NCBI GenBank assembly: GCA_964526915.1
Contig: CAZGMS010000072.1
Span: 7,341 to 71,340, forward strand
DNA length: 64,000 nt
From: an uncultured Nitrospirales bacterium
GTDB lineage: Bacteria > UBA10199 > JADGCS01
Direction of reading: 5' to 3'
In this document: piece by piece, positions 1-64,000 of the stretch
How positions within the stretch are numbered: position 1 is the stretch's first letter
Layout of the letters: every line of letters begins with the position of its first letter
Program-made: the position numbers and the translations under genes
The notes under the pieces: generated by a model
Database searches by the model: none
Told to the model about the DNA's origin: nothing
What the model saw: only the letters and a program-made list of their open reading frames with translations

Positions 1-114
1 AATCCCGTTTGAAACTTTTGCATTGTTATTAAAATAATCTCTCATAAAAACCCTTTCACTTTTTTATCAGTATTTTTCAACTATTACCTTTTGCCTTTGA
101 CCTTACGCCTTTAG

Positions 115-130
115 CCCTGCGCCTTACGCC
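115..130. repeat. 16-nt motif copy 1 (CCCTGCGCCTTACGCC), directly abutting the ATPase stop codon
   Basis: Read directly from the sequence. It matches 1413-1428 at 15/16 positions. The sub-motif CCTTACGC also occurs at 101-108 and 7102-7109. Confidence 0.6.
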
Positions 131-1276
131 CTACACCAACTCTCCAGCCCAAAGCTGATCAAGAAAATTACGCCACGGTAAAACTAGATGCTGCTTACCC
201 ACACGCCGCGGTTCAGACTCTAAACTGACAACAAGTGTTTTTTTTACGGGGCCATCTTCCAGTAATTTGTCCATAGCCAGCAGATCGCCATCATGCACTC
301 TACGACTGGCTTTGATTTCCAGCGCCAGGGCCTTGTCGTTGATGACAAAATCCACTTCGTCTCCATTGCTGGTTCTCCAGAACGTGATCTGCATTTCTGG
401 CTGACGATAGGCGCGATACGCCATCAACTCCATCAATATATAATGTTCAAAAGATTTTCCAAACTCTGGTGTGCCCACTTGGGGTGTACGTCCTGTAAGA
501 AAATTTGCCACACCGATATCAAAAAAATAAAATTTTTCAGTTTCGATCAACCGCCTATTTTTTGATTTGGTCCACGGTGGCACGCGATAACCCAAATACG
601 TATCCTCCAACACATCAAAATACGATCTCACCACTTTGGGCGACACACCAGTTTCGCGCCCAACATTGGCATAATTGATAAGTTCACTGCTTGTCAGTGC
701 TGCCACCTGCAAAAATTCATGAAAAGCGGGCAAGTTTGTTACCAGTGCCTCTGCGGCAATCTCTTCTTTTAAATAATCCGCCAGATAAGCCCTCAGCTCC
801 TCTTTGGGATCTGGTGACAGGTAATGAGGCGGCAGTAGCCCGCTAACCATAATCTTTTCTAAATCAAAACCTGTTACTTCGGTATAGGAAAGTGGCGTCA
901 TGTGCCGGCGCCACGCTCTACCTCCCAGCAAATTAGCCGCCCCGTGTTTCAGTTTGCGCGCGCTGGATCCTGTCAATAAAAACGACGAGGAACTGTTTTC
1001 TATCAGCCAATGAACTTCGTCCAACAACGCTGGAATTTTTTGCACTTCATCGATAACGACCAAACCTTCACTATCTTTTAAACGCTCGATCAGCAAACCT
1101 GGTCTGGTGGAATAAGAGAGAAACTCTTGCGGCAACAGCAAATCAATCAGACGGCACTGTTTCATATTCTGTTTGATCCAGTAGGACTTGCCTGTTTTTC
1201 TGGGCCCCCACAAGAACGCCGATTTGCCCTTTGGCAGATTCAATTCAAAGATTCTTTTGGAAATTGTCGTTTTCAT
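131..1276 (-). CDS. Stand-alone AAA+ ATPase (AAA_14/DUF4143-type ATP-binding protein)
   Basis: 381-aa ORF. Walker A GPRKTGKS near the N-terminus and Walker B-like LVVIDEVQ. Separated from the glycan genes by a 165-nt gap. Confidence 0.8.
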   Translation of the reverse strand: MKTTISKRIFELNLPKGKSAFLWGPRKTGKSYWIKQNMKQCRLIDLLLPQEFLSYSTRPGLLIERLKDSEGLVVIDEVQKIPALLDEVHWLIENSSSSFLLTGSSARKLKHGAANLLGGRAWRRHMTPLSYTEVTGFDLEKIMVSGLLPPHYLSPDPKEELRAYLADYLKEEIAAEALVTNLPAFHEFLQVAALTSSELINYANVGRETGVSPKVVRSYFDVLEDTYLGYRVPPWTKSKNRRLIETEKFYFFDIGVANFLTGRTPQVGTPEFGKSFEHYILMELMAYRAYRQPEMQITFWRTSNGDEVDFVINDKALALEIKASRRVHDGDLLAMDKLLEDGPVKKTLVVSLESEPRRVGKQHLVLPWRNFLDQLWAGELV

Positions 1277-1342
1277 TTTCTGTCAGCAGCTTACCACAAA
1301 AATTCCGCATCTTCAAGCATGATTATCTTCCCAAACAGGTGT

Positions 1343-1358
1343 GTTTATCCAGATAAAC
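1343..1358. promoter_or_regulatory. Perfect 7-2-7 palindrome GTTTATC-CA-GATAAAC upstream of the ATPase gene (candidate operator)
   Basis: Read directly from the sequence, 67-82 nt upstream of the ATPase ATG. Flanked by two copies of GATTATCTTC (1321-1330, 1374-1383). Function is not established. Confidence 0.3.
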
Positions 1359-1412
1359 CTACCTAATTGTGCCGATTATCTTCTTGCCACACCTTGGGCT
1401 TCTCACCTGACA

Positions 1413-1428
1413 CCCTGCGCCTTAGGCC
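1413..1428. repeat. 16-nt motif copy 2 (CCCTGCGCCTTAGGCC), 13 nt 3' of the CapD/PglF-like stop codon
   Basis: Read directly from the sequence. Same orientation as copy 1. The two copies bracket the ATPase gene. Confidence 0.6.
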
Positions 1429-1441
1429 ATTATTCATAAAT

Positions 1442-3328
1442 TCACACATTTTTTTCTTTGATTACCTCATCACACAGCGATGGGGCTAGTTGGTAGGTGG
1501 TCACAACCCGTTTGAGCAATTTATACAATTCGCTCATCTTACCGTCTTGTTTCGAAAGGGCCGCACATTCATTAATGTTTTTCAACAGTGAAGCAGAATC
1601 ATCGATTGATCCAATAGCCATGTTTATTTTTGGATGCTTGGTTGGACAAACTTTTTCTGTTTCATCGTACAGTTCTTCATAAAGTTTTTCACCTGGCCGC
1701 AAACCACAAAACTCAATCTTGATATCTGTGTTTGGCTCAAAACCGCAAAGTCTGATCATATTCACTGCCAAGTCCATGATTTTGACCTGCTTGCCCATAT
1801 CCAAAACAAAAATTTCGCCGCCGTTTCCCAACACACTGGCAAACAAAACGAGTTGCACGGCCTCGGGGATCATCATAAAATAGCGTTTGATGTCTGGGTG
1901 TGTCACCGTAATTGGCCCGCCCTGTTGAATCTGTTTAGTGAAAAGAGGGATCACCGAACCCTGACTGCCAATCACATTGCCAAAGCGCACGGCAATAAAT
2001 TTTGTTTTTGAATTTTCCTGAAAAACCTTGCACAGCAATTCAGCCATCCTCTTGGTCACACCCAAAATATTTGTGGGATTGACAGCCTTATCTGTTGAAA
2101 TAAAAACAAACCGTTCAACACCGTGCTCCTTTGATAACTCCGCCAGCTTTTTTGTGCCTTCAACATTGACAGAAATTGCCTGATAAATATTATCTTCTAA
2201 AATTGGCACATGTTTATAAGCCGCTGCGTGCAAAACGATTTGTGGCTGTGCCTGTTTAAAAAAACGACCCAGCGCCCAGTGATCAGTAATGTCACAAAGC
2301 ATGGGCACAAATTCCACATTGGGAAATTTTACCTGACATTCGCGGAACAAAAAATACAAAGGTGATTCTGCCTGATCTAGCAAATACACAATCGCTGGGC
2401 CCATTTGCGCCACCTGCTTTACCAATTCTTCACCAATGGAGCCTGCGGCCCCAGTCACCAGCACGCGTTTATTAACGTAAGTTTTGCGAACTGATGAGAG
2501 ATCTTCGATGATGGGTTCTCTGGCCAACAAATCTTCCAGTTTAAGATTCCTGATTTCAAACGTAGCAGAATTCTCAGAAAGTTCTGAAAGGCTGGGCATG
2601 ATTTTGACTTGGGCTTTGGCTTCAAAACATTTTTCAGCCAAACTTCTGAGCAGTGCTGGCCCAGCAGAGGGAATGGCAATCACAACCTCGTTCACCTCGT
2701 TGGCTTGGACAATCTCCACTATCTGATGGGTTGCCCCCAAAACCTTGACACCATGAATCTCATGATTTTTCTTCCAAGGATCGTCATCCAAAAAGCCCAC
2801 TACCTCATACTGTGTGGTGTCGTGTTTGACGCGCCGACAGGCAATGTCACCACCGTCACCGGCCCCCACAATCAGTACCCTTTTAAGTGTTGAGGGCACG
2901 GGGCCCACGTTCCTGTACAACCTAACCAATAAACGCAAACCACCAAAACTCAAAACAAACAACATGTGGTCCACCAGCAAAATGCGCAAGGCATCATGCC
3001 CCAAGCCCGTCACGAGCATGCTGACAATATTCAATGCGAAACTGACCGCCGCCACTTTGACGATCAGTATCAGATCGGAAATGCTCGAATACTTCCAAAT
3101 GCCGCGATTGACACCAAAAAGGTAAGCCAGCCCCAACTGGGACGCCACAATGATGAACCCAAAAAGGCCAGAAAACACTACCTTGCCGGGATACACCAGA
3201 TAATCTGAAAGCAGAAGATTGAAGACGATCAAGCCACAAAAGGCAGACAAGACCAATAAAAACCGGCCCCTATTGTTTCTCACAATTCTGTCGGTCAGGG
3301 TTTTAAAAAATAAGATTCGTTTTCTCAT
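1442..3328 (-). CDS. Membrane-bound UDP-HexNAc 4,6-dehydratase (CapD/WbpM/PglF-family polysaccharide biosynthesis protein)
   Basis: 628-aa ORF. Hydrophobic N-terminal helices are followed by two Rossmann motifs (VLIVGAGDGG, VLVTGAAGSIGEEL) and ISTDKAVNPTNILGVTKR. This architecture is typical of CapD/WbpM. Confidence 0.9.
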   Translation of the reverse strand: MRKRILFFKTLTDRIVRNNRGRFLLVLSAFCGLIVFNLLLSDYLVYPGKVVFSGLFGFIIVASQLGLAYLFGVNRGIWKYSSISDLILIVKVAAVSFALNIVSMLVTGLGHDALRILLVDHMLFVLSFGGLRLLVRLYRNVGPVPSTLKRVLIVGAGDGGDIACRRVKHDTTQYEVVGFLDDDPWKKNHEIHGVKVLGATHQIVEIVQANEVNEVVIAIPSAGPALLRSLAEKCFEAKAQVKIMPSLSELSENSATFEIRNLKLEDLLAREPIIEDLSSVRKTYVNKRVLVTGAAGSIGEELVKQVAQMGPAIVYLLDQAESPLYFLFRECQVKFPNVEFVPMLCDITDHWALGRFFKQAQPQIVLHAAAYKHVPILEDNIYQAISVNVEGTKKLAELSKEHGVERFVFISTDKAVNPTNILGVTKRMAELLCKVFQENSKTKFIAVRFGNVIGSQGSVIPLFTKQIQQGGPITVTHPDIKRYFMMIPEAVQLVLFASVLGNGGEIFVLDMGKQVKIMDLAVNMIRLCGFEPNTDIKIEFCGLRPGEKLYEELYDETEKVCPTKHPKINMAIGSIDDSASLLKNINECAALSKQDGKMSELYKLLKRVVTTYQLAPSLCDEVIKEKNV

Positions 3329-3418
3329 GAGTGCCTCACAGAGCGGGCGGTATAATCATAAGCGAAAAGGGATGCAATCAAAAGATAGATTGGAGCATCA
3401 AATAGTCAGATGCGGTGG

Positions 3419-4546
3419 TTAAGCTTGCTCCAAAGCTTTCATGCGGGTAATGTATTCACGAAAAAAGGCCACAAAAACAGAGATAAACAAGGCCCCCATG
3501 AAAGAAATGATGCAAATCTGCGCTCTTTTGGGTGCAAATTTTTCCTCGGGAGGGATCGCGGGATCAATGACTGTAAACGAAATATCTTCTTTGGCCTCCT
3601 GTATTTTGGCCATTTCGTATTGTCCGGCAAGCGTCATCTGCACCTGCAAGAGCAGTTGGTGTTGTGCCATCAAGTTTTCCAAAAGAACAGATAATGGCAC
3701 CTTACCATTTGACTTTGATTCAGCAATTTTGCGTTCGTTTTCTGCCTTTTCTTTGAGAAGTTTTTCAACATCAACAGCATCAACACCACTCACAGTCTGT
3801 ACTGTCGTAGACACAGCTGGCAATAACGGCAAGACGCCAGTCCCAACGTTTCTTGAAAAATCATTGATCTCCATCCCGTTTTTCAAGCGGTCTTCCTTGT
3901 TTTGCGCCATTTGTTGTTCCAAGAATATCCGGTTTCGCTTGGCAGAAGTGAGTGTCTGTTTTCCCAAGAAAACCTGAAGTTCCCGCAAATAGGCGTTTGC
4001 AATTCTGGCCGAAAGCTGTGGATCCGTGGTTGCAACACTTACAGAAATCGAGCCCTCTTTTATATCCTCTATTACCGAAACCATTCCACTCATTAATAGT
4101 GTCACGGCTTTCTGTAATGTTGGCATTTCTTCTGGCGTTGTGGTCATCCATTGATTGGTCGTGTTATCCCAATAATCCATGAACAACACCTTCATTAGCT
4201 GTTCTTTTTCAATCACGGCCTCCGCGACTGAACGACTTTTTAATATCATTACTAATTTAGTGGTACTACTGGTTCCAGCACTCACCCCTGCAAGAGATGC
4301 CAGGCCACCAAATTGTGCTAAAAGAGAAGAAAAGCCTCCCATGGACTCATTAGCACTTACAGGAAAAATAACCGCTGTCGATCGATATTGTTTGTCCATC
4401 AGGCCACTACCAATAACCGCCACAACAGACACAATGAGAAGGGCAAGAAAGATCATGAGCTTGTTCTTGTTGACTACCCTCAAAATATCCAGGATATTTG
4501 TTTCTCCACTATGCCCCTTGGCAGTTGTACCAACATTTTCTGTCAT
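3419..4546 (-). CDS. wzz: Polysaccharide chain-length determinant (Wzz/PCP-1-like, no kinase domain)
   Basis: 375 aa. One TM helix near each end (LMIFLALLIVSVVAVIGSGL; ICIISFMGALFISVFVAFF) flanks a long polar, helix-rich middle. Located in an O-unit locus. Confidence 0.7.
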   Translation of the reverse strand: MTENVGTTAKGHSGETNILDILRVVNKNKLMIFLALLIVSVVAVIGSGLMDKQYRSTAVIFPVSANESMGGFSSLLAQFGGLASLAGVSAGTSSTTKLVMILKSRSVAEAVIEKEQLMKVLFMDYWDNTTNQWMTTTPEEMPTLQKAVTLLMSGMVSVIEDIKEGSISVSVATTDPQLSARIANAYLRELQVFLGKQTLTSAKRNRIFLEQQMAQNKEDRLKNGMEINDFSRNVGTGVLPLLPAVSTTVQTVSGVDAVDVEKLLKEKAENERKIAESKSNGKVPLSVLLENLMAQHQLLLQVQMTLAGQYEMAKIQEAKEDISFTVIDPAIPPEEKFAPKRAQICIISFMGALFISVFVAFFREYITRMKALEQA

Positions 4547-4591
4547 AATGATCAGTGCCTCAATTTTAGGATATTAGTCAAACATCAGCCA

Positions 4592-5794
4592 CTAGCGTGT
4601 AGCCTTTGATACAACATCAGTCAATGTAGAACAAGTCCTATGTAACTCATTTTGCGTTAAGGTTGGATGAACAACAAACATCACACTGGTTTCGCCAAGC
4701 TGTTTTGCCAGTGCAAGACGTTTTTCTGGCCGCAGCCCTGTAACGTCAAAAGCTTTTTCCAGATAAATCTCTGAACACGAACCCGTGTAACAGGGAACCC
4801 CCTGCTTGTTGATTTCGGCTACGATACGATCTCGTGACCACCCCGAAGACAATGCTTCGGGCCTCACATACACATAACACTTATACCAAGCATGTTCTAT
4901 ATGAGAAGGAACTTCAGGAACTCTCAATGCAGGACATTGTCTTGCCGCGGCCAAGATTGCCTGTGCATTTGCTCTGCGCGCTAAATGCCACTGATCTAGT
5001 TTTTTTAATTGAATTCTTCCAATCGCCGCCTGCATTTCAATCATGCGCCAGTTGGTACCAATGGAGTGATGCACCCACTTAAAACAATTGCCTTCTTCAC
5101 CATTATTCATCGCTTGATACGATTTCCCATGATCCTTATAAGACCAGGCATAATTCCAAACCTCTCCATCGTTTGTCGTGAGCATCCCTCCCTCACCACC
5201 TGTGGTCATGATTTTATCCTGACAAAACGACCAAGCACCCACATGGCCGATACTTCCCACTTTTTTCCCATTGTACTCTGCCCCATGGGCCTGAGCACAA
5301 TCCTCGATCACAAAAAGCCCGTGGTCTTTCGCAAGTGTTATGATTGCATCCATCTCACAAGGCCAACCAGCAAGATGCACAGGGATAATCGCCCTGGTTT
5401 TTTTTGTTAATACCTTCGCAATTGAATCGGCTGTGATGTTGCCACTATCCGGATCAACATCAGCAAATACAGGCTTCGCACCGACTGTGATCACACAACC
5501 TACGGAGGCAATAAAACTACGAGGCGTCACCACCACCTCATCACCGGGCCCCACTCCCAGTGCCTTAAGTGCAAGTTCCAGGGCCACCGTCCCATTCGCC
5601 AGAGCCACAGCATGCTTTACACCAGTATAGCCAGCAAACTCTTCCTCGAACCTCCTGCACTCTGCTCCAGTCCAATAATTTATTTTGCCAGATCGCAAGA
5701 CCTGCGAAACAACATCAATTTCGCCTTGTTCAAAACATGGCCAACAAGAACTTAAACTGTTATCTGATAACATTATGTTTTGTTTGGTTTTCAT
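4592..5794 (-). CDS. DegT/DnrJ/EryC1/StrS-family sugar aminotransferase (PglE/WbpE-like)
   Basis: Motifs GTVALELALKALGVGPGDEVVV, VIEDCAQAHGAEYNGKKVGSIG and SFCQDKIMTTGGEGG. The longest ORF starts at 5833, but the Met at 5794 gives an ATGA overlap with the upstream stop (tcat at 5791-5794). Confidence 0.85.
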   Translation of the reverse strand: MKTKQNIMLSDNSLSSCWPCFEQGEIDVVSQVLRSGKINYWTGAECRRFEEEFAGYTGVKHAVALANGTVALELALKALGVGPGDEVVVTPRSFIASVGCVITVGAKPVFADVDPDSGNITADSIAKVLTKKTRAIIPVHLAGWPCEMDAIITLAKDHGLFVIEDCAQAHGAEYNGKKVGSIGHVGAWSFCQDKIMTTGGEGGMLTTNDGEVWNYAWSYKDHGKSYQAMNNGEEGNCFKWVHHSIGTNWRMIEMQAAIGRIQLKKLDQWHLARRANAQAILAAARQCPALRVPEVPSHIEHAWYKCYVYVRPEALSSGWSRDRIVAEINKQGVPCYTGSCSEIYLEKAFDVTGLRPEKRLALAKQLGETSVMFVVHPTLTQNELHRTCSTLTDVVSKATR

Positions 5795-6429
5795 TTGCTT
5801 GTTGCTTTTGTTATTCTGGCTGGCACGCCACATGCTGTAACAGAATCTGGCAGATCAGAAATCACAACGCCCCCCGCTCCAACTATTGAATTCTCACCAA
5901 TGACCAATCCCGGAATCGCCACACTGCCAATTCCCATAAAAACTCTATTACCAACTTTCACATTCCCTGCCAATTTTGCTCCGGGACCGATATGAACATA
6001 ATCACCAATGATACAATCATGGTCAATCACAGCGCCAGTATTAACGATACAATGTTTGCCTACAACAGCACCTGGTTGAATAACTGCTCCCGCAAAGATC
6101 ACAGTGCCACAACCAATTTTAACAGAAGGATGCACATAGGCACTTGGGTGAACAACTGTCACCCAAGTGTTATTCATTAATTCTTTAGCAATTTTTTCTC
6201 GAAATCGATTGTCGCCAAACGCCATGAGCAAAGAACATTCCTTGTTTTTGGCCATTTCACTTAAAGGGCCTACAACATTAACACCTAAAACAGTTTTGTT
6301 TCTCTTTGATTCATCGTCATCATATAGGCATTCAACTTTAAACCCACTATCAAGCAAAGTGGCCACGACAACTTTCGCATGCCCACCTGCACCCAAAATA
6401 TAGACCGGATCATTTTGCTTCATCAACAC
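5791..6429 (-). CDS. Hexapeptide-repeat amino-sugar N-acetyltransferase (PglD/NeuD family)
   Basis: 212 aa. N-terminal VYILGAGGHAKVV domain followed by left-handed beta-helix repeats (IGDYVHIGPGAKLAGNVKVGNRVFMGIGSV). Confidence 0.85.
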   Translation of the reverse strand: MLMKQNDPVYILGAGGHAKVVVATLLDSGFKVECLYDDDESKRNKTVLGVNVVGPLSEMAKNKECSLLMAFGDNRFREKIAKELMNNTWVTVVHPSAYVHPSVKIGCGTVIFAGAVIQPGAVVGKHCIVNTGAVIDHDCIIGDYVHIGPGAKLAGNVKVGNRVFMGIGSVAIPGLVIGENSIVGAGGVVISDLPDSVTACGVPARITKATSK

Positions 6430-7042
6430 CCCTCTTGATTGAGCCTGTAAATTTTGGCATGGTCACATGCCCCTCAGCATTGATGCCTTTTCTTTGAAAC
6501 AAACGCACTATGGTGATAAATAATATTTTGATATCCAGCAAAATACTTTGATGATCAACATACCAAACATCCAGCTTGAATCTCTCTTCCCACGAAATGG
6601 CATTACGCCCATTAATCTGCGCCCAGCCAGTGATCCCTGGTTTAACCACATGCCGCCTTGTCTGTTCAGGACTGTAAAGCGGCACATACTCCGGAAGAAG
6701 AGGCCGTGGCCCCACAAAACTCATGTCGCCTTTCAATACATTCCACAACTCTGGCAGTTCGTCTAAACTCATTTTTCGCAAAAAAATACCAACTGCAGTC
6801 AATCTCTCTTCATCTGACAATAAATTGCCCTTCATATCACATTGAGTTTTCATTGTTCTAAACTTATACAACACAAATTTTCTTGTGTTCATGCCAACAC
6901 GTTGTTGTTTGAATAACATGTTACCTGGTAAAGTGACCAGCAAGACAAAGGAAATAAATACCAATAATGGAGCACAAAAAACCAAACCAAAAAAGGAAAG
7001 AAAGAAATCTGACGCTCTCTTAAATTTATAACTCTGTACCAT
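6410..7042 (-). CDS. Small monotopic phosphoglycosyl transferase (PglC-type 'bacterial sugar transferase'); initiating enzyme no. 1
   Basis: 210 aa. N-terminal re-entrant helix, then KFRTM, SLDELPELWNVLKGDMSFVGPRP and PGITGWAQ motifs. Confidence 0.9.
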   Translation of the reverse strand: MVQSYKFKRASDFFLSFFGLVFCAPLLVFISFVLLVTLPGNMLFKQQRVGMNTRKFVLYKFRTMKTQCDMKGNLLSDEERLTAVGIFLRKMSLDELPELWNVLKGDMSFVGPRPLLPEYVPLYSPEQTRRHVVKPGITGWAQINGRNAISWEERFKLDVWYVDHQSILLDIKILFITIVRLFQRKGINAEGHVTMPKFTGSIKRGVDEAK

Positions 7043-7152
7043 AGTACCACAAAACAGAAGTTGTTTTATCTAATAAAACACAAGACTATTTTTTCACGCA
7101 ACCTTACGCTAGAAAAAAGTGTGTCAAATAGCAACAAAGTAAGTGACTGGCA

Positions 7153-8406
7153 CTACACTGATATTGACTCAAGCCACTTAACCATTCTTGGGTAAACAAC
7201 ATCTGCTGATAATTCCTTGTTATAAAATGACATGGCTTGCTCAGACATTTTTTTTATCACGTCCGGTTGACTATAAAATTCAAAAAGAACATCGTACAAT
7301 TTATGTTCGTCCTTGTAATCATAGATAACACCACATCTGTTCTGCTGAAGAACATTTCCTATCACGCCATCAATTCCAGCGACTACTGGAAGCCCTGCAG
7401 AAAAATACTCCCCTATTTTATTTGGCAACGACATAAGAAAATCTATTGTCGGTTGATAAGGGGCCAAACCTATGTAAGAATAATTCAATAAATATTGAAT
7501 TTGGGCCCCATCAAGCCTGCCAGGAAACACAATGTTTGAGCAATCTGTAGTTTTTTTTCTTAGCCCCTCCAAAAACTCTCCGTTTCCACACATGACAAAA
7601 TAATAATCAGTTACATTTTTTAATTTTCTGGCAACATTAATGATGGTATCAAAATCAAATTGCCGACTCATTGAACCAATAAAACAAATCACTTTTTTAT
7701 GAAAGCCCGGTCCAACGCCATACCGTGCCCAAAAGTCTCTTGTCTCTTTTGATTCTTGATATTGATATTTTTTACAAGCCAAATAAAAAGGTTGATCGTT
7801 CTTACAGGTTTTTCTTCCTGATAATTTCAAGCCCCAATCTATAACCTGTTGCGTAATCCCTGTCACCGCAGTAGCTGATCTTATGGCTTGTTTTAATTGC
7901 CTATAATAAGGCCACATTATTTTTTTACAAATTGGCCTCAAACCTTTTGAAAAAGATCTTAAAAAAATATCTGGCCATAAATCTCTCAGGTCAAGAACAA
8001 CAGGCACATTGTTCAAGCGCCCATATCTTATAGCTTCTCTAGCCAACTCTATTGTTGGCATGGAACATAAAATTAGATCTGGGGGAGCAAAGAATGAAGC
8101 CATTTTTTTAAATTTTTTGGCAATCAAACAATGATCAAGGAGCCGTCTCACTGAAACACTTTTTGAATATCCCATAGAATTCATCAACACAAGCTGGCAG
8201 CAATCCTTCAAGTTAATCACTTGATCTTTATCAAATCGATGCTTTCTCTGAAAGTGATCAAAATCAGAGGCCCACCAAACCACTTCGTGACCTTGTTCAA
8301 TAAGATAATTTGCCAGCATGCCCATGCGATAAAGCCTAGGATTTTCACCATCAATGGGCAAAACCTCACCAATTTTTATCAACCATACTCTCATACGACT
8401 TTTCAA
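7153..8406 (-). CDS. Glycosyltransferase, GT-B fold (GT4-like)
   Basis: 417 aa. N-terminus MRVWLIKIGE...GHEVVWW; C-terminal donor-binding region NKIGEYFSAGLPVVAG. AT-rich gene within the GT/Wzy/Wzx block. Confidence 0.7.
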   Translation of the reverse strand: MKSRMRVWLIKIGEVLPIDGENPRLYRMGMLANYLIEQGHEVVWWASDFDHFQRKHRFDKDQVINLKDCCQLVLMNSMGYSKSVSVRRLLDHCLIAKKFKKMASFFAPPDLILCSMPTIELAREAIRYGRLNNVPVVLDLRDLWPDIFLRSFSKGLRPICKKIMWPYYRQLKQAIRSATAVTGITQQVIDWGLKLSGRKTCKNDQPFYLACKKYQYQESKETRDFWARYGVGPGFHKKVICFIGSMSRQFDFDTIINVARKLKNVTDYYFVMCGNGEFLEGLRKKTTDCSNIVFPGRLDGAQIQYLLNYSYIGLAPYQPTIDFLMSLPNKIGEYFSAGLPVVAGIDGVIGNVLQQNRCGVIYDYKDEHKLYDVLFEFYSQPDVIKKMSEQAMSFYNKELSADVVYPRMVKWLESISV

Positions 8407-9230
8407 ACAATTTTATAATCATTATCGTTAGCCCGAATCTCTTTTATAGCTTCTTCATATGTACAAAAACAAATGTTTTGATTCTTAATATATTCTATGA
8501 GCCAAACATACCATTTTTTCCACATCATAAAATCAGGGCCAAAATATCTATCATGAAAAATAACGCTCAAAAATGGTTGGTTTTCATTTTCTGCTTTCTC
8601 GATAAGTTGAATGGTTGTTTTCTGTATTGCATTAAAATCTTTTCTCTGCCAACGAGTCCTTTTAGAATTCATCAAATCTGAATCCATGACTTGAACTGGA
8701 AAAGAATAAAAATCACCAATGGCTGTTATTTCACTTCCTCTGACACTCGCCGTGTAGAGATAACCTAATTCAGCAAGCCAGACTAGTGTGTTTGAAGAAT
8801 GCCTCAAGTAATGCATCCGAATCCCAAAATCCTGAAGACCTGATAATTCTGAAAACAATCTGTGCTCATTCTTCATTTGTGTATAATCATCAAAAGCAAT
8901 GCCATGCACACCAACTCGAAAACCCTTATTAAGAACCCTTCTTATCCAATAGACTGCACGTTTATGAGAATAAGACAGTCCCAATCCTTTGGCCACTCCT
9001 ATATAAAATGTGGATGGAATTTTGTGTTTTCGGTCAAATTCCATCAAATCGTCAATGTTATTCCACTGATTACGCATTGAATAATAAAATCTAAGAAAAC
9101 ACTCCTTAATAGAAATTATTCCTAAAACTGTTTCAATGATTGTTCTGATAATAAATTTAGGAATGATCATATCCTTCCAATGCTCCAAAAAACTGATATG
9201 ATCGACGTCATGTGACACAATAACTTTCAT
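8403..9230 (-). CDS. Putative polysaccharide deacetylase-fold protein (divergent CE4-like)
   Basis: 275 aa. N-terminal VSHDVDH, then GVHG and RMHYLRHS...PVQVMDSDL. The same pattern recurs in ORF 42431-43795. Family assignment is by motif resemblance only. Confidence 0.4.
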   Translation of the reverse strand: MKVIVSHDVDHISFLEHWKDMIIPKFIIRTIIETVLGIISIKECFLRFYYSMRNQWNNIDDLMEFDRKHKIPSTFYIGVAKGLGLSYSHKRAVYWIRRVLNKGFRVGVHGIAFDDYTQMKNEHRLFSELSGLQDFGIRMHYLRHSSNTLVWLAELGYLYTASVRGSEITAIGDFYSFPVQVMDSDLMNSKRTRWQRKDFNAIQKTTIQLIEKAENENQPFLSVIFHDRYFGPDFMMWKKWYVWLIEYIKNQNICFCTYEEAIKEIRANDNDYKIV

Positions 9231-10348
9231 TCTGTTATCTGCTCTTGTTTAAATAACTTATCATACAAAGATATGAGTGCTTTCTCCTCATTAGCCCAAT
9301 TATACTTTGCCAGCACTGCCCTTTGTCCATTTTGCCCCATCTGATGAGCCTCTTCTGGATGCTCAATGATCCACTTGATTGCTCGAGCAATTTCTCTCAC
9401 ATCCAAAGGATTAACACAAATTCCACAATGGTGCTCATCAACAATTTTTTTCCACAAAGGAAAATCTGATGCAATAACCGGTAGACCGACTAACATATAC
9501 TCAAACATCTTAACGGGCAAACTGTCTGCATGTTGACCCTGGGGGTGCAAAACAACAAAGCCTGCGCATGAACCACCTAACACTTTCATGACTTCTTCTC
9601 GGCCTAAGAAACCCATATAATTAGTTTTTTTCCATCCAGACATATTCATTACGTTTTTTCTTAATTCTTTTGAATCAAATTTTCCCGCTAAATCAAAACG
9701 TGCATCTGCCATATCGATGGCTTGAATCATCTCAGTAATACCTCGTGCTTTTGTGACAGCCCCCACATAACAAACAGTATTTGCGGATTTTGTTATATCA
9801 CTTTTTTCAACAAGTTTTTTTTCGTCAAGAATGGGATAATTACACACCAAAACAACTTGTGGGTGAAACTTGGCAAACCGCTCTTGAATCGTTTCAGTTG
9901 CACAAACGACAGCATGAAATTTTTTTGCGGCAATATTTTCAAATTTTTCCACACATTTTGCCAACAAGCCACGAACAACCATAGGAATCCACGTTTTAAC
10001 CAACATTTGCCGAGGCAAATCTTCATGCACATCATAAATAATTTTTTTTCCTCTTTTTTTAAGCTTCAAAGCATAAGGGATCATTTCAGGATCGTGAATA
10101 TGGTAACAATGAGCATTGACCTGTATCGCTTGTTTATATACCTGATGCGTTGAAATAAGAAACCGATGCCACCGACTTTTTGGTTTTGTAATCGTAATGA
10201 TTTTAACTTGAGTTCTTGGAACATTTTTGTTTTCTAAAGCAACATATGAAACATGGTACCCTTCGTTGAGTAAGGAACAACACTCTTTATGAAGTATCCT
10301 CACGCTATTTGTGGAATGACCCGAACTTAAGTGACAAACCTTTATCAT
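9227..10348 (-). CDS. Glycosyltransferase family 4
   Basis: 373 aa. MIKVCHLSSGHSTNSVRILHKE N-terminus and LPVKMFEYMLVGLPVIASDF C-terminal motif. ATGA overlap with the downstream gene. Confidence 0.75.
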   Translation of the reverse strand: MIKVCHLSSGHSTNSVRILHKECCSLLNEGYHVSYVALENKNVPRTQVKIITITKPKSRWHRFLISTHQVYKQAIQVNAHCYHIHDPEMIPYALKLKKRGKKIIYDVHEDLPRQMLVKTWIPMVVRGLLAKCVEKFENIAAKKFHAVVCATETIQERFAKFHPQVVLVCNYPILDEKKLVEKSDITKSANTVCYVGAVTKARGITEMIQAIDMADARFDLAGKFDSKELRKNVMNMSGWKKTNYMGFLGREEVMKVLGGSCAGFVVLHPQGQHADSLPVKMFEYMLVGLPVIASDFPLWKKIVDEHHCGICVNPLDVREIARAIKWIIEHPEEAHQMGQNGQRAVLAKYNWANEEKALISLYDKLFKQEQITE

Positions 10349-10391
10349 GGCAAAATTTCAATGCAAATTTCTAAGAGAGCATCAAAAGCTC

Positions 10392-11753
10392 TCAATTCAA
10401 ACACCCTTCATTGCGAAACAAAACCCTTTTCGTTGGTAATAGAACCAAAAGAATTAAAGCCACAAGAATTCCATGTGTCAACAGAGCCGTCGGCAAATCA
10501 GAGCCGGAAAACATTGCAAAAAAAGGAATGACAATAATTGCTGTCACAATATTTTTATTCCTGTTTTGAGCCAAAGCATCTGTGATACCCAATAATAGGG
10601 AAATCAGACCTGCGTAAAGAGCCATTCCCCAATAACCTGCCTGCATAAATCCTGAGCCAATCCAACCTGTATTGGCACTACAATCAAAATTACCATAATA
10701 ATAATATCCCATCGTAAAAGGTCCGCTGAGACTATATGGCTGTTGTAGCATCCCAAGCGTAAAGGAACTATTTGACCATAACAACTGAGGTGATTGTGAA
10801 AAAAAATCATAATACTGGTAGTTGATCAACGCAGGCACAAAAAACACACGACGCATAAACCAACTTACAAGTACTTCCGCTATTCCTCCTAAAAGAAGAT
10901 GCATTCCTTGTATAAACAATAGCATTCCTATAAAATACAAAAGTAATTTACCTATCACATTTTTTTTGTGAATTAGATGAAATAAAAACATTACAACCCA
11001 AGGATAAAAGAATACTGACTTATGATTGCACAAACCAAACAACATGATACTACTGAACAAAAGGCTGAGAACACACCACCAACGTCTATTGACAATAGCT
11101 AAAATTAATGAAAAAGGTAACACCACCTTTGTTGTGACCGGAATAATGTAAGATAATAAACCGGGCCGAGAAGCACCCGCAGCCCTCCGGGTCTCATAAA
11201 CCAACGATAAATCAAAATTAAAATAGGCCATTCCACCAAAAGCAACAATCAACAGGATTGTTGCAATAACCCAAGCTAACGATATCTGCTGTAGAAACCC
11301 ATAGGACACAGAAAAACCAGTAGCCGAATTAAACAAACGAATTCTACTCAAAATAATTATCGCAATAAATAAAGCGACTATATAAAAAGTAAAGAATCTT
11401 GACAAATCCATAGCCCCATAAAGAACTAACATGGGCAAAATAGGGAAAAAAAATTGTGTGTGAAGCAAAATATCCGATGGTTTTTTGTAACTCTTTGGCA
11501 AAAAGAAAACAACCAACAAAATTGCTACAATACTTTCAAGAAATCTACTTGAATCAGGATACCAATAAAAACCATAATAACGCCAAACATTCGATATATA
11601 GTAATAATATCCATAAACAAATAAAACATAAATCATCAAATAGGCAATCATCATGATAAGCCACTGACTCATCACATGAAGCCTGTGATCTTCGCGATCC
11701 TCTATAACAATAGGAAATATTTTATCTAGAAATTTTACTTTCACGTTTATCAA
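10392..11753 (-). CDS. wzy: Polytopic membrane protein, O-unit polymerase (Wzy)-like
   Basis: 453 aa. Almost entirely hydrophobic and aromatic-rich segments, about 10 or more TM helices by eye. No catalytic soluble domain. Sits between a GT and Wzx; AT-rich. The call rests on context and topology only. Confidence 0.5.
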   Translation of the reverse strand: MINVKVKFLDKIFPIVIEDREDHRLHVMSQWLIMMIAYLMIYVLFVYGYYYYISNVWRYYGFYWYPDSSRFLESIVAILLVVFFLPKSYKKPSDILLHTQFFFPILPMLVLYGAMDLSRFFTFYIVALFIAIIILSRIRLFNSATGFSVSYGFLQQISLAWVIATILLIVAFGGMAYFNFDLSLVYETRRAAGASRPGLLSYIIPVTTKVVLPFSLILAIVNRRWWCVLSLLFSSIMLFGLCNHKSVFFYPWVVMFLFHLIHKKNVIGKLLLYFIGMLLFIQGMHLLLGGIAEVLVSWFMRRVFFVPALINYQYYDFFSQSPQLLWSNSSFTLGMLQQPYSLSGPFTMGYYYYGNFDCSANTGWIGSGFMQAGYWGMALYAGLISLLLGITDALAQNRNKNIVTAIIVIPFFAMFSGSDLPTALLTHGILVALILLVLLPTKRVLFRNEGCLN

Positions 11754-11868
11754 TTCTCTATCTATTTCAAAGCTCCACCACTTTTATATAACAACCCCAA
11801 TATTGTACATTGAAAAATCTGTTTTATGCCCTAGCAACATAGCTGTTGAATCGTAGATTAATTCGAGA

Positions 11869-13338
11869 TCATCTTTTACAGATTGATTTTAGTAAGAATA
11901 CTATTTTGGATAATCTTGAAGGTAACACGATCTTCAATACAAGATAATATAATGCAAACCAAACAATAATCAAAAATGCCACAACCGCCACCCTCCAATT
12001 TAGTGAGTGGTGAACTCCAATAATATGATAGAGAAAAAAAACTAATGCTGATGGAATACTATTTACAAAAAAAACAACACCTGAAATTTTTATGAATTTA
12101 TAAATAGAAAAAGAATAGTAATGAGTCACCAACAATTGACCAAACAACCTATCAACAAAACCGTAAAGGCCAAAAGACAAGGCCACTCCAGTCAAATGCC
12201 ACATACTCCCAAAGCAAATAAAAGCTGGCATCACCACCACTCTGAATAGATTGAGCACTGTTTTAATGTGAGGTTTTCCGCTACTGAAGACCAAACTACT
12301 GATTATTCCGCCCCCACAAGTTATAAAAATTGAATAAATCGACATCAGACGAACTAACACAGTAATATTTGACCATTTTTGACCAAAAAATAACAAAACA
12401 ATAAAATCTGCAAAAATGATAACCAAAATTGGAAAAGGCAGAGATACTAAAGATGTTATCATCAGGGACTCCCAAAAATTATCTTCAATCTTTGCCTTGT
12501 TATCTTGTGATCTTGAATAAATAGGAAATAACACTTTATCGTACACACCATTGAGTAATGCAGGAAAAAATGTGACCATTCTGTGGGCTAGGTTGAAAGC
12601 ACCAACAGACGACATATCAAGAATTTTTCCAATAAAGAAAGTGTCAAACCTTGCCGACGAGGTAGCAAGAACTCGTCCAACTGATACCCAAATGCCAAAA
12701 GCTAATAGTTGTTTTGCCTCGAGAAATGATCCAAAACTTTTTGGAAGATATCGTGTGAACTGATAGCCAATAATTAGTGACAAGACTGAAGCAACAATTT
12801 TTCCAAAAATAATGCTGTGTGGTCCATAATGTTTCACCGCAAATATCACTGTAACAAATCCATAAACAAGGTGATTGCAAACATTGATAAAAGAAATTTG
12901 TTTAAACTTAAGAGACCTTTGCAATAAACAAGTCTGCAACGATGATAGTCCGATAAACACATAAGTAACAGCTGACCACCTCATCAAACCAAGTAATTGC
13001 TCTGTATTATAGAAACTTGCTAAAAAGGGAGCCAAAAAGAAAATTAGTAACGAAACAAACATTGTAAAAAACACAACGCAACTGAATGCGCTATCAATAA
13101 CAGTATCGTTGATGTCTTTTCTTTGAACAATAGCGATGGAAACTCCAAACTCAGAAAACACCTGCAAAATCACCTGTATGGCCAACACTACCATCACCAC
13201 ACCAAAATCAGCAGGCGTTAACAATCTTGCTAAAACAATACTCAGAATGAGAAGTATACCATTTTGAATTGAAGAACTTGAAAAAAACCAAAAAGCCCCT
13301 TTGACGGCGATTTGTGAATTATTTACTTTCATATACAC
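11869..13338 (-). CDS. wzx: Wzx-type O-unit flippase (MOP superfamily, Polysacc_synt family); flippase no. 1
   Basis: 489 aa and polytopic. N-terminal region GILLILSIVLARLLTPADFGVVMVVLAIQVIL...IVQRKD is typical of lipopolysaccharide biosynthesis/Wzx proteins. Confidence 0.8.
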   Translation of the reverse strand: MYMKVNNSQIAVKGAFWFFSSSSIQNGILLILSIVLARLLTPADFGVVMVVLAIQVILQVFSEFGVSIAIVQRKDINDTVIDSAFSCVVFFTMFVSLLIFFLAPFLASFYNTEQLLGLMRWSAVTYVFIGLSSLQTCLLQRSLKFKQISFINVCNHLVYGFVTVIFAVKHYGPHSIIFGKIVASVLSLIIGYQFTRYLPKSFGSFLEAKQLLAFGIWVSVGRVLATSSARFDTFFIGKILDMSSVGAFNLAHRMVTFFPALLNGVYDKVLFPIYSRSQDNKAKIEDNFWESLMITSLVSLPFPILVIIFADFIVLLFFGQKWSNITVLVRLMSIYSIFITCGGGIISSLVFSSGKPHIKTVLNLFRVVVMPAFICFGSMWHLTGVALSFGLYGFVDRLFGQLLVTHYYSFSIYKFIKISGVVFFVNSIPSALVFFLYHIIGVHHSLNWRVAVVAFLIIVWFALYYLVLKIVLPSRLSKIVFLLKSICKR

Positions 13339-13512
13339 TCAATATCCTTAGTAATCAGGACTTGTATGGTAAAAGAAATAGCAAGGCAAAACGTGTCTTG
13401 TTCTCTCCCCGCCAGTTTTTGTGAAATACGACATGATGAAAATTGTCTGTTTAGCTCCGAGAAAACGATCCCTTCACCGAAAGTGGCTAAGATCATGGTC
13501 GTGGAGAAATAA

Positions 13513-14706
13513 TCACCTAACGATCTTTTTCAATCCTTTAAAAAGGGGACTTATTATGGAGAAAATGAACGGATAAGGATCGCGCCAAGACATTGGTTCA
13601 ATTGTATAGCCTCGTCCCATCAGGCTTTTTATATAACCAAAAGGTCTCAGATATTCCTTGTTTTTTATAATGGCTATGAGATCACCAGCCAAATACCACC
13701 AGAGAATCTTATCAGGGTATTCCTGTCTGAATTTCGTTAATACAGGCAAGAAACCCTGTAGAGCCTCTTGGTACATCAAATAAGGCAGATTGATGCCACA
13801 TCTAATGGCAAGGCTATTTGACATACTCATGCGTCCATTAATTTCCATGAGTTTGAATTGACCATCGCGGGGATCTAATTTGAACTGAGTTCCCGCATAT
13901 CCATAATAGCCAATTTTACGCACGAGTTTGAGACTATAATCTAATAAGGTATCGTTCCAGGTTGTTTCTACTAAAGTGCCTGATAAAAATTTTCCCTGGG
14001 ATCTCTTTTTGTAATTGATCAATAACCCTGTCGGTTGACTGTTCTTGTTAAGTGTCATTAACACAGTCTCGATCCTCTCAAACTCTCCAGGAATAAGATC
14101 TTGCAGTAGTAATTCTCCACCAAATCCATCAAAGTGCTTATAATTTCCTAGCAATTCTCCTTCATGATTACAGATAACTCCTTTTGTCCCATAATGGCTC
14201 AACAACGTACTGGAATGCTCTGCCTTCATGAATAAAGGATAGCTGAGTTTCTCTTCCTTGGAATTCAGCAGACTTTCCAACTCAGATTGGCAAGTAATAT
14301 AATGTGTTTTTGGTATGGGAACACCTAATTCCTCAGCAATTTTGTAAGTGCGCCTCTTTTCCCGCACCAACTTTACTGTTTCCCAATCGGGAAAAGTTGT
14401 CTTCATTTCAGCTTTTAGTTCATTATGTCTTTTTGCCAAAACATCCAAATAACTGTCATTACCAGCTACAATCAATACAGATTCTACGCCAATTTCTCGA
14501 TCAAACCACTTGTTCAGTTTTTCGATGAAATCGACATCCTTTGAATCCAATTGCAATATTTTTTTTACAAAACGGGATTTTGTACACAAACCTTTACCAT
14601 CTGGAGAAACCATGTAAATTGGAATATCATATTTGCATAGACCTCTTATCGCACCAAAAGCCGAAATATGATCACCAAAGATGATTACGGGGGGTGTGTT
14701 TTTCAT
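13513..14706 (-). CDS. ATP-grasp carboxylate-amine ligase
   Basis: 397 aa. Pre-ATP-grasp N-terminus VIIFGDHISAFGAIRGLCKYDIPIYMVS and C-terminal GYAGTQFKLDPRDGQFKLMEINGRMS. ATGA overlap with the upstream decarboxylase gene. Confidence 0.75.
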   Translation of the reverse strand: MKNTPPVIIFGDHISAFGAIRGLCKYDIPIYMVSPDGKGLCTKSRFVKKILQLDSKDVDFIEKLNKWFDREIGVESVLIVAGNDSYLDVLAKRHNELKAEMKTTFPDWETVKLVREKRRTYKIAEELGVPIPKTHYITCQSELESLLNSKEEKLSYPLFMKAEHSSTLLSHYGTKGVICNHEGELLGNYKHFDGFGGELLLQDLIPGEFERIETVLMTLNKNSQPTGLLINYKKRSQGKFLSGTLVETTWNDTLLDYSLKLVRKIGYYGYAGTQFKLDPRDGQFKLMEINGRMSMSNSLAIRCGINLPYLMYQEALQGFLPVLTKFRQEYPDKILWWYLAGDLIAIIKNKEYLRPFGYIKSLMGRGYTIEPMSWRDPYPFIFSIISPLFKGLKKIVR

Positions 14707-15866
14707 CGAATGCCATCCTCAGTTAATAATTTCATGAATGCTTCCTTTTGTTCCCTAAGGTTGAAGTCCAGTGAACCAAGGTCACTCCGAATGCCTTTTC
14801 TGACGCGAATGTCAATAAAAGCAGAACCTTCAGTTGATAATAACGTTTTGATTGCATCGCGAAGAGCTTGTTCCGTTTCAACCGCCGCACCAACAGTCTT
14901 ATAACCCGAATTGTTGGCAATAGCTGTCAAATTTGCCACAAAACCAGCTGAGGGCTGGCCACCAACAGATTCGTGAGCACCATTATTCAAAACCACATGT
15001 AAAAAGTTCGGCAACTTGAGTTTTCCTGCCGTCGTCAAAGAACCCAAATGCATGATAGCCGCCGCATCTCCATCCAAACAAACAACAAGTCTCTTTTTTT
15101 GTGCCAAGGCAATACCAGAAGCAATTGAGCTGGTATGGCCCATAGCACCCACATTTAGAAAATCCTGATTGTGACCAACCCCGCTCAAGTTGCGTAAGCC
15201 GTAAAGCTCGCGTGTCGCTCTGCCTGTTGTTGCAACAAATATCGCTTCTTTCGGCACACACTGAAGAACACACTCAATCGCATTTTCCCGAGTCATGTTG
15301 TAAATACTATCTGAACCCTCCTCTTCTTTTTTCTTTCCTTTTTCAAACATCCCTTTCTTAGCAAGAAGCGCAACAGGGCCACATATCTTTTGAGCAGTGC
15401 GAACCGCCCACCTGGCGGCATCAAACGACCCCTCACCATCATTCTCTATTATTCTGAAGGGAATATCCATAGCCTCCAGTAATAAGGGCGTCAGTTCGCC
15501 CTGCTTTTTATGCTGTGCATGATCTGTAACGCCTGGATCACCGCGCCAGCCAATCAGCAATATCATTGGTATACCATACACCTCTTTGTTGGTGAGCGAA
15601 AGCAAGGGGTTCATGGCATTGCCTATTCCAGAATTTTGCATATATACCAGGGGCACGGTGCCCGTGGCAAAATGATAACCCGCGGCAAGTGCAACAGCAT
15701 TACCTTCGTTCGCCGCGATGACATGACGCTCACTGGGCAAATGAGCTTCGACATACTTGCAGAATTCATTAAGAAGTGAATCCGGCACGCCTGTTATAAA
15801 CGCAACCCCCTCATTTTGCAGGCACTCATAAAATGCTTTCTGATCGATCATAATCAATGTCCTCAC
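14703..15866 (-). CDS. ThDP-dependent 3-substituted-pyruvate decarboxylase (phosphonopyruvate/sulfopyruvate decarboxylase, fused alpha-beta type)
   Basis: 387 aa. N-terminus QKAFYECLQNEGVAFITGVPDSLLNEFCKYV is typical of Ppd/ComDE. ThDP motif CLDGDAAAIMHLG...NNGAHESVGGQ. Confidence 0.8.
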   Translation of the reverse strand: MRTLIMIDQKAFYECLQNEGVAFITGVPDSLLNEFCKYVEAHLPSERHVIAANEGNAVALAAGYHFATGTVPLVYMQNSGIGNAMNPLLSLTNKEVYGIPMILLIGWRGDPGVTDHAQHKKQGELTPLLLEAMDIPFRIIENDGEGSFDAARWAVRTAQKICGPVALLAKKGMFEKGKKKEEEGSDSIYNMTRENAIECVLQCVPKEAIFVATTGRATRELYGLRNLSGVGHNQDFLNVGAMGHTSSIASGIALAQKKRLVVCLDGDAAAIMHLGSLTTAGKLKLPNFLHVVLNNGAHESVGGQPSAGFVANLTAIANNSGYKTVGAAVETEQALRDAIKTLLSTEGSAFIDIRVRKGIRSDLGSLDFNLREQKEAFMKLLTEDGIR

Positions 15867-17215
15867 AACAAACGAAATAGACTATGGAAGTCTCTTTGTA
15901 CATTCCACACAATCTTTATGATTTCACGGCTTTCTTCCCCGGATTTATTTCCATACGCAGACAACGTGATAAACTTCTCTTTGATTTCATCATCTGAAAG
16001 CGGATTTTCAGGTTCTCCTTTGGGGAAATCAACTCTTTCAGTGTAAGATGCTCCATGACAAGTCTCAATTGTAACGATGGCGGCACGCTTTTGCGGCACT
16101 AGGGCTGTGATTTTCTCATCAGCGCAAACAACTATTCTTTTTGCTAGTGAAATGATCTCCGCATTGTTCACATTTTCTGCTGTAAACTCATCAAGGCCAG
16201 ATTTACCTTTCACAATGGCAACGGCCACACTGTATGGAATGCTCATTTTTGCTGAAGAGATGCCTCTGATTTCCGTGTGATCATGTTTGCCTATAACCCC
16301 TTTGTAAGTGGTCACCTTGATGCTTTTGATGTCAGAGACACAAAGACCATGGTTCAATTTGATCTTCAGTGTGGCTTCTATAGCTGGATGCGTGTGCCGA
16401 CAAGAAGCATATGACTTGAAATAAACTTTTTCGATCGAAAAAGGATCTCTATCATTTCTTTCCAAATGAGCCAAATCATGCTCTTTGGCCATCATCGATA
16501 AAAACCCTGTAGGGCCAGCGAGCACGTCATCAAGCCCCTTAAAACATGCTCTGCCCATGATTGATGATAACAAGCCAACCAGCGCAGCACGGCCTACATT
16601 AAATGGTTTTAAATCAGATCCATCTTCAATCACCTTAAGCATTCCTGATGCAGAAATTGCGGCCGCAGACAAGGCATCTTTCAGTTGAGTTTTGGTAAAA
16701 CTCAACATGGCCCCAATGCCCACGGCTGCCCCAAGGGAACCACAAGTGGCCGTAGGATGATAGCCACAATTGTAATGAGCCGGTTGCATGGCACTGGCAA
16801 TGCTAATTGCAGCTTCATAACCAATAATAACACCTTTAAGTAAAGCAGTGCCCTCGACTTTTTCTTTCTCAGCAACAGGTAACAGAGCCGATATAATGGG
16901 TGAACCTGGATGCAAAACACCAAAACGCACGCCATCGTCTAATTCAGCAATATGAGCACTAAGACCATTCATCAAAACAGCATTGATAAGACTCGCTTTT
17001 CTGTTAAAACCAATCACTGTGGCATCACTTTGAGTGTCATTCAAATATTTTAATAGCTCGTCACCTTTTTCTTTCATCATCCGTGCCCCAGCAAAAGTGG
17101 CACCCAGATAATCCAGCAAACACCTTTTCGCTTGTAACACAACAATATCGGGAAAATCCGTATGGCTCAAATGATAGAGAGTATCGATGAATTTATCAGT
17201 AAGGTTATCGGTCAT
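15863..17215 (-). CDS. MmgE/PrpD-family protein (2-methylcitrate dehydratase / cis-aconitate decarboxylase superfamily)
   Basis: 450 aa. N-terminus FPDIVVLQAKRCLLDYLGATFAGARMM and overall length fit PrpD-family proteins. Confidence 0.8.
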   Translation of the reverse strand: MTDNLTDKFIDTLYHLSHTDFPDIVVLQAKRCLLDYLGATFAGARMMKEKGDELLKYLNDTQSDATVIGFNRKASLINAVLMNGLSAHIAELDDGVRFGVLHPGSPIISALLPVAEKEKVEGTALLKGVIIGYEAAISIASAMQPAHYNCGYHPTATCGSLGAAVGIGAMLSFTKTQLKDALSAAAISASGMLKVIEDGSDLKPFNVGRAALVGLLSSIMGRACFKGLDDVLAGPTGFLSMMAKEHDLAHLERNDRDPFSIEKVYFKSYASCRHTHPAIEATLKIKLNHGLCVSDIKSIKVTTYKGVIGKHDHTEIRGISSAKMSIPYSVAVAIVKGKSGLDEFTAENVNNAEIISLAKRIVVCADEKITALVPQKRAAIVTIETCHGASYTERVDFPKGEPENPLSDDEIKEKFITLSAYGNKSGEESREIIKIVWNVQRDFHSLFRLL

Positions 17216-17226
17216 GTATTATTATT

Positions 17227-18183
17227 TTATCGGAAATAAAACTGGAAATAGCTGGGGCATTCTGATTTTGTATCTTCCCATGCCGCAGTAAACGCACTCA
17301 CTATTGTTTCAGGTAGAGGTCCTTTTTTGACTGCAAAAAGATTCTGCTTTAACTGGTCCCTATTTGAAGCACCTATTATCATTCCATCACCTTCGCTTTT
17401 GTCAAGGAGTGAATGAAAAGCAAGCCACCGATAGGCCGCTTCAGCGGTCTCTATTCCTGATTTTCGGCATGCTATTGTAAGAACATTGACTGCCTCAAAA
17501 TAGGATTTTTTCCAATACCTGTCACGATAACTCTGAAGTCGCGCAAAGCGACCAGACATGGGCTTTTCGTCAAAATTGATGTGTTTTCCTGACAACATGC
17601 CACCAGCCAGAGGATTGAATGCGTAAAAACGCATGCCCAACTTTCTTAAAGCGGGAAACAACTCGCCCTCAACGTTGCGGGTCAATCCGTTATACATCCC
17701 CTGATACACACTTGGCCTGAGCCAGCCACGTTCTTTGCAAAGATGCCATATGTCCACAACCATCCAGGCGGGAAAATTACTTAATCCCAGTTCCTTAATT
17801 TTCCCCTGTTCATGGAGGTTTGCACACGCTTCCAAGGCCCCCTCAATGGGGGTTTGAGCATCTGGAAAATGAAGATACAAAATATCAACCGAATCACGGC
17901 ACAGGCGGCGCAGTGATTCTTCAAACTGCATGATCACCGCAACACCATCAAGTTTGCCCGTAACCCGGGGATGAACTTTGGTCGCAAGACAAAGAGAATC
18001 TTCCGTAAACTCATTCAGAAAAGTGCCAAGAATTTTTTCGGTTTCGCCTTCGTTATATACGTAAGCCGTGTCCAATTCATGGTAACCTGCTTCAATGAAG
18101 CATTTCACCATGGCACGACTACCCTCGGTATCCACCTGAGGACCAAAAGTCATTGTTCCCAATATCAGTTTCATCATATCCAT
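17227..18183 (-). CDS. Aldo-keto reductase
   Basis: 318 aa. LGTMTFGPQVD and ELDTAYVYNEGETEKILG match the AKR catalytic Asp/Tyr region. Confidence 0.85.
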   Translation of the reverse strand: MDMMKLILGTMTFGPQVDTEGSRAMVKCFIEAGYHELDTAYVYNEGETEKILGTFLNEFTEDSLCLATKVHPRVTGKLDGVAVIMQFEESLRRLCRDSVDILYLHFPDAQTPIEGALEACANLHEQGKIKELGLSNFPAWMVVDIWHLCKERGWLRPSVYQGMYNGLTRNVEGELFPALRKLGMRFYAFNPLAGGMLSGKHINFDEKPMSGRFARLQSYRDRYWKKSYFEAVNVLTIACRKSGIETAEAAYRWLAFHSLLDKSEGDGMIIGASNRDQLKQNLFAVKKGPLPETIVSAFTAAWEDTKSECPSYFQFYFR

Positions 18184-18198
18184 TGGAGGTGCCCTTTA

Positions 18199-19089
18199 CT
18201 AAATTGACCCTTTTGCTGAGCACAAAGCATCGCTATCATAACTGTCAATAACTCGTTTGACAAGATTGACCTGCTTGGCTCGCTTTTTTGCCTCAGCCAC
18301 AGTCGTTTCCCAACCATGCGTTTTGGCAACTGAGCCTCCTGTTTTAAGATATATAGGGGAACCCACCCGTATCATTTCTGGCACTTCATAATGGCGAATA
18401 AAACCACCGGACGACGCGGGATTTTCTGTATGAATATCGATCGGGATGCTGATGGCTTGCCTTATAGCGGCAAGCATTTGCAGTTGAATGTCCCTGACCG
18501 GGTTGATCGAATTTGCTCCTACATTTTCCAGAAGTTTGGCGGAACAAGGATTGCCATGACCGCAATGGGCAGATATTTTGAATTTACAATCAGAAGGAAG
18601 CTCACCTTGCTTGCGCATTTCATCTAACACCCACAAAAGTCCTTCATCATAAATCAAAAAACCTCTACACCCCAATTTGCCAGCACGTTTAACATCCTCG
18701 ATGGCACGAACGATTTGTTCCTGCCCACGGAGCCGGAGCCCCATTTTTTGACCTTCCTCCGTGTGAACTGATGCGCTCGTATCGTAAGTTGCCCGCGGAC
18801 CGATGGCCAGCACGAGTTCCACCTGCCATTGTTTTGCCAACGCCACCATTTCATTTATTTCATCATCAGTCAGAATCATGATGCCCTTTGTTTGCGTAAC
18901 GCGGTGGATAACGGCACCAAAGGTATCCAATTCTTCAAGCAAAGCCTTCATTGAGCCGGGTCCCTGTATACCAGGCACCTCAAACCTGTACTGCGCGCCA
19001 TCCGCGAATCGCTTTGCAGACGATGGCAGATCATACGCATCTCCTGATGGTAATCCTATTTTATTAAGAAACAACCTGGTCTCTTTCAT
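18199..19089 (-). CDS. Conserved-looking hypothetical enzyme, family not recognised (possible alpha/beta-barrel)
   Basis: 296-aa ORF with tight operon spacing (15 and 40 nt). Alternating beta/alpha-like pattern with KISAHCGHG and IPIDIHTENP. It is not a PEP mutase by motif, and it lacks the Cys signature of U32 proteins. Confidence 0.45.
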   Translation of the reverse strand: MKETRLFLNKIGLPSGDAYDLPSSAKRFADGAQYRFEVPGIQGPGSMKALLEELDTFGAVIHRVTQTKGIMILTDDEINEMVALAKQWQVELVLAIGPRATYDTSASVHTEEGQKMGLRLRGQEQIVRAIEDVKRAGKLGCRGFLIYDEGLLWVLDEMRKQGELPSDCKFKISAHCGHGNPCSAKLLENVGANSINPVRDIQLQMLAAIRQAISIPIDIHTENPASSGGFIRHYEVPEMIRVGSPIYLKTGGSVAKTHGWETTVAEAKKRAKQVNLVKRVIDSYDSDALCSAKGSI

Positions 19090-19129
19090 TTTTTCATCCC
19101 CCTAATGGTTCATCCATCTGTTTTCTTGT

Positions 19130-20005
19130 CTACCCCAGAACAATACTATTTTTTCTTGGATCGTAGCAACATCCCATCCGCAGGCTGACAATGCGCACAC
19201 CGCTTGCCCTTTGTGGCCCAATTTCTACAAATGAATTTAATGCCGTAATGCTACCCCCAATCCCCAGCGGCCCACAAAAAGTATTGTTCAGTGTTGCCGT
19301 AATCAATGCTTCAATCTCGTTTTCGTTTCCAAAAGTCTTGTTTGCCATAGCATCGAGCATGAGGCAAGTCGCTTCATAATGTGTTCTTCCTATCCCAACA
19401 GCAGGAACGCAGGGTGTACATCCAAGCAAACCTACCATTTCTACTGCCCAACCGGCAATTTCCGTGCTGATTCGAGAAGAATCGTGGTGGTGAAATACTC
19501 TATAGGTGCGGGATCGTATTTCCGGCCCCCCTCCAAGCATCATCACAGTCAAACGAAGCTGACTGCCTTTGATTGTTTTCATTCTAATCGGGGCAGATGT
19601 CAACATTCCCGAATCTTCGTAAAGCCCCTTTGTTTGTACGAGCCTTTCCATATCATTGCCACACACAGCCATCGGACGGCCTGGTAAAGCTCGCAAACCT
19701 GCTACAATACCATTATCGACAATTTCTAAAAGTTTTCCAACATTGCCTTCAATGTCAGCCTCATCACCTACCTCAAGCAAAACATGGGGCACCCCTGTAT
19801 CGTTGCATAAAGGTAATTTGTTTTTTTCTGCGACGATCGCATTTTCTAATATCATCTCAAGAATCCACTTCGCTTTCTGCTCTGTTTCCCTCGCAATGGC
19901 ATTCTCATAGGCCAGACGCTGATCATGACGAAAACTTGTGCTCGCTTTTATCAATGCCTCGGCAGACGCTTCTAGAATTTCAGATAGTTTTATTGCCACG
20001 CACAC
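19130..20005 (-). CDS. Fe-S hydro-lyase, tartrate/fumarate subfamily, alpha subunit
   Basis: 291 aa. LPLCNDTGVPHVLLEVG corresponds to the (Q/C)DTG motif of class I fumarase/TtdA. Additional Cys residues are available as cluster ligands. Confidence 0.75.
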   Translation of the reverse strand: MCVAIKLSEILEASAEALIKASTSFRHDQRLAYENAIARETEQKAKWILEMILENAIVAEKNKLPLCNDTGVPHVLLEVGDEADIEGNVGKLLEIVDNGIVAGLRALPGRPMAVCGNDMERLVQTKGLYEDSGMLTSAPIRMKTIKGSQLRLTVMMLGGGPEIRSRTYRVFHHHDSSRISTEIAGWAVEMVGLLGCTPCVPAVGIGRTHYEATCLMLDAMANKTFGNENEIEALITATLNNTFCGPLGIGGSITALNSFVEIGPQRASGVRIVSLRMGCCYDPRKNSIVLG

Positions 20006-20020
20006 CCTTTTTAGTTCTGT

Positions 20021-20551
20021 TCATTTGACATGAAAAATTGATTCCCCGTTGGCCGCGGCTATGATGCCGGGCAAGCCACGAATCGTTAATTCATGCAACG
20101 CTTCCATGCCCTCTTCTTCAAACGCTATCACCCTTTTAGAAATCAATCGACTCTGAAAAAGAGCTGATGTCGGCGGCACAACAATAAAAATGGCCCCATG
20201 TCTGGATATATCTTTGACTGTTTGCTTTTTAAGAACACCTTTTCCGATATGCAACCGAACACCCGCTTCAGACAGAATACCCATCGTTCCTTCGATTTCT
20301 TCTTTATTGCTTGAGGTTGGGCCAAAACCGGCTGGGCTAAAAGCGGCATGCATAAAAGCCGCACCTTCCATGGTAATCGGTAGTTCCGTTATCGTGCCAT
20401 CTTTTATCATTTTAGCAATCTTCGGCAATATGGCATCTCTGGCGGTATAAACCACACCGTGTATTTCCACACGACTACCGACTAGCACATTCGACAAATC
20501 AGTCCTCACAGGTGTTTCAATTTTAAGAAGCAAATTAACACATCCTCTCAT
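20021..20551 (-). CDS. Fe-S hydro-lyase, tartrate/fumarate subfamily, beta subunit
   Basis: 176 aa. GVVYTARDAILPKIAKMIKDG matches the G-x-I-Y-T-x-RDAAH-type motif of class I fumarase C-terminal domain/TtdB. Adjacent to the alpha subunit. Confidence 0.75.
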   Translation of the reverse strand: MRGCVNLLLKIETPVRTDLSNVLVGSRVEIHGVVYTARDAILPKIAKMIKDGTITELPITMEGAAFMHAAFSPAGFGPTSSNKEEIEGTMGILSEAGVRLHIGKGVLKKQTVKDISRHGAIFIVVPPTSALFQSRLISKRVIAFEEEGMEALHELTIRGLPGIIAAANGESIFHVK

Positions 20552-20593
20552 GGCATATTAGGCATCTTGAAAATACAGATTAAAGCACGGCTA

Positions 20594-21736
20594 TTATTTT
20601 AAGATGAGTTTTAAGTAGGTTGCTTCATTTTCAATAACTCCGTATGCTTTTGCCCGACTGATGATTTTTTTCGCCCAGTGTTTGTGTGGGTTTATTTCAT
20701 TCATTTTATTGGCCTTCACACTTTTAACCACACCTCCTGGTGTTTCTAATATTTGTAGGGCATCCTCAAATTCTTCCCTGATCACCGTCTGCATGGCATT
20801 GACATATTTGGCGTGCGAGGGGTGAATGATTGTTTTACCGACAAATCCATTGGCCTTATCAAGAATAACTTCCCTCATCAAGCCATCAACCGCTTCATTT
20901 AAGATCGGACTTCTGGTCAACAAAGAACGATGAATATCATCGGCCAATAAATTATCAAGATTATCCCCTTTGTGCACCAAAAAATACTCCCACACTGGTC
21001 CAGACACCGTGTAGTTATCTTCCTCTCTGCTGAAAAAATTCAACACATCAGACAAACAATCTTTGACTGTCAAGATATCATAAATGGAGTAGTTGATCCC
21101 TCGCCTCACTCCAAACATCGATGAAATATCAGTTCCTCCAATCCTGATATTCAGAACAAGTTTTTTAAAAGGCTCCATCATTGTTCTGATCTGACTCAAC
21201 TCATCAGTTCTCAATTCCTTATACGCTATTGTTTTTCCCTCAAGAATGGGCATGCCATACAAAGAAACTTTTAATTTACTATTCAGAGATTCAAGACAAT
21301 TGAAGTACTCTTGACAATTATGACTACAGAACTTGGGGAACGCAAATCCAGACAAAACGTTAGATTGTTCGCTCGTTAACTTCTCAACAAACCCCTTGAA
21401 TTGCTCTGGATGACGCACGCGCAGAAAGATTAATGGTATTTCATCGTGTGTGATCGCCCCTAAAGCCAAGGCTTCTGCAATTTTGTTCAATTGACTTAAC
21501 ACACTGTTCTCGGCCACTGGCAAGATCATTTCATCAACAGCATCTTCAAAGTCCATGACAATCGATGTTGCCTCAAGCACATCCTTTTTTAATAATTTAT
21601 CAACAATATTTTGCGTGCCCGGCATATAGAGTGTGGCGCCTAGACAATACTGCAACAAATCTTTATCAGTGAATTTGTTAAATTCTATTGGTTCCAAAAA
21701 AAATTGGGTGTTTGGATGATATCTGTGGTGCTTCAT
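20594..21736 (-). CDS. HpcH/HpaI aldolase / citrate lyase beta (CitE)-like lyase, long form
   Basis: 380 aa. Motifs GATLYMPG, IVMDFEDAV, IFLRVRHP and GFVGKTIIHPSHAKYVN parallel the CitE family motifs. Confidence 0.7.
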   Translation of the reverse strand: MKHHRYHPNTQFFLEPIEFNKFTDKDLLQYCLGATLYMPGTQNIVDKLLKKDVLEATSIVMDFEDAVDEMILPVAENSVLSQLNKIAEALALGAITHDEIPLIFLRVRHPEQFKGFVEKLTSEQSNVLSGFAFPKFCSHNCQEYFNCLESLNSKLKVSLYGMPILEGKTIAYKELRTDELSQIRTMMEPFKKLVLNIRIGGTDISSMFGVRRGINYSIYDILTVKDCLSDVLNFFSREEDNYTVSGPVWEYFLVHKGDNLDNLLADDIHRSLLTRSPILNEAVDGLMREVILDKANGFVGKTIIHPSHAKYVNAMQTVIREEFEDALQILETPGGVVKSVKANKMNEINPHKHWAKKIISRAKAYGVIENEATYLKLILK

Positions 21737-21824
21737 TTTTTTATTCCCGTAAAGACCTTGCCAAGACGATAGATTTCGCTTGCCACGCCATATTATTAAT
21801 TTTCAAAACGATGTTCACACAAAA

Positions 21825-22901
21825 TCACAATACAGTGCCATATTTCATGGCTCGATACCTCACACAATAAAAATATAGCGAATAACTGATAAGGATAATG
21901 GTGAAAATAATAATGACTATACTGTTACTAAGTGTTTTAATATAATAAAAAGCCAGTGCGGCCAATATGATAGTCTGCAAATAATAAAAAAGTGTTATCG
22001 ACTTCACCTCCCAACCCATCATGTGAAGCAACTGATACGGATGCATCCTGTGCGCCTGATATATTTTATGCCCCTGACACAGCCGCCAAATGACGGTAAA
22101 CAATGTTTCCATTATAAAATTAGCAAATAAAATGGGCGTGATCAAAAAAGGTGTGTGTGATTGATCATAGTTAGCCGCCAAGATGGCAATGGCACCAAAA
22201 GAAAATCCCAAAAAAGTACTGCCCACATCGCCCATAAATATGGTGCCTTTGGGAAAATTGAATATCAAAAAACCTAAAGCAGCGGCCGCCAACATATAAC
22301 TCACATGAAACACAAAACCACTACCCATCATGAACGTAATCAGTGTAAAACCCAGCCCCACCAGCACAGCCGTACCTGCAGCCAAACCATTGATCCCATC
22401 CATAAAGTTAAAGGCGTTTGTGATGCCCACAATCCATAAAATGGTCAGCGGATAACCCCATATTCCCAACTCTACATTTCCGAAATAAGGAATGGTGAGC
22501 TTTTTGATTGTGAGGCCAAAGGCCATCAGTATGATCACGCCAACAAACTGACTGAGGAACTTATAGGCAAAGGCCTTATTAGTGATGTCATCATACAAAC
22601 TGACAACAGCAATCATGAGAGATGATAAAAACAAACCCCAGTATGGCTTGGCGCCCACAAAATTATCATTCTGCAAAACATAGTAGAGCAAAATGCCTAT
22701 GCAATACGATACGACAATGGCAATTCCTCCACTACGAGGTATAGCACCCGTGTGAGAACTTCTTGCACACGCTGTATCCATGATCCTGACATATTTACGG
22801 CAAAGATATGTAAAGCATGCTGACAAAAATACCAGCATGATAAAAAAAGCGGTATTCGAAACATAAAACATGCTATGATTTTTCAAAAGTTCTGTCAGCA
22901 T
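21825..22901 (-). CDS. Polyprenyl-phosphate HexNAc-1-phosphate transferase (MraY/WecA/WbpL family); initiating enzyme no. 2
   Basis: 358 aa and polytopic. Motifs YDDITNK, NAFNFMDGINGLAAG and IFMGDVGSTFLGF. Confidence 0.9.
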   Translation of the reverse strand: MLTELLKNHSMFYVSNTAFFIMLVFLSACFTYLCRKYVRIMDTACARSSHTGAIPRSGGIAIVVSYCIGILLYYVLQNDNFVGAKPYWGLFLSSLMIAVVSLYDDITNKAFAYKFLSQFVGVIILMAFGLTIKKLTIPYFGNVELGIWGYPLTILWIVGITNAFNFMDGINGLAAGTAVLVGLGFTLITFMMGSGFVFHVSYMLAAAALGFLIFNFPKGTIFMGDVGSTFLGFSFGAIAILAANYDQSHTPFLITPILFANFIMETLFTVIWRLCQGHKIYQAHRMHPYQLLHMMGWEVKSITLFYYLQTIILAALAFYYIKTLSNSIVIIIFTIILISYSLYFYCVRYRAMKYGTVL

Positions 22902-23854
22902 ATCGCCTTATTGTTATACCATGTCACTGTTTCTTTTAGTGCGTCGTTCATAGAGCATGGTGGTTTCCATCCCAACAATCGAGTGGACTTTGATCGGTCA
23001 ATTTCGAGCGAACAACACAATCGTTGATAAAGCCCTTTTTTCCCAAGCAAAAAAGCTCCTCGCCTCACAATCGCCTTATCTATGTTGAAAATACGCGCAG
23101 GTCTGCCCATATTATGAGCAATCATCTTAATCAAGTCGGGAACAGTCACAGATTCCGCATCAGAAGCCAGAAATACATTCCCACCTGCTTTTGCATTTGT
23201 CAGGCAATGCACTATCAAATCGCATAGATTTCCCACACTAATCATGTGGCGCACATTCTGAAAACGCCCCAGAGGAAGCGGAACACCCTTTTGAGCAAGC
23301 CACAACAGCCTGAGAAAATTACCCTTCACACCAGGGCCATAAACCAAAGGTGTACGGATGATCACAACCCCCATTTTCGTTTCGGCCTGAATGCGCAATA
23401 GTGCCTGCTCTGCTTTGAACTTGGACTTGGCATAGGCACCTTCTGGCTTAGGATCATCTTCTTCTGTAAATGGCTTTTCAAAGGTTTCTTCACCATTTAC
23501 TTTTATTGTGCTTAAAAAAACAAACTTTTTTACCCCATGTCCTGCCGCCGCCTGCGCAAATTTTTCTGTAACGACTGCATTAACCAAGTCATATTCATCT
23601 TTATTGTCAGTTTTTTCAATTTCATGAACTTTGGCCGCTAAATGAACAATCACTTCACAGTCTTTTAAATACCGATCCCAGTCATCAACGGCCTGGGCAT
23701 CGGACACTTGGATATAATCCACCACATCGGACAAAGTCGTTTGCCTTTTCGGAAGCCTTCCCATCCCTCTCACCAAAAATCCATTATCAACCAGATGGCG
23801 AGCCAAATGTTGTCCCACAAAACCAGAAATACCTGTCACCAATACCTTTTTCAT
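22895..23854 (-). CDS. NAD-dependent nucleotide-sugar epimerase/dehydratase (SDR, WbjF/WbpK-like)
   Basis: MKKVLVTGISGFVGQHL Rossmann start and YAKSKFKAEQ (YxxxK). The longest ORF (to 23989) adds 45 low-complexity residues. The Met at 23854 gives an ATGA overlap (tcat at 23851-23854). Confidence 0.8.
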   Translation of the reverse strand: MKKVLVTGISGFVGQHLARHLVDNGFLVRGMGRLPKRQTTLSDVVDYIQVSDAQAVDDWDRYLKDCEVIVHLAAKVHEIEKTDNKDEYDLVNAVVTEKFAQAAAGHGVKKFVFLSTIKVNGEETFEKPFTEEDDPKPEGAYAKSKFKAEQALLRIQAETKMGVVIIRTPLVYGPGVKGNFLRLLWLAQKGVPLPLGRFQNVRHMISVGNLCDLIVHCLTNAKAGGNVFLASDAESVTVPDLIKMIAHNMGRPARIFNIDKAIVRRGAFLLGKKGLYQRLCCSLEIDRSKSTRLLGWKPPCSMNDALKETVTWYNNKAIC

Positions 23855-25104
23855 TGCTCTACTACTGCCTGAATTCCTTTTTGACCCAGAACCAGCGGTT
23901 CCAACACAGCGACCATTTTTTTTGCCTGTTCTTCTCGTGTGTGTGTCTTGGCCGCCATCAGACTTTGTTTTGCATATTGAAGTCGCCATTCGTTATTTTC
24001 AAATAAACGCACTACAGCGCAACTCAGAGCAACAGCATCTTCAGGCAAAACACAAACACCAACTTTTTCTGAATCTATAATATGACTGAGCTCTCCCTTT
24101 GGCCCTGCAAATAAAATAGGCAACCCCATACCCATGGCTTCAAAAACCTTCGAAGGGATTACTGTTTCAAAAACAGGAGTGTTTTTTAGGCTCACCAACG
24201 CCACATCACATAAGCTCCAGAATCTTGGCATTTCAGATTTGGGTTGGGCCGCAAGAAACGTCACATTGGTCAGTCCCATCTGTGCTGTTTTTTCCTGCAG
24301 TCCTTTCTTTGTAGCACCATCTCCAACGAACAAAAAATGAATAGACGGTTTATCTTCCATCTTTTTGGCTGTCTCTAAAATTGTTTCCAAAGCATGTGCC
24401 AAACCATGTGTACCCAGATAACCTACAATAAATTTTTGGTTTAGTGAATATTGTTTGAGAAGTTCTTTATCTTTTCCTCTGGGAGAATAGCGACTCAAAT
24501 CCACACCATTGATCACCACTGAAATCTTGTTTTCGGGAATTCTCCTTTTAACCAAATCGTCTTTAAAGGCATTTGTCAACGCCACCACAGCCGCCGCTTT
24601 GTGATACAAAAACAACTCAACTTTTTCGATCATCCGTAAAACAAGTCCTTGTTTCATAGCACCCACCGCGGCGATAGAAGCAGGCCACAAATCACCTAAC
24701 TCAAAGACAAAAGGCACTCTTTTGCAGAATGCCGCCGCCCACCCACCCACTGCTGCAAAAAACTGTGGGGATGTAGCAATGATCAAATCTGGTTTTTTTT
24801 GAAATAAAGCCACCCCAAAAGCCATAAACATATACGATATAAAATCCAGAGTTCTTAAAAGAAAACCTTCGTTTGCAGAAATATATGTTTTCACCCGAAT
24901 GACTCTAATACCTGACATCATTTCTGTCTGATACCATTTGTTTTTATAACCAGCATATACTTTTCCCTGCGGAAAATTGGGGGCACACGAAATAACAGTC
25001 ACTTGGTGACCCCAACGCACCCAATAGCAGGCCCGCTCAAAAACACGCGAGGCAGAAGCGTTGACTTCAGGAGGAAAATTGTCTGAAAAGAAAAGAATGT
25101 TCAT
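23851..25104 (-). CDS. Glycosyltransferase family 4, WbuB-like
   Basis: MNILFFSDNFPPEVNASASRVFE...GHQVTVISCAPNFPQGKVY is typical of the WbuB/WbjE type. C-terminal IPSKVFEAMGMGLPILFAG. The Met at 25104 gives an ATGA overlap. Confidence 0.8.
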   Translation of the reverse strand: MNILFFSDNFPPEVNASASRVFERACYWVRWGHQVTVISCAPNFPQGKVYAGYKNKWYQTEMMSGIRVIRVKTYISANEGFLLRTLDFISYMFMAFGVALFQKKPDLIIATSPQFFAAVGGWAAAFCKRVPFVFELGDLWPASIAAVGAMKQGLVLRMIEKVELFLYHKAAAVVALTNAFKDDLVKRRIPENKISVVINGVDLSRYSPRGKDKELLKQYSLNQKFIVGYLGTHGLAHALETILETAKKMEDKPSIHFLFVGDGATKKGLQEKTAQMGLTNVTFLAAQPKSEMPRFWSLCDVALVSLKNTPVFETVIPSKVFEAMGMGLPILFAGPKGELSHIIDSEKVGVCVLPEDAVALSCAVVRLFENNEWRLQYAKQSLMAAKTHTREEQAKKMVAVLEPLVLGQKGIQAVVEQ

Positions 25105-26225
25105 ACGCCACAAGGCACGCTCACAAAGAGGTGTTTTAGCACATCAACAATGCGTTCTCCAGACTTGCCATCCCACAAATCAGGAATACGGCCTTTTTTC
25201 CACTGCCCAGCGAGTATCTGATCAACGGCATGGATAATACGAGTGGGATCACTCCCCACAATCTCATTGGTCCCCACAGTCACCGTCACAGGGCGCTCAG
25301 TATTCCCTCTCATGGTGATACAGGGAATCCCCAAAACGGTAGTTTCTTCCTGAACACCACCCGAATCAGTCAATACAAATTTGGCGGCCGCGGTGAGCCT
25401 GATCATCTCATGATACGATACAGGCTCCAACTGGTGAATATTTTTCAATTGCTCCCATTGCGGAGCCAAACCAAATTGGTCAATCATCTTGATCGTTCTG
25501 GGATGAACAGGAAAAACAATTTTTATCCGATTCTGAATGTGAGCAAAAGCCTTTAGCAAGCCTTTTAGTACCATGGCATGATCAACATTAGATGGTCTGT
25601 GAAGTGTCATGAGGCAATACTGGCCTTTTTGAATATGGAGTCGTTCCAAAATATCAGATGTTTGGGCCTGAGGAAAATTTCTGAGCAAGGTGTCAATCAT
25701 GACATTGCCCACAAAATATATTTTGTGAGAAGGAACTCCTTCACGTAGCAAATTGTCTTGAGCTTCCTGTTCCGTTACAAAAAAATAATCACTAATGGCA
25801 TCAGTCACCTTGCGATTGATTTCCTCAGGCATTTCATCATCGTAACTCCTGAGCCCCGCTTCGACATGAGCCACTGGAACAGAGAGCTTCTTGGCTGTAA
25901 TTGCACAGGCCATCGTGGAATTAACATCGCCAACAACAAGCACCAAAGCAGGCTTCTGTTTGAGAAGCATCTCTTCAAAACGAACCATGATGTTTGCTGT
26001 CTGTACAGCGTGCGTGCCGGAGCCCACTTCCAGATGAACATCCGGCTGGGGCAGACCCAACTCCTCAAAGAATCGCCCAGACATTCTCTGATCATAGTGC
26101 TGGCCGGTGTGAACCAACAGTGGAGTCATGCCTGTGACGCAAGCTTTCATGGAGGTCACAAGAGAAGCCACTTTCATAAAATTGGGGCGCGCCCCACAAA
26201 CGATCGCAATTTTTTTTGTTATCAC
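25101..26225 (-). CDS. wecB: UDP-N-acetylglucosamine 2-epimerase (non-hydrolysing)
   Basis: 374 aa. IAIVCGARPNFMKVASL and VLTDSGGVQEETTVLGIPCITMRGNTERP. Apparent GTG start in a GTGA overlap with the upstream stop. Confidence 0.85.
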   Translation of the reverse strand: MITKKIAIVCGARPNFMKVASLVTSMKACVTGMTPLLVHTGQHYDQRMSGRFFEELGLPQPDVHLEVGSGTHAVQTANIMVRFEEMLLKQKPALVLVVGDVNSTMACAITAKKLSVPVAHVEAGLRSYDDEMPEEINRKVTDAISDYFFVTEQEAQDNLLREGVPSHKIYFVGNVMIDTLLRNFPQAQTSDILERLHIQKGQYCLMTLHRPSNVDHAMVLKGLLKAFAHIQNRIKIVFPVHPRTIKMIDQFGLAPQWEQLKNIHQLEPVSYHEMIRLTAAAKFVLTDSGGVQEETTVLGIPCITMRGNTERPVTVTVGTNEIVGSDPTRIIHAVDQILAGQWKKGRIPDLWDGKSGERIVDVLKHLFVSVPCGV

Positions 26226-27595
26226 ACAACCACACCTTTCAAAATAATGTCGCCTGGCTTCCTAAACACTTTATCATATAACCAGACCAAAGCTGCCGCA
26301 TCCAAGATTAAAATAGCAAAATACGCCGCAAACATATAACGTTGCTCGTAATGCGTGGGTAAATGAATGGCTATTTTATACAAATACAATAACAACAGAA
26401 TTGATATTTGTCGAAACTCCTTCCGATAAAAAATCAAAGCCAACATGACCAATAAAAACATAACAATAACAATCGCTGTAAAACAAACATGAATAAAAGC
26501 CTTAGCCGTAAATGATTCTGATGTTGCAGCATCTAACAACATCATTGATACTAATCTTTTAAGCAAAACTTTTGCATAATATTCCGGGTGCGCCTTAACG
26601 ACTTGCATGGCATCGTCCATCAAGAGATCCGATGACTCCTTGACCCACCGTGGGCCATCATATCCCAGCTCATGTAATCTCTTTTGACCGGCATCATCAG
26701 AGTTTTCAAAACCATAGGAATTTGGATACTCACCCAACCCTTCCCAAAAGCCTTCCCCTGTATTGGACCAATAATCATAATGCCCTGTGCTTTTTTGATA
26801 CAAAATTGAAAACGGAGCACCAAAGAAAACCACAACAATAAGAAACATCGATACTGAATTAGCAAAACTAACAAACAATGTTTTCTTTTGAAGCAATAAA
26901 TAGACAAAATACACACCTGGCAAAAATATGATGAATGGTCTAAACCAACAAAAAAATGCAATGGATACGCCTGACAAAACAACCCACACAAGAGATCTTT
27001 CACTATGAAATATTTTTAATGAGAAATAAGTTGCTGTAATCATTCCCCACAATTCAAAAACATCACGACTAGCCACAGAGGACAGTAAAATAAATGGTAC
27101 AAATAATATATACAAGACTGAAGAAAGGTATGCTATGGATGAACGCATAAAAATAAGTTCAGCGATCAAAAACACAAGCACAGCCATAAATGAATCAAAG
27201 ATAATTTGAATAATCTGCAGTGGCAGAAAACTTTTTGGAAATATTTTCCAGAAGATCCCAAGAACAATTGCATAACCTGGAACATCTGTTAGAAGCGGGA
27301 AGGTATAATCACTGTTGGTTTTATTGAGAATTGCCTCCCTTTGAAAATAATCCACATTGATTCTCTTTTCCTTCATATTCAAAAGATTTTTGTAGGCCTG
27401 AGAATCTGGATCTTTAGGGCTCTTCCAATCTAATTCTCCGCCTGACTTAAAACCAATTCCATCGGCAATATTGCTTGCAATAGTATATTGTTCGCCCATA
27501 CGACCAGAATCGAAATAGAGATCATGAAAGACAAATAAACCAACAACCCTTACCGCAAGAGCTATGAGAAACAATATAAGTAATGTATTTTTCAT
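26222..27595 (-). CDS. GT-C fold membrane glycosyltransferase (ArnT/PMT_2-like)
   Basis: Polytopic protein of about 457 aa. N-terminus MKNTLLILFLIALAVRVVGLFVF, then a first loop YFDSGRMGEQYTIASNIADG resembling the GT-C Asp/Glu loop. The Met at 27595 avoids overlap with the upstream gene. Confidence 0.55.
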   Translation of the reverse strand: MKNTLLILFLIALAVRVVGLFVFHDLYFDSGRMGEQYTIASNIADGIGFKSGGELDWKSPKDPDSQAYKNLLNMKEKRINVDYFQREAILNKTNSDYTFPLLTDVPGYAIVLGIFWKIFPKSFLPLQIIQIIFDSFMAVLVFLIAELIFMRSSIAYLSSVLYILFVPFILLSSVASRDVFELWGMITATYFSLKIFHSERSLVWVVLSGVSIAFFCWFRPFIIFLPGVYFVYLLLQKKTLFVSFANSVSMFLIVVVFFGAPFSILYQKSTGHYDYWSNTGEGFWEGLGEYPNSYGFENSDDAGQKRLHELGYDGPRWVKESSDLLMDDAMQVVKAHPEYYAKVLLKRLVSMMLLDAATSESFTAKAFIHVCFTAIVIVMFLLVMLALIFYRKEFRQISILLLLYLYKIAIHLPTHYEQRYMFAAYFAILILDAAALVWLYDKVFRKPGDIILKGVVV

Positions 27596-27599
27596 CGTT

Positions 27600-28727
27600 C
27601 TATACAAAGAAACCGGAAACTCCATTGATCACCTGATCTATAAGGGGATCCAAACCTGCCCATAAAGGAAGTCTTAAAATGCGTTCACTTGTATGTTCTG
27701 TGTTCATCATTGTTCCAAAACACCTGGCATATTTAGACCCATAAGGAGAGCTGTGTAATGGCACATAATGTGATACGGCATTGATACCCATTTCTTTGAG
27801 ATGTGACATGATATCTGATCTTGTTCTAGAATCTTCGAGCAACAAATAATACATATGAGCGTTGTGTACACATCTGGCAGAAATCATTGGCCGTCTCAAA
27901 ACACCTTTCTGTTCTAAAACCAAAAAGGCGTCATGATATCGTTGCCAAAGACACATTCGATTATCAGTTATTTTCTTTGCCTCATCAAGCTGTGCATAAA
28001 GAAATGCCGCCACCATTTCACCTGGTAAAAAGGAAGACCCCAAATCCTGCCATGAATATTTATCAACCTCACCTCTTAAGAACTGCTTTCGATTCGTTCC
28101 CTTCTGCCAAATAATTTCCGCTCTCCGCACAAAACGTTCATCATTCATTAACAATGCACCGCCCTCACCGGAAGAAATATTTTTTGTGTCGTGAAAACTG
28201 AGACATCCCATCTGTCCAATCGTTCCAAGATATTGGTTGTTATATTGAGACATGATAGCCTGTGCGGCATCTTCGATAACCAACAGATGATGTCTTTTCG
28301 CTATGGATGTGATGGTTTCCATTTCACAACCAACGCCCGCATAGTGGACGGGAACGATGGCTTTTGTTTTTGGGGTGATCGCATCCTCTATGATCTTTTC
28401 ATCGATGTTCAAGGTGTCTGACCTGATATCAACAAAGACAGGGACTCCACCACGCAGAACAAATGCATTGGCTGTAGAAACAAATGTGAATGAGGGCATG
28501 ATGATCTCATCACCTTGCTGAATATCGGCTAATAAAGCGGCCATTTCCAACGCGCCCGTGCATGAATGCGTCAGCAGAACCTTTTGACATCCAAGTTTTT
28601 TTTCCAACCATTCATGACATTTTTTTGTGAAGAGACCATCACCAGACAAACGCCGATCCTCTAACACCTTTTGAATATACTTGATTTCATGACCTGTAAT
28701 GAATGGCTTATTGAATGGTATTTTCAT
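27600..28727 (-). CDS. wecE: dTDP-4-keto-6-deoxyhexose 4-aminotransferase (WecE/RffA-type)
   Basis: Long collinear matches to E. coli WecE as I recall it: MKIPFNKPF, SCTGALEMAALLADIQQGDEIIMPSFTFVSTANAFVLRGGVPVFVDIR, SFHDTKNISSGEGGALL. Confidence 0.85.
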   Translation of the reverse strand: MKIPFNKPFITGHEIKYIQKVLEDRRLSGDGLFTKKCHEWLEKKLGCQKVLLTHSCTGALEMAALLADIQQGDEIIMPSFTFVSTANAFVLRGGVPVFVDIRSDTLNIDEKIIEDAITPKTKAIVPVHYAGVGCEMETITSIAKRHHLLVIEDAAQAIMSQYNNQYLGTIGQMGCLSFHDTKNISSGEGGALLMNDERFVRRAEIIWQKGTNRKQFLRGEVDKYSWQDLGSSFLPGEMVAAFLYAQLDEAKKITDNRMCLWQRYHDAFLVLEQKGVLRRPMISARCVHNAHMYYLLLEDSRTRSDIMSHLKEMGINAVSHYVPLHSSPYGSKYARCFGTMMNTEHTSERILRLPLWAGLDPLIDQVINGVSGFFV

Positions 28728-29505
28728 CATTGATTTTTTCGGCCACACAGACCAGGGAACCTCCAAAGGGGAATGACAAACCGTAAGCGATCATCAACAT
28801 TTCAACATCACAAACCCGTTCGAAGATCCAATTGATCCATCGTGCAATTTTGAATTCAGAAAGAATGTCCTGAGTTGAATTCGATTTTAAACTCTTTTTC
28901 AACCAGATTCTAGAAACAAACATGAACGGCAACAAGAGGGCCATGAAAGACGAAACCCAAACCATTCTGAACCCGCTTTTTTTTAGTTTGATGGTAAGTT
29001 CTTCACAAGTGTACCTTCGTTTATGGCAAGCAACCTCATCCTGAGAACTCCACAACCAAGCATGTTGCGGCACAGTCAGAATAAGCCCCCCACCCTTTTT
29101 CAGACCCTGATGAAATTGATTCAAGACACACTCATCTTCCAGAACATGTTCCAGAACATCAAACGCCCCAATAACATCATATTCTTCCCTATACGGCATT
29201 TGCCGCGCGTCCATTTGGAACAGTGACGCATTTTTGAGTCTCTTCTTTGCAAAGCTCAAACCCTCAGAAAACAAATCGCTCCCTGAAATCTGAGTCTCTG
29301 GAAATGACTTTTCGATGGCCGACAAAACAAAGCCAGTTCCACAACCCACCTCAAGAAAAGATTTCATCTGTGGGAAAAATTTTTTAAGAGCCCACAAAAT
29401 CAGGCGGTTTCTTGAACAGAACCAGAAGTTCCGAGATTCTAGTTTCTGGATTTGCCAAAAATAGTCACTATCAAAACCTTGTGAAAGATTAACTGCGCCT
29501 ATCAT
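28708..29505 (-). CDS. Class I SAM-dependent methyltransferase
   Basis: 265 aa. Motif I FLEVGCGTGFVLSAI and post-II IGAFDVLEHV. Confidence 0.8.
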   Translation of the reverse strand: MIGAVNLSQGFDSDYFWQIQKLESRNFWFCSRNRLILWALKKFFPQMKSFLEVGCGTGFVLSAIEKSFPETQISGSDLFSEGLSFAKKRLKNASLFQMDARQMPYREEYDVIGAFDVLEHVLEDECVLNQFHQGLKKGGGLILTVPQHAWLWSSQDEVACHKRRYTCEELTIKLKKSGFRMVWVSSFMALLLPFMFVSRIWLKKSLKSNSTQDILSEFKIARWINWIFERVCDVEMLMIAYGLSFPFGGSLVCVAEKINDENTIQ

Positions 29506-29523
29506 AAAAAATGTCGAAACGAA

Positions 29524-30321
29524 TTATTGCTTTTCGAAAACAAACAATTTCTGAGTACCATAATCACCCACAGAGGGCATTTGTGCAAACCAGCGATTGA
29601 TTTCCATATTGGGATTGGCAACAAGTTGCTCCAGTTCTGCGCATTTCGCCAATATTGGTTTGATCACTCTAGTACCAACAAAATAAGTGCTGGAAAAATT
29701 TTCTATTTTTTTCAATTTCAAACACGCGGGCAAATGCTTCAGTAGCTCGTTTTCATCAAGATACGTGTTAAAAGCAGGCATTGAAATGGCCTCTAACCCC
29801 CATTCAGCACGGAAACAGTTCAATTTATTCCACCCCTGCTTTGTGGCTTCAGATAGCAAAAGCAAACCTCCGGGCATCAACACCCTTGCGCATTCCTCAA
29901 GTGCTTTCACCTGTTTATTAAGTTCAAGCAGATTAATTAATACCCTAACAACAAAAACCTGATCATATGAGTTATCACATTCTTTTAATTGCGTAATGTC
30001 ACCAACATTAAAAGAAAGTCTTTCTTGTAAACCAGGGTTAAGGGTAGCAACTCTTTTGTTGGCTTCTTCAATCATTTTTGGAATATAATCAATGCCCTTT
30101 ATTACTACCTTTTTTTTCATGGCCACAGAAACTGCTGTGTATCCATTTGCACAGCCTGCATCCAATATCTTGGCACCATCCTTTGTATATTTTAGAAGTT
30201 CCCTGATCTCAATTTCAATAGCCTCCCGATCAGACCATGACACCGATGGCTCTTGGCCATACATATGGGCCTGTTGATTCCAATAATCATAAACCTGTTC
30301 TGCATTAAACTTTTCTTTCAT
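29524..30321 (-). CDS. Class I SAM-dependent methyltransferase
   Basis: 265 aa. Motif I ILDAGCANGYTAVSVA followed by VFVVRVLINL. Confidence 0.75.
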   Translation of the reverse strand: MKEKFNAEQVYDYWNQQAHMYGQEPSVSWSDREAIEIEIRELLKYTKDGAKILDAGCANGYTAVSVAMKKKVVIKGIDYIPKMIEEANKRVATLNPGLQERLSFNVGDITQLKECDNSYDQVFVVRVLINLLELNKQVKALEECARVLMPGGLLLLSEATKQGWNKLNCFRAEWGLEAISMPAFNTYLDENELLKHLPACLKLKKIENFSSTYFVGTRVIKPILAKCAELEQLVANPNMEINRWFAQMPSVGDYGTQKLFVFEKQ

Positions 30322-31256
30322 GAATCACCTCTTTGAATTATTCTCATATCTCCCCTGACAACATAAGATGGTTTGCCCATTGTCTTAAAATGAACACGGG
30401 CCAAATACTCACCTATGATACCTAAGGAAAATAATTGCGCCCCAGAAAAAATGGCGATAATTGAAGCTAAGAATGTAAAACCATGCACAGAACTCCCTCG
30501 AATCAAATAGCTAATCAAAATATAACTCAAAATACAGATGCCAAATATTGTAAAAACAAATCCTATCAGACTCGCAATTTGCAACGGAACAACACTATAA
30601 CCAGTTGCCATATTTAACGAGTACGTTACCAACTTCAAAAAAGTGTATTGTGATTTCCCAAATGCCCTTTTTGAATGTTGCACATTCACACTAGAAAATC
30701 TGTTCGTCCCCCACGTTAACAATACATCAATTGACACAAATGGACTGTAATAATTGATAAATGCTTCTAGAATTTCCCTTCTGAAGGCACGAAATGCACT
30801 CACTTTTCTCGCCACATCGTATCCCATCACACTCTGTAAAGTTATGCGAGTAATCTGAGAAGCCAATTTTCTCCATATGTTCTGACTGACTTTTTGGGAC
30901 GTCCCATACACCACATCATAATTTTTGTTCAACGCATGCAATAAACACGGTATCTCTTCAGGTGGGTGTTGCAAATCATCATCCATGGTCACTATAATTT
31001 CATATTGGGCCTGTCTGATACCACAAAGTACAGCGTTGTGCTGACCATAATTTCTTCTCAATTGGATTGCCTTGACCTTGGGATCAAACAGAGCAATCTC
31101 AGAAATGATTTTCCACGAATCATCCGTTCCACAATCTTCAACCAAAATGATTTCATAGTTATCGGCCATCGAAGCCAATTGACAACTCAAACGTTCATAT
31201 AGTGCCCGAATACTCCCCGCACAATTGTATGCCGGTATCACAACTGAAATGCTCAT
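30318..31256 (-). CDS. GT2 polyprenyl-phosphate glycosyltransferase (ArnC/GtrB/DPM1-like)
   Basis: ISVVIPAYNCAGSI, ILVEDCGTDDS and IVTMDDDLQHPPEEI, plus two C-terminal TM helices (VVPLQIASLIGFVFTIFGICIL; FLASIIAIFSGAQLFSLGIIGEYL). Start taken at Met 31256. Confidence 0.8.
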   Translation of the reverse strand: MSISVVIPAYNCAGSIRALYERLSCQLASMADNYEIILVEDCGTDDSWKIISEIALFDPKVKAIQLRRNYGQHNAVLCGIRQAQYEIIVTMDDDLQHPPEEIPCLLHALNKNYDVVYGTSQKVSQNIWRKLASQITRITLQSVMGYDVARKVSAFRAFRREILEAFINYYSPFVSIDVLLTWGTNRFSSVNVQHSKRAFGKSQYTFLKLVTYSLNMATGYSVVPLQIASLIGFVFTIFGICILSYILISYLIRGSSVHGFTFLASIIAIFSGAQLFSLGIIGEYLARVHFKTMGKPSYVVRGDMRIIQRGDS

Positions 31257-31266
31257 GTGATGATCT

Positions 31267-32340
31267 TTACCCTCTATTGTACTGCTTGTCATAAAACTCC
31301 AAATATTTTAGATTTCGAACATCATCAGTCCATTTTTTGTGTTCGTGGTACCAACGAACTAATGCGGAAATTTCATTCTCAAAGAGTCGCCTTGGCTTCC
31401 AAAACAACTCTTTTCGAAGCTTTGAGCTGTCCAGAGCATACCGTCTATCATGCCCTGGACGATCAGCGACGTACCGCATGAGTTTTTGTGATGTGCCCAG
31501 AGCTCTTCCCATCAATCGGTCCACGACATCACAAATCGTTGTCACGATATGAATATTACTCCTCTCTGTCTCTCCGGAAATCGCATATGTTTCACCTATC
31601 TTTCCTTGTTCTAAAATGGCCTGCAAAGCCTCACAGTGATCGAGGACATGAATCCAATCACGTACGTAAAGTCCGTCACCATAAACAGGCAGTTCTTTGT
31701 CTTCAAAAGCATTTAAGATCATCAATGGAATCAGTTTCTCTGGAAATTGCCAAGGGCCATAATTGTTCGAACAATTACTGATTATCACTGGCAAGCCATA
31801 GGTCCTGTGCCAAGCCCGCGCCAGATGGTCAGAAGCAGCCTTTGATGCAGAATATGGGCTATTGGGTTTGTAAGGTGAATTTTCGTTAAACGGTGGTGAT
31901 GTAAGATCCAGAGCACCAAAGACTTCATCTGTCGAAACATGCAAAAACAACTTGTCGTCAGAATCTACCCAGAGCTTTTGTGCAGATTCGAGCAACGTGA
32001 ACGTACCCTCAATATTTGTTTTTATGAACGGAGTCGCACCAAGAATGGAGCGATCAACGTGACTTTCGGCCGCAAAATGAACGATCGTGTCAATTTCGTA
32101 TTTAGATAAGATATCGCGAATGTTTGCACCATCACAAATATCGATTTTTTCAAAAAAGTACCTTTTGTCAGCAAATTCTGCATGGACATCTTTCAAATTT
32201 TCAAGATTCCCTGCGTACGTCAGATTGTCAACATTGACAACAAGACCCCGAAAATCCGCCTTCTTGAGAAGAGAACGAATAAAATTGGAGCCGATGAACC
32301 CCGCGCCTCCAGTCACCATGATGTTTTTTAGTTTTCTCAT
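31267..32340 (-). CDS. rmlB: dTDP-glucose 4,6-dehydratase
   Basis: 357 aa. [23 protein letters not shown] and [11 protein letters not shown]. Confidence 0.95.
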
Positions 32341-33206
32341 GTATTTTCCAAAACCCTCAATAGATATTCACCGTAACCAGATTTTAACAATGGCTGCGCA
32401 AGTTGCCTGAGTTGCTTGGCAGAAATGAATCCCATTCTGTAGGCGATTTCTTCTATGCAGGCAATTTTCAGACCCTGTCGATCTTCAATAGTTTTTATAA
32501 ACATCGCTGCATCGGCCAAAGAAGCATGAGTGCCCGTATCTAACCAGGCAAAACCTCGCCCCAACATGCGCACATTCAGTTTGCCTTGGGCCAAATAGGC
32601 AGTATTGACGTCTGTGATTTCCAGTTCCCCCCGAGGAGAAGGCTTGATTGTTTTTGCAATTTTAGCGGCCACATTGTCATAAAAATACAATCCCACAACG
32701 GCATAATTTGATTTGGGTTGCTCCGGCTTTTCCTGCAAAGAAATGGCTTTCATATTTTTGTCAAATTCAACTACTCCATAGTTCTGAGGATTGTTGACAT
32801 AATAGCCAAATATTGTTGCGCCGTTCACGTTCACTGAAACATTTTTCAGCAATCCCTGAAGCCCATCGCTGTAAAATATGTTATCTCCCAAAATCAGGCA
32901 AACAGAATCACCTGCAATAAAATTTTCACCCAAAATAAGAGCCTCCGCCAAACCACGCGGCTGTTCTTGAACTTTGTAGTTAAAAGAAAGTCCCAATTTA
33001 CTGCCGTCACCAAAAAGCATCTTAAATCGGGGAAGATCTTCTGGTGTGCTGATGATGAGAATTTCACGAATGCCAGCAAGCATAAGTGTGGAAAGAGGGT
33101 AATAGATGAGCGGTTTGTCGTACACCGGTAACAGCTGTTTACACGCTACTTGCGTTATTGGATACAACCTGGTTCCAGAGCCACCTGCTAAGATAATGCC
33201 TTTCAT
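32337..33206 (-). CDS. rmlA: Glucose-1-phosphate thymidylyltransferase
   Basis: 289 aa. [18 protein letters not shown] and LGDNIFY. ATGA overlaps on both sides. Confidence 0.95.
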
Positions 33207-34816
33207 AAATTTTCTCCTCTATATGAAACCTCATACTCAAGCACATCACGAAACTGATATTGTAAAACTTGATTCTTAATTTTTTTTCCAAATTCAGGAC
33301 AATACCAGTTCTGAAGGAACTTCGGAGCACACAGAGAACGGATACAAACCCTCACGCCCTTATAAAAAATATTCACCTCGCTGTCAGCAATAGTAATCTG
33401 AGCCTCGGGCACAGCATGTAGGTATGAGGCGCAACAATATTGGTTAGCTGAAATAACAGCATCTCTAATGACAAGCGCATTTTCATTCATAAGGATCCTT
33501 CTTGTTACCAATGGTTTTCCCAAAAGGTAACAGTACCCCGTATGCGCCGCCTCAATCATAACCGAAGAATTTTCTTCTACAATAGAAGTTTCCAAAGGAT
33601 AACCTCTTCGCCCCACCCTGTGGGCCGCCCATATCTCTGCTTGTTCCTGGTCATCAACAGTCACCGTGTTATGAGCAGAAGTTGATCGGCAATACTGCCG
33701 CATGGCTGATGGTAAATATTCATAGTTGCCACTGTCAACGATCACAGGGACACCATCAATCCACAAACAAAAAGAAAGCATATCACAATGGGCATGACCA
33801 GGCTGATGATCAGGACCAATTTTTCCCACATCTTGAATCAGCGTAAACCTACCTTTTTTGACGACAACATAACCCGAATCCTTTAGCCACGTCACTTCAC
33901 CATCTTCCTCCGGGCAATGCCACCCCAATAGATCCTGTCCATATTCAAACAGGTCATCCGCCTGAGGGGCACCCTCATACCCTGCATCCCCAAACAGAGC
34001 GAATTTTCCATCAACACTCATGTGCCACAACCAATTCAAACCCTTATGTGCCACATCAATCAACTTGCCATAAACGTTTTGCGAAAGGGGACGGTTGCGG
34101 GTCAAATTGAGGATATCAAGAATGCGTTCCAGCAAAATGGCATGATACATTGGCGACAATTCATAATGCCCGCCATCAGCCAAAAACTGTGCATCGATTT
34201 CTTTGACCAACTGATCATAAATAATTTGTTGTTGTGATGTTTTGCAACAGACGTGGCTCACCAAATACAAAGCGAAAAGATTTTCCAATAAGTGATTGCC
34301 CAAAAGATGGTACTCTCGTCGTGCATAAAGAACGGATGCCTGCTGTGCCAGCGACAACCGTATCTTGGCAGAGTCTGAGAGTCGCCCTTGAGCCAACAAC
34401 TTGATCCATGTGACCATACGGAGTGAGATGGGATAAGCCTCCCAGCCATTACCCTTAAATGGAGAGTTGTCATCAATCCATTTGTTTACCCAATCGTCAA
34501 CGGGACAATCGTCCTCCAGTAACCAATCCTGATAGTGCAAACGATAACTCCAGAGCTTGTCATTTTTTACAAAATCCCAATCACGACCCACCAAAGTATT
34601 TTGTTTGTTGTTGAAAAGAAATGCTCCACTGCCAAGATAATGTTTGCGATTAGCCACTGGGAAAGACAACTCCGGTTTTAGAGAACACGATGAAATAATA
34701 AATATCTTCTTTGGACATAATGGCATCACAGCATAATATAGCCTGTAAAATATTTGAGATGCTTTCAAATGTTTCAGTGTTCTAAAATATCTGCTCATGT
34801 AACCAAAACAATTCAT
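33203..34816 (-). CDS. Heparinase II/III-family protein (biosynthetic-locus type)
   Basis: 537 aa. [14 protein letters not shown] and [27 protein letters not shown] resemble heparinase II/III-like C-terminal motifs. Confidence 0.65.
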
Positions 34817-36966
34817 TGTGTTATTAGTAAAGTTTCTCTGGTTTTGATGGCTTCACTTACCAAAAAAGTCGCCTCTGTTGTGACAAAGATTTCATCAAGA
34901 GGGATAGGGTGTTGGTGCTTGTTGATCACAGCAGAGAAAAAAGCCAAAAACTCCTCCTGAAACCCCTTGCTTTGTTTGCCTTTCAGTTTTTTTCGGCCCA
35001 ATTTCCCAAAACATTCTGTACTCACAAAATCCTTCATTAAACACACAGACTCATCCACAAATATCTCGCCCTGTTCTTTGGGATGGTCACGAGATCCAAA
35101 CGATGTGTAAATAAAATTAGCCAGAGAACCATCTGAATACTCAATATTGATCGAAACATTGTCGGCGGCCTGTCGCTCTGCATTATCACCACCAACAGAG
35201 CAAGCTTGCACTGTCCGCGGCATAGCAGACAAAATATAACTGACAAAATCAATAAAATGACAAACTTCACCAATGATACGCCCTCCCCCCTTAATGGGAT
35301 CATGAACCCAGGAGTCATAAGGAATGTGCCCCGCATTGATGCGATAATTTACCACCGCGGGCGATGTTTTTTTCGCCAAATAGTCTCTCAAAAGCTTGGC
35401 ATGTGGCGAAAAACGCCTGTTAAACCCTACAGTCAATATTCCAGAGTGAATTTGAACAGCTTGTTTGATGGCTTCCAATTCGTCCCTGTTCAACGCAAGG
35501 GGTTTTTCTACAAAAACATTTTTTCCCGCCTCTAGAGCCTTTACAACCAATCCGGCATGAGAATCATGACGGGTCGCAATCACAACGGTATTGATTCGTG
35601 GGTCAGCAAAAAGTTCGGCAGAATCCGTCGTGACGTACTCAAATCCTGTTTTTTTTGCGACTGCCGTGATATCAATTCCTGTTGTGGCACAAAGACATCT
35701 GAGTGAAATGTGATTTTGTTTTTGCAAAGCAGGCAACAACACAGCTTTTGCAAAATTGCCCATGCCAATCATACCCACGACACAATCGGTTACCTGATGG
35801 TTCTGTCCACAAATCACTTTGCGTTCTGGGACTCTCGTCGTTCCGTCAGATTTGCCATAACCAATCACAATACCCAAATACTCACTTTTTTCCCTGCCCA
35901 ACAACAAATCGTAGGCCTTGAGTCCTTCGGCAATATCATACTCATGTGTGATCATCTTGGAAGGAGTCACATGGCCATCGGCAATCAAATCCAAAAAGAA
36001 CTCAATGTTTCGTTGTTCAGTCCAACGCACATAGCCATAAGGATAATCATGCCCCTTTTCTTCATAATTGGTATCATAGCGTCCGGGCCCGTAAGACATG
36101 CTCAGTTTGAAATCCAGTTCCTTTTTGTAAAACACATCCCTGGGTATGTTCATTCCAACCATGCCCGTCACCACCACTTTGCCCTTATGACGCGCAATCT
36201 GGCCTGCCAGCTCAACAGGCTCATTGGAATTCGTTGCCGCTGTGATGAGAACGCCATCAACACCATTTCCCTTTGAAAAAGCATCGCATGTGGCCACAAG
36301 ATTGTCCTTAACCACAGAATCAGCCCCAAGCTCTTGCGCCAATGAACAGCGTCGTGCATCAGGGTCAAAACCCACCACTTTGGCACCACTGGCTTTCAAA
36401 ATTTGTACAGCAAAAAGCCCAAGCAAACCCAATCCCATCACACAAACAGTTTCACCTACCCTCACATCACATTGCCTGACACCCTGCAGGGCAATCGCAC
36501 CCACCGTTGCACAGGACGCATCCCTAAAAGAAACCTTGTCGGGAATTTTGACCAGCAGATTTTTTGGTACATAATTGAACTCCGCATGGTTCGCATAACC
36601 TGCCCCTGCGCAGGCCACACGATCACCATTCACCAACCCCTTGACCCCTTGTCCAACCTCCACCACCACACCAGCACACGAATAGCCCAAAGGAATAGGC
36701 TGATCGAGTTTGGCCTGTACCTTTTCCCAGGTTTCAAACAATCCCTCAGTCTTAATTTTTTGAATCACTTTTTTGACCTGATCAGGCATGGCACAGGCCT
36801 TGCCCAATAAATTTTTCTGGGCAAACGACACCAACATTTTTTCGGTACCTGATGAAATAAACGAATGATGTGTTTCAACCACAACGCCTTCCGGTTTGAG
36901 TATGGGTACAGGCACGTCCGCCAACCAGATTTCTCCTGTTTTGAATGACTGAATAATTTGTTTCAT
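34813..36966 (-). CDS. Bi-domain oxidoreductase: N-terminal MDR zinc-type alcohol dehydrogenase fused to C-terminal Gfo/Idh/MocA
   Basis: N-terminal half has GYSCAGVVVEVG and VMGLGLLGLFAVQIL. C-terminal half has VGMIGMGNFAKAVLLPAL, VVIATRHDSHAGL and VFVEKPLAL. Start taken at Met 36966 (MKQIIQSF). Confidence 0.8.
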   Translation of the reverse strand: MKQIIQSFKTGEIWLADVPVPILKPEGVVVETHHSFISSGTEKMLVSFAQKNLLGKACAMPDQVKKVIQKIKTEGLFETWEKVQAKLDQPIPLGYSCAGVVVEVGQGVKGLVNGDRVACAGAGYANHAEFNYVPKNLLVKIPDKVSFRDASCATVGAIALQGVRQCDVRVGETVCVMGLGLLGLFAVQILKASGAKVVGFDPDARRCSLAQELGADSVVKDNLVATCDAFSKGNGVDGVLITAATNSNEPVELAGQIARHKGKVVVTGMVGMNIPRDVFYKKELDFKLSMSYGPGRYDTNYEEKGHDYPYGYVRWTEQRNIEFFLDLIADGHVTPSKMITHEYDIAEGLKAYDLLLGREKSEYLGIVIGYGKSDGTTRVPERKVICGQNHQVTDCVVGMIGMGNFAKAVLLPALQKQNHISLRCLCATTGIDITAVAKKTGFEYVTTDSAELFADPRINTVVIATRHDSHAGLVVKALEAGKNVFVEKPLALNRDELEAIKQAVQIHSGILTVGFNRRFSPHAKLLRDYLAKKTSPAVVNYRINAGHIPYDSWVHDPIKGGGRIIGEVCHFIDFVSYILSAMPRTVQACSVGGDNAERQAADNVSINIEYSDGSLANFIYTSFGSRDHPKEQGEIFVDESVCLMKDFVSTECFGKLGRKKLKGKQSKGFQEEFLAFFSAVINKHQHPIPLDEIFVTTEATFLVSEAIKTRETLLITQ

Positions 36967-36968
36967 AG

Positions 36969-38132
36969 TCACGATTTCCTTGTCATTACAGGTTGTACAA
37001 ACGACAAACAATCCACCCACCCCTGAACATAAGTGTGAATGTTGTATCTGTTATTAATGATATCCTGAGCATGGCTTTTCAGACGTTGTTTGTACGGCTG
37101 ATCCTCACACATTTTTTTCAAATAACCACACAGGCGTTCTTCATTCAGGTCTTCGTCAAGAACGCCATTATTTTTATTGATCAGATCAACCTCACACCCA
37201 TCTCCCGCCGTTGCAATGACCGGTACCCCATGTAGCAATGCGTCAGATATGGCCAATCCTCCCAATCCAGGCAAAACCATTACATCGGCCTTGAAAAAAT
37301 ATTGTGAAACCCCATCCCTCTGTTCTCCAACAAATTGAATATTCCTGATGTTCCATTCACGCGCCAAAGAGCGTAACCTGGCATCGTCCTCTCCCTTGCC
37401 AACAATCAACAAGCACACTTCTTGAGACACAAATTTTTCCAGTTCCGCAAAGGCCTTCAACAAAACATCCACTTTTTTCTCTTTCGTAAGAACCCCAACA
37501 TACAACACCACAAAATCAAACCGAGAATGAATGTCTCTGTAAAGAAGGGAACGGTCAAAACAAGCCATATCCTTGAGTCGTTGCTCGGTATCCACAACAT
37601 TCAACGCCACAAAGATTTTATGGGAATCAATACCAAGGCGTTCATAATACGCTTTGCCCACAGAACTGTAAGTCAAACAGGCCTCTGAACGACGCTCTAA
37701 AAAGTGAATGATCGGATCCATGACTCTACGATGCCATGATTTTTTGCGCTTGCTGATTTCACCCAGACTCCACTGAACAACTTTGCGTCTGAACAGCCAA
37801 GCATAAAATTGGGCTTGCATGCCATTGAGAAAATTGGAGGCCCCCTTTACAACAACCACATCGGGTGAGAACCTGAGAAGTTCAATAAACACAAACGGAC
37901 TGAATGACGAGTAACCTTTTCCATTTGATGTGCTGATCCGAATGGGTATTGAAAACATTTCTTTTGATGCAAAGCTATGCGATTTTTTTGAATTAACAAG
38001 CTTAGTGCCTTTCACATCACAGCCATGAAATACTTTGATGTGCAAACTTTCAACCTGACTCAAGCGTTCGTAAACTGAGACCCGGTAATCTTGAATGACA
38101 CGAGGCAATATGGCAACACGCATTTTTGTCAT
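36969..38132 (-). CDS. Glycosyltransferase family 4 (GT-B)
   Basis: 387 aa. C-terminal VLPGLGGLAISDALLHGVPVIAT donor-binding motif. Confidence 0.75.
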   Translation of the reverse strand: MTKMRVAILPRVIQDYRVSVYERLSQVESLHIKVFHGCDVKGTKLVNSKKSHSFASKEMFSIPIRISTSNGKGYSSFSPFVFIELLRFSPDVVVVKGASNFLNGMQAQFYAWLFRRKVVQWSLGEISKRKKSWHRRVMDPIIHFLERRSEACLTYSSVGKAYYERLGIDSHKIFVALNVVDTEQRLKDMACFDRSLLYRDIHSRFDFVVLYVGVLTKEKKVDVLLKAFAELEKFVSQEVCLLIVGKGEDDARLRSLAREWNIRNIQFVGEQRDGVSQYFFKADVMVLPGLGGLAISDALLHGVPVIATAGDGCEVDLINKNNGVLDEDLNEERLCGYLKKMCEDQPYKQRLKSHAQDIINNRYNIHTYVQGWVDCLSFVQPVMTRKS

Positions 38133-39124
38133 GCAGACACTATCCTTTTAACGTCAGAAAAAGATAATGTCTTTGTTTCCAAAAGCAGGGTTTTTAACGC
38201 CTGATGAGTCTTTGCTGTCCACAACTTGGGATGATGCACCCACACTTGAAATAACCGTTTTTTTTGTCTGCCTTTTTTGAGTTGTTTCATGACCAAATCA
38301 ACACTAGCCAAATCAAGGGTAGATGACCTCAATTCAGACAATAGTAATCGTAAAATTTGTTTTGCCAACGGCTTGGGCTTACGCAATCCCTGACCATCAC
38401 CACAACGAGCGCTCCTGCGCATTTGGAAATAATTTTTTAACAAGGTCCTTCCTGAAATCTTCACCGAAGTCATGGGTACTTCAAAAAACTTACCCAGTTC
38501 TTGTGGCAAACACGGATCATTTTCAAAACGCCAGTAATCTTTTTCCTGCGGTGCTTTTGTAAAATCATATGCTGCTTGCTCGTTATCATTGTTTGCAATC
38601 CCTGGCCGCACACTAAAATCATAGTGCAAACCCTGTGATAACATGTGATTCTTCAGTTCTTGAAACGGCTGAACACACCAGCCACCAGCCCTGAAGGCCT
38701 GCACTTTGTATGCTGGACAAACTTGCTGGACAATCTCTTCAATCATCTCCTTGCCACTTGCAATCAAAGCACCTCTCTCGCGCTCACCCAAGGATTGTAA
38801 CCGGTATCTCTCGTGAGTCTTGAATGTCCACTCGTTACCATTTAGCGGTACAGCATCAAGCCATTGTGGATGCAAATGCAAACCAAAATCATGGCCCGCT
38901 TTTGCCATCTCAATGATTTGTGCCCTGACTTTTTCAAAATCAGGGTGTCGTTGTGCAACAAGATGCAAAAGGTAGCTGGCATCAATAAAGAAGATGCCTG
39001 TCGCATTGTGTTCTTTCAATATCTGTAAAATAGCAGATGTCGGTTCAAGGAGACATTTCTGTGCTGTCCCGCTATGAGCACCCAAAAAAAGCTCATAATC
39101 AAATGTGAGAACAATCTGATTCAT
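38129..39124 (-). CDS. Polysaccharide deacetylase family protein (CE4-like)
   Basis: 331 aa. IVLTFDYELFLG and GHDFGLHLHPQW. It resembles the deacetylase that accompanies FemAB-like genes in EPS loci. Confidence 0.7.
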   Translation of the reverse strand: MNQIVLTFDYELFLGAHSGTAQKCLLEPTSAILQILKEHNATGIFFIDASYLLHLVAQRHPDFEKVRAQIIEMAKAGHDFGLHLHPQWLDAVPLNGNEWTFKTHERYRLQSLGERERGALIASGKEMIEEIVQQVCPAYKVQAFRAGGWCVQPFQELKNHMLSQGLHYDFSVRPGIANNDNEQAAYDFTKAPQEKDYWRFENDPCLPQELGKFFEVPMTSVKISGRTLLKNYFQMRRSARCGDGQGLRKPKPLAKQILRLLLSELRSSTLDLASVDLVMKQLKKGRQKKRLFQVWVHHPKLWTAKTHQALKTLLLETKTLSFSDVKRIVSA

Positions 39125-40118
39125 GTGATCGTGCTCTTTCTTGATCGATAATGTCGCCTGTATATTTCAACCCCCTGGCATAGGCATTCAGTTTGGCCGT
39201 GGCTGTGAACAACTTATAGCGCAAGGGTTTCAAAGGGTATTTCCACAAATAGCCCACCTTCAGCTGGCCTCCAAAACGCGATTTGAACCGCTGAATACTT
39301 TCCTGCCTGGAGCCTGGTAGCGGCGACATTCTGGCACCCATAAAATCATACACAAGCACTCCGTGCGCCTTCATGTCCAACATGATCTTCCACTGCAAAT
39401 AATTCATTGCTCCCAAACTTGGTCCTTCAATACTGCCACCATGCAAATAATATGCAGAGCTCCCTGCTTTCCAAATCACAACGGCACAACCCTGACTTTT
39501 ACCATTTTTTTTTGCCACATAAAATGAAACTTGGTCTCCCAACTCGGCGGCCAACCTCATTAATTCACCTTTCCTTGCCCACGGGAGGGATTGTCGTTGC
39601 ATGGTCTGTTGTATCAAACGTGCACATTCATCCAGATATTCAGTCCCTGATACAATTTGCACTCCCTCCGCCATTGCCTTTCTGATGACATTTCTATGTT
39701 TGTGATGGAGCCCGGCAAACAAATCACTTTCCTGTGCTGTCAAATCAACTTGGAATGAACTGAACTGGCAATGAATGGAGTTTTGAGGACACGCACGAAA
39801 AACGGCGGAGGTATGCGGCTGATAGATAAAATCAACATTCAGTTGTTTTGACAACTCAACGACCTCACCTAAAAAGAGTCTCTCCGCCTCTGCTGATACC
39901 GGCTCCACAAACACAGTAGCGGAAGGAAAAACCAGTCTGTTAAAAAAAGCCCTGCGCTCAACAACATAGGGCAGTATCATTTGGTCAGACACAAACCAGC
40001 CGTATTCACCCGATGAACGAGCCTTCAAATAGCCCTCTGTGGCCACAATAGGAAGAGGCGTCAATAAGACAGGTTCTGTTTTTTCAATTTTGATCAACAA
40101 AGTTCTCAACTTTTGCAA
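39099..40118 (-). CDS. FemAB-family / GNAT-fold aminoacyl transferase-like protein
   Basis: 339 aa. SSAYYLHGGS and RFKSRFGG motifs are characteristic of FemA/FemB/FemX-like proteins. Confidence 0.65.
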   Translation of the reverse strand: MQKLRTLLIKIEKTEPVLLTPLPIVATEGYLKARSSGEYGWFVSDQMILPYVVERRAFFNRLVFPSATVFVEPVSAEAERLFLGEVVELSKQLNVDFIYQPHTSAVFRACPQNSIHCQFSSFQVDLTAQESDLFAGLHHKHRNVIRKAMAEGVQIVSGTEYLDECARLIQQTMQRQSLPWARKGELMRLAAELGDQVSFYVAKKNGKSQGCAVVIWKAGSSAYYLHGGSIEGPSLGAMNYLQWKIMLDMKAHGVLVYDFMGARMSPLPGSRQESIQRFKSRFGGQLKVGYLWKYPLKPLRYKLFTATAKLNAYARGLKYTGDIIDQERARSHESDCSHI

Positions 40119-41172
40119 ACAAATACTTCATGCGCTCGGAATGGTCTTCGATGGGCAGTTCCACAACACAACCTGATATTTTTTCGGCACACGGAAAATT
40201 TGAAGTGTCTTCGGTCAACAAAGCATAACCCATACCGACATGAATCTGCATGGCCAGCATGTATCTATAAAAACTTTGTGCCACCTGCCTGGTCTCAAAA
40301 CAAAGAACGATTTTATGCGGTGCAGACTGACCCCGAATAGCCTTGATGATTCTGAATTTCTTGCCATCAGAAAATTTGTTCATAAATGCATCGTGATATT
40401 TTTTTCGAAAAGCAAATGCTCCTCCCAACATACCGTGTACAGTCCCTCCCAAAAAACATTCCTCAAAAGAACCAAAACCATCATTGTAAAGAAAATGGGC
40501 GCGTTCCAAAAAAACATTCAATATATTCAGAATCCAAAGACAACAGGACCAATAACTCCAAAAAAAATCTTTTTGCCTTCCATACCTAAACAGCAACCAT
40601 CTCACAAAATGCACCAATGGGTGATGAGTCAGTTTCCAATCATAATCCAAATTATCTGTCCAAAAGAAGCCCCCCATGGCACCGGGAGTGGCCTTGCCGG
40701 GACCAATAGAAAACAATCCTGCATTGCCAAATGTTCCGAGAAAGCGACCATCCAACACAGCACCAAAACTCTGCGCTGAGTCATCAATCAGAAACGCCCC
40801 ATTCCCTTTACAAATCAATTCAATGTCACTCATGCTGGCGGGATTGCCATACAAACTGGGAGCTACCAACGCTGATACATCGTTTTCCTGCAAACATTTT
40901 TTGATGCTTGCCACTGATGGGTTGAGATCCTCCTCGTCGCAATCAAAAAAAATGGGGGTTAATCCCAGACGTCTGAGAGGAACTAATAATGACCCACAAG
41001 CGTACGCGGGCAAAGCAACATTGCCCTTTGCCGAAAAAGACCTCAGAGCATGATAAATACCAGCTTTGCCACTTGCGGCATAATGCCAATCCTTACCCGT
41101 TATCTGATTGAGTTTTGGTAAATCAAGGGGGCACTCATCAACAAAAGGCGGCCTAAACTTGGCTATTTTCAT
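40084..41172 (-). CDS. Divergent DegT/DnrJ/EryC1-family PLP aminotransferase
   Basis: 362 aa. LIDDSAQSFGAVLDGRFLGTFG and FSIGPGKATPG (candidate PLP Lys). Confidence 0.6.
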   Translation of the reverse strand: MKIAKFRPPFVDECPLDLPKLNQITGKDWHYAASGKAGIYHALRSFSAKGNVALPAYACGSLLVPLRRLGLTPIFFDCDEEDLNPSVASIKKCLQENDVSALVAPSLYGNPASMSDIELICKGNGAFLIDDSAQSFGAVLDGRFLGTFGNAGLFSIGPGKATPGAMGGFFWTDNLDYDWKLTHHPLVHFVRWLLFRYGRQKDFFWSYWSCCLWILNILNVFLERAHFLYNDGFGSFEECFLGGTVHGMLGGAFAFRKKYHDAFMNKFSDGKKFRIIKAIRGQSAPHKIVLCFETRQVAQSFYRYMLAMQIHVGMGYALLTEDTSNFPCAEKISGCVVELPIEDHSERMKYLFAKVENFVDQN

Positions 41173-42419
41173 AAAAACAGTTCTTCGTACCTTTGAGTCA
41201 AGTGAGGGATATCAAAGTTGTCAAAATCGCATGATGGCATTTTTGCAGACAAATAATCTTCTTTCATTTGTTTGAGGGTCTTAATGATATCATCTACATC
41301 ATAGCGGGCCACATAATGCCCCTTCACCTTCAGCAATTCATACAATTCACCACCATTTGAAATCAGGAATATTTTTCTTCGAGTGGCCATGTAATCAAAG
41401 ACTTTTGTTCCAAAGGCATAGGGATACATTTCGGCATTAATACTCAAACCAAAACTGTAAGTTGGCATATTGGCCGAGATTTGCTTCAAGGGGGTTTCTG
41501 AATAACGGTGAAAATATTTACTGAACACGGCTGAGTCTCTCATTACGCTGTACAGTGCATCCTGGTCTTTGCCAAAGATATCCACCGTAAAATTATTTTG
41601 AAAATATTCATCTTGCATCTTATTCAGGGCAGAACACAAAAGGGTAAATGCGGGTATTCGCGAATCCGGGATATTGCCTATGTAAATCATTTTAAAGTCT
41701 GCCAAGCCCGGGTTTATGATGGCACAGCCATAATCATCAACATCATAACCATTGTGAATACAGACAAACTTTTTTGAAAAAGATCCATAGGTTTTCTTCA
41801 TTCTATGCAAAATGTCATTTGTGGGAAATACGATGACATCCGAATAAATCATCGATACAATTTCCATATAAACTGATTTTTCCTTCTGCCAAAAATAATT
41901 CAATTTTTTTAAATACTGGTAATCAACATCATCGTTCCAGGAATCACGATAATCTTGAATCAAATGAATCTCTGGATTTTCAATTTTAAGAAATGCGCTG
42001 GTATAATGAAGAGAACTCGGAGGCCCTGTGACCACAACGTTTTTAATGTGGTGTTCTTTGATGACGGCCCGGGCACAGGGAATCAGTTTTGAGCCCCATC
42101 TTTGGGCAGGATCCAAGTAGTACATCGTCTTCATGAGAACAAACCGTAAAAATTTTCGAAAATACCTTCCCAAAATATTTTTTGATGATGATGACAACAG
42201 CCACATAGGGTAATTGGCTGAAATCCTGTGAACATGAATATTTTCGTGTTGAACATCTGTTCCCCAATTTACATTCCCTTTTTTTGAACATTTGGTTGTA
42301 ATCACATGGACCACATAGCCCCTTTGGGCCAAATATTTAGAGAATTTTGCCCAACGGCGCGTACCCACACCCCCCATAGGGGGGAATTTAAACGCAATCA
42401 CTAGTAATTGTTTTTTCAT
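41169..42419 (-). CDS. Glycosyltransferase, GT4-like
   Basis: 416 aa. N-terminus LLVIAFKFPPMGGVGTRRWAKFSKYLAQRGYVVHVIT is typical of the GT4 N-terminal domain. Confidence 0.6.
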   Translation of the reverse strand: MKKQLLVIAFKFPPMGGVGTRRWAKFSKYLAQRGYVVHVITTKCSKKGNVNWGTDVQHENIHVHRISANYPMWLLSSSSKNILGRYFRKFLRFVLMKTMYYLDPAQRWGSKLIPCARAVIKEHHIKNVVVTGPPSSLHYTSAFLKIENPEIHLIQDYRDSWNDDVDYQYLKKLNYFWQKEKSVYMEIVSMIYSDVIVFPTNDILHRMKKTYGSFSKKFVCIHNGYDVDDYGCAIINPGLADFKMIYIGNIPDSRIPAFTLLCSALNKMQDEYFQNNFTVDIFGKDQDALYSVMRDSAVFSKYFHRYSETPLKQISANMPTYSFGLSINAEMYPYAFGTKVFDYMATRRKIFLISNGGELYELLKVKGHYVARYDVDDIIKTLKQMKEDYLSAKMPSCDFDNFDIPHLTQRYEELFL

Positions 42420-42430
42420 TTTCCCACGTT

Positions 42431-43795
42431 TTATGTTGCTGTTAAGATATTTTCAAAACATTCCTTCCATCCTGGCCACCCCAAATCTGAAAACATTGTA
42501 TTATGAGAAAGAAGGGTAAAAATCCCCTGGTACTTTTTAACCTGCTCTTTTAACTTGCTAAGACCACCATGCACGACTTCCATATCACGCATACCCTGAT
42601 ATTTGTAAAATGCCCCATCCATTGCTACCAAGGGCAACTCTCTTAAGCGAAGTTTTTTTTGCGATAGGATATTGAAAACTGGGTAATCCTGACACACACC
42701 GCACCTGAACCCAGCCATCTCAGGGTATCCTAACGTGGAATCAACTGCCATCCCATTATCTTCCCAAATCTGCCACGTTGTGGGCACCTCAAATTTCAAA
42801 TAGTGCTGTCTCCCAGATTGAACGCCCTCCCAGCCCTGATTTGCCAAGACTTGATTCAATCTCTGCTTTTCGATTTTCCACTTGTTTCCATCATTACATG
42901 TATCATAGCCCGGGTGAAATCCAATCACATGTTCATTCTCCCTGATTATCCTCAAATTGTGCTCGGCAAACACGGTATCCAATCTATATCCCGAATCACG
43001 CCTGCTTTTGACAGCAGACATGAAATTAAATTGGATGGTCGCATCACATCGCCTTCCCATATCGACCAATTCAGAGTAAAGATCATAGGGATCCTTGTTG
43101 CCAAAATGTCTACAAGACAAACTGCCCACCATACTCTTTGAAGCCGCTCTCAGACTTTTATTAAGAAGAAGATCACCGCCTACTCTACGAATCAGACCCC
43201 AGACATCTTGGGGATAATAGGTCAATATATCCACATCAATACTGGGAGCCATACGATAACGACTGTGCTTTTTCTGTGCCTGCCCATCCAAATGATGAAT
43301 CATCCGAAACAACATTTGAGCATATTCATGCACTATGGGCCGTTCCAAGAAACCCTGTTTGACTGCAAGCGACTGATCTGCAGGAAATCGGCCATGAATA
43401 TCGCGAATGAGATTAACGTGTTCCTCCCACCTCGTCAGCATGAAAAAAGATGACGCAAAGACATCGACACCACAGATGATTCGGTCTGACGACACAGAAC
43501 ACTCATCAGTACCAAAAATAGTGGGCAAAGGAGCCTTATCAACAAACTGGTTATCAACAAATGAGGTGCGAGAAGGGATGTTGCGATTATCCAAATAGGT
43601 AACATCAGAACAAAACTGGTTGAAAAAGTTATCCCTCACTACAATGATTTTTCGATTTTCCAATACAATTTCATAATCCTTGATTGGTCTGGCACAGACA
43701 CAGACATCAATCCCCAATAATTCCCTAAAAAGAACCTCAATAACATATTCCCGTTCGGCTACATGGTTGTCCGGAATGTTGATAACAATACCCAT
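42431..43795 (-). CDS. Putative polysaccharide deacetylase-fold protein with an extra N-terminal domain
   Basis: 454 aa. C-terminal half has VIGFHPGYDT, GRQHYLKFEVP and VDSTLGYPEMAGFRCGV...LPLVAMDG. The pattern is shared with ORF 8403-9230. Confidence 0.4.
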   Translation of the reverse strand: MGIVINIPDNHVAEREYVIEVLFRELLGIDVCVCARPIKDYEIVLENRKIIVVRDNFFNQFCSDVTYLDNRNIPSRTSFVDNQFVDKAPLPTIFGTDECSVSSDRIICGVDVFASSFFMLTRWEEHVNLIRDIHGRFPADQSLAVKQGFLERPIVHEYAQMLFRMIHHLDGQAQKKHSRYRMAPSIDVDILTYYPQDVWGLIRRVGGDLLLNKSLRAASKSMVGSLSCRHFGNKDPYDLYSELVDMGRRCDATIQFNFMSAVKSRRDSGYRLDTVFAEHNLRIIRENEHVIGFHPGYDTCNDGNKWKIEKQRLNQVLANQGWEGVQSGRQHYLKFEVPTTWQIWEDNGMAVDSTLGYPEMAGFRCGVCQDYPVFNILSQKKLRLRELPLVAMDGAFYKYQGMRDMEVVHGGLSKLKEQVKKYQGIFTLLSHNTMFSDLGWPGWKECFENILTAT

Positions 43796-43796
43796 T

Positions 43797-44522
43797 CTAA
43801 ATTCTTTCTCTCCTAGAACCCGATAACCAACGACTTAGTAGTAACCGACTTTGTCTGGCTATTTTGATACAAGTTCTTCTTTTGATGGCCTTGATCAATT
43901 GTGATTTATCAATATCACTCATCAATGTTTTTTTTGATTTGATCATGACCATACCGCCCGTTTTCACTGCACTCAGAAACTCGCCGTGTTGATTCAAAAC
44001 AACAATGCAATTTTCCAACTCATTCAAAGAATGAGCATCACCCGCATAACACATACCCTTGCCGTGTTTTTTGGCCAAATCCATTGCCCGTATATTGTCG
44101 ACATTTCGACATCTTGCATTAAACACCTCAATCATATCCACATCTTCCGCAAGCTGATTGATATTTTTATGACCTACATACGGGTGTGGCAACAACAATA
44201 ACCCTCCTTGCTCCCGAACTTCTCGAACAAATGCAGCATATTTGCGAGACTCAATTTCTTTATGAATTCCCATGGCAATCACATCACCATATTCTGTTTG
44301 ATATTCGGCAGAAAGAGGCACTTCAATATTGAGATGATTTTCATTGCAATGCTTCTTGAGTGCCAGCGAACCTTGGATGCTGTCGTGATCCGTCAATACT
44401 AAGAAATCGAGTTTCTGCGCATTGGCCCAGCGAGCCAACCGGGGAATCGACATCACAGAATCATACGAATAGGCTGAATGACAATGAAAAATACCCTTAC
44501 GATTCATACTGGCCATGCACAC
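43797..44522 (-). CDS. PHP-domain metal-dependent phosphoesterase
   Basis: 241 aa. GIFHCHSAYSYDS, DFLVLTDHDS and LLLLPHPY give the His/Asp pattern of the PHP family. Confidence 0.75.
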   Translation of the reverse strand: MCMASMNRKGIFHCHSAYSYDSVMSIPRLARWANAQKLDFLVLTDHDSIQGSLALKKHCNENHLNIEVPLSAEYQTEYGDVIAMGIHKEIESRKYAAFVREVREQGGLLLLPHPYVGHKNINQLAEDVDMIEVFNARCRNVDNIRAMDLAKKHGKGMCYAGDAHSLNELENCIVVLNQHGEFLSAVKTGGMVMIKSKKTLMSDIDKSQLIKAIKRRTCIKIARQSRLLLSRWLSGSRRERI

Positions 44523-45648
44523 AATACTTCACAAATGTTTTGGCAAAGTGCCCTGCCATTTTTATAGTGGGGCGAATATCCGACAGTTGACAGTTATTTT
44601 TTACACGCAAACACAGAGTATCTTTGATCACCCCACACATGGCCTTTGGTCTGAGCATACCGTACATGATGTCGCCATTGAATGGCCAAGTGTACCTGAG
44701 TTTGGATTTTCTGCAAACATCGATCGCAGGTTGCTTACCCAAATGCAGATCCACCATCATTTGCGGGAAATTCACCCCCGCAGAAATGGCAAGCTCAATA
44801 GATCCCCAGAGTTTGGCGTTAATTTCCATCAAAAAGGGACGACCTGATTCATCGACCTTGAATTCGACCATGGCCAAACCATGCCACTGCAAAGCATCCA
44901 AAATTTGTTTTCCGTACTCTGCCACCAATGGATTGAAACCAGTTTCAGCCGCCACACTGCGGCCTCCGCTGGGTGGCATTTCACGAATTCTGCGGTGCTG
45001 AAATGTCACACAACATTTGCCATGATCATACAACGCAAAAAAACCACACCCGTATCCCTTTATGTATTCCTGTAACATCGGTAACAAAGACCCTTCCAAG
45101 TTGTGCTTTTCACACAGCGCATGATACTTGCCCAAAAGATCCCTGTGATGCTCAACATAATCGATCACGTTAACACCCGCTTCCTGCTTTCCCTTGATCA
45201 CAAGGGGGAATTTCAGGGTAGCTCCCAATACTGAGATTTCTTCCCTGTTAAGCGGGTAAAAGGTTTTGGGATAAGGAACACCTATCTTTTCAGCAAGCGC
45301 GTACGTTTTTTCTTTTGACATGGCAACATCGATCTTTGATGCTTCAGCAATCACAATGTCAGAACACAGCCTGATCTCATCCTGCAATTCACTCATGATA
45401 CTGTTGGCCTTGGCACCAACAGGCATGACCATGTCTATCTGATATTGTTTTAAAATATCCAGAAAGGTTTGGTTAAACTCCGGCAGTTCATATTTGGGGA
45501 CAATAATTTCATCAGCGCAATATTTTGACAACGCCGCCAATGAACCGGGCCTATGACTCATCACATAGACTGTGTGGCATTCCTTACCCAAAGCCCTCAC
45601 CACGCCGAGCGTGTGTGTGTAGTTTCCATCTGAAACCAATATTTTCAT
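44497..45648 (-). CDS. ATP-grasp ligase (second copy)
   Basis: MKILVSDGNYTHTLGVVRALG and LAMVEFKVDESGRPFLMEINAKLWGS. The Met at 45648 gives an ATGA overlap (tcat at 45645-45648). Confidence 0.75.
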   Translation of the reverse strand: MKILVSDGNYTHTLGVVRALGKECHTVYVMSHRPGSLAALSKYCADEIIVPKYELPEFNQTFLDILKQYQIDMVMPVGAKANSIMSELQDEIRLCSDIVIAEASKIDVAMSKEKTYALAEKIGVPYPKTFYPLNREEISVLGATLKFPLVIKGKQEAGVNVIDYVEHHRDLLGKYHALCEKHNLEGSLLPMLQEYIKGYGCGFFALYDHGKCCVTFQHRRIREMPPSGGRSVAAETGFNPLVAEYGKQILDALQWHGLAMVEFKVDESGRPFLMEINAKLWGSIELAISAGVNFPQMMVDLHLGKQPAIDVCRKSKLRYTWPFNGDIMYGMLRPKAMCGVIKDTLCLRVKNNCQLSDIRPTIKMAGHFAKTFVKYCVHGQYES

Positions 45649-46406
45649 TTGTGAAGAATAAGAAAATAAAATGCTGAACAACGTGGAATCGCAGTTGCCA
45701 AAAATCTGTCCAGCTTATTGAATAGTGCAAATAAGCCACAACGACCTAACACGCGCAACACAGTACTCCAACACAAAAACAGACAAGTGCCATTTGTTTC
45801 CATAATCTTGAAACCCGCATTGCTTACAAGATTTTCGATATCGTGTGCTGAAAACTGCCAATGACAGAATGATTCCGGAGACACCTCTTTGCGATGTAGC
45901 TGTTTTTCGCGTCTCCAATATAAACTATTTTTATTGGGCATGGAAAAAATGATCTTACCATCATTTTTTAGGACACGGCGCAACTCATCTAAAGCCTTGG
46001 GTCTGTTTTCCACATGTTCAATCACTTCACTGCATATGATCAAGTCAACACTATCGCTCTCCAAAGGAATTTCTGTCAAATCTGCTATGACAATTTCTAT
46101 TTTATCCAAGAGTTCTGGATACTTTTCAAAATTCTTTCTCATCCGCACCACTTCTTCCCTTGAAGATTCAAGGGCCACAACACGAACAGCCACTTTACTT
46201 GCCAAATAAGTATTTGGCCCTTTTCCTGCCCCCGCATCCAGAACTGTCCTGGCAGGATATGTTTTCAGATACTGATTGATCAATGTGACCCGTTGACGAT
46301 GTTGATAGCGCCAAACGGAAAACTGATCACCGTAATCATGAAAATCATCCATGAAAGGCAACGGATAGGCATTGGCAATATCGTCAGATTGTGCAACATT
46401 CCACAT
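45645..46406 (-). CDS. Class I SAM-dependent methyltransferase
   Basis: 253 aa. VLDAGAGKGPNT and LIICSEVIEHV. Confidence 0.8.
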   Translation of the reverse strand: MWNVAQSDDIANAYPLPFMDDFHDYGDQFSVWRYQHRQRVTLINQYLKTYPARTVLDAGAGKGPNTYLASKVAVRVVALESSREEVVRMRKNFEKYPELLDKIEIVIADLTEIPLESDSVDLIICSEVIEHVENRPKALDELRRVLKNDGKIIFSMPNKNSLYWRREKQLHRKEVSPESFCHWQFSAHDIENLVSNAGFKIMETNGTCLFLCWSTVLRVLGRCGLFALFNKLDRFLATAIPRCSAFYFLILHK

Positions 46407-46414
46407 GGACTCTG

Positions 46415-47155
46415 TTATTCCCTTTTGATGATGATGGCGTGTCCATTCAAATTATGAATGACCACGCGATCATTTTTTTGCATCTGCTCATTCACATACT
46501 GTGTGATCCCCGAGCATCCACTAAAACCAAAATCATCGTAAACGATCATGCCACCGGGAACCAATCTGTCCCAGATCCAATCTACAACCCCTTTTGCTGA
46601 TTCGTACACATCAACATCTATGTGGCACAATCTAAATTTTTCATCTGCCACAAGAACTCCTGTCTGGTCCGGAAAAATTCCTTGAAGAACTTTTACATTG
46701 GCGTAGGAAGCCACCTTCTTTAATAAACATGTCACTAGTTCCTTCGATGTATCTGCATGCTCGCCACCTTTGTATGTGGTGTCATGGACCCCCGCTTTGA
46801 CCACACCGGAGAATGTATCACACAAATACACTTTTTCCCTGATGCCACAATCGGAGGCCCGTCTGGCCAAAAGAGCACCGGTCCCTCCACGCCACACACC
46901 AATCTCTATGATGCTTCCCCCACTCAATTTGGCACACTGGGCCACCAACGCGTACAATTCAAAACACCTATATTTGTCCACCAATGTGTGATCTTTGATC
47001 TGGCCATACAGTGTGATGAATTGTTGATCAGTATTCCAAGGGGCATAGGTAGCCTTGGGGATGATCGTTTCGTATTGGGCATCGCTGGTAGTCACAGTAC
47101 GAAGCATTCGAAATCCAAAATGATTTAGAATATTCTTAATGTGTGTTTTGAACAT
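46415..47155 (-). CDS. TylF/MycF-family (macrocin-type) O-methyltransferase
   Basis: 246 aa. IIEIGVWRGGTGALLA, CDTFSG and LCHIDVDVYES. Confidence 0.75.
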   Translation of the reverse strand: MFKTHIKNILNHFGFRMLRTVTTSDAQYETIIPKATYAPWNTDQQFITLYGQIKDHTLVDKYRCFELYALVAQCAKLSGGSIIEIGVWRGGTGALLARRASDCGIREKVYLCDTFSGVVKAGVHDTTYKGGEHADTSKELVTCLLKKVASYANVKVLQGIFPDQTGVLVADEKFRLCHIDVDVYESAKGVVDWIWDRLVPGGMIVYDDFGFSGCSGITQYVNEQMQKNDRVVIHNLNGHAIIIKRE

Positions 47156-47159
47156 GTCA

Positions 47160-49046
47160 TTACTCGCTAACAGACCAGACCTTTTTCCACAAATAAAGAG
47201 AATACAAACGGCTTACCAAAGACCAATCCTTGATCTTGTTTTGCGTATATTTTTGATAATATGCATATATTTTTTTATGATTCAAAAAAGAAAACAAGCC
47301 ATTCAGATGAATATCATTAAACACACTATCAAAATTCTCTTTCAAACCCGTTTTTTGCCACAGAATTTCTGGCAATTCAAAACCAGTTTTATCGCTTCTA
47401 TTTAGAATACTCTCAGGCACCTTGCCTTGTGCTATGGTTCTCAATATTTTTTTGGAAACACCTTCATGAATTTTTTTGTCATCACCAAGGGAAAATGCTT
47501 TCTCCACCAGACGATAGTCCAAAAAAGGCAGGCGACTTTCCAAGGAAAATCGCATGGAGTTGCGATCTTCGTATCTCAAGTATTCTCTCAAGGCTGACAC
47601 CACAAGGTTGTTCCATTGCTGATTCTTTAATCTGCTGGTATATTTTTTTTGCGTCTTGACACTCTCATAATTCGTAACAAAAATATCATGCTTGTTTTTT
47701 GGTCTATAAATATCTGACAAAATCTTCGTGAAGACATTCGCACAAGTACGCAGGCAAGATAGATTTCTTGTCGTGCAGTAGGCACGCAGTTCTCTCACAA
47801 AACTCCCAAACTTTAACCTCAAAAGCAAGTCTGACAAGTAGGTATAATGATATTCCGTATAGCCCGTAAAAATTTCATCAGCACCCTGTCCATTCAACAA
47901 GACTTTTACATGACTGTTCTTTTTAATGTATTCATAAATCAGATATTGGGAATAAACAGCCAGGCCTCTCCACGGCTCTTCATGCACATACACCAGTTCA
48001 TTTAATTTTTCGATCAAACCTTCCGTTTGTGGATAAACAAAATGTTTTTCCAATTTGATGTTTCTTGTTTGAAACTCATCAATGTATTTTTTTTCACTAA
48101 AAGCCTCGTCGTCAAACACAACTGAAAATGTTTTAAATGCTCCAACATATTGTTCTGCATCAATCAGTCCCAAAATGGTGCTGGAATCAATGCCACCACT
48201 CAATAGTGAACCCACTTCCACATCTGACCGCAAACGCAATCGAATAGAATCTTTGAGAATGTTTTCTATTTCTAGTTGGGTGGCTTGAGGATGATCATGC
48301 ATTTTCCAATAGCTGTAAGTTGTTAATCCTGCTCTTGAAAACTCACAATATGTGCCTGGCTCAATTTGCAAAACATCCCTAAACATCGTCTGCTGAGTGT
48401 GATCCGAATAGCTGTACCTCAAATACTGACACACCATCTCACGATTGACATATAGTTTATCGAAAAACGACGATATAAACTTGATTTCACTTCCAAAGAT
48501 CAGATTATCATCAACAAAGGAATAATAAAGCGGCTTTATTCCAAATCTATCACGCGTAAGTGTGAGTTGATCTTTTTGGCTATCGTAAATAGCGGCCGCC
48601 CACATCCCGTTGAACCTGCAAAAAGCCTCCGTACCCCAACAATGAAAGGCCTTCAGGAACACCTCTGAATCAGCACTGGTGGTGAAACAATAACCTTGGG
48701 ATTTAAGCACTTCCCTGATTTCAATGTAGTTATATATCTCTCCATTATACACAAGACACAACCCTTCATAGCGATAAGGTTGGTGCCCCAAAGGAGTCAG
48801 ATCAATGATACTCAGCCTCCTGTGTCCCATAATGAGTCCGGACTTGTCTTTGTTAACAATGTGTTCATAACCAGCAAGTTCTTTGACGGTATCATCCCCT
48901 CTTAAGGCCTCAATAGTCTTATCATAGTTTTGATAAACAAATCCTTCATCATCAGGTCCCCTGTGTTTTAGTTTTAGGTGTGCCTGATAGAACCGTTTGG
49001 GATCAACTGTATTTTGATATGAAAAAAAACCAGATACGCCACACAT
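47160..49046 (-). CDS. Asparagine synthase (glutamine-hydrolysing)-family amidotransferase (AsnB/WbpS-like)
   Basis: 628 aa. N-terminal nucleophile MCGVSGFF and PP-loop LLSGGIDSS. Confidence 0.9.
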   Translation of the reverse strand: MCGVSGFFSYQNTVDPKRFYQAHLKLKHRGPDDEGFVYQNYDKTIEALRGDDTVKELAGYEHIVNKDKSGLIMGHRRLSIIDLTPLGHQPYRYEGLCLVYNGEIYNYIEIREVLKSQGYCFTTSADSEVFLKAFHCWGTEAFCRFNGMWAAAIYDSQKDQLTLTRDRFGIKPLYYSFVDDNLIFGSEIKFISSFFDKLYVNREMVCQYLRYSYSDHTQQTMFRDVLQIEPGTYCEFSRAGLTTYSYWKMHDHPQATQLEIENILKDSIRLRLRSDVEVGSLLSGGIDSSTILGLIDAEQYVGAFKTFSVVFDDEAFSEKKYIDEFQTRNIKLEKHFVYPQTEGLIEKLNELVYVHEEPWRGLAVYSQYLIYEYIKKNSHVKVLLNGQGADEIFTGYTEYHYTYLSDLLLRLKFGSFVRELRAYCTTRNLSCLRTCANVFTKILSDIYRPKNKHDIFVTNYESVKTQKKYTSRLKNQQWNNLVVSALREYLRYEDRNSMRFSLESRLPFLDYRLVEKAFSLGDDKKIHEGVSKKILRTIAQGKVPESILNRSDKTGFELPEILWQKTGLKENFDSVFNDIHLNGLFSFLNHKKIYAYYQKYTQNKIKDWSLVSRLYSLYLWKKVWSVSE

Positions 49047-49114
49047 AAATATTAACCGTCATTCCTTACCATAATGCATGTCATCGAAGAATTACTGTGC
49101 CGTTGTTACGCATC

Positions 49115-50425
49115 TTAGGCACAAAACAGACCCAGATTCACCATAAATATCAATAAGTACACAGAAAATACTGTCACTCTGTACCTACAACTCATATATT
49201 GTGCTGCTACGGATTGCATGATTAACGAATAAATAAAAAGTCCTGCGAAGCTTGCAAAGGCGGATCCAACAACACCATAGGGGAGTATCAAATACCAATT
49301 TAATAAAGCATTAACCCCAAAGGAAACAAAAGCTATCACAGGATAAATCCAAACTCTCTTATGATAACCCAATACAAGAGCAGGAATTTTATAAAAACCG
49401 CCCATCATAAATCCAGCCATAACAAATGGCATCACTGTTGCAGATTCAGAATATTTTTCATTTGAAATAAGTGCGACCAAAACAGGACTTAAAAATGAAA
49501 CAATAATTGTTATGACAATGAGCCCTGCATAATACAAGTAAGAAAATTTTTCTAATTCTGCCTTGGCTTTTACATAATCACTGATCATGTCATTAAATAC
49601 TTTTGGCAACATGGCCTGCGATACTGACTCATACACAATGGATAGACCTCTGCCGAGCATATATCCCAATGTGTAAATACCAACCGCTGTATTGCCGATG
49701 TAATGTTTCAGAAAAATTCTATCAAGGTACAGGAATGCAATGCCCTGTGTCATAGAAATCATCCCAGGCAACGACAACAAAAAAGTTTCCTTTGCCATCA
49801 ACCTGTTAAAAACCAATCTTATTTTAAATAAATTATTTTTTGCAAACTCTTTTAACAAAGAATAAATATTTACACCGTAACCAATGCCCTGCCCGCTTAT
49901 TCTGCCAAGGATACCTAAATTGAATACTGATATTAAAATAAATGATGTCGCATGATTAACAAGCGTTTGAAATATTGAATGCTTAAGAACAGATGTGGAC
50001 TTGTGTTCATTGTATAAAATTCTTGTAAAAAATGAAACATACACTGAGGCAATGCCAGTACCCAATGTCACCATATAAATTGTACGGGTTTTTATGGCTA
50101 TCCAATCAGAGATCAAGGGCATAAAAATCAATCCAATTATCAGTACCAATGCTGCTTGAAATGTGAGAAACCATAAAATCGTACTTAAATATTCATCGCG
50201 ATGCGTTTTTCTATAGTCAAAATAAAATCGGGTAGCACTGCTATCAAGATTCAACGATGCCAAGGTCTTGATGTACTCAAACATAACCAGGTACATCGCC
50301 AACACACCATAGTCGGCTGGTGTGAAAACGAACGTATAATATTTTGTCATGAGCACCGTGGCAACCGCCGCAATGAGTGATCCTGTAAAAAATTTTGGTG
50401 CGTGTTGAAAAACAACTTTGAACAT
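49115..50425 (-). CDS. wzx: Oligosaccharide flippase family protein (Wzx-like, MOP superfamily); flippase no. 2
   Basis: 436 aa and polytopic. N-terminus FTGSLIAAVATVLMTKYYTFVFTPADYGVLAMYL parallels Wzx no. 1. Confidence 0.7.
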   Translation of the reverse strand: MFKVVFQHAPKFFTGSLIAAVATVLMTKYYTFVFTPADYGVLAMYLVMFEYIKTLASLNLDSSATRFYFDYRKTHRDEYLSTILWFLTFQAALVLIIGLIFMPLISDWIAIKTRTIYMVTLGTGIASVYVSFFTRILYNEHKSTSVLKHSIFQTLVNHATSFILISVFNLGILGRISGQGIGYGVNIYSLLKEFAKNNLFKIRLVFNRLMAKETFLLSLPGMISMTQGIAFLYLDRIFLKHYIGNTAVGIYTLGYMLGRGLSIVYESVSQAMLPKVFNDMISDYVKAKAELEKFSYLYYAGLIVITIIVSFLSPVLVALISNEKYSESATVMPFVMAGFMMGGFYKIPALVLGYHKRVWIYPVIAFVSFGVNALLNWYLILPYGVVGSAFASFAGLFIYSLIMQSVAAQYMSCRYRVTVFSVYLLIFMVNLGLFCA

Positions 50426-50595
50426 TATTATTCTGAGATACCTTTATAGAATATCTTCGTGTCTTATTCCATCATAGACATATCCCTGATCGTCAATACT
50501 TAGAAATCCAAAATCCCAACATTCACTTCCTATAAATTTAAGAAATCATTTAAAAACCTTGTCTTTACCCTCTAAAATTTTTCACTAATAACTTT

Positions 50596-51675
50596 TTACT
50601 TGAAAGCCGTCGCTCGCACACCTCCAACACCCCAGGTTCTTATTGAACTAAATGCTGCTTCACTGGCCCATAATTCAATTTGTTGATGATTTGCCCCATT
50701 AACATATTGAGGCGTTATACAATCAAACGTATTGATAATGACATACTTCATCAGCAATTTCTTGTCGTGTGTACTTTCCCATAATTTACCATGGGGGTAA
50801 TCGCCAGCGTAGCCTTCCCTTGCATTAAAAAAGATATTCCTAGGATCAATTGGCTCAGTTGTTTTTCGTATTACTTTTGCCATAAAAGGCATTTTGAATT
50901 TGTAGAAAACCTTTTGTAAGCCATATTTCAAAGGAATAAAAACAGGTACAAACCAATTAATAAGTTTCCAGGATGTCTGTGGATGAATCCTTTGAATAAT
51001 CGGCAGAAACCAAGGTTTATAAACAGCAGCATAGGAGGTAAAAGCAATTTCACCATTCTTTTTGAGAAGTCGATACATTGTTTTCAAGGTATCCACGGGA
51101 CTTGGCGTGTGCTGCAACACCTGAAAAAGCCAAATCTTATCAAAAATTCCATTTTCGAAGATGGGTTTATTGATATCCCCCTGAACCACGTCAATGTTGG
51201 GCATCGTCAAAATATCTTCTGAGAAGGTATCGATTGCATTCGACATGTCTATTGATACCAAATGTGCCCCTGTCTTGATCAAATGCTCTGTACAACACCC
51301 TGTTCCTGGTCCCACTTCAAGAATCAACTGCCCTCGCAAATCTTTTGGCCATTCAAAACCAAAAGGACTATATCCATCTCTACCCTGCCCGTCTTGGCTG
51401 TACTTGCCATGTATAACATCATGGTAAAACGGAATGCCTGTATAACTGTCTAAAACAACTTGGCCTGTTTCCCGCCACAATTTTCCCCAGGAGTCAGAGT
51501 AATTGTAACCATCGATAAGCCTCGGGATATAATTGACAACGCGATACTCTGCCAAGCACAATGAGCAAAAAAGAATCGCAGAATATATTTCATCCTTTTT
51601 TTCGACACGTTCTTTGACGTTAAAATGACTGCCACACTTTGGACAGTGGATAAGATCGAGAACTCTTTCTTTCAT
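50596..51675 (-). CDS. Zinc-ribbon (Trm112-like) fused class I SAM methyltransferase
   Basis: 359 aa. CPKCGSHF...FCSLC four-Cys N-terminus, then ILEVGPGTGCCTEHL motif I. Confidence 0.7.
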   Translation of the reverse strand: MKERVLDLIHCPKCGSHFNVKERVEKKDEIYSAILFCSLCLAEYRVVNYIPRLIDGYNYSDSWGKLWRETGQVVLDSYTGIPFYHDVIHGKYSQDGQGRDGYSPFGFEWPKDLRGQLILEVGPGTGCCTEHLIKTGAHLVSIDMSNAIDTFSEDILTMPNIDVVQGDINKPIFENGIFDKIWLFQVLQHTPSPVDTLKTMYRLLKKNGEIAFTSYAAVYKPWFLPIIQRIHPQTSWKLINWFVPVFIPLKYGLQKVFYKFKMPFMAKVIRKTTEPIDPRNIFFNAREGYAGDYPHGKLWESTHDKKLLMKYVIINTFDCITPQYVNGANHQQIELWASEAAFSSIRTWGVGGVRATAFK

Positions 51676-51914
51676 AAACTCTCCCTACAATATTACATAC
51701 ATTTGTTTCGGTTGACTTATTAAAAAAACACGAGCGTCGACACACAACTATGAAATCACTTCGTCATTCTAAAGAAATTTCGCAAGACCCTCGTTTCTCA
51801 TAATATGAGAATTGTACTGGAATATTTCTGGGTGCTCCATAGAAAACATCATTTTTTGTTAATTTTTTATGAGACAACGTCACCCTGTTTAGAAGTTGTT
51901 TCTGTAACAATTAT

Positions 51915-53186
51915 TTAATGCAATTCATCTCTATAGTATTGGTCCAAAGTTTTTTGATATTCAATATACTGTCGGGTAAAAGCTTCGGGCTGATAATGGT
52001 CCCTCATTTGCGAACAACGCTTATTGTGCGAAAAAAAAGAAAAATGGTAAAAAAATCGGTTCACAAGCCCTCTGAAAAACAAATTCAGTGATACGCCGCA
52101 TTGCACAGATTTTTTTTCATCAAGATGCCGACTTATGTGTTCAGCAATAATTTTTGATGGGCTTTGATTTTGATTTCCAAAACAGGCTGTAATCAGCCTT
52201 TCTCTTTGCTCTCTCTTGGCTTCGAATTCTTTGATTGTTTTTGAAACAAACAACTCATCTAAATAATCCAGCAGTTGTTTGTTTGTTTGTGCAGAAATGG
52301 AAGACTCCCAAATTTCAACATATTCAGGATGATCCTGACATAGATGAATGGTTGTCTTGCCCTCCAACCACGCATCAACAGCCATTGTGGATTCATAAAC
52401 CAAAACAACATCTGCTAAGGCAATCAATTGATAAACGGGCATCTCATCATGAAGAATCAGCACATTATTGTATTGATCAAAATGATGAGAAATCTCCGTC
52501 TTTTCCTCATTTTCAGTAGCCGGATGGTATTTAAGAATCAAAAGTTTGTTGGGATACTGTTTTGCAACGGACTGCAAATAGTGTATGGTGGTTTCTTTTT
52601 GTTTGAGCAGGGCATCTCCCCGTACCCCTTGTTCATGTTGTCGTGCAACAATATCAAATGACCAACCTACATAAAAAATGATTCCATCGTATTGATCTCC
52701 AAGCAATTTACTACGATCAAACAAAACATTTTTAAAAATGTGGTATTTTTCGTGACCAGCACTACCCGAAACGCTCAGGATGTCCTTCAGATAAGGAAAC
52801 CGTTCCAAAGACCAGCGATACGAATCTTCATTCCATAGAAACCATTTGTCCACCGTAGGCTTTCGTTCACGATTATTACCCCAAAGATACAAGTCAGTTA
52901 ACTCTTTGCGAAATACTCCTTCTGCATGCAAGGCCACAGCATAAATACCGCGCTGTTGCGCATATTTTGTTACTTTGTAAATTGCATAGGCACCCGTACA
53001 ACAATTTGTTAGCAATACTTTCGGTTTCAACAAATCAATCGCTGTGTAATCAAAAATACTCCGCACTTCTACATGCAACTTGAATTTTTGACGTAACAAA
53101 TAGATGGTAGGAATCAGGGCTTGTACATCACGCCCGACCATCCCCCAGATCATCACCAACACATCACATTTGTTGATTTTTGCCAT
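51915..53186 (-). CDS. Hypothetical GT-B-like transferase (Capsule_synth/TagF-like C-terminal pattern)
   Basis: 423 aa. LLILKYHPATENE and DVVLVYESTMAVDAWLEGKTTI resemble the acceptor/donor motifs of KpsS/TagF-like GT-B enzymes. Weak, motif-only call. Confidence 0.35.
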   Translation of the reverse strand: MAKINKCDVLVMIWGMVGRDVQALIPTIYLLRQKFKLHVEVRSIFDYTAIDLLKPKVLLTNCCTGAYAIYKVTKYAQQRGIYAVALHAEGVFRKELTDLYLWGNNRERKPTVDKWFLWNEDSYRWSLERFPYLKDILSVSGSAGHEKYHIFKNVLFDRSKLLGDQYDGIIFYVGWSFDIVARQHEQGVRGDALLKQKETTIHYLQSVAKQYPNKLLILKYHPATENEEKTEISHHFDQYNNVLILHDEMPVYQLIALADVVLVYESTMAVDAWLEGKTTIHLCQDHPEYVEIWESSISAQTNKQLLDYLDELFVSKTIKEFEAKREQRERLITACFGNQNQSPSKIIAEHISRHLDEKKSVQCGVSLNLFFRGLVNRFFYHFSFFSHNKRCSQMRDHYQPEAFTRQYIEYQKTLDQYYRDELH

Positions 53187-53204
53187 CCGCTTTATACAAA
53201 ACGA

Positions 53205-54461
53205 TCACTTAGAATAGAAATGAGAAACCTTGAATAAGGCCTCTGCAATATCAGCAATGTCCTTTTCAGAATAGTTTTCGTGAATATTTAAATTGAAATG
53301 CGTATCAGTCACTTGTGTAATGTTATCAAATTTGAATACTGGTTGACGCTCACCATGATAATCTTTACACTGCCAAGGAAAACCACTTTTCCCAAACACA
53401 CTTTGATTTTTGAACCATGGATTTTCGCACGGAACATACCGATAAGTTTCTGTTACCGGCAACCCTTCGGCCTTGAGTGCCAAAGCAAATTCTTTTTTGG
53501 AACCATTTAGATTCTCAATGGGGACTTTCATGCGAAAAAACCAGAAGCTGGGTTCTACATCAACTTCAAATTGTCCAAAACACACAGAACCACAGCCTTG
53601 AAGTCTTTTATTAAGAGAATCTGCAAGCTGGCGTCTTTGCATGATGTGATAACTAAGTTTTTCCAGTTGAACAAACCCAATCGACGCCGGCAATTCACTT
53701 AAATTACAATTCAGACCAGCAACAGCATTGTGAACACCATCAATTTTACCTGTCTGATTAAAGGGTTTACCACGATCTGCAAATCGTTTTACTTTCCAAT
53801 ACAGTTCTTCATCTTTTGTATAGACGACCCCGCCCTGCCCCCCTGTGCAATGAAGCTTTGAAAACATTGTAGAAAATATTGCAATATCACCAAACGTCCC
53901 AACCTTTTGCCCTTGATACAAAGCACCATGAGATTGTGAACAATCTTCAATAACGTATAATCCATGTTTGTTAGCCACAGCCATCACAGGCTCCATATTC
54001 ACTGGTTCACCACCAATGTGTGCAACAATAATAGCCTTTACCCGCGGTGTGATCACACGCTCAATTTCTTCTGCGCACGTATTGTACGAATAAGTTGTGC
54101 TGTCTGCCATGATGGGGACACATCCTGCAAATAACACTGGCATCACTCCACCAGCATCAGTGATGGGTGGAACAATCACTTCGGATAACGCATCAAGTTC
54201 CAACGCTCCCAAAGCAACAAACAACGCATTTGTCCCTGAATTTACCCCATCGGCAAAGCCTCCACCCATCCACTCTGCAAAGGCTTTCTCGTAACGTTGC
54301 TCCCATTTCCCATTATAGCCAAATGCATCGCCCGATGTGATGGCTTCATCCAACACCTTAAGAACGACTTGTTTTTCCTTTTCAGTCATCAGATTCCTTT
54401 TGGGGAACGGCATTTTGCGGACAGGCTCACCACCATGAACAGCTAGTTTCATAATACTCAT
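53205..54461 (-). CDS. DegT/DnrJ/EryC1/StrS-family aminotransferase
   Basis: 418 aa. NSGTNALFVALGAL, VIEDCSQSHGALYQGQKVGTFG and FSKLHCTGGQGG. ATGA overlap with the upstream radical SAM gene. Confidence 0.85.
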   Translation of the reverse strand: MSIMKLAVHGGEPVRKMPFPKRNLMTEKEKQVVLKVLDEAITSGDAFGYNGKWEQRYEKAFAEWMGGGFADGVNSGTNALFVALGALELDALSEVIVPPITDAGGVMPVLFAGCVPIMADSTTYSYNTCAEEIERVITPRVKAIIVAHIGGEPVNMEPVMAVANKHGLYVIEDCSQSHGALYQGQKVGTFGDIAIFSTMFSKLHCTGGQGGVVYTKDEELYWKVKRFADRGKPFNQTGKIDGVHNAVAGLNCNLSELPASIGFVQLEKLSYHIMQRRQLADSLNKRLQGCGSVCFGQFEVDVEPSFWFFRMKVPIENLNGSKKEFALALKAEGLPVTETYRYVPCENPWFKNQSVFGKSGFPWQCKDYHGERQPVFKFDNITQVTDTHFNLNIHENYSEKDIADIAEALFKVSHFYSK

Positions 54462-55393
54462 ATTGATTTCTTTGAGTTGAAGTTATGTAGAACACTTTTT
54501 ATTTTCCAAAAAAATGGTACTTTTGGAAGGTTGCCATACCCAACATAATCACATACCCGACATAAATCGCTACAATTTCGATTTTGTCGAGACAGTTCTC
54601 TTCTCATTTTTTGAAACTTTGTCCCAAACCAGACTTCAAACAATGAAGCCTTGTTAAGATCTCCCATTTCATTCATATTATAAAAGTCATTGATACAAGA
54701 ACAAACCATTCCGCTAGGTTTAATATACATTATCTCATACACTTGATCACAGGGTGCTTGGCAGACCTCTTTATAAAATTGCTTTACATTCCCAGCGCGA
54801 CTCGTCCACGTTTCCTGATAGGTTCTATTGATATGTGTAATTTTCTTTACCAAACTATCATCCAATTGGGATAACATATTCAAGTTTCGCTCACAGGCCT
54901 TGTCATCATATGAATTTAAATATATATGATTCAAACCATCATGAAACAACTGAGAAACTCTGTGTGTTGTTAATAAATCACCATTTGTTGTAATAAATAT
55001 CCAAGCCCTGGGAAGTTTTTTTCGGGCATATTTTAAAAATTCATTAAATCGTTTATCGGTTAATGGCTCATTAATCTCATATAAGCTCAAAATCCCCGAA
55101 TATGAAATTGAAGCCAATTCATTAATAATACGTTTAAATAACTTCTCATTGATATTCTGCTTGACTGGCGACCTTTCCAGCCCATAATGACAAAAAGAAC
55201 ACTTTCGTGTGCACATATAATTGGTCTGAATTTTAATGTGCTTAAAAAGATCTTTGTCGGCTAATCCTTGTTTGCGCCTAAAAGACTGATAGGGATTCCG
55301 AATATTCCTAATATACCAATCTCTCAAAAAGACTTTCGTCCTGATACGTAAAGGAATATTATTTTTCCAATCATCACTCATAATAAGAAACAT
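54458..55393 (-). CDS. Radical SAM enzyme with Cys-rich SPASM/twitch-like C-terminus
   Basis: 311 aa. CX3CX2C in NYMCTRKCSFCHYG. C-terminal Cys cluster CQAPCDQ...VCSCIND...NCSDLCRVCDY. Confidence 0.8.
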   Translation of the reverse strand: MFLIMSDDWKNNIPLRIRTKVFLRDWYIRNIRNPYQSFRRKQGLADKDLFKHIKIQTNYMCTRKCSFCHYGLERSPVKQNINEKLFKRIINELASISYSGILSLYEINEPLTDKRFNEFLKYARKKLPRAWIFITTNGDLLTTHRVSQLFHDGLNHIYLNSYDDKACERNLNMLSQLDDSLVKKITHINRTYQETWTSRAGNVKQFYKEVCQAPCDQVYEIMYIKPSGMVCSCINDFYNMNEMGDLNKASLFEVWFGTKFQKMRRELSRQNRNCSDLCRVCDYVGYGNLPKVPFFWKIKSVLHNFNSKKSI

Positions 55394-55394
55394 T

Positions 55395-56645
55395 CTATCT
55401 CTTGATTACACTCGAAACCCAAAAATCATTGCCAAAATGATAATTATTGTTTTGTAAAAAAGAAACTTTTTGTGGAATATATTCGCTGGCTATCATAATA
55501 TACGGTTTAGAAGGAAACTCACTTCTATCCCGCAGTTGTTCTTGCAAATAACAACTTTTATTTAACAGTGTACATTTTTTTTCGGTCCGCTCACACTCTA
55601 TAAATCCAGAAACCTGAATACCACTTTTAACTAAGCGATCATAGAGAACAGTTGCCATTTTTTCTGTGCCCCATATCAACAAAGGTCTATCGGGATCATA
55701 AAAATCCATTTTAACATCCAAAATATCCATAATTTTCGGATAGGGTCGGTTGTTTATGAGATAGGGAATAGCCTGTTGCATACATTCTTTACAAAACGAC
55801 TGACATTTTTTTGCCTTCTTCATTTCCTCATAAGAGTAATCATAAAGATCACCAAAGGCATAACCCGACATCTCCTTTGTCATCATGCAACAGGTGAGCA
55901 GTCTGCTTTTCTCATCGATAAACAAAACCTCATGATAAGGACATGTGTATGATGGTGGCACTTGTTTTTTGACTTGCTCGGGATAATAGAATATCAGGTC
56001 CTGTGACAACTTTTTCAATTCATCATAGGGCATTTCATTTGCCAGATATGCCTTCAACCTCCTCAAATCGGCTATACCAGCGTATGTAGGAGAAACACAC
56101 AAATTCTGTTCCTTGGCAAAGGCCAGCATATCTGGTATCTCATCAATATTAAATTGATAGACATGATATCTGATTTCTGCTTTTCCACGAAAACCACAAC
56201 GCCGATAATTATCCAGCATCTGAACAATATTATCTTTTATTTTATGAAAACTGAATCCATGTATTCTGTCATAGGAGTTTTGAGAAAAACCTGACATGGA
56301 AAAAACCAAAGCCCTTAAATTTCTTAAAGCCTGTTCATTTTCAAAATACAGTGGGCGTGAGGCATTAGTGCTCACAATGTATTCGTGACCTTCATCATTT
56401 AAAAATGCTGCTATCTCTCCAAATTGTGGATTCAACATTGGTTCACCCCAATTGTACAAGAAAAAGTAGGCATCAGCAGTGATGACATTATTTTTTTTTA
56501 GATAAAAAACAGCTTTTTTAAATTCATCACAAGTAATATACTGCTTTGATGTATTGCTATTATCATGAGATTCAATCCCTGTCGCACACCAGGGGCAGAG
56601 GGCATTACATTTACCTGATATTTCAAAAACAACATGATTATACAT
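55395..56645 (-). CDS. Radical SAM enzyme (possible auxiliary-cluster domain)
   Basis: 416 aa. CX3CX2C in EISGKCNALCPWCATG. Later Cys groups YTCPYHE...LLTCCMM...KKCQSFCKECMQ. Confidence 0.75.
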   Translation of the reverse strand: MYNHVVFEISGKCNALCPWCATGIESHDNSNTSKQYITCDEFKKAVFYLKKNNVITADAYFFLYNWGEPMLNPQFGEIAAFLNDEGHEYIVSTNASRPLYFENEQALRNLRALVFSMSGFSQNSYDRIHGFSFHKIKDNIVQMLDNYRRCGFRGKAEIRYHVYQFNIDEIPDMLAFAKEQNLCVSPTYAGIADLRRLKAYLANEMPYDELKKLSQDLIFYYPEQVKKQVPPSYTCPYHEVLFIDEKSRLLTCCMMTKEMSGYAFGDLYDYSYEEMKKAKKCQSFCKECMQQAIPYLINNRPYPKIMDILDVKMDFYDPDRPLLIWGTEKMATVLYDRLVKSGIQVSGFIECERTEKKCTLLNKSCYLQEQLRDRSEFPSKPYIMIASEYIPQKVSFLQNNNYHFGNDFWVSSVIKR

Positions 56646-56667
56646 GGTAGCTTCCTCCTATGATGAT

Positions 56668-57489
56668 TTATCTCACCTTTCTCATCCGGGCCATGGCACA
56701 TCCATTTGACTGAGACAAGTTACTGGCAGATACATTTGATAATTTTTCAAATCCCGAAACTTCTTCCCAAAATTCGTGCTCGGTAAATTGGAAATATCTT
56801 TCTTCAACCAATTCAAAATCCTTATGCCTGATGATGTTCATCCAACTCTCTTGCTCATACTCCCACTGGACACAATAGTAGCCAAGACTATCCTGTATGA
56901 CAACAGGTCCGCCCTTACCCATAGGAACCGTGATAAATAATTCTCCCTGCTTTTTAAGGATTTGACTGGTCTTATCCATAACAAGTCTATCTGTATGGGG
57001 CGCGCGATCTGTACACACGTCTTGAATATTTTTCTTTCTGACAAATACGCTTTTGTCATCACCCTGGGACGAGACATCATAACCAATGTGTTCTATCACA
57101 GATATACAGGTAACCACGTCAAAATTATTTTTTGGCAATTGATAATATCGATAATCACCACAATATTGATTCAGAGCCATCACTGAGGGCCACCACTCTT
57201 GCGGATATCTGGATTTAACGGCATCAAGTTTCACAATATCTATGAAGTGCAAATCAAGCCCCAATATTTCTTTTGTAGCCAACAAAGTCCCCATATAGTC
57301 CAAACTGGATAACGCTGTGCCAATATCCAGCAACCGACAGCCCTGAAAATCTACCAGATGTGAGGTTAACCAAGGGACTTCTATGCATCTGGCTGAATGT
57401 GACTGTCTGATGTCTGTTTTCCCCCAGCACTGCTCTCGTCGTATGATGGCCACGCAATAATCTAATATTCGCTTTGTCGTTGTGTCCAC
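56668..57489 (-). CDS. Methyltransferase-fold protein (class I SAM-MTase-like)
   Basis: 273 aa. RLLDIGTALSSLDY (motif I-like) and DVVTCISVIEHIG (post-II-like). Confidence 0.5.
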   Translation of the reverse strand: MDTTTKRILDYCVAIIRREQCWGKTDIRQSHSARCIEVPWLTSHLVDFQGCRLLDIGTALSSLDYMGTLLATKEILGLDLHFIDIVKLDAVKSRYPQEWWPSVMALNQYCGDYRYYQLPKNNFDVVTCISVIEHIGYDVSSQGDDKSVFVRKKNIQDVCTDRAPHTDRLVMDKTSQILKKQGELFITVPMGKGGPVVIQDSLGYYCVQWEYEQESWMNIIRHKDFELVEERYFQFTEHEFWEEVSGFEKLSNVSASNLSQSNGCAMARMRKVR

Positions 57490-57518
57490 AGTTTACCTCT
57501 CCACTCTGATAGGGTTAA

Positions 57519-59147
57519 TCATTGAGAATAGCTTTCCATATCCACATGAAGTGTTTCCAAATAATAACGCCATTGAAACGAACCCTTTTCCAAGACCTTC
57601 TTCGCCCTTTGTACCAATTGTTGACAATCTTCTGTCAGGTTTCGAGTTTTCATGATTTGAGCAAGAGCCAATAGAGCAAATACATGGTCTGGCACCATAT
57701 CCAATACATATCGAAAATCGCGCTCTGCCTGTGCCAAAGATTCTTTTGTGTTCTGTTTCAGATTTCGATTGTTGATAAAATTATTTTTGAGGTTGGCCAT
57801 GTAACTTAAGTCACCAAGTTGCTTACTCGAATAATCAATGTGATCAAACTCCTGGGCAAAATAAAACTCTCCCGCCCCCTCGCTAAAACCATCTATCAGC
57901 CGCTGTTCAATACAGTCATCAAAGAGAGCTGCCCCGGGAAGAGGCTTAAAACAATAAAATCCCTTCCAGTCCGTATCGAGTGTTTCCGCAAAAGCCAGGG
58001 TGTTCTTAACACTCTTGAGATCCTCGAAGGGAAAACCGGTAATGAAAAAGGCATTTATAAATGCTGACCCGTTTTTCCTGATCAGTTTGACCACATTTAG
58101 TGTTTCTTCAACCGTGAGAGGCTTACGAATCTTCTTCAGTATTTCATTGGATCCAGACTCCGCCGCCAAATTAAAAAACGCAATCTTGCTGGCATACATT
58201 TTTTTTATTATCCGCTCATCATTGAGTGTGCGAATGGACAAGCCACCACTGGACAGCCAACTGACATCCAGTGTAGCAAGGGCATCCAGCAACTGTTCAA
58301 ACCATTTTTTGTCGACACTGATATTCTCATCATTAAAGATGATAATATTTACGTCGTAATTGTCTTTGAGGTATTGAATTTCATATACGATATTTTCTAC
58401 GTGACGTTTGCGCCATCTTCTACTCCAGAAACTGGGAGATGTACAAAAGGTGCATGCATTGGGACAGCCACGAGAAGCTGTAATCGATGCAGGTCTCCAC
58501 TCATGCTTATCCTTCAAACGGTACAACAAATTGCGACCTTCCCGAAAATAATATTTGAAATGAGTGTCTTCCCAGGGCAGTCGTTTGACATCACAATATC
58601 CGTCCCAGAATTTCTTACGTGGATTACGAATCACCTGATTCCCTTCGCGATGAACAATGCCTTCTATGTCACTCATCTGCCCGTTTGAATTCATAGCATC
58701 AATGAGATCAGACAAACCCAATTCACCTTCCGACAAGATGATATAGTCAACCAACTCATCTTCCATACATTTGGCTGTGAGATGATGAGGATAATGCCCG
58801 CCAAAAACTAGGACGATTTTCGGGTTAATCTTTTTTATCAACGAGGCCATTTTGTGAAAAACAGGTATGCCCTGATAATACAATGTGGCCATGGCTATCA
58901 TATCGGGCTGATATTCTAAAATGTACCTCTTCAGGATATCCTCAAGGGAGTCTCCTGTTAAGAATTTCATTTCAATATTGAGATCGACAAACAGGACACC
59001 AACATCCTGACGTTTCTTGATATAATCATACACGTACAGCAAGCCCAGTGGAGGCTCAAAATAGGCATATCCTGATTGTCTTCCCAATTTTAATACGGAA
59101 GGATCCGGCGGATTCAGAAACAAGATTTTATTGATAATTTTATTCAT
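57519..59147 (-). CDS. B12-binding (class B) radical SAM enzyme with a helical-repeat C-terminal tail
   Basis: 542 aa. N-terminal cobalamin-binding-type domain (ILFLNPP...LGLLYVYDYIKK) and cluster motif TASRGCPNACTFCTSP. The C-terminal ~90 aa look TPR-like (LAQAERDFRYVLDMVPDHVFALLALAQIM). Confidence 0.8.
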   Translation of the reverse strand: MNKIINKILFLNPPDPSVLKLGRQSGYAYFEPPLGLLYVYDYIKKRQDVGVLFVDLNIEMKFLTGDSLEDILKRYILEYQPDMIAMATLYYQGIPVFHKMASLIKKINPKIVLVFGGHYPHHLTAKCMEDELVDYIILSEGELGLSDLIDAMNSNGQMSDIEGIVHREGNQVIRNPRKKFWDGYCDVKRLPWEDTHFKYYFREGRNLLYRLKDKHEWRPASITASRGCPNACTFCTSPSFWSRRWRKRHVENIVYEIQYLKDNYDVNIIIFNDENISVDKKWFEQLLDALATLDVSWLSSGGLSIRTLNDERIIKKMYASKIAFFNLAAESGSNEILKKIRKPLTVEETLNVVKLIRKNGSAFINAFFITGFPFEDLKSVKNTLAFAETLDTDWKGFYCFKPLPGAALFDDCIEQRLIDGFSEGAGEFYFAQEFDHIDYSSKQLGDLSYMANLKNNFINNRNLKQNTKESLAQAERDFRYVLDMVPDHVFALLALAQIMKTRNLTEDCQQLVQRAKKVLEKGSFQWRYYLETLHVDMESYSQ

Positions 59148-59187
59148 CTTTTAACCACAATATTTATCAGTTATCCTGACAAGGAAA

Positions 59188-60594
59188 TCAGACAACCTGT
59201 GTTTTGAGATAATTTTTTAGCAAGACAATTTTCGACAATCTTTTTTCATACTCAAAACTGCGCACCAATAAATGCAAGTTCTTCAAGAAGAGAAATATTT
59301 TGTTGGGTGGCAATTTTAACAGCCAGAAAATCATTCTCTCAAAATAGGGATATTTAATGAGATAAAAGAACAATTTATCCAGATTAATAAATATTTTTTT
59401 CTCTTTAGACATGAGAAGTGAATCATTAAAATTCAATAAATGAATTTCTTCCAGTGTAGGTATCTTTTTGATATAACCCTTTTCAAAAGCGTAATGAGTC
59501 ACTCTGAGGCCAGGATAAAAAACCAGTACATTGGATGAATAGGAATCAGCCTTAATTTCACGGCACAGTCTTATGGTGTCCATGGCTTCTTCAAAGGTTT
59601 CACCTGGCCAGCCAAAAATGATATCAATACCAATCCGAATACCCTGCTCTTGAATCAGGCGACAGGCCCTAATAATCTGTTCGTTTGTGGTGAGGCGACC
59701 GGCGACTTCATGTCGCACACGATCATTTCCCGATTGAATACCAAAAGTGATCCGGTCGCATCCTGCTTTTTTTAAAAGCACGGCGGTTTCCGCATCAATA
59801 TTTTCAACCCGCAAATTACATAGAAACCCTGGCAGTCTGGCTTGCGCATAATCACGTAAAAACTCCTTAAACCACCTCTTATCCGCGTTGAGTGTTCCAT
59901 CCTGAAAATGAACCCATTCTATTCCATAAGTATTTTTTACGTATTTTATTTCCTCCAGCGTTTCCTGAATGGAACGCAATCGCCAGTATTTCTTTTTGAA
60001 ATGACGTGATAATTCTTTGTTGTAACAAAATGTACAACCATAGGGACAACCACGAGAGGCAATGAAGATTTTCACGGGACTTTCTTGAAGAACTTTATAT
60101 TTATAATACACGTCCCGATTGGGGAAACAATTTTCACTCACATCCACAAGATCACATTCTTCATTCTTATGTGCCTGGGCATGCGCATCTAAATAACACA
60201 GTCCCTTTATGGAATCTAACCCTTCACCCCTTTGGTGTTTTAAAATAAATTCTGGTAAGGATTTTTCTCCATCACCTCTAAAAACATAATCCACTGCTGG
60301 CCTGCTGATAATTTCTGGATATATCAGGGCAAAGGGCCCGCCCACCAACGTTACAGACTCTGGTAATACGGTTTTGATTTTCTTCAAATATTCAAAGGCA
60401 AAATTCTCTTCGCCAATAAATAAACTGTAGACAACATAATCGGGTTTGTAGGCTACAATTTTGACATAGAAATCTTTTTCTAGGTCATGAATAAAAACTT
60501 CACAGTGAATGTCTTTTTCCTTTAAACTCCCTGCCAAAAAATGAACACTGAGTTTTTCGTAGGCTTCTTTTTGTACGAAAGCGACTTTTACCAT
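59188..60594 (-). CDS. B12-binding (class B) radical SAM enzyme
   Basis: 468 aa. N-terminal B12-type domain (VAFVQKE...DYVVYSLF) and cluster motif IASRGCPYGCTFCYNKE. Confidence 0.8.
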   Translation of the reverse strand: MVKVAFVQKEAYEKLSVHFLAGSLKEKDIHCEVFIHDLEKDFYVKIVAYKPDYVVYSLFIGEENFAFEYLKKIKTVLPESVTLVGGPFALIYPEIISRPAVDYVFRGDGEKSLPEFILKHQRGEGLDSIKGLCYLDAHAQAHKNEECDLVDVSENCFPNRDVYYKYKVLQESPVKIFIASRGCPYGCTFCYNKELSRHFKKKYWRLRSIQETLEEIKYVKNTYGIEWVHFQDGTLNADKRWFKEFLRDYAQARLPGFLCNLRVENIDAETAVLLKKAGCDRITFGIQSGNDRVRHEVAGRLTTNEQIIRACRLIQEQGIRIGIDIIFGWPGETFEEAMDTIRLCREIKADSYSSNVLVFYPGLRVTHYAFEKGYIKKIPTLEEIHLLNFNDSLLMSKEKKIFINLDKLFFYLIKYPYFERMIFWLLKLPPNKIFLFLKNLHLLVRSFEYEKRLSKIVLLKNYLKTQVV

Positions 60595-60605
60595 AGTAAC
60601 ATCAG

Positions 60606-61508
60606 TTATCTTGTTTGATGTGGTACCGGTCTGTAAGCATCCAGTTTACGTGTCCCCCAGAGACTTGATACCACCAAACCACATAACCGTACCCAACCAT
60701 GAAGCACAAAATAAGGCACATATTTTACTTGATATTTCAATCCACAATAGACAGCTCTTTTGATAGGGTATGTATAAATCAAATGTTGTATCACGGCCCA
60801 GCGTCTCTCAGGATGTGCCATGATGAACTTGTAGTCCCCCGCCCCATAAGAAAGCCAACGACTAACCAATTCACCAAAATTATCTATGTATTTACGGTAT
60901 GTTTTACCTGTCCCCACGACAAAATGGCCGCCCTGTCTTTTCAGTCGATAGGCCAGATCAGAATCTTCAGAAGCGGAACCATAACGAACATCATTGTTTT
61001 TCATGGCTTCTATGAGGGCCCGTTTTTGATATAAAGCGGGCCGACCAACCATTTGAATATTTTGTTCTTTCTGCTTCTTATCCAAATCACGAATCACCTG
61101 CATGCTCATCCAAAAAGCCTGTTCCCAGTATTTTGATTTTTTTCCTGTTTTTTCCGATAAATCACAATGCCTGGCCTGTGTCGCCACGGCACCTGATCTT
61201 TCCAAATCCAGCATCAGGTCACGCAAACACCACCGATCCAACTGATCATCAGCATCAACAATGGCAACGTAAGAAGCCTCAGAAGAGGCGGCATAAACTC
61301 CTGTATTTCGTTGTATAACCAAACCTTTCTCTGATTCAATGACCTTAATAGCAGTAAACTCTCTGGCCAATAAGGTGGTGCGATCGACTGAACCACCATC
61401 GACTACAATGATCTCTAATGGGTCATTATCCAAACAAGACTGAATACAAGCAGAAATATTCTTTTCTTCGTTAACAGTGCGAATAATAACCGTAATCGGT
61501 AGAGACAT
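60606..61508 (-). CDS. Glycosyltransferase family 2
   Basis: 300 aa. ITVIIRTVNEEKNI, IIVVDGGSVDRT and AIVDADDQL (DXD). Confidence 0.8.
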   Translation of the reverse strand: MSLPITVIIRTVNEEKNISACIQSCLDNDPLEIIVVDGGSVDRTTLLAREFTAIKVIESEKGLVIQRNTGVYAASSEASYVAIVDADDQLDRWCLRDLMLDLERSGAVATQARHCDLSEKTGKKSKYWEQAFWMSMQVIRDLDKKQKEQNIQMVGRPALYQKRALIEAMKNNDVRYGSASEDSDLAYRLKRQGGHFVVGTGKTYRKYIDNFGELVSRWLSYGAGDYKFIMAHPERRWAVIQHLIYTYPIKRAVYCGLKYQVKYVPYFVLHGWVRLCGLVVSSLWGTRKLDAYRPVPHQTR

Positions 61509-62044
61509 TATGAATGGCTCCCGTGATCAGACAATATCGATAATATCCGCGAATCCCACCACCTGCCATCATAAAAATAATTATCTCTGAGCAACCCATC
61601 CAGTTTAAATCCCAACTGAGTATACAATTCATATTTCTTCACATCGAACTCGTATATTTCTGTCCAGATTTTGTGTAGATTTAACTCACCAAAGGCATAC
61701 TGGAACAGAACTTGGCAAGCATCTTCTGCAAAACCGGCATCATCAATATAGGAATTTTGCCAGCCAATGTAGAGCGATAAATCGGCATGACGATGCACCC
61801 AATTGATGTAACACAAACCACACACTCCAACCAGTTCATTGGTCTCAAGATCACGGACAGCAAACATCAAGGTCCGATCATCTGCCAACACTTTTTCGCG
61901 GTACCATTTATCCTGACTTTCGCGGTCCAACTCACGGTATTCCCTAAAATGCTTTCGAAACTCTTCGTTATTGCGCCACAGACGCATGGTCTCTAGATCC
62001 TCTTTTTCAACGGTGGTCAACGCCACTTTTTTTCCCTTTAACAT
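61508..62044 (-). CDS. GNAT N-acetyltransferase (PseH/RimL-like)
   Basis: 178 aa. DLETMRLWRNNEEFRKHF N-terminus and an acetyl-CoA region typical of PseH-like amino-sugar acetyltransferases. Adjacent to the NeuB-like gene. Confidence 0.7.
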   Translation of the reverse strand: MLKGKKVALTTVEKEDLETMRLWRNNEEFRKHFREYRELDRESQDKWYREKVLADDRTLMFAVRDLETNELVGVCGLCYINWVHRHADLSLYIGWQNSYIDDAGFAEDACQVLFQYAFGELNLHKIWTEIYEFDVKKYELYTQLGFKLDGLLRDNYFYDGRWWDSRILSILSDHGSHS

Positions 62045-63111
62045 AACTCAATATCTCCCACCATGACGGCCTCATCCTCCGCGACATCCCTTTTCAGCAC
62101 TTTGCCAATAAGTGTGTGGACGGCAAACGGTTGAACCCCTCCCTGCGTAAATGGTCGCAGTGGAAACAAATTTTCTTTCGTCAACACATGTCCTTTTTTC
62201 AGATCGCGCACATATCTTAGACCCCGTCTTTGCAAACAAACAGTATCATTCTCATTGGCCTCAACCCTTTTAACACCATCACCCAAGGCCAAATAGACTT
62301 CTTGAGCACGACAAACCATTTCCCTCCACGATTTGGGATTCATGGCAAACCTGTGATCGGGCCCTTCGCGCGAGTTATCATCAGTAAAATGTTTTTCAAA
62401 AACCACAGCTCCCAAAGCGACAGCACCCAACACAGTCGCGTGACCATGAGTGTGATCCGAAAGCCCCAACAAGACATTGGGATATCTTTTTTTGTAATCT
62501 TTCAAAACATTCAAATTGATGCATTTGAAATTTTCAGGACTTGCTGTATAATTTGTATTGCACTGCATGAGCACAATATCCTGAGTGTGCTTAAATAAAC
62601 AATGCATGGCTCTTTCCACATCTTCAATTGTGGAAGCCCCTGTCGCCAGCATCACAGGTTTACCTTTTTTGGCTATATACTCAATCATTTCCAACCAGGT
62701 TATATCTCCAGAACCGATCTTATAGACTGAAACATAGGGATCCACATGATCGACCGTTTCAAAGTCATAGGGACTTGTAAAATATTCTATCCCCACTTCA
62801 TCGCATTTATGTTTTAATTTTGCTGTCCATTCCCGGGGTAGACTCGCGTCTTGATACACCTCATAAACTGGCTTTTTCCATTTTGCTTGATGAGATAATT
62901 GACCACCCAATGACTCAAAACCATTCCGACTCACAATTTTTCTCGCAACAAAATTTTGAAATTTGGCCGCATCAGCCCCAGCTTCTTTGGCCAATTCAAT
63001 CAATTTGAGTGCCCGTTGCAAATCACCATCATGGTTCGCCGCAATATCGGCAATAAAATACAGATTTTCTCCTTCTCCAATTTTTCTTTTGCCTACAGTG
63101 ATCGTTTTCAT
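62038..63111 (-). CDS. Nonulosonic acid synthase (NeuB/PseI/LegI family) with C-terminal SAF domain
   Basis: 357 aa. YFIADIAANHDGDL, GADAAKFQNF and VFEKHFTDD. Which nonulosonate is made cannot be told from sequence by eye. Confidence 0.85.
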   Translation of the reverse strand: MKTITVGKRKIGEGENLYFIADIAANHDGDLQRALKLIELAKEAGADAAKFQNFVARKIVSRNGFESLGGQLSHQAKWKKPVYEVYQDASLPREWTAKLKHKCDEVGIEYFTSPYDFETVDHVDPYVSVYKIGSGDITWLEMIEYIAKKGKPVMLATGASTIEDVERAMHCLFKHTQDIVLMQCNTNYTASPENFKCINLNVLKDYKKRYPNVLLGLSDHTHGHATVLGAVALGAVVFEKHFTDDNSREGPDHRFAMNPKSWREMVCRAQEVYLALGDGVKRVEANENDTVCLQRRGLRYVRDLKKGHVLTKENLFPLRPFTQGGVQPFAVHTLIGKVLKRDVAEDEAVMVGDIELC

Positions 63112-64000
63112 GCAAATACCTTCCTGTAATCCTCAACAAGCGCCTTGATCCCTTCCTCAATAACGGGCACTGAGGTCACAAGAGACGTGAATTTGCTAAC
63201 ATCGAGCGTGGTATCACGAGGCCTTTTTGCCTTAAACAGCATGTGTTCACTGGTGGTCGAACGAATAAGAGATGTTGGCCTCATGCACTCACGGGCCAAC
63301 TTGATCAGAAAATCGTACTTGCTAAAATGATCCTGACTACCCACATGCAAAACTCCACGACAATCAGAAGACAATAACTGTTTAATGGTCCCAGCCAACT
63401 GCCTAATGTATAGGGCATTAAACATCACATCAGTGAACCCTCCAATGGATTCCCCTTTTAATAAATGCGTCAAAGCCCATTCCGCCAAGGATCCTCCGGG
63501 AGGGTTTTTGAAACCATAAATGTTTGTTCTTAAGACCAGTGGTTTTCGTGATTCCTGCAAAACCACTTGCTCCCCTGCCAACTTGGTGCGGGCGTAAACA
63601 TTGAGAGGCTTTGGCTCATCAGTTTCAGAATAATTACCCTGCTCCCCATCAAACACGGAATCTGTGGAGATGTAAACAAAGCTTGTTTGGGGACAATGAT
63701 GCGCCAACGTATATGTTATTCCCTCATGGACATCACCAGCAACCTGCGGGTGTGTTTCGCAATATTCAAGATCAACCAAAGCCAAACAGTGGATGATGAT
63801 GTCCGGTTCTATTCGATCCAAATACATTTTTAGCTGGTCGCTGTCTGTGAGATCAAAATGTTTTTGATGGGTCGCGTCTGCCCACAACGTCTGCAGGCGA
63901 TCACACGCATAGACTTCATAGTTCAAATCTTCCTGTAATATGGGCCCAACCGCGTTGGCCAGCATCCCGGCAGAACCCGTGATCAAAATGCGTTTTACAC
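63108..64000 (-). CDS. RmlD-substrate-binding-type NAD(P)-dependent sugar reductase/epimerase; 5' end at or beyond the window edge
   Basis: At least 292 aa. The frame stays open to the window edge (VKRILITGSAGMLANAVG Rossmann motif). YARTKLAGEQ (YxxxK). Confidence 0.7.
   Translation of the reverse strand, partial: VKRILITGSAGMLANAVGPILQEDLNYEVYACDRLQTLWADATHQKHFDLTDSDQLKMYLDRIEPDIIIHCLALVDLEYCETHPQVAGDVHEGITYTLAHHCPQTSFVYISTDSVFDGEQGNYSETDEPKPLNVYARTKLAGEQVVLQESRKPLVLRTNIYGFKNPPGGSLAEWALTHLLKGESIGGFTDVMFNALYIRQLAGTIKQLLSSDCRGVLHVGSQDHFSKYDFLIKLARECMRPTSLIRSTTSEHMLFKAKRPRDTTLDVSKFTSLVTSVPVIEEGIKALVEDYRKVFA

Follow-up and report, generated by a model that had tools for sequence, protein, structure and literature searches.

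Gene content of the locus

The window, by which we mean the whole 64-kb stretch of DNA analysed in this study, is a single-strand polysaccharide region, inside which lies a seven-gene cassette encoding a PF15617 CitE-like lyase, the two subunits of a FumAB-like hydro-lyase, a protein designated here U296, an AKR7-like reductase, an IRG1/PrpD-like protein and a Ppd-like decarboxylase. The genes considered here, in order of their coordinates, are as follows.

1442-3328, minus strand: PglF-like dehydratase (Pfam), first member of an amino-sugar/initiation context spanning 1442-7042
3419-4546, minus strand: Wzz (Pfam)
4592-5833, minus strand: DegT aminotransferase (Pfam)
5791-6429, minus strand: PglD-like acetyltransferase (Pfam)
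6410-7042, minus strand: Bac_transf (Pfam)
11869-13338, minus strand: MOP/Wzx flippase (Polysacc_synt_3, 227 bits; MOP flippase family), directly downstream, polysaccharide export context
13513-14706, minus strand: ATP-grasp ligase (ATPgrasp_Ter and CPSase_L_D2 matches)
14703-15866, minus strand: Ppd-like ThDP decarboxylase with fused alpha and beta domains (TPP_enzyme_N and TPP_enzyme_C, TIGR03297)
15863-17215, minus strand: MmgE/PrpD-family protein of the IRG1/iminodisuccinate-epimerase-like branch (MmgE_PrpD_N and MmgE_PrpD_C)
17227-18183, minus strand: AKR7-like aldo-keto reductase, proposed acid-aldehyde reductase (Aldo_ket_red, 190 bits)
18199-19089, minus strand: U296, an uncharacterised TIM-barrel protein and putative distant U32 relative, without Pfam match
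19130-20005, minus strand: class-I (Fe-S) fumarase/tartrate-dehydratase-like hydro-lyase, alpha subunit (Fumerase, 165.6 bits)
20021-20551, minus strand: Fe-S hydro-lyase, beta subunit (Fumerase_C, 70 bits; TtdB/FumA C-terminal family, under cutoffs)
20594-21736, minus strand: PF15617 'C-C_Bond_Lyase' (CCL), a TIM barrel of the CitE/malyl-CoA-lyase/CLYBL type (363 bits), first gene of the cassette

An earlier sequence-only reading had named PrpD, an AKR and Fe-S hydro-lyase subunits as neighbours of the decarboxylase, and Pfam identified all of them at the ORFs concerned. The PF15617 lyase, the 296-aa protein and the ATP-grasp ligase were absent from that reading.

The members of the cassette belong to recognisable families, and the catalytic residues and Fe-S cysteines of the core families are intact. 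By way of the ED and IHP motifs, the family profile of CCL shows weak similarity to CLYBL, malyl-CoA lyase and citrate lyase beta, and its sequence search of PDB returned weak CitE/CLYBL matches. The hydro-lyase alpha subunit scored under the cutoffs of both the fumarase and the tartrate dehydratase equivalogs, and its C67, C196 and C279 are kept in 36 cassette sequences. The PrpD-like protein fails as a 2-methylcitrate dehydratase proper, scoring 30-41 bits against PrpD equivalogs with cutoffs of 458-950; among solved structures it lies closest to B. subtilis IRG1, IDS epimerase and cis-aconitate decarboxylase, and D93, H102, H153, K203, K267 and Y304 are kept in 39 cassette sequences. Its stop overlaps the GTG of the decarboxylase at 15866, and the stop of the decarboxylase in turn overlaps the start of the ATP-grasp ligase (ATGA), an arrangement of translational coupling. 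The ligase itself shows remote similarity alone to solved structures, of the biotin-carboxylase type.

The decarboxylase

The same reading had described a 387-aa ThDP ORF at this position with the N-terminal peptide VAFITGVPDSLLNEFCKYV and the fused alpha-beta length of phosphonopyruvate/sulfopyruvate decarboxylases. The ORF was confirmed and placed on the minus strand, which had not been given, the peptide is present in its translation, and both TPP domains were found (TPP_enzyme_N, E 7e-17; TPP_enzyme_C, E 9e-18). The length of 387 aa counts from the GTG at 15866; the form starting at the ATG at 15851 has 382 aa, is 100% identical to the protein-database entry and is preceded, 8 nt upstream of its ATG, by GAGGA, and this ATG is probably the true start.

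The Ppd/AepY family is defined by fused N- and C-terminal ThDP-binding domains, a length of about 370-390 aa and a score above the trusted cutoff, all of which the decarboxylase shows. It scored 419.5 bits (E 1e-125) against NCBIfam TIGR03297 for phosphonopyruvate decarboxylase, of which the trusted cutoff is 312.5; for comparison, PepM-linked Ppds scored 436-475 bits and another cassette decarboxylase 387.5. On the other side of the superfamily, it remained under the sulfopyruvate decarboxylase cutoffs for both alpha (TIGR03845, 87 vs 148 bits) and beta (TIGR03846, 94 vs 221.5 bits) subunits. The nearest species representative was found in a Desulfatiglandales MAG, with 75% identity.

Conservation of the cassette and absence of a nearby PEP mutase

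Related loci were sampled by peptide patterns derived from the query, which skews the sample to close relatives, and each locus, mostly from MAGs, was viewed over about 10 kb per side. Cassette genes were present in all 42 loci whose decarboxylase is at least 49% identical to that of the window (range 49-75%), with U296, CCL, AKR, PrpD-like and FumAB genes flanking the decarboxylase. The hosts belong to at least seven phyla, including Bacteroidota, Bacillota, Desulfobacterota, Victivallales, Cloacimonadota, Actinomycetota and others, and the cassette was also found in Prosthecochloris sp. CIB 2401 and in loci L001 and L052-L055. Carriers with an isolate assembly include, besides this Prosthecochloris, Adlercreutzia sp. 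ZJ304 and Clostridium sp. AM58-1XD. Two types of ATP-grasp gene accompany the cassette in most loci, while DegT genes co-occur with it in 25 related loci and Bac_transf genes in 22. At L052-L055 neither glycosyltransferases nor an ATP-grasp ligase are visible beside the seven genes, and an AMP-binding ligase adjoins them once; L052, for one, falls outside any evident polysaccharide locus.

No PEP mutase was found near these decarboxylases. The Pfam scan of all main ORFs in the 64 kb found no PEP_mutase (PF13714), ComA, ComB or Ldh_2 (ComC), and an HMM built from five real PepM domains had no match at E<10 in any of the six reading frames of the window, which bears out the earlier observation, made by eye, that PEP mutase and ComA/B/C are missing from this stretch. 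The same HMM was positive in 0/42 cassette loci (about 10 kb on each side), whereas PepM lies directly upstream of Ppd in 5/5 non-cassette loci, in which the decarboxylase is 38-45% identical. The PepM-linked loci also carry Fe-ADH and a PepM fused to a nucleotidyltransferase; neither Fe-ADH nor nucleotidyltransferase, AEP transaminase or phosphonate cytidylyltransferase was found among the gene clusters of the cassette loci.

Phylogenetic placement, which the sequence-only reading had put forward as a check, gave a congruent picture. In an NJ tree rooted with a split ComDE-like enzyme, cassette decarboxylases were monophyletic in 50/50 bootstraps, apart from the PepM-linked Ppds, which were paraphyletic in the same tree (n=5 PepM-linked sequences). 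Q122, K179, R216, H244, H273, N294 and E299 are invariant in the cassette clade. All residues invariant across PepM-linked and cassette decarboxylases taken together (47/47) are common to both, and a specificity switch sought by alignment did not clearly emerge, with one position only conserved differently between the two groups. No homologue was found in E. coli genomes, and therefore no link to a solved O-antigen structure could be drawn; a scan of viral sequences gave no match. A search of the literature found no description of the cassette, nor of PF15617 in glycan loci.

The U296 protein

By sequence comparison, U296 is the most conserved member of the cassette and the most conserved partner of the decarboxylase. 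It has more than 6000 homologues, of which the best 120 share 77-86% identity, and across phyla in related loci its identity is 67-80%. Its Pfam scan gave no match above threshold, the U32 family (PF01136) reaching 12.8 bits against a gathering score of 22.4 (E 0.07); a relative at 30% identity passes the U32 threshold (25.5 bits) and adjoins a split ComDE-like decarboxylase, so that U296 appears to be a distant relative of U32. Sequence and profile searches of PDB gave no match. An alignment-based AF2 model of moderate quality (pTM 0.71, pLDDT 66) has a beta/alpha barrel pattern and matched generic TIM barrels only, including aldolases and pyruvate kinase; the AlphaFold model from the single sequence was too poor for use (pLDDT 35).

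It has been reported that the O2-independent hydroxylases of U32 (UbiU/V, TrhP, RlhA) bind a [4Fe-4S] cluster through a CX6CX15CX3/4C motif (PMC6747719). A role of U296 as a hydroxylase of this type, with a vinyl C-H converted to an enol and hence to a 2-oxo acid, was set aside, as its cysteines are not conserved in the family, and the sugar-acid and 2-oxo-acid contexts of its relatives disfavour it as well. As far as homology goes, neither U296 nor CCL is a PepM in disguise, the hhalign probability being below 1% for both. Distant relatives of U296 adjoin 2-oxo-acid enzymes, namely the split ComDE-like decarboxylase and, elsewhere, 2-Hacid_dh together with an aminotransferase; other distant relatives were found in catabolic sugar loci.

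Variant cassettes

Three variant cassettes (Algoriphagus, Tissierella and L056) carry a 2-Hacid_dh or Ldh_2 dehydrogenase in place of the decarboxylase and AKR, and retain CCL, PrpD-like protein, U296 and ATP-grasp ligase together with FumAB or a Lyase_1 enzyme. The replacement of decarboxylase and AKR by a dehydrogenase places the branch point at a 2-oxo acid. The swap would suit phosphonopyruvate or sulfopyruvate no less than a carboxylate-bearing 2-oxo acid; reductions of the former to phosphonolactate and of the latter to sulfolactate are known. The best model for the Ldh_2 of L056 is L-sulfolactate dehydrogenase, at 306 bits against a cutoff of 500, and the Lyase_1 of L049 resembles XcbD, ADSL and CMLE, XcbD being an enzyme of bacterial CoM synthesis. 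At locus L058, a U296-family protein is paired with a Ppd/ComDE-type decarboxylase at 30% identity, with the other cassette genes missing.

Proposed pathway and its alternatives

Taken together, we favour, by a modest balance of probability, the explanation that the decarboxylase is a neofunctionalised member of the Ppd family, working in an organic-acid cassette that makes a hydroxy-acid decoration of the cell-surface polysaccharide rather than in phosphonate or CoM synthesis. To our knowledge, the CitE, IRG1/PrpD and class-I fumarase families are known solely for di- and tricarboxylate chemistry. CCL, the IRG1/PrpD-like protein, the fumarase-like hydro-lyase and U296 would thus build an uncommon 2-oxo acid with at least one further carboxylate, and U296 might be the step nearest to it, either forming the 2-oxo acid or directly preceding its formation. 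From the chemistry of its family, the Ppd-like ThDP enzyme would then strip this acid of its C1 carboxylate and leave a carboxy-aldehyde, with the extra carboxylate of the substrate putatively occupying the place of the phosphonate or sulfonate group in known Ppd/ComDE-type substrates.

The third step, reduction of the carboxy-aldehyde to an omega-hydroxy acid, is attributed putatively to the AKR7-like enzyme. The AKR7 family, which comprises aflatoxin aldehyde and succinic semialdehyde reductases, reduces acid-aldehydes, and the AKR of the window is about 48% identical to mammalian AKR7A2/A3 (human and rat) over its full length (residues 6-314, E 4e-85). The catalytic D38, Y43, K69 and H105 are kept in 37 cassette AKRs, as is R222, which we take to be the equivalent of Arg231 of AKR7A1, where Arg231 and Arg327 bind the carboxylate; the position of the C-terminal Arg327 (AKR7A1 numbering) is occupied by Q in the window and by K or R in most cassette AKRs. 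Finally, the coupled ATP-grasp ligase may activate the remaining carboxylate and join the acid in amide linkage to an amino sugar within the repeat unit, and the neighbouring flippase would export the decorated unit. An ATP-grasp ligase requires a carboxylate that outlasts the decarboxylation.

As candidate products we considered 3-hydroxypropionate from oxaloacetate, 4-hydroxybutyrate from 2-oxoglutarate, 2,4-dihydroxybutanoate from 4-hydroxy-2-oxoglutarate and 3-hydroxyisobutyrate from 3-methyloxaloacetate. Neither oxaloacetate nor 2-oxoglutarate as such seems a likely substrate of the decarboxylase, since four dedicated upstream enzymes are conserved. Of the two possibilities raised in the earlier reading, another 3-substituted pyruvate as substrate, supplied by the neighbouring enzymes and with the AKR reducing the aldehyde product, or a mutase encoded elsewhere, the first is favoured by the 42/42 loci with cassette genes and 0/42 with PepM, by the separate clade, by the AKR7 likeness and by the variants. 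The assumption of that reading that the dehydratases alone make the substrate fares less well, the most conserved partner being the U296 TIM barrel.

It might be argued that the enzyme is an ordinary Ppd in a split pathway, in which PepM is encoded elsewhere, the AKR converts phosphonoacetaldehyde to 2-hydroxyethylphosphonate and the organic-acid genes serve otherwise. The TIGR03297 score above the trusted cutoff and the family-invariant residues, all common to the decarboxylase and PepM-linked Ppds, are in keeping with such a pathway, which we nevertheless consider improbable. PepM and Ppd genes usually lie side by side, since the mutase equilibrium is unfavourable and is pulled forward by the decarboxylation, and this adjacency is missing in the cassette, with no PepM within about 10 kb in any of the 42 loci as opposed to all five non-cassette Ppds. 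The cytidylyltransferase and Fe-ADH of PepM loci are also lacking, the decarboxylases form a clade of their own, and the decarboxylase is coupled to an ATP-grasp ligase that has no obvious role with a phosphonate alcohol.

Somewhat less probable still is the explanation that the cassette serves the synthesis or breakdown of a small organic acid in free form, of the itaconate/citramalate type or similar to 4-hydroxybutyrate, which is not a glycan substituent, its placement among polysaccharide genes being incidental. Such a role would agree with L052-L055, with their single adjoining AMP-binding ligase, and with the distant U296 relatives of catabolic sugar loci. However, in most of the 42 loci the cassette and an ATP-grasp ligase lie among genes for a flippase, glycosyltransferases, Bac_transf and DegT, and in the window, within its single-strand polysaccharide region, the last gene of the cassette overlaps the ligase gene.

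It is very unlikely, in our view, that the U296 or PF15617 barrel forms a C-P or C-S compound in a PepM-independent route to phosphonopyruvate or sulfopyruvate, processed by the decarboxylase or the dehydrogenases in the manner of known phosphonate and sulfonate pathways, as might be read from the persistence at L058 of the U296-family and Ppd/ComDE-type pairing without other cassette genes, from the Ldh_2 closest to L-sulfolactate dehydrogenase yet under its cutoff, from the Lyase_1 resembling XcbD but also ADSL and CMLE, and from U296 itself, a TIM barrel some 296 aa long that is rich in Arg, has an acidic site and counts pyruvate kinase among its fold matches. We would give as slender a chance to the related idea that the U296 family is the ancient partner of Ppd/ComDE-type decarboxylases, a hitherto unrecognised enzyme which forms 3-substituted pyruvates and is, at the extreme, a functional analogue of PEP mutase without homology to it or a sulfopyruvate-forming enzyme; if true, this 'Ppd' clade would mark a PepM-independent C-P/C-S route in gut, rumen and sediment anaerobes that is invisible to genome mining based on pepM.

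Implications for annotation and glycan structure

A large and widespread clade passes the NCBI equivalog threshold for Ppd without a nearby PepM, and counts based on Ppd annotation would overstate phosphonate producers, especially among Bacteroidales and Clostridia of rumen and gut. Under the organic-acid explanation favoured here, the cassette appears to be a new seven-gene route linking organic-acid enzymes with glycan decoration, and it includes in U296 a protein family highly conserved across phyla (67-86% identical). A decarboxylase of phosphonate or sulfonate 2-oxo acids may have been co-opted for a carboxylate analogue, which would make the cassette a case for the study of enzyme evolution. 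If the surface polysaccharides of gut and rumen anaerobes carry such an unusual acidic or hydroxy-acid group, this would have a bearing on immune recognition, phage receptors and the prediction of glycan structure.

Relation to known systems

The cassette shares with the PepM-Ppd (AepX/AepY) module of phosphonate-decorated glycans, known from the Bacteroides fragilis capsule, and with the PepM-Ppd-Fe-ADH route to 2-hydroxyethylphosphonate the same ThDP family with fused alpha/beta architecture, a score over the TIGR03297 cutoff and the placement of a decarboxylase in polysaccharide loci, followed by an aldehyde-processing enzyme. It differs in having no PepM, AEP transaminase, Fe-ADH or phosphonate cytidylyltransferase, in its AKR7-like reductase, in its CitE-like, IRG1/PrpD-like, fumarase-like and U296 partners and in its separate decarboxylase clade. 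ComDE of CoM biosynthesis belongs to the same superfamily and likewise decarboxylates a pyruvate with an anionic 3-substituent, and the Ldh_2 of one variant cassette adds a further likeness through its sulfolactate dehydrogenase model; the decarboxylase of the window, however, is fused rather than split, lies under the ComD/ComE cutoffs and has no ComA, ComB or ComC in the window. ThDP decarboxylation of a 2-oxo-dicarboxylate followed by AKR7-type reduction is also the logic of 2-oxoglutarate decarboxylase with the succinic-semialdehyde reductase AKR7A2, which leads to 4-hydroxybutyrate, but the cassette decarboxylase is of Ppd type and probably acts on something other than 2-oxoglutarate or oxaloacetate as such.

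Bacterial glycans are known to carry small hydroxy acids as N-acyl groups, as in Vibrio cholerae O1, where 3-deoxy-L-glycero-tetronic acid is carried on perosamine; the acid-forming genes of the cassette are wholly unlike the rfbKLMNO set of V. cholerae. ATP-grasp amidoligases decorate capsular sugars, for example those of the Campylobacter jejuni Cj1438 type, and the window likewise has a putative carboxylate-amine ligase beside amino-sugar genes in a polysaccharide locus, although it matches solved ATP-grasp structures remotely only.

The upstream part of the cassette mirrors the methylcitrate cycle (PrpC-PrpD-Acn-PrpB) and itaconate metabolism (IRG1/CAD, CLYBL/Ccl, mesaconase) in its order of synthase, dehydratase, hydratase and lyase leading to a 2-oxo acid, through its C-C lyase or synthase of Claisen type, its PrpD-family member, its hydro-lyase and a TIM barrel some 296 aa long. 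In contrast to the methylcitrate cycle, its context is biosynthetic, scores are far under the equivalog cutoffs and the PrpD-family member alone is homologous, the non-orthologous swaps being CitE-like for citrate-synthase-like, class-I fumarase-like for aconitase and U296 for PrpB.

The decarboxylase and its gene neighbourhood

The open reading frame (ORF) at 14703-15866, from which the sequence-only reading started, was borne out and lies on the minus strand. Counted from its GTG start it encodes 387 aa, and an in-frame ATG at 15851 with GAGGA 8 nt upstream gives a 382-aa form that is 100% identical to a protein-database entry; this ATG is probably the true start. The product, hereafter the decarboxylase, contains both ThDP-binding domains (Pfam) and scored 419.5 bits (E 1e-125) on the NCBIfam model of phosphonopyruvate decarboxylase (Ppd), TIGR03297, the cutoff of which is 312.5 bits. 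It fell under the cutoff of each of two sulfopyruvate decarboxylase subunit models, and among solved chains the nearest were both subunits of a putative split Ppd, with benzoylformate decarboxylases next. The gene stands in the following run, in which the stop of the PrpD-like gene overlaps its GTG at 15866, and its own stop overlaps the start of the ATP-grasp gene as ATGA.

Genes around the decarboxylase, in transcription order
20594-21736, minus strand, PF15617 'C-C_Bond_Lyase' TIM barrel (C-C lyase), first
20021-20551, minus strand, Fe-S hydro-lyase, beta subunit, second
19130-20005, minus strand, Fe-S hydro-lyase, alpha subunit, third
18199-19089, minus strand, U296, 296 aa, without Pfam match, fourth
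17227-18183, minus strand, AKR, fifth
15863-17215, minus strand, MmgE/PrpD-family protein, sixth
14703-15866, minus strand, decarboxylase, seventh
13513-14706, minus strand, ATP-grasp ligase, eighth
11869-13338, minus strand, flippase, ninth

The first seven genes are referred to as the cassette. They belong to a long run of polysaccharide genes, including glycosyltransferases, two flippases, Wzz, several DegT aminotransferases, RmlA/B-like genes and NeuB. The sequence-only reading had seen neither a PEP mutase (PepM) nor ComA/B/C within the 64 kb, and proposed that the substrate is another 3-substituted pyruvate made by the neighbouring enzymes or that a PEP mutase is encoded elsewhere. When all main window ORFs were scanned against Pfam, none matched PEP_mutase, ComA, ComB or Ldh_2 (ComC), and an HMM built from five genuine PepM domains had no match in the six-frame translation of the window. 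With both searches negative and the ORF real, the factual part of that reading is confirmed.

Conservation of the cassette and relation to PepM-linked Ppds

One genome per species was scanned with query-derived peptide patterns, and the 47 loci returned, mostly MAG contigs viewed to about 10 kb either side, were compared by tblastn and ORF clustering. Every locus with a decarboxylase 49-75% identical to that of the window, 42 in all, had cassette genes, and where the contig was long enough the full set (U296, C-C lyase, AKR, PrpD-like, FumB/FumA) was found with a single exception. This exception, a Prevotella MAG (L016, 1004-11122), carries a cassette-clade decarboxylase with PrpD-like and FumAB genes, while U296, C-C lyase and AKR were not found within 21 kb; the cassette here has either been rearranged or decayed, or it represents a third variant. 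Hosts include Bacteroidota, Bacillota, Desulfobacterota, Victivallales, Cloacimonadota, Actinomycetota, Bdellovibrionota and others, and the same arrangement occurs in a Desulfatiglandales chromosome (OY759599), the genome of Prosthecochloris sp. CIB 2401 (CP016432) and several metagenome contigs. Adlercreutzia sp. ZJ304 and Clostridium sp. AM58-1XD are carriers as well. U296 is the best-conserved member, with 67-80% identity across phyla. ATP-grasp ligase genes usually adjoin the cassette, one type in 28 loci, and the type in the window is related to a second one found beside cassettes. DegT aminotransferases and Bac_transf genes co-occur with the cassette in 25 and 22 loci, respectively.

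The remaining five loci, with decarboxylases of only 38-45% identity, have no cassette. In each of them PepM, as a fusion with a cytidylyl- or nucleotidyltransferase domain, is encoded directly upstream of the decarboxylase, and those with downstream sequence continue with Fe-alcohol dehydrogenase and nucleotidyl- and glycerophosphotransferase-like genes, which is the classical architecture for 2-hydroxyethylphosphonate (HEP) and 2-aminoethylphosphonate (AEP). The PepM HMM recovered exactly these five PepM genes and had no match in any cassette locus (about 10 kb each side). Judged from the window and from about 10 kb on each side in the other loci, a phosphonate pathway split between this locus and a PepM elsewhere in the genome, the second proposal of the sequence-only reading, is unlikely in our view.

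The phylogenetic placement which that reading had called for puts the cassette decarboxylases in a clade of their own. A neighbour-joining tree with a split ComDE-like enzyme as root showed them to be monophyletic in 50 of 50 bootstraps and the PepM-linked Ppds, with five comparators only, to be paraphyletic; judged from sequence, such a pattern is what would be produced if a Ppd had been recruited to a new role. The polar residues Q122, K179, R216, H244, H273, N294 and E299 are invariant in the cassette clade and not conserved in PepM-linked Ppds. On the other hand, the residues invariant over both groups are all common to cassette and PepM-linked decarboxylases, and TIGR03297 does not part the groups (387-419 against 436-475 bits), so a change of substrate is not proven by sequence alone.

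Partner enzymes and the U296 family

Over its full length the AKR shares about 48% identity with mammalian AKR7A2/A3 (E 4e-85), and AKR7A2 is the succinic-semialdehyde reductase. The catalytic tetrad of the AKR is intact, as is its counterpart of Arg231 of AKR7A1; at the second arginine position (Arg327) most cassette AKRs have K or R, and that of the window has Q. Both arginines bind the substrate carboxylate in AKR7A1. The PrpD-family protein scores far under the PrpD equivalog cutoffs, is nearest to B. subtilis IRG1, iminodisuccinate epimerase and cis-aconitate decarboxylase, and has a conserved Asp/His/His/Lys/Lys/Tyr constellation. The hydro-lyase has three conserved cysteines, as a class-I Fe-S fumarase or tartrate dehydratase would have, and scores under the cutoffs of both. 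Through ED and IHP motifs, the profile of the PF15617 family has weak matches to CLYBL, malyl-CoA lyase and citrate lyase beta. The AKR7, IRG1/PrpD, class-I fumarase and CitE-like families act on di- or tricarboxylic acids.

U296 has over 6000 homologues, the top 120 being 77-86% identical, none with a Pfam domain, and clustering at 50% gave 1074 representatives. The window protein scores under the Peptidase_U32 threshold, which a relative with 30% identity exceeds, and this makes the family a remote branch of U32. U32 hydroxylases typically carry a four-cysteine Fe-S motif (PMC6747719), which is not conserved across the U296 family. Its family-wide signature consists of acidic residues and many arginines, and the structural model was of moderate quality. 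Profile comparison linked neither U296 nor the C-C lyase to PepM.

The U32-passing relative is encoded directly upstream of a split ComDE-like ThDP decarboxylase that scores between the ComDE and Ppd models, below both cutoffs, with the other cassette genes absent (L058, 1927-3992), a possible two-gene module. On an Enterobacter plasmid, as seen in the incomplete PLSDB gene tables, the genes after a U296 relative encode a 2-hydroxyacid dehydrogenase and an aminotransferase, and two further distant relatives lie in sugar-uptake or sugar-acid loci. The family thus repeatedly adjoins enzymes that consume 2-oxo acids, and we infer that U296 forms the 2-oxo acid or acts immediately before it, possibly by an aldolase- or lyase-type reaction.

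Variant cassettes and the putative pathway

In three variant loci a dehydrogenase takes the place of both the decarboxylase and the AKR.

Variant cassettes
Algoriphagus sp. NG3 (L049): D-2-hydroxyacid dehydrogenase; hydro-lyase, ADSL/CMLE-like Lyase_1
Tissierella sp. MSJ-40 (L051): D-2-hydroxyacid dehydrogenase; hydro-lyase, FumAB
L056: Ldh_2 dehydrogenase; hydro-lyase, ADSL/CMLE-like Lyase_1

All three retain the C-C lyase, PrpD-like gene, U296 and ATP-grasp ligase, and all three adjoin RmlA/RmlB/DegT amino-sugar genes. The simplest reading is that the cassette core delivers a 2-oxo acid as the branch point, which would be reduced to a 2-hydroxy acid in the variants or, where decarboxylase and AKR are present, shortened by one carbon through decarboxylation and then reduced to an omega-hydroxy acid. 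Since both versions have the ATP-grasp ligase, a carboxylate must survive decarboxylation, which argues for a 2-oxo-dicarboxylate over phosphono- or sulfopyruvate.

We therefore consider it somewhat probable that the decarboxylase is a neofunctionalised Ppd-family enzyme acting on a carboxy-substituted 2-oxo acid. In the chemistry suggested by these families, the cassette core would make this 2-oxo acid, the decarboxylase would convert it to an acid-aldehyde, the AKR7-like enzyme would reduce the latter to a hydroxy acid, and the ATP-grasp ligase would link the hydroxy acid as an amide to an amino sugar of the polysaccharide. It is rather improbable that the product is a free metabolite instead of a glycan substituent, as some cassette copies without visible glycan genes suggest; the ligase and amino-sugar genes beside the cassette are consistent with attachment. 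Very unlikely is a route to phosphono- or sulfopyruvate that bypasses PepM and uses U296 or the C-C lyase; the hints of it are the deep pairing between U296 and ComDE-like decarboxylases and the sub-threshold likeness of variant enzymes to sulfolactate dehydrogenase and XcbD. The decarboxylase family is already known, and so is the general logic of decarboxylating, reducing and attaching to a glycan. Undescribed so far are the partners as a set, the likely class of substrate and the family of U296; full-text searches of the literature gave no account of the cassette, of PF15617 within glycan loci or of Ppd clades lacking PepM.

FumAB is absent from L049 and L056; there the Lyase_1/ADSL_C enzyme has a PF04199 'Cyclase' protein as its partner (12975-15368 and 14473-16860, respectively). 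The variant Lyase_1 resembles 3-carboxymuconate cycloisomerase, adenylosuccinate lyase and XcbD, under the model cutoffs except for purB, and the pair may replace the Fe-S hydro-lyase in aerobes.

Other features of the window

Over the whole 64 kb, gene-like ORFs of 120 aa or more are all on the minus strand, and GC skew is negative throughout. There are at least two flippases (11869-13338 and 49115-50425), so the window appears to be several polysaccharide loci concatenated in one orientation. An AAA_14/DUF4143 ATPase gene (131-1276) at the downstream end of the polysaccharide region bears no relation to the decarboxylase question. Beside genes for PHP-domain (43797-44522) and DUF7033 (42431-43795) proteins lies that for a second ATPgrasp_Ter-type ligase (44497-45681), 23% identical to the cassette-linked one. 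A heparinase II/III-like protein is encoded at 33203-34816, and after it, at 34813-37020, a 735-aa protein in which a Zn-ADH-like domain is fused to a GFO/IDH/MocA oxidoreductase; the same region encodes a FemAB-like protein (39099-40118) and an asparagine-synthase homologue (47160-49046); these genes may serve uronic-acid or amide modification. Four consecutive radical-SAM genes at 54458-60594, inside the polysaccharide region, comprise two with SPASM or plain radical-SAM domains (54458-55393, 55395-56645) and two with B12-binding and radical-SAM domains (57519-59147, 59188-60594). Genes for methyltransferases and a DegT aminotransferase border these four, which may be involved in C-methylation or other radical tailoring of a sugar.

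What the first reader, a model, noticed from the sequence alone, without database searches (positions are those of the whole stretch)
26222..33206. Arn/Gtr-like three-part periplasmic modification system apparently fed by a dTDP-4-amino-4,6-dideoxyhexose and two methyltransferases
Seen in sequence: contiguous RmlA, RmlB, a GT2 with DDDLQHPP and two C-terminal TM helices (ArnC/GtrB architecture), two class I MTases, a WecE-type 4-aminotransferase and a GT-C membrane enzyme. Established knowledge: ArnC/ArnT and GtrB/GtrC pairs load a sugar onto undecaprenyl phosphate in the cytoplasm and transfer it in the periplasm. RmlA/RmlB/WecE produce dTDP-4-amino-4,6-dideoxygalactose. There is no WecD-like acetyltransferase in this module. 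Inference: a free or N-methylated 4-amino-4,6-dideoxyhexose may be carried on Und-P and added post-polymerisation to lipid A, core or O-antigen. That would be a cationic decoration analogous to L-Ara4N but with a different sugar. No small GtrA/ArnEF-like flippase ORF (>=60 aa) is visible in the module.
Basis: partly seen in the sequence, partly recalled or inferred. Interest (0 to 1): 0.6.

Follow-up and report, generated by a model that had tools for sequence, protein, structure and literature searches.

The report
Lipid-carried amino-sugar decoration module
Seven back-to-back genes look like a relative of the aminoarabinose (polymyxin-resistance) and Gtr sugar-decoration pathways that instead loads a methylated 4-amino-4,6-dideoxy-sugar onto the membrane lipid carrier, and its core enzyme pair recurs in many uncultured bacteria with no description found in the literature searched.

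Summary
Seven overlapping minus-strand genes encode RmlA, RmlB, an ArnC-like polyprenyl-phosphate GT2 (DDDLQHPP, two C-terminal TM helices), two class I methyltransferases, a true WecE orthologue and a GT-C-fold membrane enzyme.

The main new evidence is comparative. The GT2 belongs to a tight clade (57-64% identity). In 13 of 13 unrelated loci where downstream DNA is present, its orthologue sits next to a WecE orthologue. The slot between them holds a WecD-like GNAT, an ArnA-like formyltransferase, or MT_a. RmlA/RmlB and large membrane or GT-C proteins often flank them.

This argues that the GT2 makes undecaprenyl-phosphate-(N-capped Fuc4N), a close stereochemical analogue of Und-P-Ara4FN. 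The GT-C would then transfer it outside the cytoplasm.

MT_a occurs only where no acyltransferase is present, so it is the likeliest N-methylase. MT_b co-occurs with any cap, so it is probably an O-methylase. Neither resembles TylM1/DesVI specifically.

Acceptor, flippase, stereochemistry and the dTDP donor are inferred, not shown. I found no description of such a system in the held literature. I rate it a new variant of a known kind.

The parts
32337..33206 (-). RmlA, glucose-1-phosphate thymidylyltransferase (289 aa)
   Evidence: TIGR01207 equivalog 475.9 bits, above the 360.65 cutoff; PF00483 6.6e-72. Orthologues at 51-58% identity flank the GT2/WecE pair in L018 and L019.
31267..32340 (-). 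RmlB, dTDP-glucose 4,6-dehydratase (357 aa)
   Evidence: TIGR01181 equivalog 449.3 bits, above the 365.1 cutoff. Orthologues at 50-51% identity in L018 and L019.
30318..31292 (-). Polyprenyl-phosphate glycosyltransferase (GT2, ArnC/GtrB architecture), 324 aa. Proposed Und-P:dTDP-(N-capped Fuc4N) transferase.
   Evidence: PF00535 1.4e-32. Aligns full length to solved ArnC (E = 1.8e-51), better than to GtrB (4.7e-37) or DPMS (7.8e-22). DDDLQHPP motif. Two C-terminal TM helices. The clade signature DDD is found in 120/120 orthologues, against DAD in ArnC, GtrB and DPMS (bioRxiv 10.1101/2025.01.29.634835). Linked to WecE in 13/13 loci.
29524..30321 (-). MT_a, class I SAM methyltransferase (265 aa). 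Best candidate for N-methylation of the 4-amino group (inferred).
   Evidence: Methyltransf_25/31/11. Orthologues at 49-54% identity occur only in L011/L012 and L022, the modules that lack a GNAT or formyltransferase, and in the same slot just after the GT2. PDB profile hits cover the SAM core only (RebM, phosphoethanolamine N-MT); TylM1/DesVI are absent.
28708..29505 (-). MT_b, class I SAM methyltransferase (265 aa) with a hydrophobic C-terminal part. Probably O-methylation or another methylation independent of the N-cap (inferred).
   Evidence: Methyltransf_23/11/12. Orthologues at 34-50% identity in L011 and L022 (with MT_a), L017 (with formyltransferase), and L018, L023 and L031 (with GNAT). 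Best PDB match is 3cc8, of unknown function; TylM1/DesVI appear only at E about 1e-8, beyond rank 50. Hydrophobic segments at 179-202 and 236-255.
27600..28766 (-). WecE, dTDP-4-keto-6-deoxy-D-glucose 4-aminotransferase giving dTDP-Fuc4N. The likely true start is M13, near 28730.
   Evidence: NF008687 594.6 bits (cutoff 375) and TIGR02379 575.2 bits (cutoff 434.85); ArnB model only 202.9 bits against a 631 cutoff. E = 1.7e-136 to E. coli WecE 4piw, against 4.6e-45 to ArnB. Gene calls of 376 and 382 aa on Logan contigs.
26222..27625 (-). GT-C-fold membrane glycosyltransferase (467 aa, about 10 TM helices), member of a rare family. Proposed extracytoplasmic transferase using the Und-P-sugar.

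Best explanation
The seven genes form a donor-synthesis-plus-transfer module of the Arn/Gtr type, built around a different sugar. The proposed steps are:

1. RmlA and RmlB make dTDP-4-keto-6-deoxy-D-glucose.
2. WecE transaminates it to dTDP-4-amino-4,6-dideoxy-D-galactose (Fuc4N). Fuc4N is the C5-methyl homologue of L-Ara4N.
3. The 4-amino group is capped. Related modules use a WecD-like acetyltransferase or an ArnA-like formyltransferase. Here the cap is most likely methylation by MT_a. MT_b adds a further methyl, probably on a hydroxyl.
4. The ArnC-like GT2 transfers the modified sugar from the nucleotide to undecaprenyl phosphate at the cytoplasmic face.
5. The lipid-linked sugar is flipped by an unidentified protein.
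6. The GT-C enzyme transfers it to an acceptor outside the cytoplasm. The acceptor is most likely the polysaccharide made by the surrounding Wzx/Wzy-type locus.

Shown here: the identities of RmlA, RmlB and WecE; the Pren-P-GT architecture of the GT2; the GT-C fold; and the conserved GT2-WecE-(N-capping enzyme) linkage.

Inferred: dTDP-sugar as the GT2 donor, the methylation sites, the order of steps, the flipping step and the acceptor.
For: - Enzyme identities exceed curated cutoffs.
- The GT2 is nearest to ArnC among solved structures, over its full length including the TM helices.
- The GT2 belongs to a clade of at least 120 clusters at 57-64% identity.
- Thirteen clade members with readable downstream DNA were chosen by GT2 similarity or contig length only. 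All 13 have a WecE orthologue (50-58% identity) within one to five genes: L011, L013, L015, L017, L018, L019; L020-L023; L031, L032. GC content of these loci ranges from 39 to 63%.
- The genes between GT2 and WecE are GNATs whose best NCBIfam hit is WecD (E = 1e-13 to 3e-26), an ArnA-N-terminal-like formyltransferase (E = 1.8e-54), or MT_a.
- RmlA/RmlB are adjacent in the window, L018 and L019.
- PMT_2-type GT-C proteins or large polytopic proteins adjoin most modules.
- GT2 paralogues at 27-33% identity (L003, L006, L013b, L019b, L027, L028) have no WecE neighbour; the two whose motif could be read (L003, L019b) carry DAD rather than the clade's invariant DDD.
- The ArnC residue E19, reported to contact the UDP portion, is S/A/G/C and never acidic in the 120 orthologues. 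This is compatible with a 2'-deoxy nucleotide but is not proof.
Against: - No biochemical data exist for any member of the clade.
- No Pren-P GT2 is known to me to use a dTDP-sugar, so the donor nucleotide rests on gene linkage alone.
- Neither methyltransferase is specifically related to the sugar N,N-dimethyltransferases TylM1/DesVI. A structure prediction of MT_a failed.
- L011 carries LbH acetyltransferase genes near its MT_a module, which weakens the mutual-exclusion argument.
- The sample is small (about 11 independent loci) and its members are phylogenetically related.
- The window's GT-C family is not the one found beside most other clade members. It also pairs with non-clade GT2s (L003, L006), so its donor specificity is not established.
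- No flippase is identified.
- Several GT4 enzymes in the locus could in principle consume dTDP-Fuc4N derivatives.
Confidence: 0.62

Rival explanations
1. Two unrelated functions are interleaved. The GT2/GT-C pair is an ordinary Gtr-like module adding glucose or GlcNAc from a UDP-sugar. RmlA/RmlB/WecE and the methyltransferases make a dTDP-sugar that a cytoplasmic Leloir glycosyltransferase puts into the main chain, for example the GT4 at 23851-25113 or 36969-38132.
For: All characterised Pren-P GT2s use UDP- or GDP-sugars (own knowledge; ArnC, GtrB and DPMS in bioRxiv 10.1101/2025.01.29.634835). The locus holds at least five GT4 and one further GT2. The window's GT-C family also pairs with non-clade GT2s.
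Against: The 13/13 GT2-WecE adjacency across loci of very different composition and content would be unexplained. It includes minimal contexts such as GT-C-GT2-GNAT-WecE (L015) and GT2-GNAT-WecE (L021). No WecF-type (GT56) transferase was detected among the roughly 55 window ORFs of at least 150 aa scanned with Pfam.
Confidence: 0.12
2. The pathway is the same, but the amine stays free. Both methyltransferases are O-methyltransferases (for example 2-O and 3-O). The GT2 then carries an uncapped primary-amine sugar, giving a cationic decoration like Ara4N without a deformylation step.
For: MT_a's best structural relatives include the sugar O-methyltransferases RebM (3bus) and a D-glucose O-MT (6uv6). 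Neither methyltransferase is TylM1/DesVI-like. There is no acyltransferase or deacylase in the module.
Against: Twelve of the thirteen related modules carry an enzyme able to cap the amine in or next to the GT2-WecE slot, and MT_a appears exactly where GNAT or formyltransferase is missing. In L013 the only methyltransferase lies after WecE. In the Arn and ECA pathways the transamination product is N-acylated before further use (established knowledge).
Confidence: 0.2
3. The module is a lipid A or core modification system in the strict ArnT sense. It would add the amino sugar to lipid A phosphates and confer resistance to cationic peptides, rather than decorating the polysaccharide.
Against: The genes are translationally coupled inside a polysaccharide operon, between a heparinase-like gene and WecB/GT4/WecA-like genes. 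The GT-C matches no ArnT model in NCBIfam. AglB, PMT and ALG enzymes score as well as ArnT. Whether the organism has lipid A at all is unknown.
Confidence: 0.12

Closest known systems
Arn (PmrHFIJKLM) L-Ara4N lipid A modification pathway: ArnB, ArnA, ArnC, ArnD, ArnE/F, ArnT
   Same: The logic is the same: a 4-keto sugar nucleotide is transaminated, the amine is capped, a two-TM GT2 transfers the sugar to Und-P, and a GT-C transfers it outside the cytoplasm. The GT2 is closest to ArnC (E = 1.8e-51). The L017 variant even has an ArnA-like formyltransferase. Fuc4N is the C5-methyl homologue of L-Ara4N.
   Different: The sugar nucleotide comes from dTDP-glucose (RmlA/RmlB), not UDP-GlcA. The aminotransferase is WecE, not ArnB. 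There is no decarboxylase, no ArnD-type deformylase and no ArnE/F in the module. The GT-C is not an ArnT orthologue. The acceptor is probably a polysaccharide.
Gtr three-component O-antigen glucosylation (GtrA/GtrB/GtrC) and related systems (Klebsiella Gml; pentofuranose GT136 system, PMC11127046)
   Same: Und-P-monosaccharide donor made by a GtrB-type GT2, a serotype- or acceptor-specific GT-C, location in or near an O-antigen locus, and a variable GT-C partner around a conserved donor synthase.
   Different: The donor is not UDP-Glc or UDP-Gal. There is no GtrA. The module includes the sugar's whole biosynthetic pathway and its tailoring enzymes.
Enterobacterial common antigen Fuc4NAc branch (RffH/RffG, WecE, WecD, WecF)
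   Same: RmlA, RmlB and a true WecE orthologue (above equivalog cutoffs). WecB and a WecA-like transferase lie directly downstream. Sister modules carry WecD-like GNATs.
   Different: There is no WecD and no WecF (GT56). The sugar appears to be routed through Und-P and a GT-C instead of a cytoplasmic Leloir transfer, and methyltransferases replace the acetyltransferase.
Amino-sugar lipid A / cell-wall modifications via Und-P-HexNAc plus deacetylase (Francisella FlmF2/NaxD/FlmK, Bordetella LgmABC, mycobacterial PpgS/Rv3779). Recalled from own knowledge.
   Same: An ArnC-like GT2 plus a GT-C deliver an amino sugar extracytoplasmically. The amine is masked during lipid loading.
   Different: Those systems use common UDP-HexNAc donors and unmask the amine with a deacetylase. 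No deacetylase is present in this module. The only PF01522-like gene, at 38129-39124, is weak (24.9 bits) and five genes away.
TylM1/DesVI sugar N,N-dimethyltransferases
   Same: Class I SAM methyltransferases acting on dTDP-amino-dideoxyhexoses, which is the chemistry proposed for MT_a.
   Different: No specific sequence relationship. MT_b matches them only at E about 1e-8, behind more than 50 other methyltransferases. MT_a does not match them at E <= 1e-3.

Membership tests
Polyprenyl-phosphate glycosyltransferases (GT2; ArnC/GtrB/DPMS type) | N-terminal GT-A domain with a D-x-D-L-Q metal/nucleotide motif | tested here: met
   DDDLQH at residues 104-109 aligns with DADLQN of ArnC.
Polyprenyl-phosphate glycosyltransferases (GT2; ArnC/GtrB/DPMS type) | C-terminal pair of TM helices, with alignment to solved members over the full length | tested here: met
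   Hydrophobic helices at 231-267 and 272-294. Residues 14-316 align to ArnC 9-314.
ArnC (Und-P Ara4FN transferase) orthologue | Score above the NCBIfam equivalog cutoff NF007986 | tested here: not met
   207.3 bits against a cutoff of 529. About 37% identity only.
Arn pathway | ArnB-type UDP-4-keto-pentose aminotransferase | tested here: not met
   ArnB model 202.9 bits against a cutoff of 631. The WecE models are passed instead.
Arn pathway | ArnA (UDP-GlcA decarboxylase/formyltransferase), ArnD deformylase and ArnE/F flippase present | tested here: not met
   None found in the module or window. No small multi-TM ORF. Only a weak PF01522 hit at 38129-39124.
Gtr three-component system | GtrA-family small flippase | tested here: not met
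   No ORF of 60-200 aa with at least 3 TM helices outside larger genes.
Gtr three-component system | UDP-glucose as the donor of the GT2 | not testable with these tools
   Gene linkage points to a dTDP-derived sugar instead.
GT-C fold glycosyltransferases | Polytopic membrane protein with the GT-C fold | tested here: met
GT-C fold glycosyltransferases | Conserved acidic residue in the first extracytoplasmic loop | tested here: inconclusive
   D35 and D39 (DSGRM) follow TM1 but vary among 12 homologues. D114 is invariant among 12, and D144 is nearly invariant among 34.
ECA Fuc4NAc pathway | RmlA, RmlB and WecE above equivalog cutoffs | tested here: met
   475.9 > 360.65; 449.3 > 365.1; 594.6 > 375.
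ECA Fuc4NAc pathway | WecD N-acetyltransferase and WecF (GT56) transferase | tested here: not met
   No WecD or GT56 hit in any scanned window ORF. The module GNATs of sister loci have no BLAST match in the window.
TylM1/DesVI sugar N,N-dimethyltransferases | Specific sequence or structural similarity beyond the SAM-binding core | tested here: not met
   MT_b: 3bxo/3pfg at E about 2e-8, beyond rank 50. MT_a: absent at E <= 1e-3. The MT_a model is unusable, pLDDT 41.

The most novel reading that the evidence does not exclude
The DDDLQ clade of ArnC-like enzymes is an undescribed, widespread family of polyprenyl-phosphate glycosyltransferases that use dTDP-activated 4-amino-4,6-dideoxyhexoses. 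It would create an Und-P-Fuc4N(R) donor pool for extracytoplasmic glycosylation, with an interchangeable N-capping slot (acetyl, formyl or methyl). The window would carry the methyl version, which installs an N-methylated or N,N-dimethylated, O-methylated and therefore permanently cationic 6-deoxy amino sugar on a surface glycan without any deacylation step.
Probability: 0.3. Interest if true: 0.8.

Novelty: new variant of a known kind. Interest (0 to 1): 0.66.

Why it matters
Extracytoplasmic glycosylation from Und-P-monosaccharides is known for Glc, Gal, GlcNAc, GalN, GlcN, Ara4N, GalA and pentofuranoses. All of these donors come from UDP- or GDP-sugars or from PRPP.

A conserved, widely distributed cassette that sends a dTDP-derived 6-deoxy-4-amino-hexose through Und-P would have several consequences:
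- It would add a new donor class.
- It would give a function to a large set of genes currently auto-annotated as 'ArnC'. These could be misread as polymyxin-resistance genes in metagenomes.
- It would give glycoengineers a way to add Fuc4NAc, Fuc4NFo or methylamino sugars after polymerisation.
- The swappable N-cap slot is a natural experiment on how ArnC-type enzymes tolerate the substituent on the amine.

Tried and rejected
- I first guessed a Leptospira rfb locus with a second rmlABCD set at 60606-63986. This was rejected: those genes are a GT2, a GNAT, NeuB and an RmlD-like SDR below cutoff.
- Organism identification failed. The exact proteins occur only on a 73.6-kb NCBI contig and on Logan runs SRR446575 and SRR446576, with no names attached. 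The GT-C peptide scan found nothing. A degenerate motif scan found six distant GT-C homologues in Caldisericota, Kapaibacterium and Chitinivibrionales MAGs.
- The word-index protein search is nearly blind to the GT-C: 2-4 hits.
- The viral-contig scan for the GT2 clade gave no relatives, so there is no sign of phage carriage.
Single-sequence AF2 of MT_a gave pLDDT 41. The afdb50 fold library was unavailable.
- GT2 residues do not separate MT_a-type from GNAT-type modules. The GT2s of L017 (formyl) and L018 (GNAT) are 98% identical.
- Large membrane proteins next to the sister modules mostly have no Pfam family and fall into several unrelated BLAST groups. One of them, in L022, is a Na+/H+ exchanger.
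- Promoter and terminator scans were at chance level.
- Seven literature searches found no description of an Und-P-Fuc4N-type system.

Full report
OBSERVATION. The window is one long array of minus-strand genes for glycan synthesis.

- RmlA (32337-33206) and RmlB (31267-32340) pass the NCBIfam equivalog cutoffs.
- The aminotransferase (27600-28766) is a real WecE orthologue. NF008687 scores 594.6 bits against a cutoff of 375. It matches the E. coli WecE structure at E = 1.7e-136, against 4.6e-45 for ArnB. Its true start is probably M13, near 28730.
- The GT2 (30318-31292) carries MDDDLQHPP and two C-terminal hydrophobic helices. It aligns end to end with solved ArnC (E = 1.8e-51), better than with GtrB (4.7e-37) or DPMS (7.8e-22). 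It is far below the ArnC equivalog cutoff, 207 against 529 bits.
- The two 265-aa methyltransferases are generic class I enzymes, unrelated to each other beyond the SAM fold.
- No WecD-like gene lies in the module.
- No small multi-TM ORF lies anywhere in the window outside a larger gene.

THE DECISIVE EVIDENCE IS COMPARATIVE. A search with the GT2 returned a very tight family. The best 120 clusters are 57-64% identical to it and come from many sources, including Omnitrophota and Chloroflexota MAGs.

I also fetched loci found by a GT2-peptide scan of metagenomes. In all 13 loci where DNA downstream of the GT2 is present, a WecE orthologue lies within one to five genes. These orthologues are 50-58% identical to the window's WecE, and the one tested passes the WecE equivalog cutoff. 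The loci range from 39 to 63% GC and otherwise have different gene contents.

The slot between GT2 and WecE is occupied as follows:
- A GNAT in L015, L018, L019, L020, L021, L023, L031 and L032, and in the truncated L025. The best NCBIfam match of the four GNATs tested is WecD, the dTDP-Fuc4N acetyltransferase (E = 1e-13 to 3e-26, below cutoff but full length).
- A formyltransferase related to the ArnA N-terminal domain (E = 1.8e-54) in L017.
- An MT_a orthologue in the window, L011/L012 and L022.
- Nothing in L013.

RmlA/RmlB orthologues adjoin the pair in the window, L018 and L019.

GT2 paralogues at 27-33% identity (L003, L006, L013b, L019b, L027, L028) have no WecE neighbour. The two whose motif could be read carry DAD, whereas DDD is invariant in the clade: 120/120 and 14/14. 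DAD is also the motif in ArnC, GtrB and DPMS (bioRxiv 10.1101/2025.01.29.634835).

The simplest reading is that this clade transfers the WecE product, once its amine has been capped, to polyprenyl phosphate.

MECHANISM. Shown: the RmlA/RmlB/WecE identities, which by established ECA biochemistry give dTDP-4-amino-4,6-dideoxy-D-galactose; the Pren-P-GT architecture; and the GT-C fold.

Inferred:
(i) The GT2 uses the dTDP-sugar.
(ii) The amine is capped before or around lipid loading, as in the Arn and ECA pathways.
(iii) In this window the cap is methyl.
(iv) The lipid-linked sugar is flipped.
(v) The GT-C transfers it to an extracytoplasmic acceptor.

Fuc4N has the same ring stereochemistry as L-Ara4N plus a C5 methyl group. 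That fits the GT2 being closest to ArnC.

One suggestive detail concerns ArnC E19, reported to hydrogen-bond the UDP portion in simulations. In the 120 orthologues this position is S/A/G/C and never acidic. That is compatible with a 2'-deoxynucleotide. However, some non-clade paralogues also have Ser there, so I give it little weight.

THE METHYLTRANSFERASES. A profile of MT_b and six homologues hits 3cc8 (function unknown) best. TylM1/DesVI appear only at E about 2e-8, behind more than 50 other methyltransferases. A profile of MT_a hits RebM, SpnF-like, phosphoethanolamine N-MT and glucose O-MT over the SAM core only, and does not hit TylM1/DesVI at all. Membership in that family is therefore not supported.

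Gene distribution is more informative:
- MT_a orthologues (49-54% identity) occur only in the three module types that lack a GNAT or formyltransferase. They sit in the same position, directly after the GT2.
- MT_b orthologues (34-50% identity) occur with MT_a (window, L011, L022), with the formyltransferase (L017), and with GNATs (L018, L023, L031).

I therefore assign MT_a as the likely N-methyltransferase, the functional replacement of acylation. I assign MT_b as a methylase independent of the N-substituent, most simply an O-methyltransferase. MT_b's hydrophobic C-terminal segments would allow action at the membrane.

This is an inference from about 11 independent loci. It is weakened by LbH acetyltransferase genes near L011's module.

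The GT2 itself does not co-vary with the cap. The L017 (formyl) and L018 (GNAT) enzymes are 98% identical, and no residue separates the groups. This suggests tolerance of the N-substituent.

GT-C, ACCEPTOR AND FLIPPASE. The window's GT-C belongs to a rare family. An exhaustive search found 496 representatives with E <= 1e-3 among 1.84 billion, and 13 with E <= 1e-30. Members occur as follows:
- Next to non-clade Pren-P GT2s and methyltransferases in L003 (MT-GT2-GT-C-MT, plus a second paralogue) and in a Kapaibacterium MAG (GT2-SDR-GT-C).
- As orphans in Chitinivibrionales MAGs.
- Once fused to a C-terminal methyltransferase.

Other clade modules use different partners. These are PMT_2/TMEM260-like GT-Cs in L015, L019, L024, L026, L031, L032 and L011, and unclassified polytopic proteins of about 500-800 aa elsewhere. 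This is the pattern expected of a conserved donor cassette combined with acceptor-specific transferases.

The acceptor cannot be read from sequence. The module is translationally coupled to a heparinase II/III-like gene upstream and to WecB, a WcaI-like GT4, an SDR and a WecA-like transferase downstream. I therefore favour the locus's own polysaccharide over lipid A.

A dedicated flippase is absent here and in 13 of 14 related loci. Only L018 has an EamA-like 129-aa protein in the module. Flippases of three-component systems are known to vary among GtrA, SMR and MATE types (PMC11127046). The window has two Wzx/MOP proteins, and one of them might serve, but that is speculation.

COMPARISON WITH KNOWN SYSTEMS. 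The module works like Arn and Gtr, but it is a member of neither. ArnA, ArnB, ArnD, ArnE/F and GtrA are absent or replaced, and the GT2 fails the ArnC cutoff. It shares RmlA/RmlB/WecE with the ECA pathway but lacks WecD and WecF. Seven literature searches found no description of an Und-P-Fuc4N-type donor or of a dTDP-using Pren-P GT. The library is incomplete, so this is absence of evidence only.

VERDICT. The methylation site, donor nucleotide, acceptor and charge remain to be tested. It is a new variant of a known kind, and its GT2/WecE core pair recurred in every related locus examined. Interest is 0.66.

Noticed in passing
window 13513-21736 (-): A phosphonopyruvate decarboxylase (14703-15866; TIGR03297 419 bits, cutoff 312) sits inside the glycan locus. 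Its neighbours are a PrpD/MmgE-like protein, an aldo-keto reductase, Fe-S hydro-lyase alpha/beta subunits, a PF15617 'C-C bond lyase' TIM barrel and an ATP-grasp enzyme. No PEP mutase was detected. This may be a phosphonate or organic-acid tailoring route for the glycan.
   Followed up: partly
window 53205-60594 (-): Two B12-binding radical SAM enzymes, two radical SAM/SPASM proteins and a DegT-type aminotransferase lie in a row. This suggests unusual C-methylation or other radical chemistry on a sugar.
   Followed up: no
window 61508-63986 (-): A GNAT, a NeuB-family synthase and an RmlD-like reductase (153.6 bits, below the 224 cutoff) look like part of a nonulosonic-acid pathway that continues beyond the window edge.
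   Followed up: partly
window 1442-7042 and 21825-22901; 11869-13338 and 49115-50425 (-): There are two initiating phosphoglycosyl transferases: a PglC-like one with PglD/PglE/PglF-like neighbours, and a WecA-like one. There are also two Wzx-type flippases and one Wzz. The locus may therefore encode two glycans, or one Wzx may have another role.
   Followed up: no
window 33203-37020 (-): A heparinase II/III-like protein overlaps the rmlA start. A 735-aa fusion of a zinc-type alcohol dehydrogenase with a GFO/IDH/MocA oxidoreductase lies directly upstream of the module.
   Followed up: no
window 38129-39124 (-): A weak polysaccharide-deacetylase (PF01522) match, 24.9 bits against a cutoff of 23.1, lies five genes upstream of the module, next to a FemAB/GNAT-like gene and a DegT-like gene. 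An ArnD/NaxD-like role cannot be excluded.
   Followed up: partly
P0008 (702 aa; homologue of window 26222-27625): One member of the rare GT-C family is fused to a C-terminal class I methyltransferase domain. The methyltransferase part is not MT_a- or MT_b-like; its closest window relative is 45645-46406 at 27% identity.
   Followed up: partly
L017 8001-9915 and L018 8001-9835: Two contigs from one JGI sample carry 98% identical GT2s. One is followed by an ArnA-like formyltransferase and the other by a WecD-like GNAT, so the N-capping enzyme seems to be swapped around a constant GT2.
   Followed up: yes
L003 2850-12086: A 36% GC metagenomic contig has two to three paralogues of the window's GT-C family around a non-clade two-TM GT2 and two MT_b-like methyltransferases. 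No aminotransferase is present. It is a related but distinct methyl-sugar decoration cluster.
   Followed up: partly

Follow-up and report, generated by a model that had tools for sequence, protein, structure and literature searches.

The question raised by this locus is whether three overlapping genes encode a route for attaching an amino acid to an amino sugar. A sequence-only reading had proposed a single unit of a divergent DegT-type PLP enzyme, a FemAB-type transferase and a CE4-type deacetylase, which would free a sugar amine and then aminoacylate it. Three overlapping minus-strand open reading frames (ORFs), together spanning exactly the claimed stretch, were found in the window (the whole 64 kb stretch of DNA that was analyzed):

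40084-41172, minus strand: DegT-like ORF, a divergent PLP enzyme of 362 aa, 5'-most of the trio
39099-40118, minus strand: Fem-like ORF, a tandem-GNAT protein of 339 aa with a TTG start, predicted aminoacyl transferase
38129-39124, minus strand: CE4-like ORF of 331 aa, predicted cytoplasmic sugar de-N-acetylase

Each quoted motif (FSIGPGKATPG, YYLHGGS, RFKSRFGG, TFDYELFLG and HLHPQW) was found in the translations, and the family identities (divergent DegT-type PLP, FemAB-type and CE4-fold) agreed with Pfam matches to DegT_DnrJ_EryC1, FemAB and Polysacc_deac_1. The claimed overlaps, 35 nt between the DegT-like and Fem-like genes and 26 nt between the Fem-like and CE4-like genes, were those of the maximal ORFs. 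The public gene call gives a Fem-like protein of 332 aa starting at TTG 40097, which was also favoured by the family alignment, and the true start is likely TTG 40097 or 40100. The first overlap is therefore probably 14–17 nt, not 35 nt. Since independent assemblies carry identical proteins and the gene set was found again in unrelated phyla, the arrangement is not due to chance.

Gene neighbourhoods were counted, using naive ORF calling, in 51 loci flanked on each side by 4 kb or more of sequence. In 42 loci a CE4-like gene lay on the same strand no more than 2.5 kb from the Fem-like gene, and in 46 it was present somewhere in the locus; strict adjacency lowered the figure to 27/50. Single-polypeptide fusions of the Fem-like and CE4-like domains existed in both domain orders. 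Fusions with a glycosyltransferase were also found, namely CE4::Fem::GT1 (P0360, once) and Fem::GT1 (P0346), and in another locus a CE4-like domain was fused to a GT4-like domain. This close coupling supported the proposed Fem-like/CE4-like association. The trio as a unit did not hold: the DegT-like subtype of the window adjoined the Fem-like gene in only 9 of the 51 loci, and also in C. hyointestinalis. The constant core is the Fem-like and CE4-like pair, often with a GT4-family glycosyltransferase, and the DegT-like gene is an accessory that most loci lack. The module is widespread, with loci in at least 12 phyla; its cultured carriers include Campylobacter hyointestinalis (CP040464.1), Psychromonas hadalis and Clostridium symbiosum ATCC 14940. 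Because the CE4-like gene was absent from about 5 of the 51 loci, the acceptor amine can have another origin.

The Fem-like protein matched Pfam FemAB (46.5 bits) and Acetyltransf_6 (38.4 bits). It had at least 243 homologues, and its family comprised 397 representatives (50% identity, E ≤ 1e-30). The AF2 model (pLDDT 94) showed a tandem GNAT fold. Its best Foldseek matches in the PDB were Sbb17/Sba18 (E 1.7e-15), followed by FemX and MprF. F278-K279, within RFKSRFG, was invariant in the family and aligned to the FK of Staphylococcus aureus FemX and Sbb17; the key catalytic residues are Lys305 in FemX and Lys329 in DhpH-C (PMC12945691). The basic helix HSKHRNVIRKA aligned to RRNRSKVRLALKRG of FemX. 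A C-terminal GDIIDQE motif was invariant in the family and not found in FemX. Loss of conserved residues had been named as a point against the proposal; the Phe-Lys catalytic motif was retained, and the nearest fold was that of aminoacyl-tRNA-dependent amino-sugar enzymes. The fold neighbours and this one motif suggested aminoacyl-tRNA as the putative amino-acid donor. No dedicated tRNA gene was found in the 64 kb window.

It is rather unlikely that the Fem-like protein is instead an ordinary acyl-CoA-dependent tandem GNAT that re-acylates the deacetylated amine with a non-acetyl group of, for example, the 3-hydroxybutanoyl, propionyl or malonyl type instead of an amino acid. The Acetyltransf_6 match is compatible with such an enzyme, VimA itself originally carried an acetyl-CoA transferase annotation (PMC7468200), and aminoacyl-tRNA use has been reported for no Fem-like protein of a polysaccharide locus. 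The fold is also common to the acetyl-CoA tandem GNATs 2wpw, VipF and Eis; however, acyl-CoA enzymes entered the Foldseek list only at rank 31, with these three at ranks 31–40, whereas ranks 1–28 were held by aminoacyl-tRNA-dependent transferases only. CoA-dependent GNATs were absent from the matches to the family profile, which picked up FemX and Sbb17 (E 1e-10 to 1e-12), and the Phe-Lys motif, typical of Fem proteins, was invariant. One family member was fused to a separate AAC(3)-type acetyl-CoA N-acetyltransferase, which counts against this explanation because a Fem-like domain that was a CoA-dependent acyltransferase in its own right would make this second domain redundant.

The CE4-like protein matched Polysacc_deac_1 at 24.9 bits, narrowly above the cut-off of 23.1. 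Asp, His, His, Arg and His residues were invariant and placed at strand C-termini. The canonical TFDD and HSxxH motifs were replaced by TFDYE and HLH, and no signal peptide was found in the protein. It is predicted to be a cytoplasmic CE4-superfamily hydrolase, a sugar de-N-acetylase that is the constant partner of the Fem-like enzyme. Its activity and substrate are uncertain because the canonical motifs are absent and the Pfam score is marginal.

The genes around the trio were as follows:

36969-38132, minus strand: GT4-family glycosyltransferase (Glycos_transf_1, 82 bits), directly downstream of the CE4-like gene with a 4-nt overlap
41169-42419, minus strand: GT4-like glycosyltransferase (Glyco_transf_4, 31 bits), directly upstream of the DegT-like gene with a 4-nt overlap
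42431-43795, minus strand: VimE-like (DUF7033) second deacetylase (NF053580, 145.5 bits against a cut-off of 440; DUF7033, 95.7 bits)
47160-49046, minus strand: AsnB/WbpS-like glutamine amidotransferase (Asn_synthase, 210 bits; TIGR03108, 297 bits against a cut-off of 817)
34813-37020, minus strand: fused Zn-ADH and Gfo/Idh/MocA oxidoreductase (Pfam matches)
25101-26225, minus strand: WecB-type non-hydrolysing UDP-GlcNAc 2-epimerase (TIGR00236, 332 bits against a cut-off of 210)

A GT4-family gene occupied the position equivalent to 36969-38132 in L002, L013, L015, L022 and L086, and this glycosyltransferase is the probable third member of the unit. Homologues of the upstream glycosyltransferase preceded the module in L008, L009, L020, L059, L066 and L068. 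The VimE-like gene had essentially no counterpart in 80 related loci and does not regularly accompany this Fem-like family; it and an ATP-grasp enzyme, also carried in the window, could be alternative partners. Epimerase_2 (WecB-type 2-epimerase) genes lay within 8 kb of the Fem-like gene in 31/51 loci, and UDP-ManNAc dehydrogenase-like genes were found in 11/51. The WecB-type gene of the window would supply UDP-ManNAc. AsnB-like genes lay within 8 kb in 12/51 loci and were also found in C. hyointestinalis; the gene of the window may provide a context for conversion of uronic acid to uronamide. Wzx/Wzy, AsnB-like and Gfo-type genes also belong to the context, and the window is a large surface-polysaccharide locus of the Wzx type. 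An exosortase/PEP-CTERM setting, raised earlier, was not found: the annotated ORFs of the 64 kb window included no exosortase- or PrsK-type gene.

The DegT-like protein matched DegT_DnrJ_EryC1 (PF01041) with 77 bits, the match being confined to residues 33–174, and had only 44 homologues. It lacked about 40 N-terminal residues of canonical DegTs, and its C-terminal domain was divergent. D131, Q134 and K160 were kept in its family, and K160 aligned to the PLP lysine of the canonical DegT of the window (27600-28766). The enzyme may add a further amino group to a keto sugar produced by the Gfo-type oxidoreductase encoded nearby, or it may act on the appended amino acid and remodel it. The Zn-ADH/Gfo fusion is a possible source of the keto sugar. 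Its orthologues (500–620 bits) lay beside the Fem-like gene in L022, L028, L029, L040, L045 and L084, and one was found in C. hyointestinalis.

The DegT-like enzyme could be imagined to make the acceptor amine itself on the Gfo-made keto sugar, with the Fem-like enzyme aminoacylating it in place of WbpD-type acetylation. This is quite improbable, as is the separate role that the CE4-like enzyme would then have, for example leaving an amine free at another site or taking off a formyl or O-acetyl group. In the window the DegT-like gene overlaps the Fem-like one, 25 of the 51 loci had some DegT-family gene no more than 2.5 kb from the Fem-like gene, in two unrelated architectures, and Gfo-type oxidoreductases occurred in 14. 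Hexapeptide acetyltransferases were rare (5/51), which would leave a new amine dependent on a different acyl donor. However, roughly half of the loci had no DegT gene. The CE4-like gene, by contrast, was nearly constant, with fusions that join it to the Fem-like domain, and the top 150 representatives included no Fem::DegT fusion.

That the proteins are true peptidoglycan Fem factors for lipid II interpeptide bridges, in a polysaccharide locus by coincidence, is extremely improbable: homologues are automatically annotated as 'lipid II:glycine glycyltransferase' or 'FemA/FemB family' and the Pfam FemAB score is over threshold, but polysaccharide neighbours (Wzx, Wzy, glycosyltransferases, epimerases and sugar dehydrogenases) were present in 51/51 analysable loci, the hosts are mostly diderm lineages, the fusion partners are a sugar deacetylase fold and a glycosyltransferase, and the NF047883 FemX equivalog gave 23 bits against a cut-off of 500.

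Aminoacylation of a deacetylated sugar amine was consistent with the evidence, all of it computational, and the Wbp/Vim pathway of Porphyromonas gingivalis and Tannerella forsythia is the experimentally grounded precedent, one that the sequence-only reading had left out (PMC7468200). Through VimE and VimA, sugars gain a 2-N-seryl or 2-N-glycyl group, and the amino acid changes when vimA is swapped (PMC7468200). As in the window, a tandem-GNAT protein, a CE4-type deacetylase and a GT4 enzyme are encoded in one operon, with a WbpS-like amidotransferase, a Gfo-type oxidoreductase, a DegT aminotransferase and a 2-epimerase close by. The chemistry of that pathway, removal of a 2-N-acetyl group followed by addition of Ser or Gly, likewise agrees with what is proposed for the window module. 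The Fem-like family was remotely homologous to a syntenic VimA orthologue over both GNAT domains (hhalign probability 96.4%), but identity was only about 21%, and VimA has RFFREFG where the Fem-like family and FemX carry the catalytic Phe-Lys. The CE4-like family gave no profile match to true VimE. The Wbp/Vim product is a protein-anchoring linker, whereas the locus here resembles O-antigen or capsule synthesis, most module hosts are not T9SS organisms, and vimAEF lacks the extra DegT-like gene.

The earlier statement that FemAB and deacetylase genes pair in PEP-CTERM loci was correct (PMC7468200; PMC3684757). The PEP-CTERM/XrtA pairs share a 2-epimerase, a deacetylase, a FemAB-like protein, a GT1 and a WbpS-like amidotransferase with the window (Rubrivivax cluster, PMC3684757; discussed in PMC7468200). 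The window, by contrast, is a locus of the Wzx/Wzy type. TIGR03019 (FemAB) and TIGR03006 (polysaccharide deacetylase) were the best or only NCBIfam matches of the two window proteins; both proteins fell far below the cut-offs (44.2 against 260.35 bits and 24.8 against 276.2 bits, respectively) and were rejected as members.

Among other aminoacylating systems, Orf11 aminoacylates an amino sugar with Gly-tRNA, and the aminoacyl-tRNA-dependent Sbb17/Sba18 were crystallised with the amino sugar acceptor streptothrisamine (PDB 9wqw-9wqy; PMC12945691). Orf11/Sba18/Sbb17 (BD-12/glycylthricin) gave the best structural match and the second-best sequence-profile match (E 1e-10), and their transfer from aminoacyl-tRNA to a sugar amine is the chemistry proposed for the Fem-like enzyme. 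However, identity was about 14%, and these actinomycete secondary-metabolite enzymes act on a small molecule and have no partner deacetylase. FemX, FemA, FemB and MurM share the tandem GNAT fold, the Phe-Lys motif and the basic helix, and they work on nucleotide- or lipid-linked precursors at the cytoplasmic face, as is proposed for the Fem-like enzyme. The FemA-type coiled-coil insertion is absent from the Fem-like protein, and the acceptor of the peptidoglycan transferases is a lysine epsilon-amine, whereas a sugar amine in a polysaccharide context is predicted here. DhpH (dehydrophos biosynthesis; PMC12945691), in which a PLP domain and a Fem-like domain form one protein, is a precedent for direct pairing of a PLP enzyme with an aminoacyl-tRNA-dependent Fem-like transferase, although its PLP fold and subfamily differ and its substrate is a phosphonate, not a sugar.

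The proposed module has a three-step logic in common with mycothiol (MshA/MshB/MshC) and bacillithiol (BshA/BshB/BshC) synthesis. In these pathways GlcNAc is added by a GT4 glycosyltransferase, its amine is exposed by a deacetylase and an amino acid is then joined to that amine, giving small-molecule thiols. The deacetylases have the LmbE/PIG-L fold and the ligases are ATP-dependent and tRNA-synthetase-like, both unrelated to the window enzymes. The window GT1 gene gave a weak BshA match (56.7 bits).

With the folds, conserved catalytic residues, gene coupling and fusions observed, the Fem-like and CE4-like proteins may be viewed as a two-enzyme cassette that serves a Wzx-dependent O-antigen or capsule pathway from its cytoplasmic side. 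The CE4-fold enzyme would remove the N-acetyl group from a HexNAc-type residue, probably derived from UDP-GlcNAc or UDP-ManNAc or from their uronic acids, either as the nucleotide sugar or after transfer, in the undecaprenyl-linked repeat unit. The Fem-type enzyme would then place an amino acid on the freed amine, most likely from aminoacyl-tRNA, and the adjoining GT4-family glycosyltransferase would handle the same sugar. Each of these chemical steps is our inference, and so are the donor, the acceptor and which amino acid is attached. The idea of deacetylation followed by aminoacylation has known precedents. Deacetylation, aminoacylation and transfer would, with reasonable likelihood, make this module a non-orthologous analogue of the VimE/VimA/VimF logic in a Wzx-type O-antigen or capsule pathway.

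The three genes described in the sequence-only reading were recovered by ORF calling exactly at their coordinates and on the minus strand, and all motifs quoted for them were found in the translations. The family assignments (DegT, FemAB and CE4-type) were each returned by Pfam, the last only marginally. The trio and three further genes of the window are as follows.

40084-41172, minus strand: DegT-like PLP enzyme, 362 aa; Pfam DegT_DnrJ_EryC1 77 bits, residues 33-174 only
39099-40118, minus strand: Fem-like transferase, 339 aa, TTG start; Pfam FemAB 46.5 bits, Acetyltransf_6 38.4 bits
38129-39124, minus strand: CE4-like deacetylase, 331 aa; Pfam Polysacc_deac_1 24.9 bits against a cut-off of 23.1
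36969-38132, minus strand: GT1, directly after the trio
49115-50425, minus strand: Wzx
27600-28766: canonical DegT, the comparison sequence for the PLP lysine

The overlaps of 35 and 26 nt were confirmed for the maximal ORFs. The public gene call gives the Fem-like protein 332 aa from TTG 40097, a start that agrees with the family alignment; the DegT-like/Fem-like overlap is therefore more likely 14-17 nt. Proteins identical to those of the trio were found in independent MAG assemblies.

The AF2 model of the Fem-like protein (pLDDT 94) showed two GNAT domains in tandem. The match to Pfam PF02388 FemAB (gathering threshold 24) was best in the C-terminal part of the profile only, 316-404 of 406. 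The top PDB neighbours by Foldseek were Sbb17 and Sba18, described there as aminoacyl-tRNA-dependent peptide synthases in complex with streptothrisamine; next came Weissella and S. aureus FemX, and then aa-tRNA-dependent MprF/aaPGS domains. Against FemX and Sbb17 the TM score was 0.62-0.65 over about 320 columns, and at sequence level, too, the family profile matched S. aureus FemX with E 2e-12 and Sbb17 with E 1e-10. One alternative is acyl-CoA-dependent re-acylation. It is rather unlikely; acyl-CoA-dependent tandem GNATs appeared only from rank 31 of the structural neighbours.

The pair F278-K279 within IQRFKSRFG was invariant in 28 aligned sequences and aligned with the Phe-Lys of S. aureus FemX and Sbb17. 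K279 corresponds to K305 of Weissella FemX (F304-K305) by motif, not by direct alignment. The key catalytic lysine is K305 in FemX and K329 in DhpH-C (PMC12945691). Loss of the Fem catalytic residues, the outcome that the sequence-only reading had set against itself, thus did not occur. In the BD-12 pathway, Orf11 uses Gly-tRNA to glycylate the amino sugar of streptothrisamine (PMC12945691). The basic helix HSKHRNVIRKA of the Fem-like protein aligned with FemX RRNRSKVRLALKRG. The C-terminal motif GDIIDQE (D322, I324, D325 and E327; window 39099-39170) was invariant in 28 of 28 aligned members and had no FemX counterpart. The literature found on Fem-like enzymes in O-antigen or capsule loci and on tRNA-dependent glycan aminoacylation held no characterisation of this family.

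The AF2 model of the CE4-like protein (pLDDT 95) showed a deacetylase-type (beta/alpha) barrel. The fold was seen by fold search only; sequence methods were nearly blind to it, and the family profile gave nothing significant against PDB by sequence. The invariant residues of the family were D9 and E11 (TFDYE), D48, H83 and H85 (HLHPQW), R145-AGG-W149, and H298-P-K300. All of them were placed at the C-terminal ends of predicted strands. CE4 active sites lie at C-terminal strand ends. TFDYE and HLHPQW replace the canonical TFDD and H(S/T)xxH of the Asp-His-His metal site, with a different spacing. The enzyme is predicted to be cytoplasmic because strand 1 of the model begins at residue 3.

The Fem-like protein had at least 243 homologues (397 representatives at 50% identity, E ≤ 1e-30) and the CE4-like protein 251; the DegT-like protein had 44 only. 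A scan of one genome per species gave 116 relatives, and 80 loci were kept. These loci span at least 12 phyla: Campylobacterota, Spirochaetota, Bacteroidota, Bdellovibrionota, Thermodesulfobacteriota, Acidobacteriota, Verrucomicrobiota, Planctomycetota, Chloroflexota, Fibrobacterota, Bacillota and Pseudomonadota. Neighbourhoods were counted by our own ORF and HMM analysis in the 51 loci with at least 4 kb on each side. A CE4-like gene lay on the same strand within 2.5 kb of the Fem-like gene in 42/51 and anywhere in the locus in 46/51; these counts are approximate, since strict adjacency with naive ORF calling lowers the CE4-like figure to 27/50. The DegT subtype of the window was present in 9/51 loci, and any DegT-family gene in 25/51. 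Within 8 kb of the Fem-like gene were Epimerase_2 (31/51), Gfo-type oxidoreductases (14/51), AsnB (12/51) and a UDP-ManNAc-dehydrogenase-like gene (11/51).

Natural fusions are the strongest evidence for a Fem-like/CE4-like unit. Among the representative Fem-like proteins (P-numbers), Fem::CE4 fusions were found in P0296, P0299 and P0331; CE4::Fem in P0357; Fem::GT1 in P0346; and Fem::Fem in P0294 (693 aa). The CE4::Fem::GT1 fusion P0360 (1025 aa) mirrors the series Fem, CE4, GT1 of the window. CE4::GT4-like and Fem::AAC(3) N-acetyltransferase fusions occurred in other loci. The full arrangement AsnB, GT, DegT-like, Fem-like, CE4-like, GT1 ... AsnB, ADH/Gfo was found again in cultured Campylobacter hyointestinalis (CP040464.1). 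The trio had been put forward as one unit; the coupling counts and fusions support a core of Fem and CE4, often with a GT, and the DegT gene is accessory.

A second conserved architecture was seen in Acidobacteriota, Aminicenantes and Syntrophales (related loci L028-L034 and L057-L079). Its order is DUF354, WecB, a 400-aa protein without family, CE4-like, GT2, Fem-like, divergent DegT ... GT2, SDR epimerase, Gfo, Wzy. The 400-aa protein (14/51 loci) and DUF354 (13/51) were regular partners. In L076 (9803-11713) a Fem-like domain is joined to an AAC(3)-type aminoglycoside N-acetyltransferase domain, and in Pseudoalteromonas sp. THAF3 (NZ_CP045419.1, 116827-117423) a CE4-like homologue adjoins an AAC(3)-family gene. 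These associations hint at a later N-acetylation, either of the added amino acid or of a second sugar amine. Two Fem-like genes per locus were present in L029, L030 and L044. By analogy with FemA and FemB, such loci and the Fem::Fem proteins could add two residues in turn to give a dipeptide on the sugar.

In the DegT-like protein, K160, D131 and Q134 were conserved, and K160 aligned with the PLP lysine of the canonical DegT. The PF01041 match was confined to the first half of the protein; about 40 N-terminal residues of canonical enzymes were absent, and the C-terminal domain was divergent. In DegT/DnrJ/EryC1/StrS enzymes the N-terminal segment and the C-terminal domain bind the nucleotide sugar. 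No NCBIfam equivalog scored above 48 bits; their cut-offs are 375 or more. The DegT genes flanking the Fem-like gene in the Acidobacteria/Aminicenantes-type architecture likewise matched DegT models in their N-terminal halves only. The protein is interpreted as a PLP enzyme that is active but has a non-standard substrate. Membrane anchoring by its Trp-rich insertion was considered and dropped because the hydrophobicity is not kept in homologues. In a second alternative, the acceptor amine is the DegT product; this seems quite improbable. A true peptidoglycan role, with a peptidoglycan precursor as acceptor, is extremely unlikely on evidence of context: all 51 analysable Fem-like neighbourhoods were polysaccharide loci, and the FemX equivalog NF047883 gave the Fem-like protein 23 bits against 500.

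The Wbp/Vim pathway of Porphyromonas gingivalis and Tannerella forsythia is the experimentally grounded precedent and the best analogue of the module. VimE is the proposed deacetylase of UDP-GlcNAc3NAcA at N-2; VimA adds Ser in P. gingivalis or Gly in T. forsythia, and exchanging vimA exchanges the amino acid as well; the pathway also has a GT4, VimF, and an AsnB-type amidotransferase, WbpS (PMC7468200). No donor of VimA was reported in the literature found, as of 2026. A syntenic bcp-recA-vimA-vimE locus was recovered from a Parabacteroides distasonis record (L089; VimA orthologue 3913-4866), and its VimE scored 731.7 bits on the VimE model NF053580 (cut-off 440). By hhalign, the Fem-like family matched this VimA with a probability of 96.4% (E 1.2e-9, 247 columns, 21% identity), which makes it a remote homologue and not an orthologue. 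The absence of a VimA match for the Fem-like protein is uninformative because a scan of the VimA orthologue showed no VimA model in NCBIfam. VimA carries RFFREFG at the position where the Fem-like family, FemX and Sbb17 carry Phe-Lys. Either catalysis is arranged differently in VimA or the alignment is out of register here; the point bears on the donor of VimA. The usual neighbour of the Fem-like gene is a CE4-like gene and not VimE. The CE4-like protein had no match to NF053580, and hhalign showed no relationship of its family profile to true VimE or to the separate VimE-like protein of the window (42431-43795), which itself scored 145.5 bits on that model.

The FemAB and polysaccharide deacetylase pair of PEP-CTERM/XrtA loci (TIGR03019 and TIGR03006), to which the genes had been likened, has the same gene grammar as the module (PMC3684757; PMC7468200). 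The scores, however, were far below the curated cut-offs: TIGR03019 (pepcterm_femAB) gave the Fem-like protein 44.2 bits against 260.35, and TIGR03006 gave the CE4-like protein a partial match of 24.8 bits against 276.2. No exosortase (XrtA/EpsH), PrsK/PrsR or PEP-CTERM protein was seen when the window's ORFs of 150 aa or longer were scanned. The module would thus act like VimE/VimA/VimF and like the PEP-CTERM pair and is a member of neither, given the TIGR scores below cut-off, the remoteness of VimA and the lack of VimE similarity.

Plasmid relatives of the Fem-like protein found by tblastn were distant ones only, on D. vulgaris pDV1 and in Streptomyces. On pDV1 of Nitratidesulfovibrio vulgaris (L088, 5859-11560), an ATP-grasp protein, a diaminopimelate-decarboxylase-like PLP enzyme, a Fem-like GNAT and a PaaK-like ligase adjoin the XrtA/PEP-CTERM kinase PrsK. 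This GNAT is of a different Fem-like subgroup (TIGR03019 76.7 bits, below cut-off), and the locus again sets a Fem-like enzyme beside a PLP enzyme.

The whole window is transcribed in a single direction, and its content is almost wholly glycan biosynthesis. Before the trio, in the direction of transcription, are Wzx, an AsnB/WbpS-like amidotransferase, two methyltransferases, ATP-grasp, PHP hydrolase, a VimE-like DUF7033 deacetylase and a GT4. After it are GT1, a fused Zn-ADH/Gfo oxidoreductase, a heparinase II/III-like protein, RmlA, RmlB, and further glycosyltransferases and methyltransferases; further along are a WecE-like DegT, a WecB-type 2-epimerase (332 bits; cut-off 210) and a WecA-type initiating transferase. 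A tRNA scan found no tRNA gene in the window. Four groups of genes were also noted.

42431-45681, minus strand, just upstream of the trio: ATP-grasp ligase (44497-45681), PHP-family hydrolase (43797-44522) and the VimE-like DUF7033 deacetylase
51915-63986, minus strand: upstream nonulosonic-acid block with NeuB-like, PseH-like GNAT, LegC/PseC-like DegT, BFO_1060-family glycosyltransferase, four radical-SAM genes (two B12-binding methyltransferase-like) and extra methyltransferases
13513-21736, minus strand, between two polysaccharide loci: ATP-grasp, TPP enzyme, MmgE/PrpD, aldo-keto reductase, fumarase-like alpha and beta, TIM-barrel C-C bond lyase
33203-37020: 735-aa Zn-alcohol dehydrogenase and Gfo/Idh/MocA oxidoreductase fusion, adjoining the heparinase II/III-like protein

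The first group could be a second, ATP-dependent route of deacetylation and then amide formation, directed at a different sugar in the same repeat unit; its VimE-like protein almost never adjoins the Fem-like family in other loci. The second suggests an unusually heavily modified nonulosonic acid, and the organic-acid enzymes of the third may serve an unusual acyl or carboxyalkyl substituent. The Zn-ADH/Gfo fusion was again found beside the Fem-like gene in distant phyla (L022, L027, L084 and L086) and in C. hyointestinalis.

From the observed folds, conserved residues, gene coupling and fusions of the cassette, we infer a chemistry of deacetylation and then aminoacylation, which is the probable reading. 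The GT4-family transferase and the cassette would act on the same HexNAc-type sugar, derived from UDP-GlcNAc or UDP-ManNAc and possibly a uronic acid or uronamide. The CE4-like enzyme would take off the N-acetyl group; the Fem-like enzyme would use aa-tRNA to aminoacylate the free amine; and the finished unit would be flipped by Wzx. A nucleotide-sugar route (as proposed for Vim) and a lipid-linked route both have precedent, since FemX, FemA and FemB act on lipid II and ArnD on a lipid-linked sugar. The GT fusions fit either route. The original idea, that an amine is exposed and then aminoacylated, finds partial support and is sharpened; PEP-CTERM membership and the trio as core fall away.

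A joint reading goes further, to pan-bacterial tRNA-dependent glycan aminoacylation with peptide stubs and an amino-acid-editing DegT-like enzyme; taken whole, it is doubtful. Under it, Fem-type enzymes that serve O-antigen or capsule sugars, and not peptidoglycan, would be seen here for the first time, and the Fem::Fem proteins and double-Fem loci would make short peptide stubs that sit on glycans. The DegT-like enzyme, without the usual nucleotide-binding segments, would edit the appended amino acid on a lipid-linked intermediate by transamination, elimination or epimerisation, and would not aminate a nucleotide sugar.

The module is uncharacterised and widespread. O-antigens and capsules are often decorated with amino acids (Gly, Ala, Ser and others) in amide linkage; to our knowledge, the enzymes attaching amino acids to sugar amines are largely unassigned. 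The hypothesis is directly testable because natural fusions and cultured carriers exist, the latter including Campylobacter hyointestinalis (module genes at about 60-63 kb of CP040464.1), Psychromonas hadalis, Clostridium symbiosum (ATCC 14940) and Anaerovibrio lipolyticus. If it is true, VimA would gain a comparator that contains the Lys and is more Fem-like. About 400 sequence clusters that at present carry a wrong label, peptidoglycan "FemA/FemB" or "lipid II:glycine glycyltransferase", would also receive a function, and the use of aa-tRNA outside translation would reach surface glycans in many phyla.
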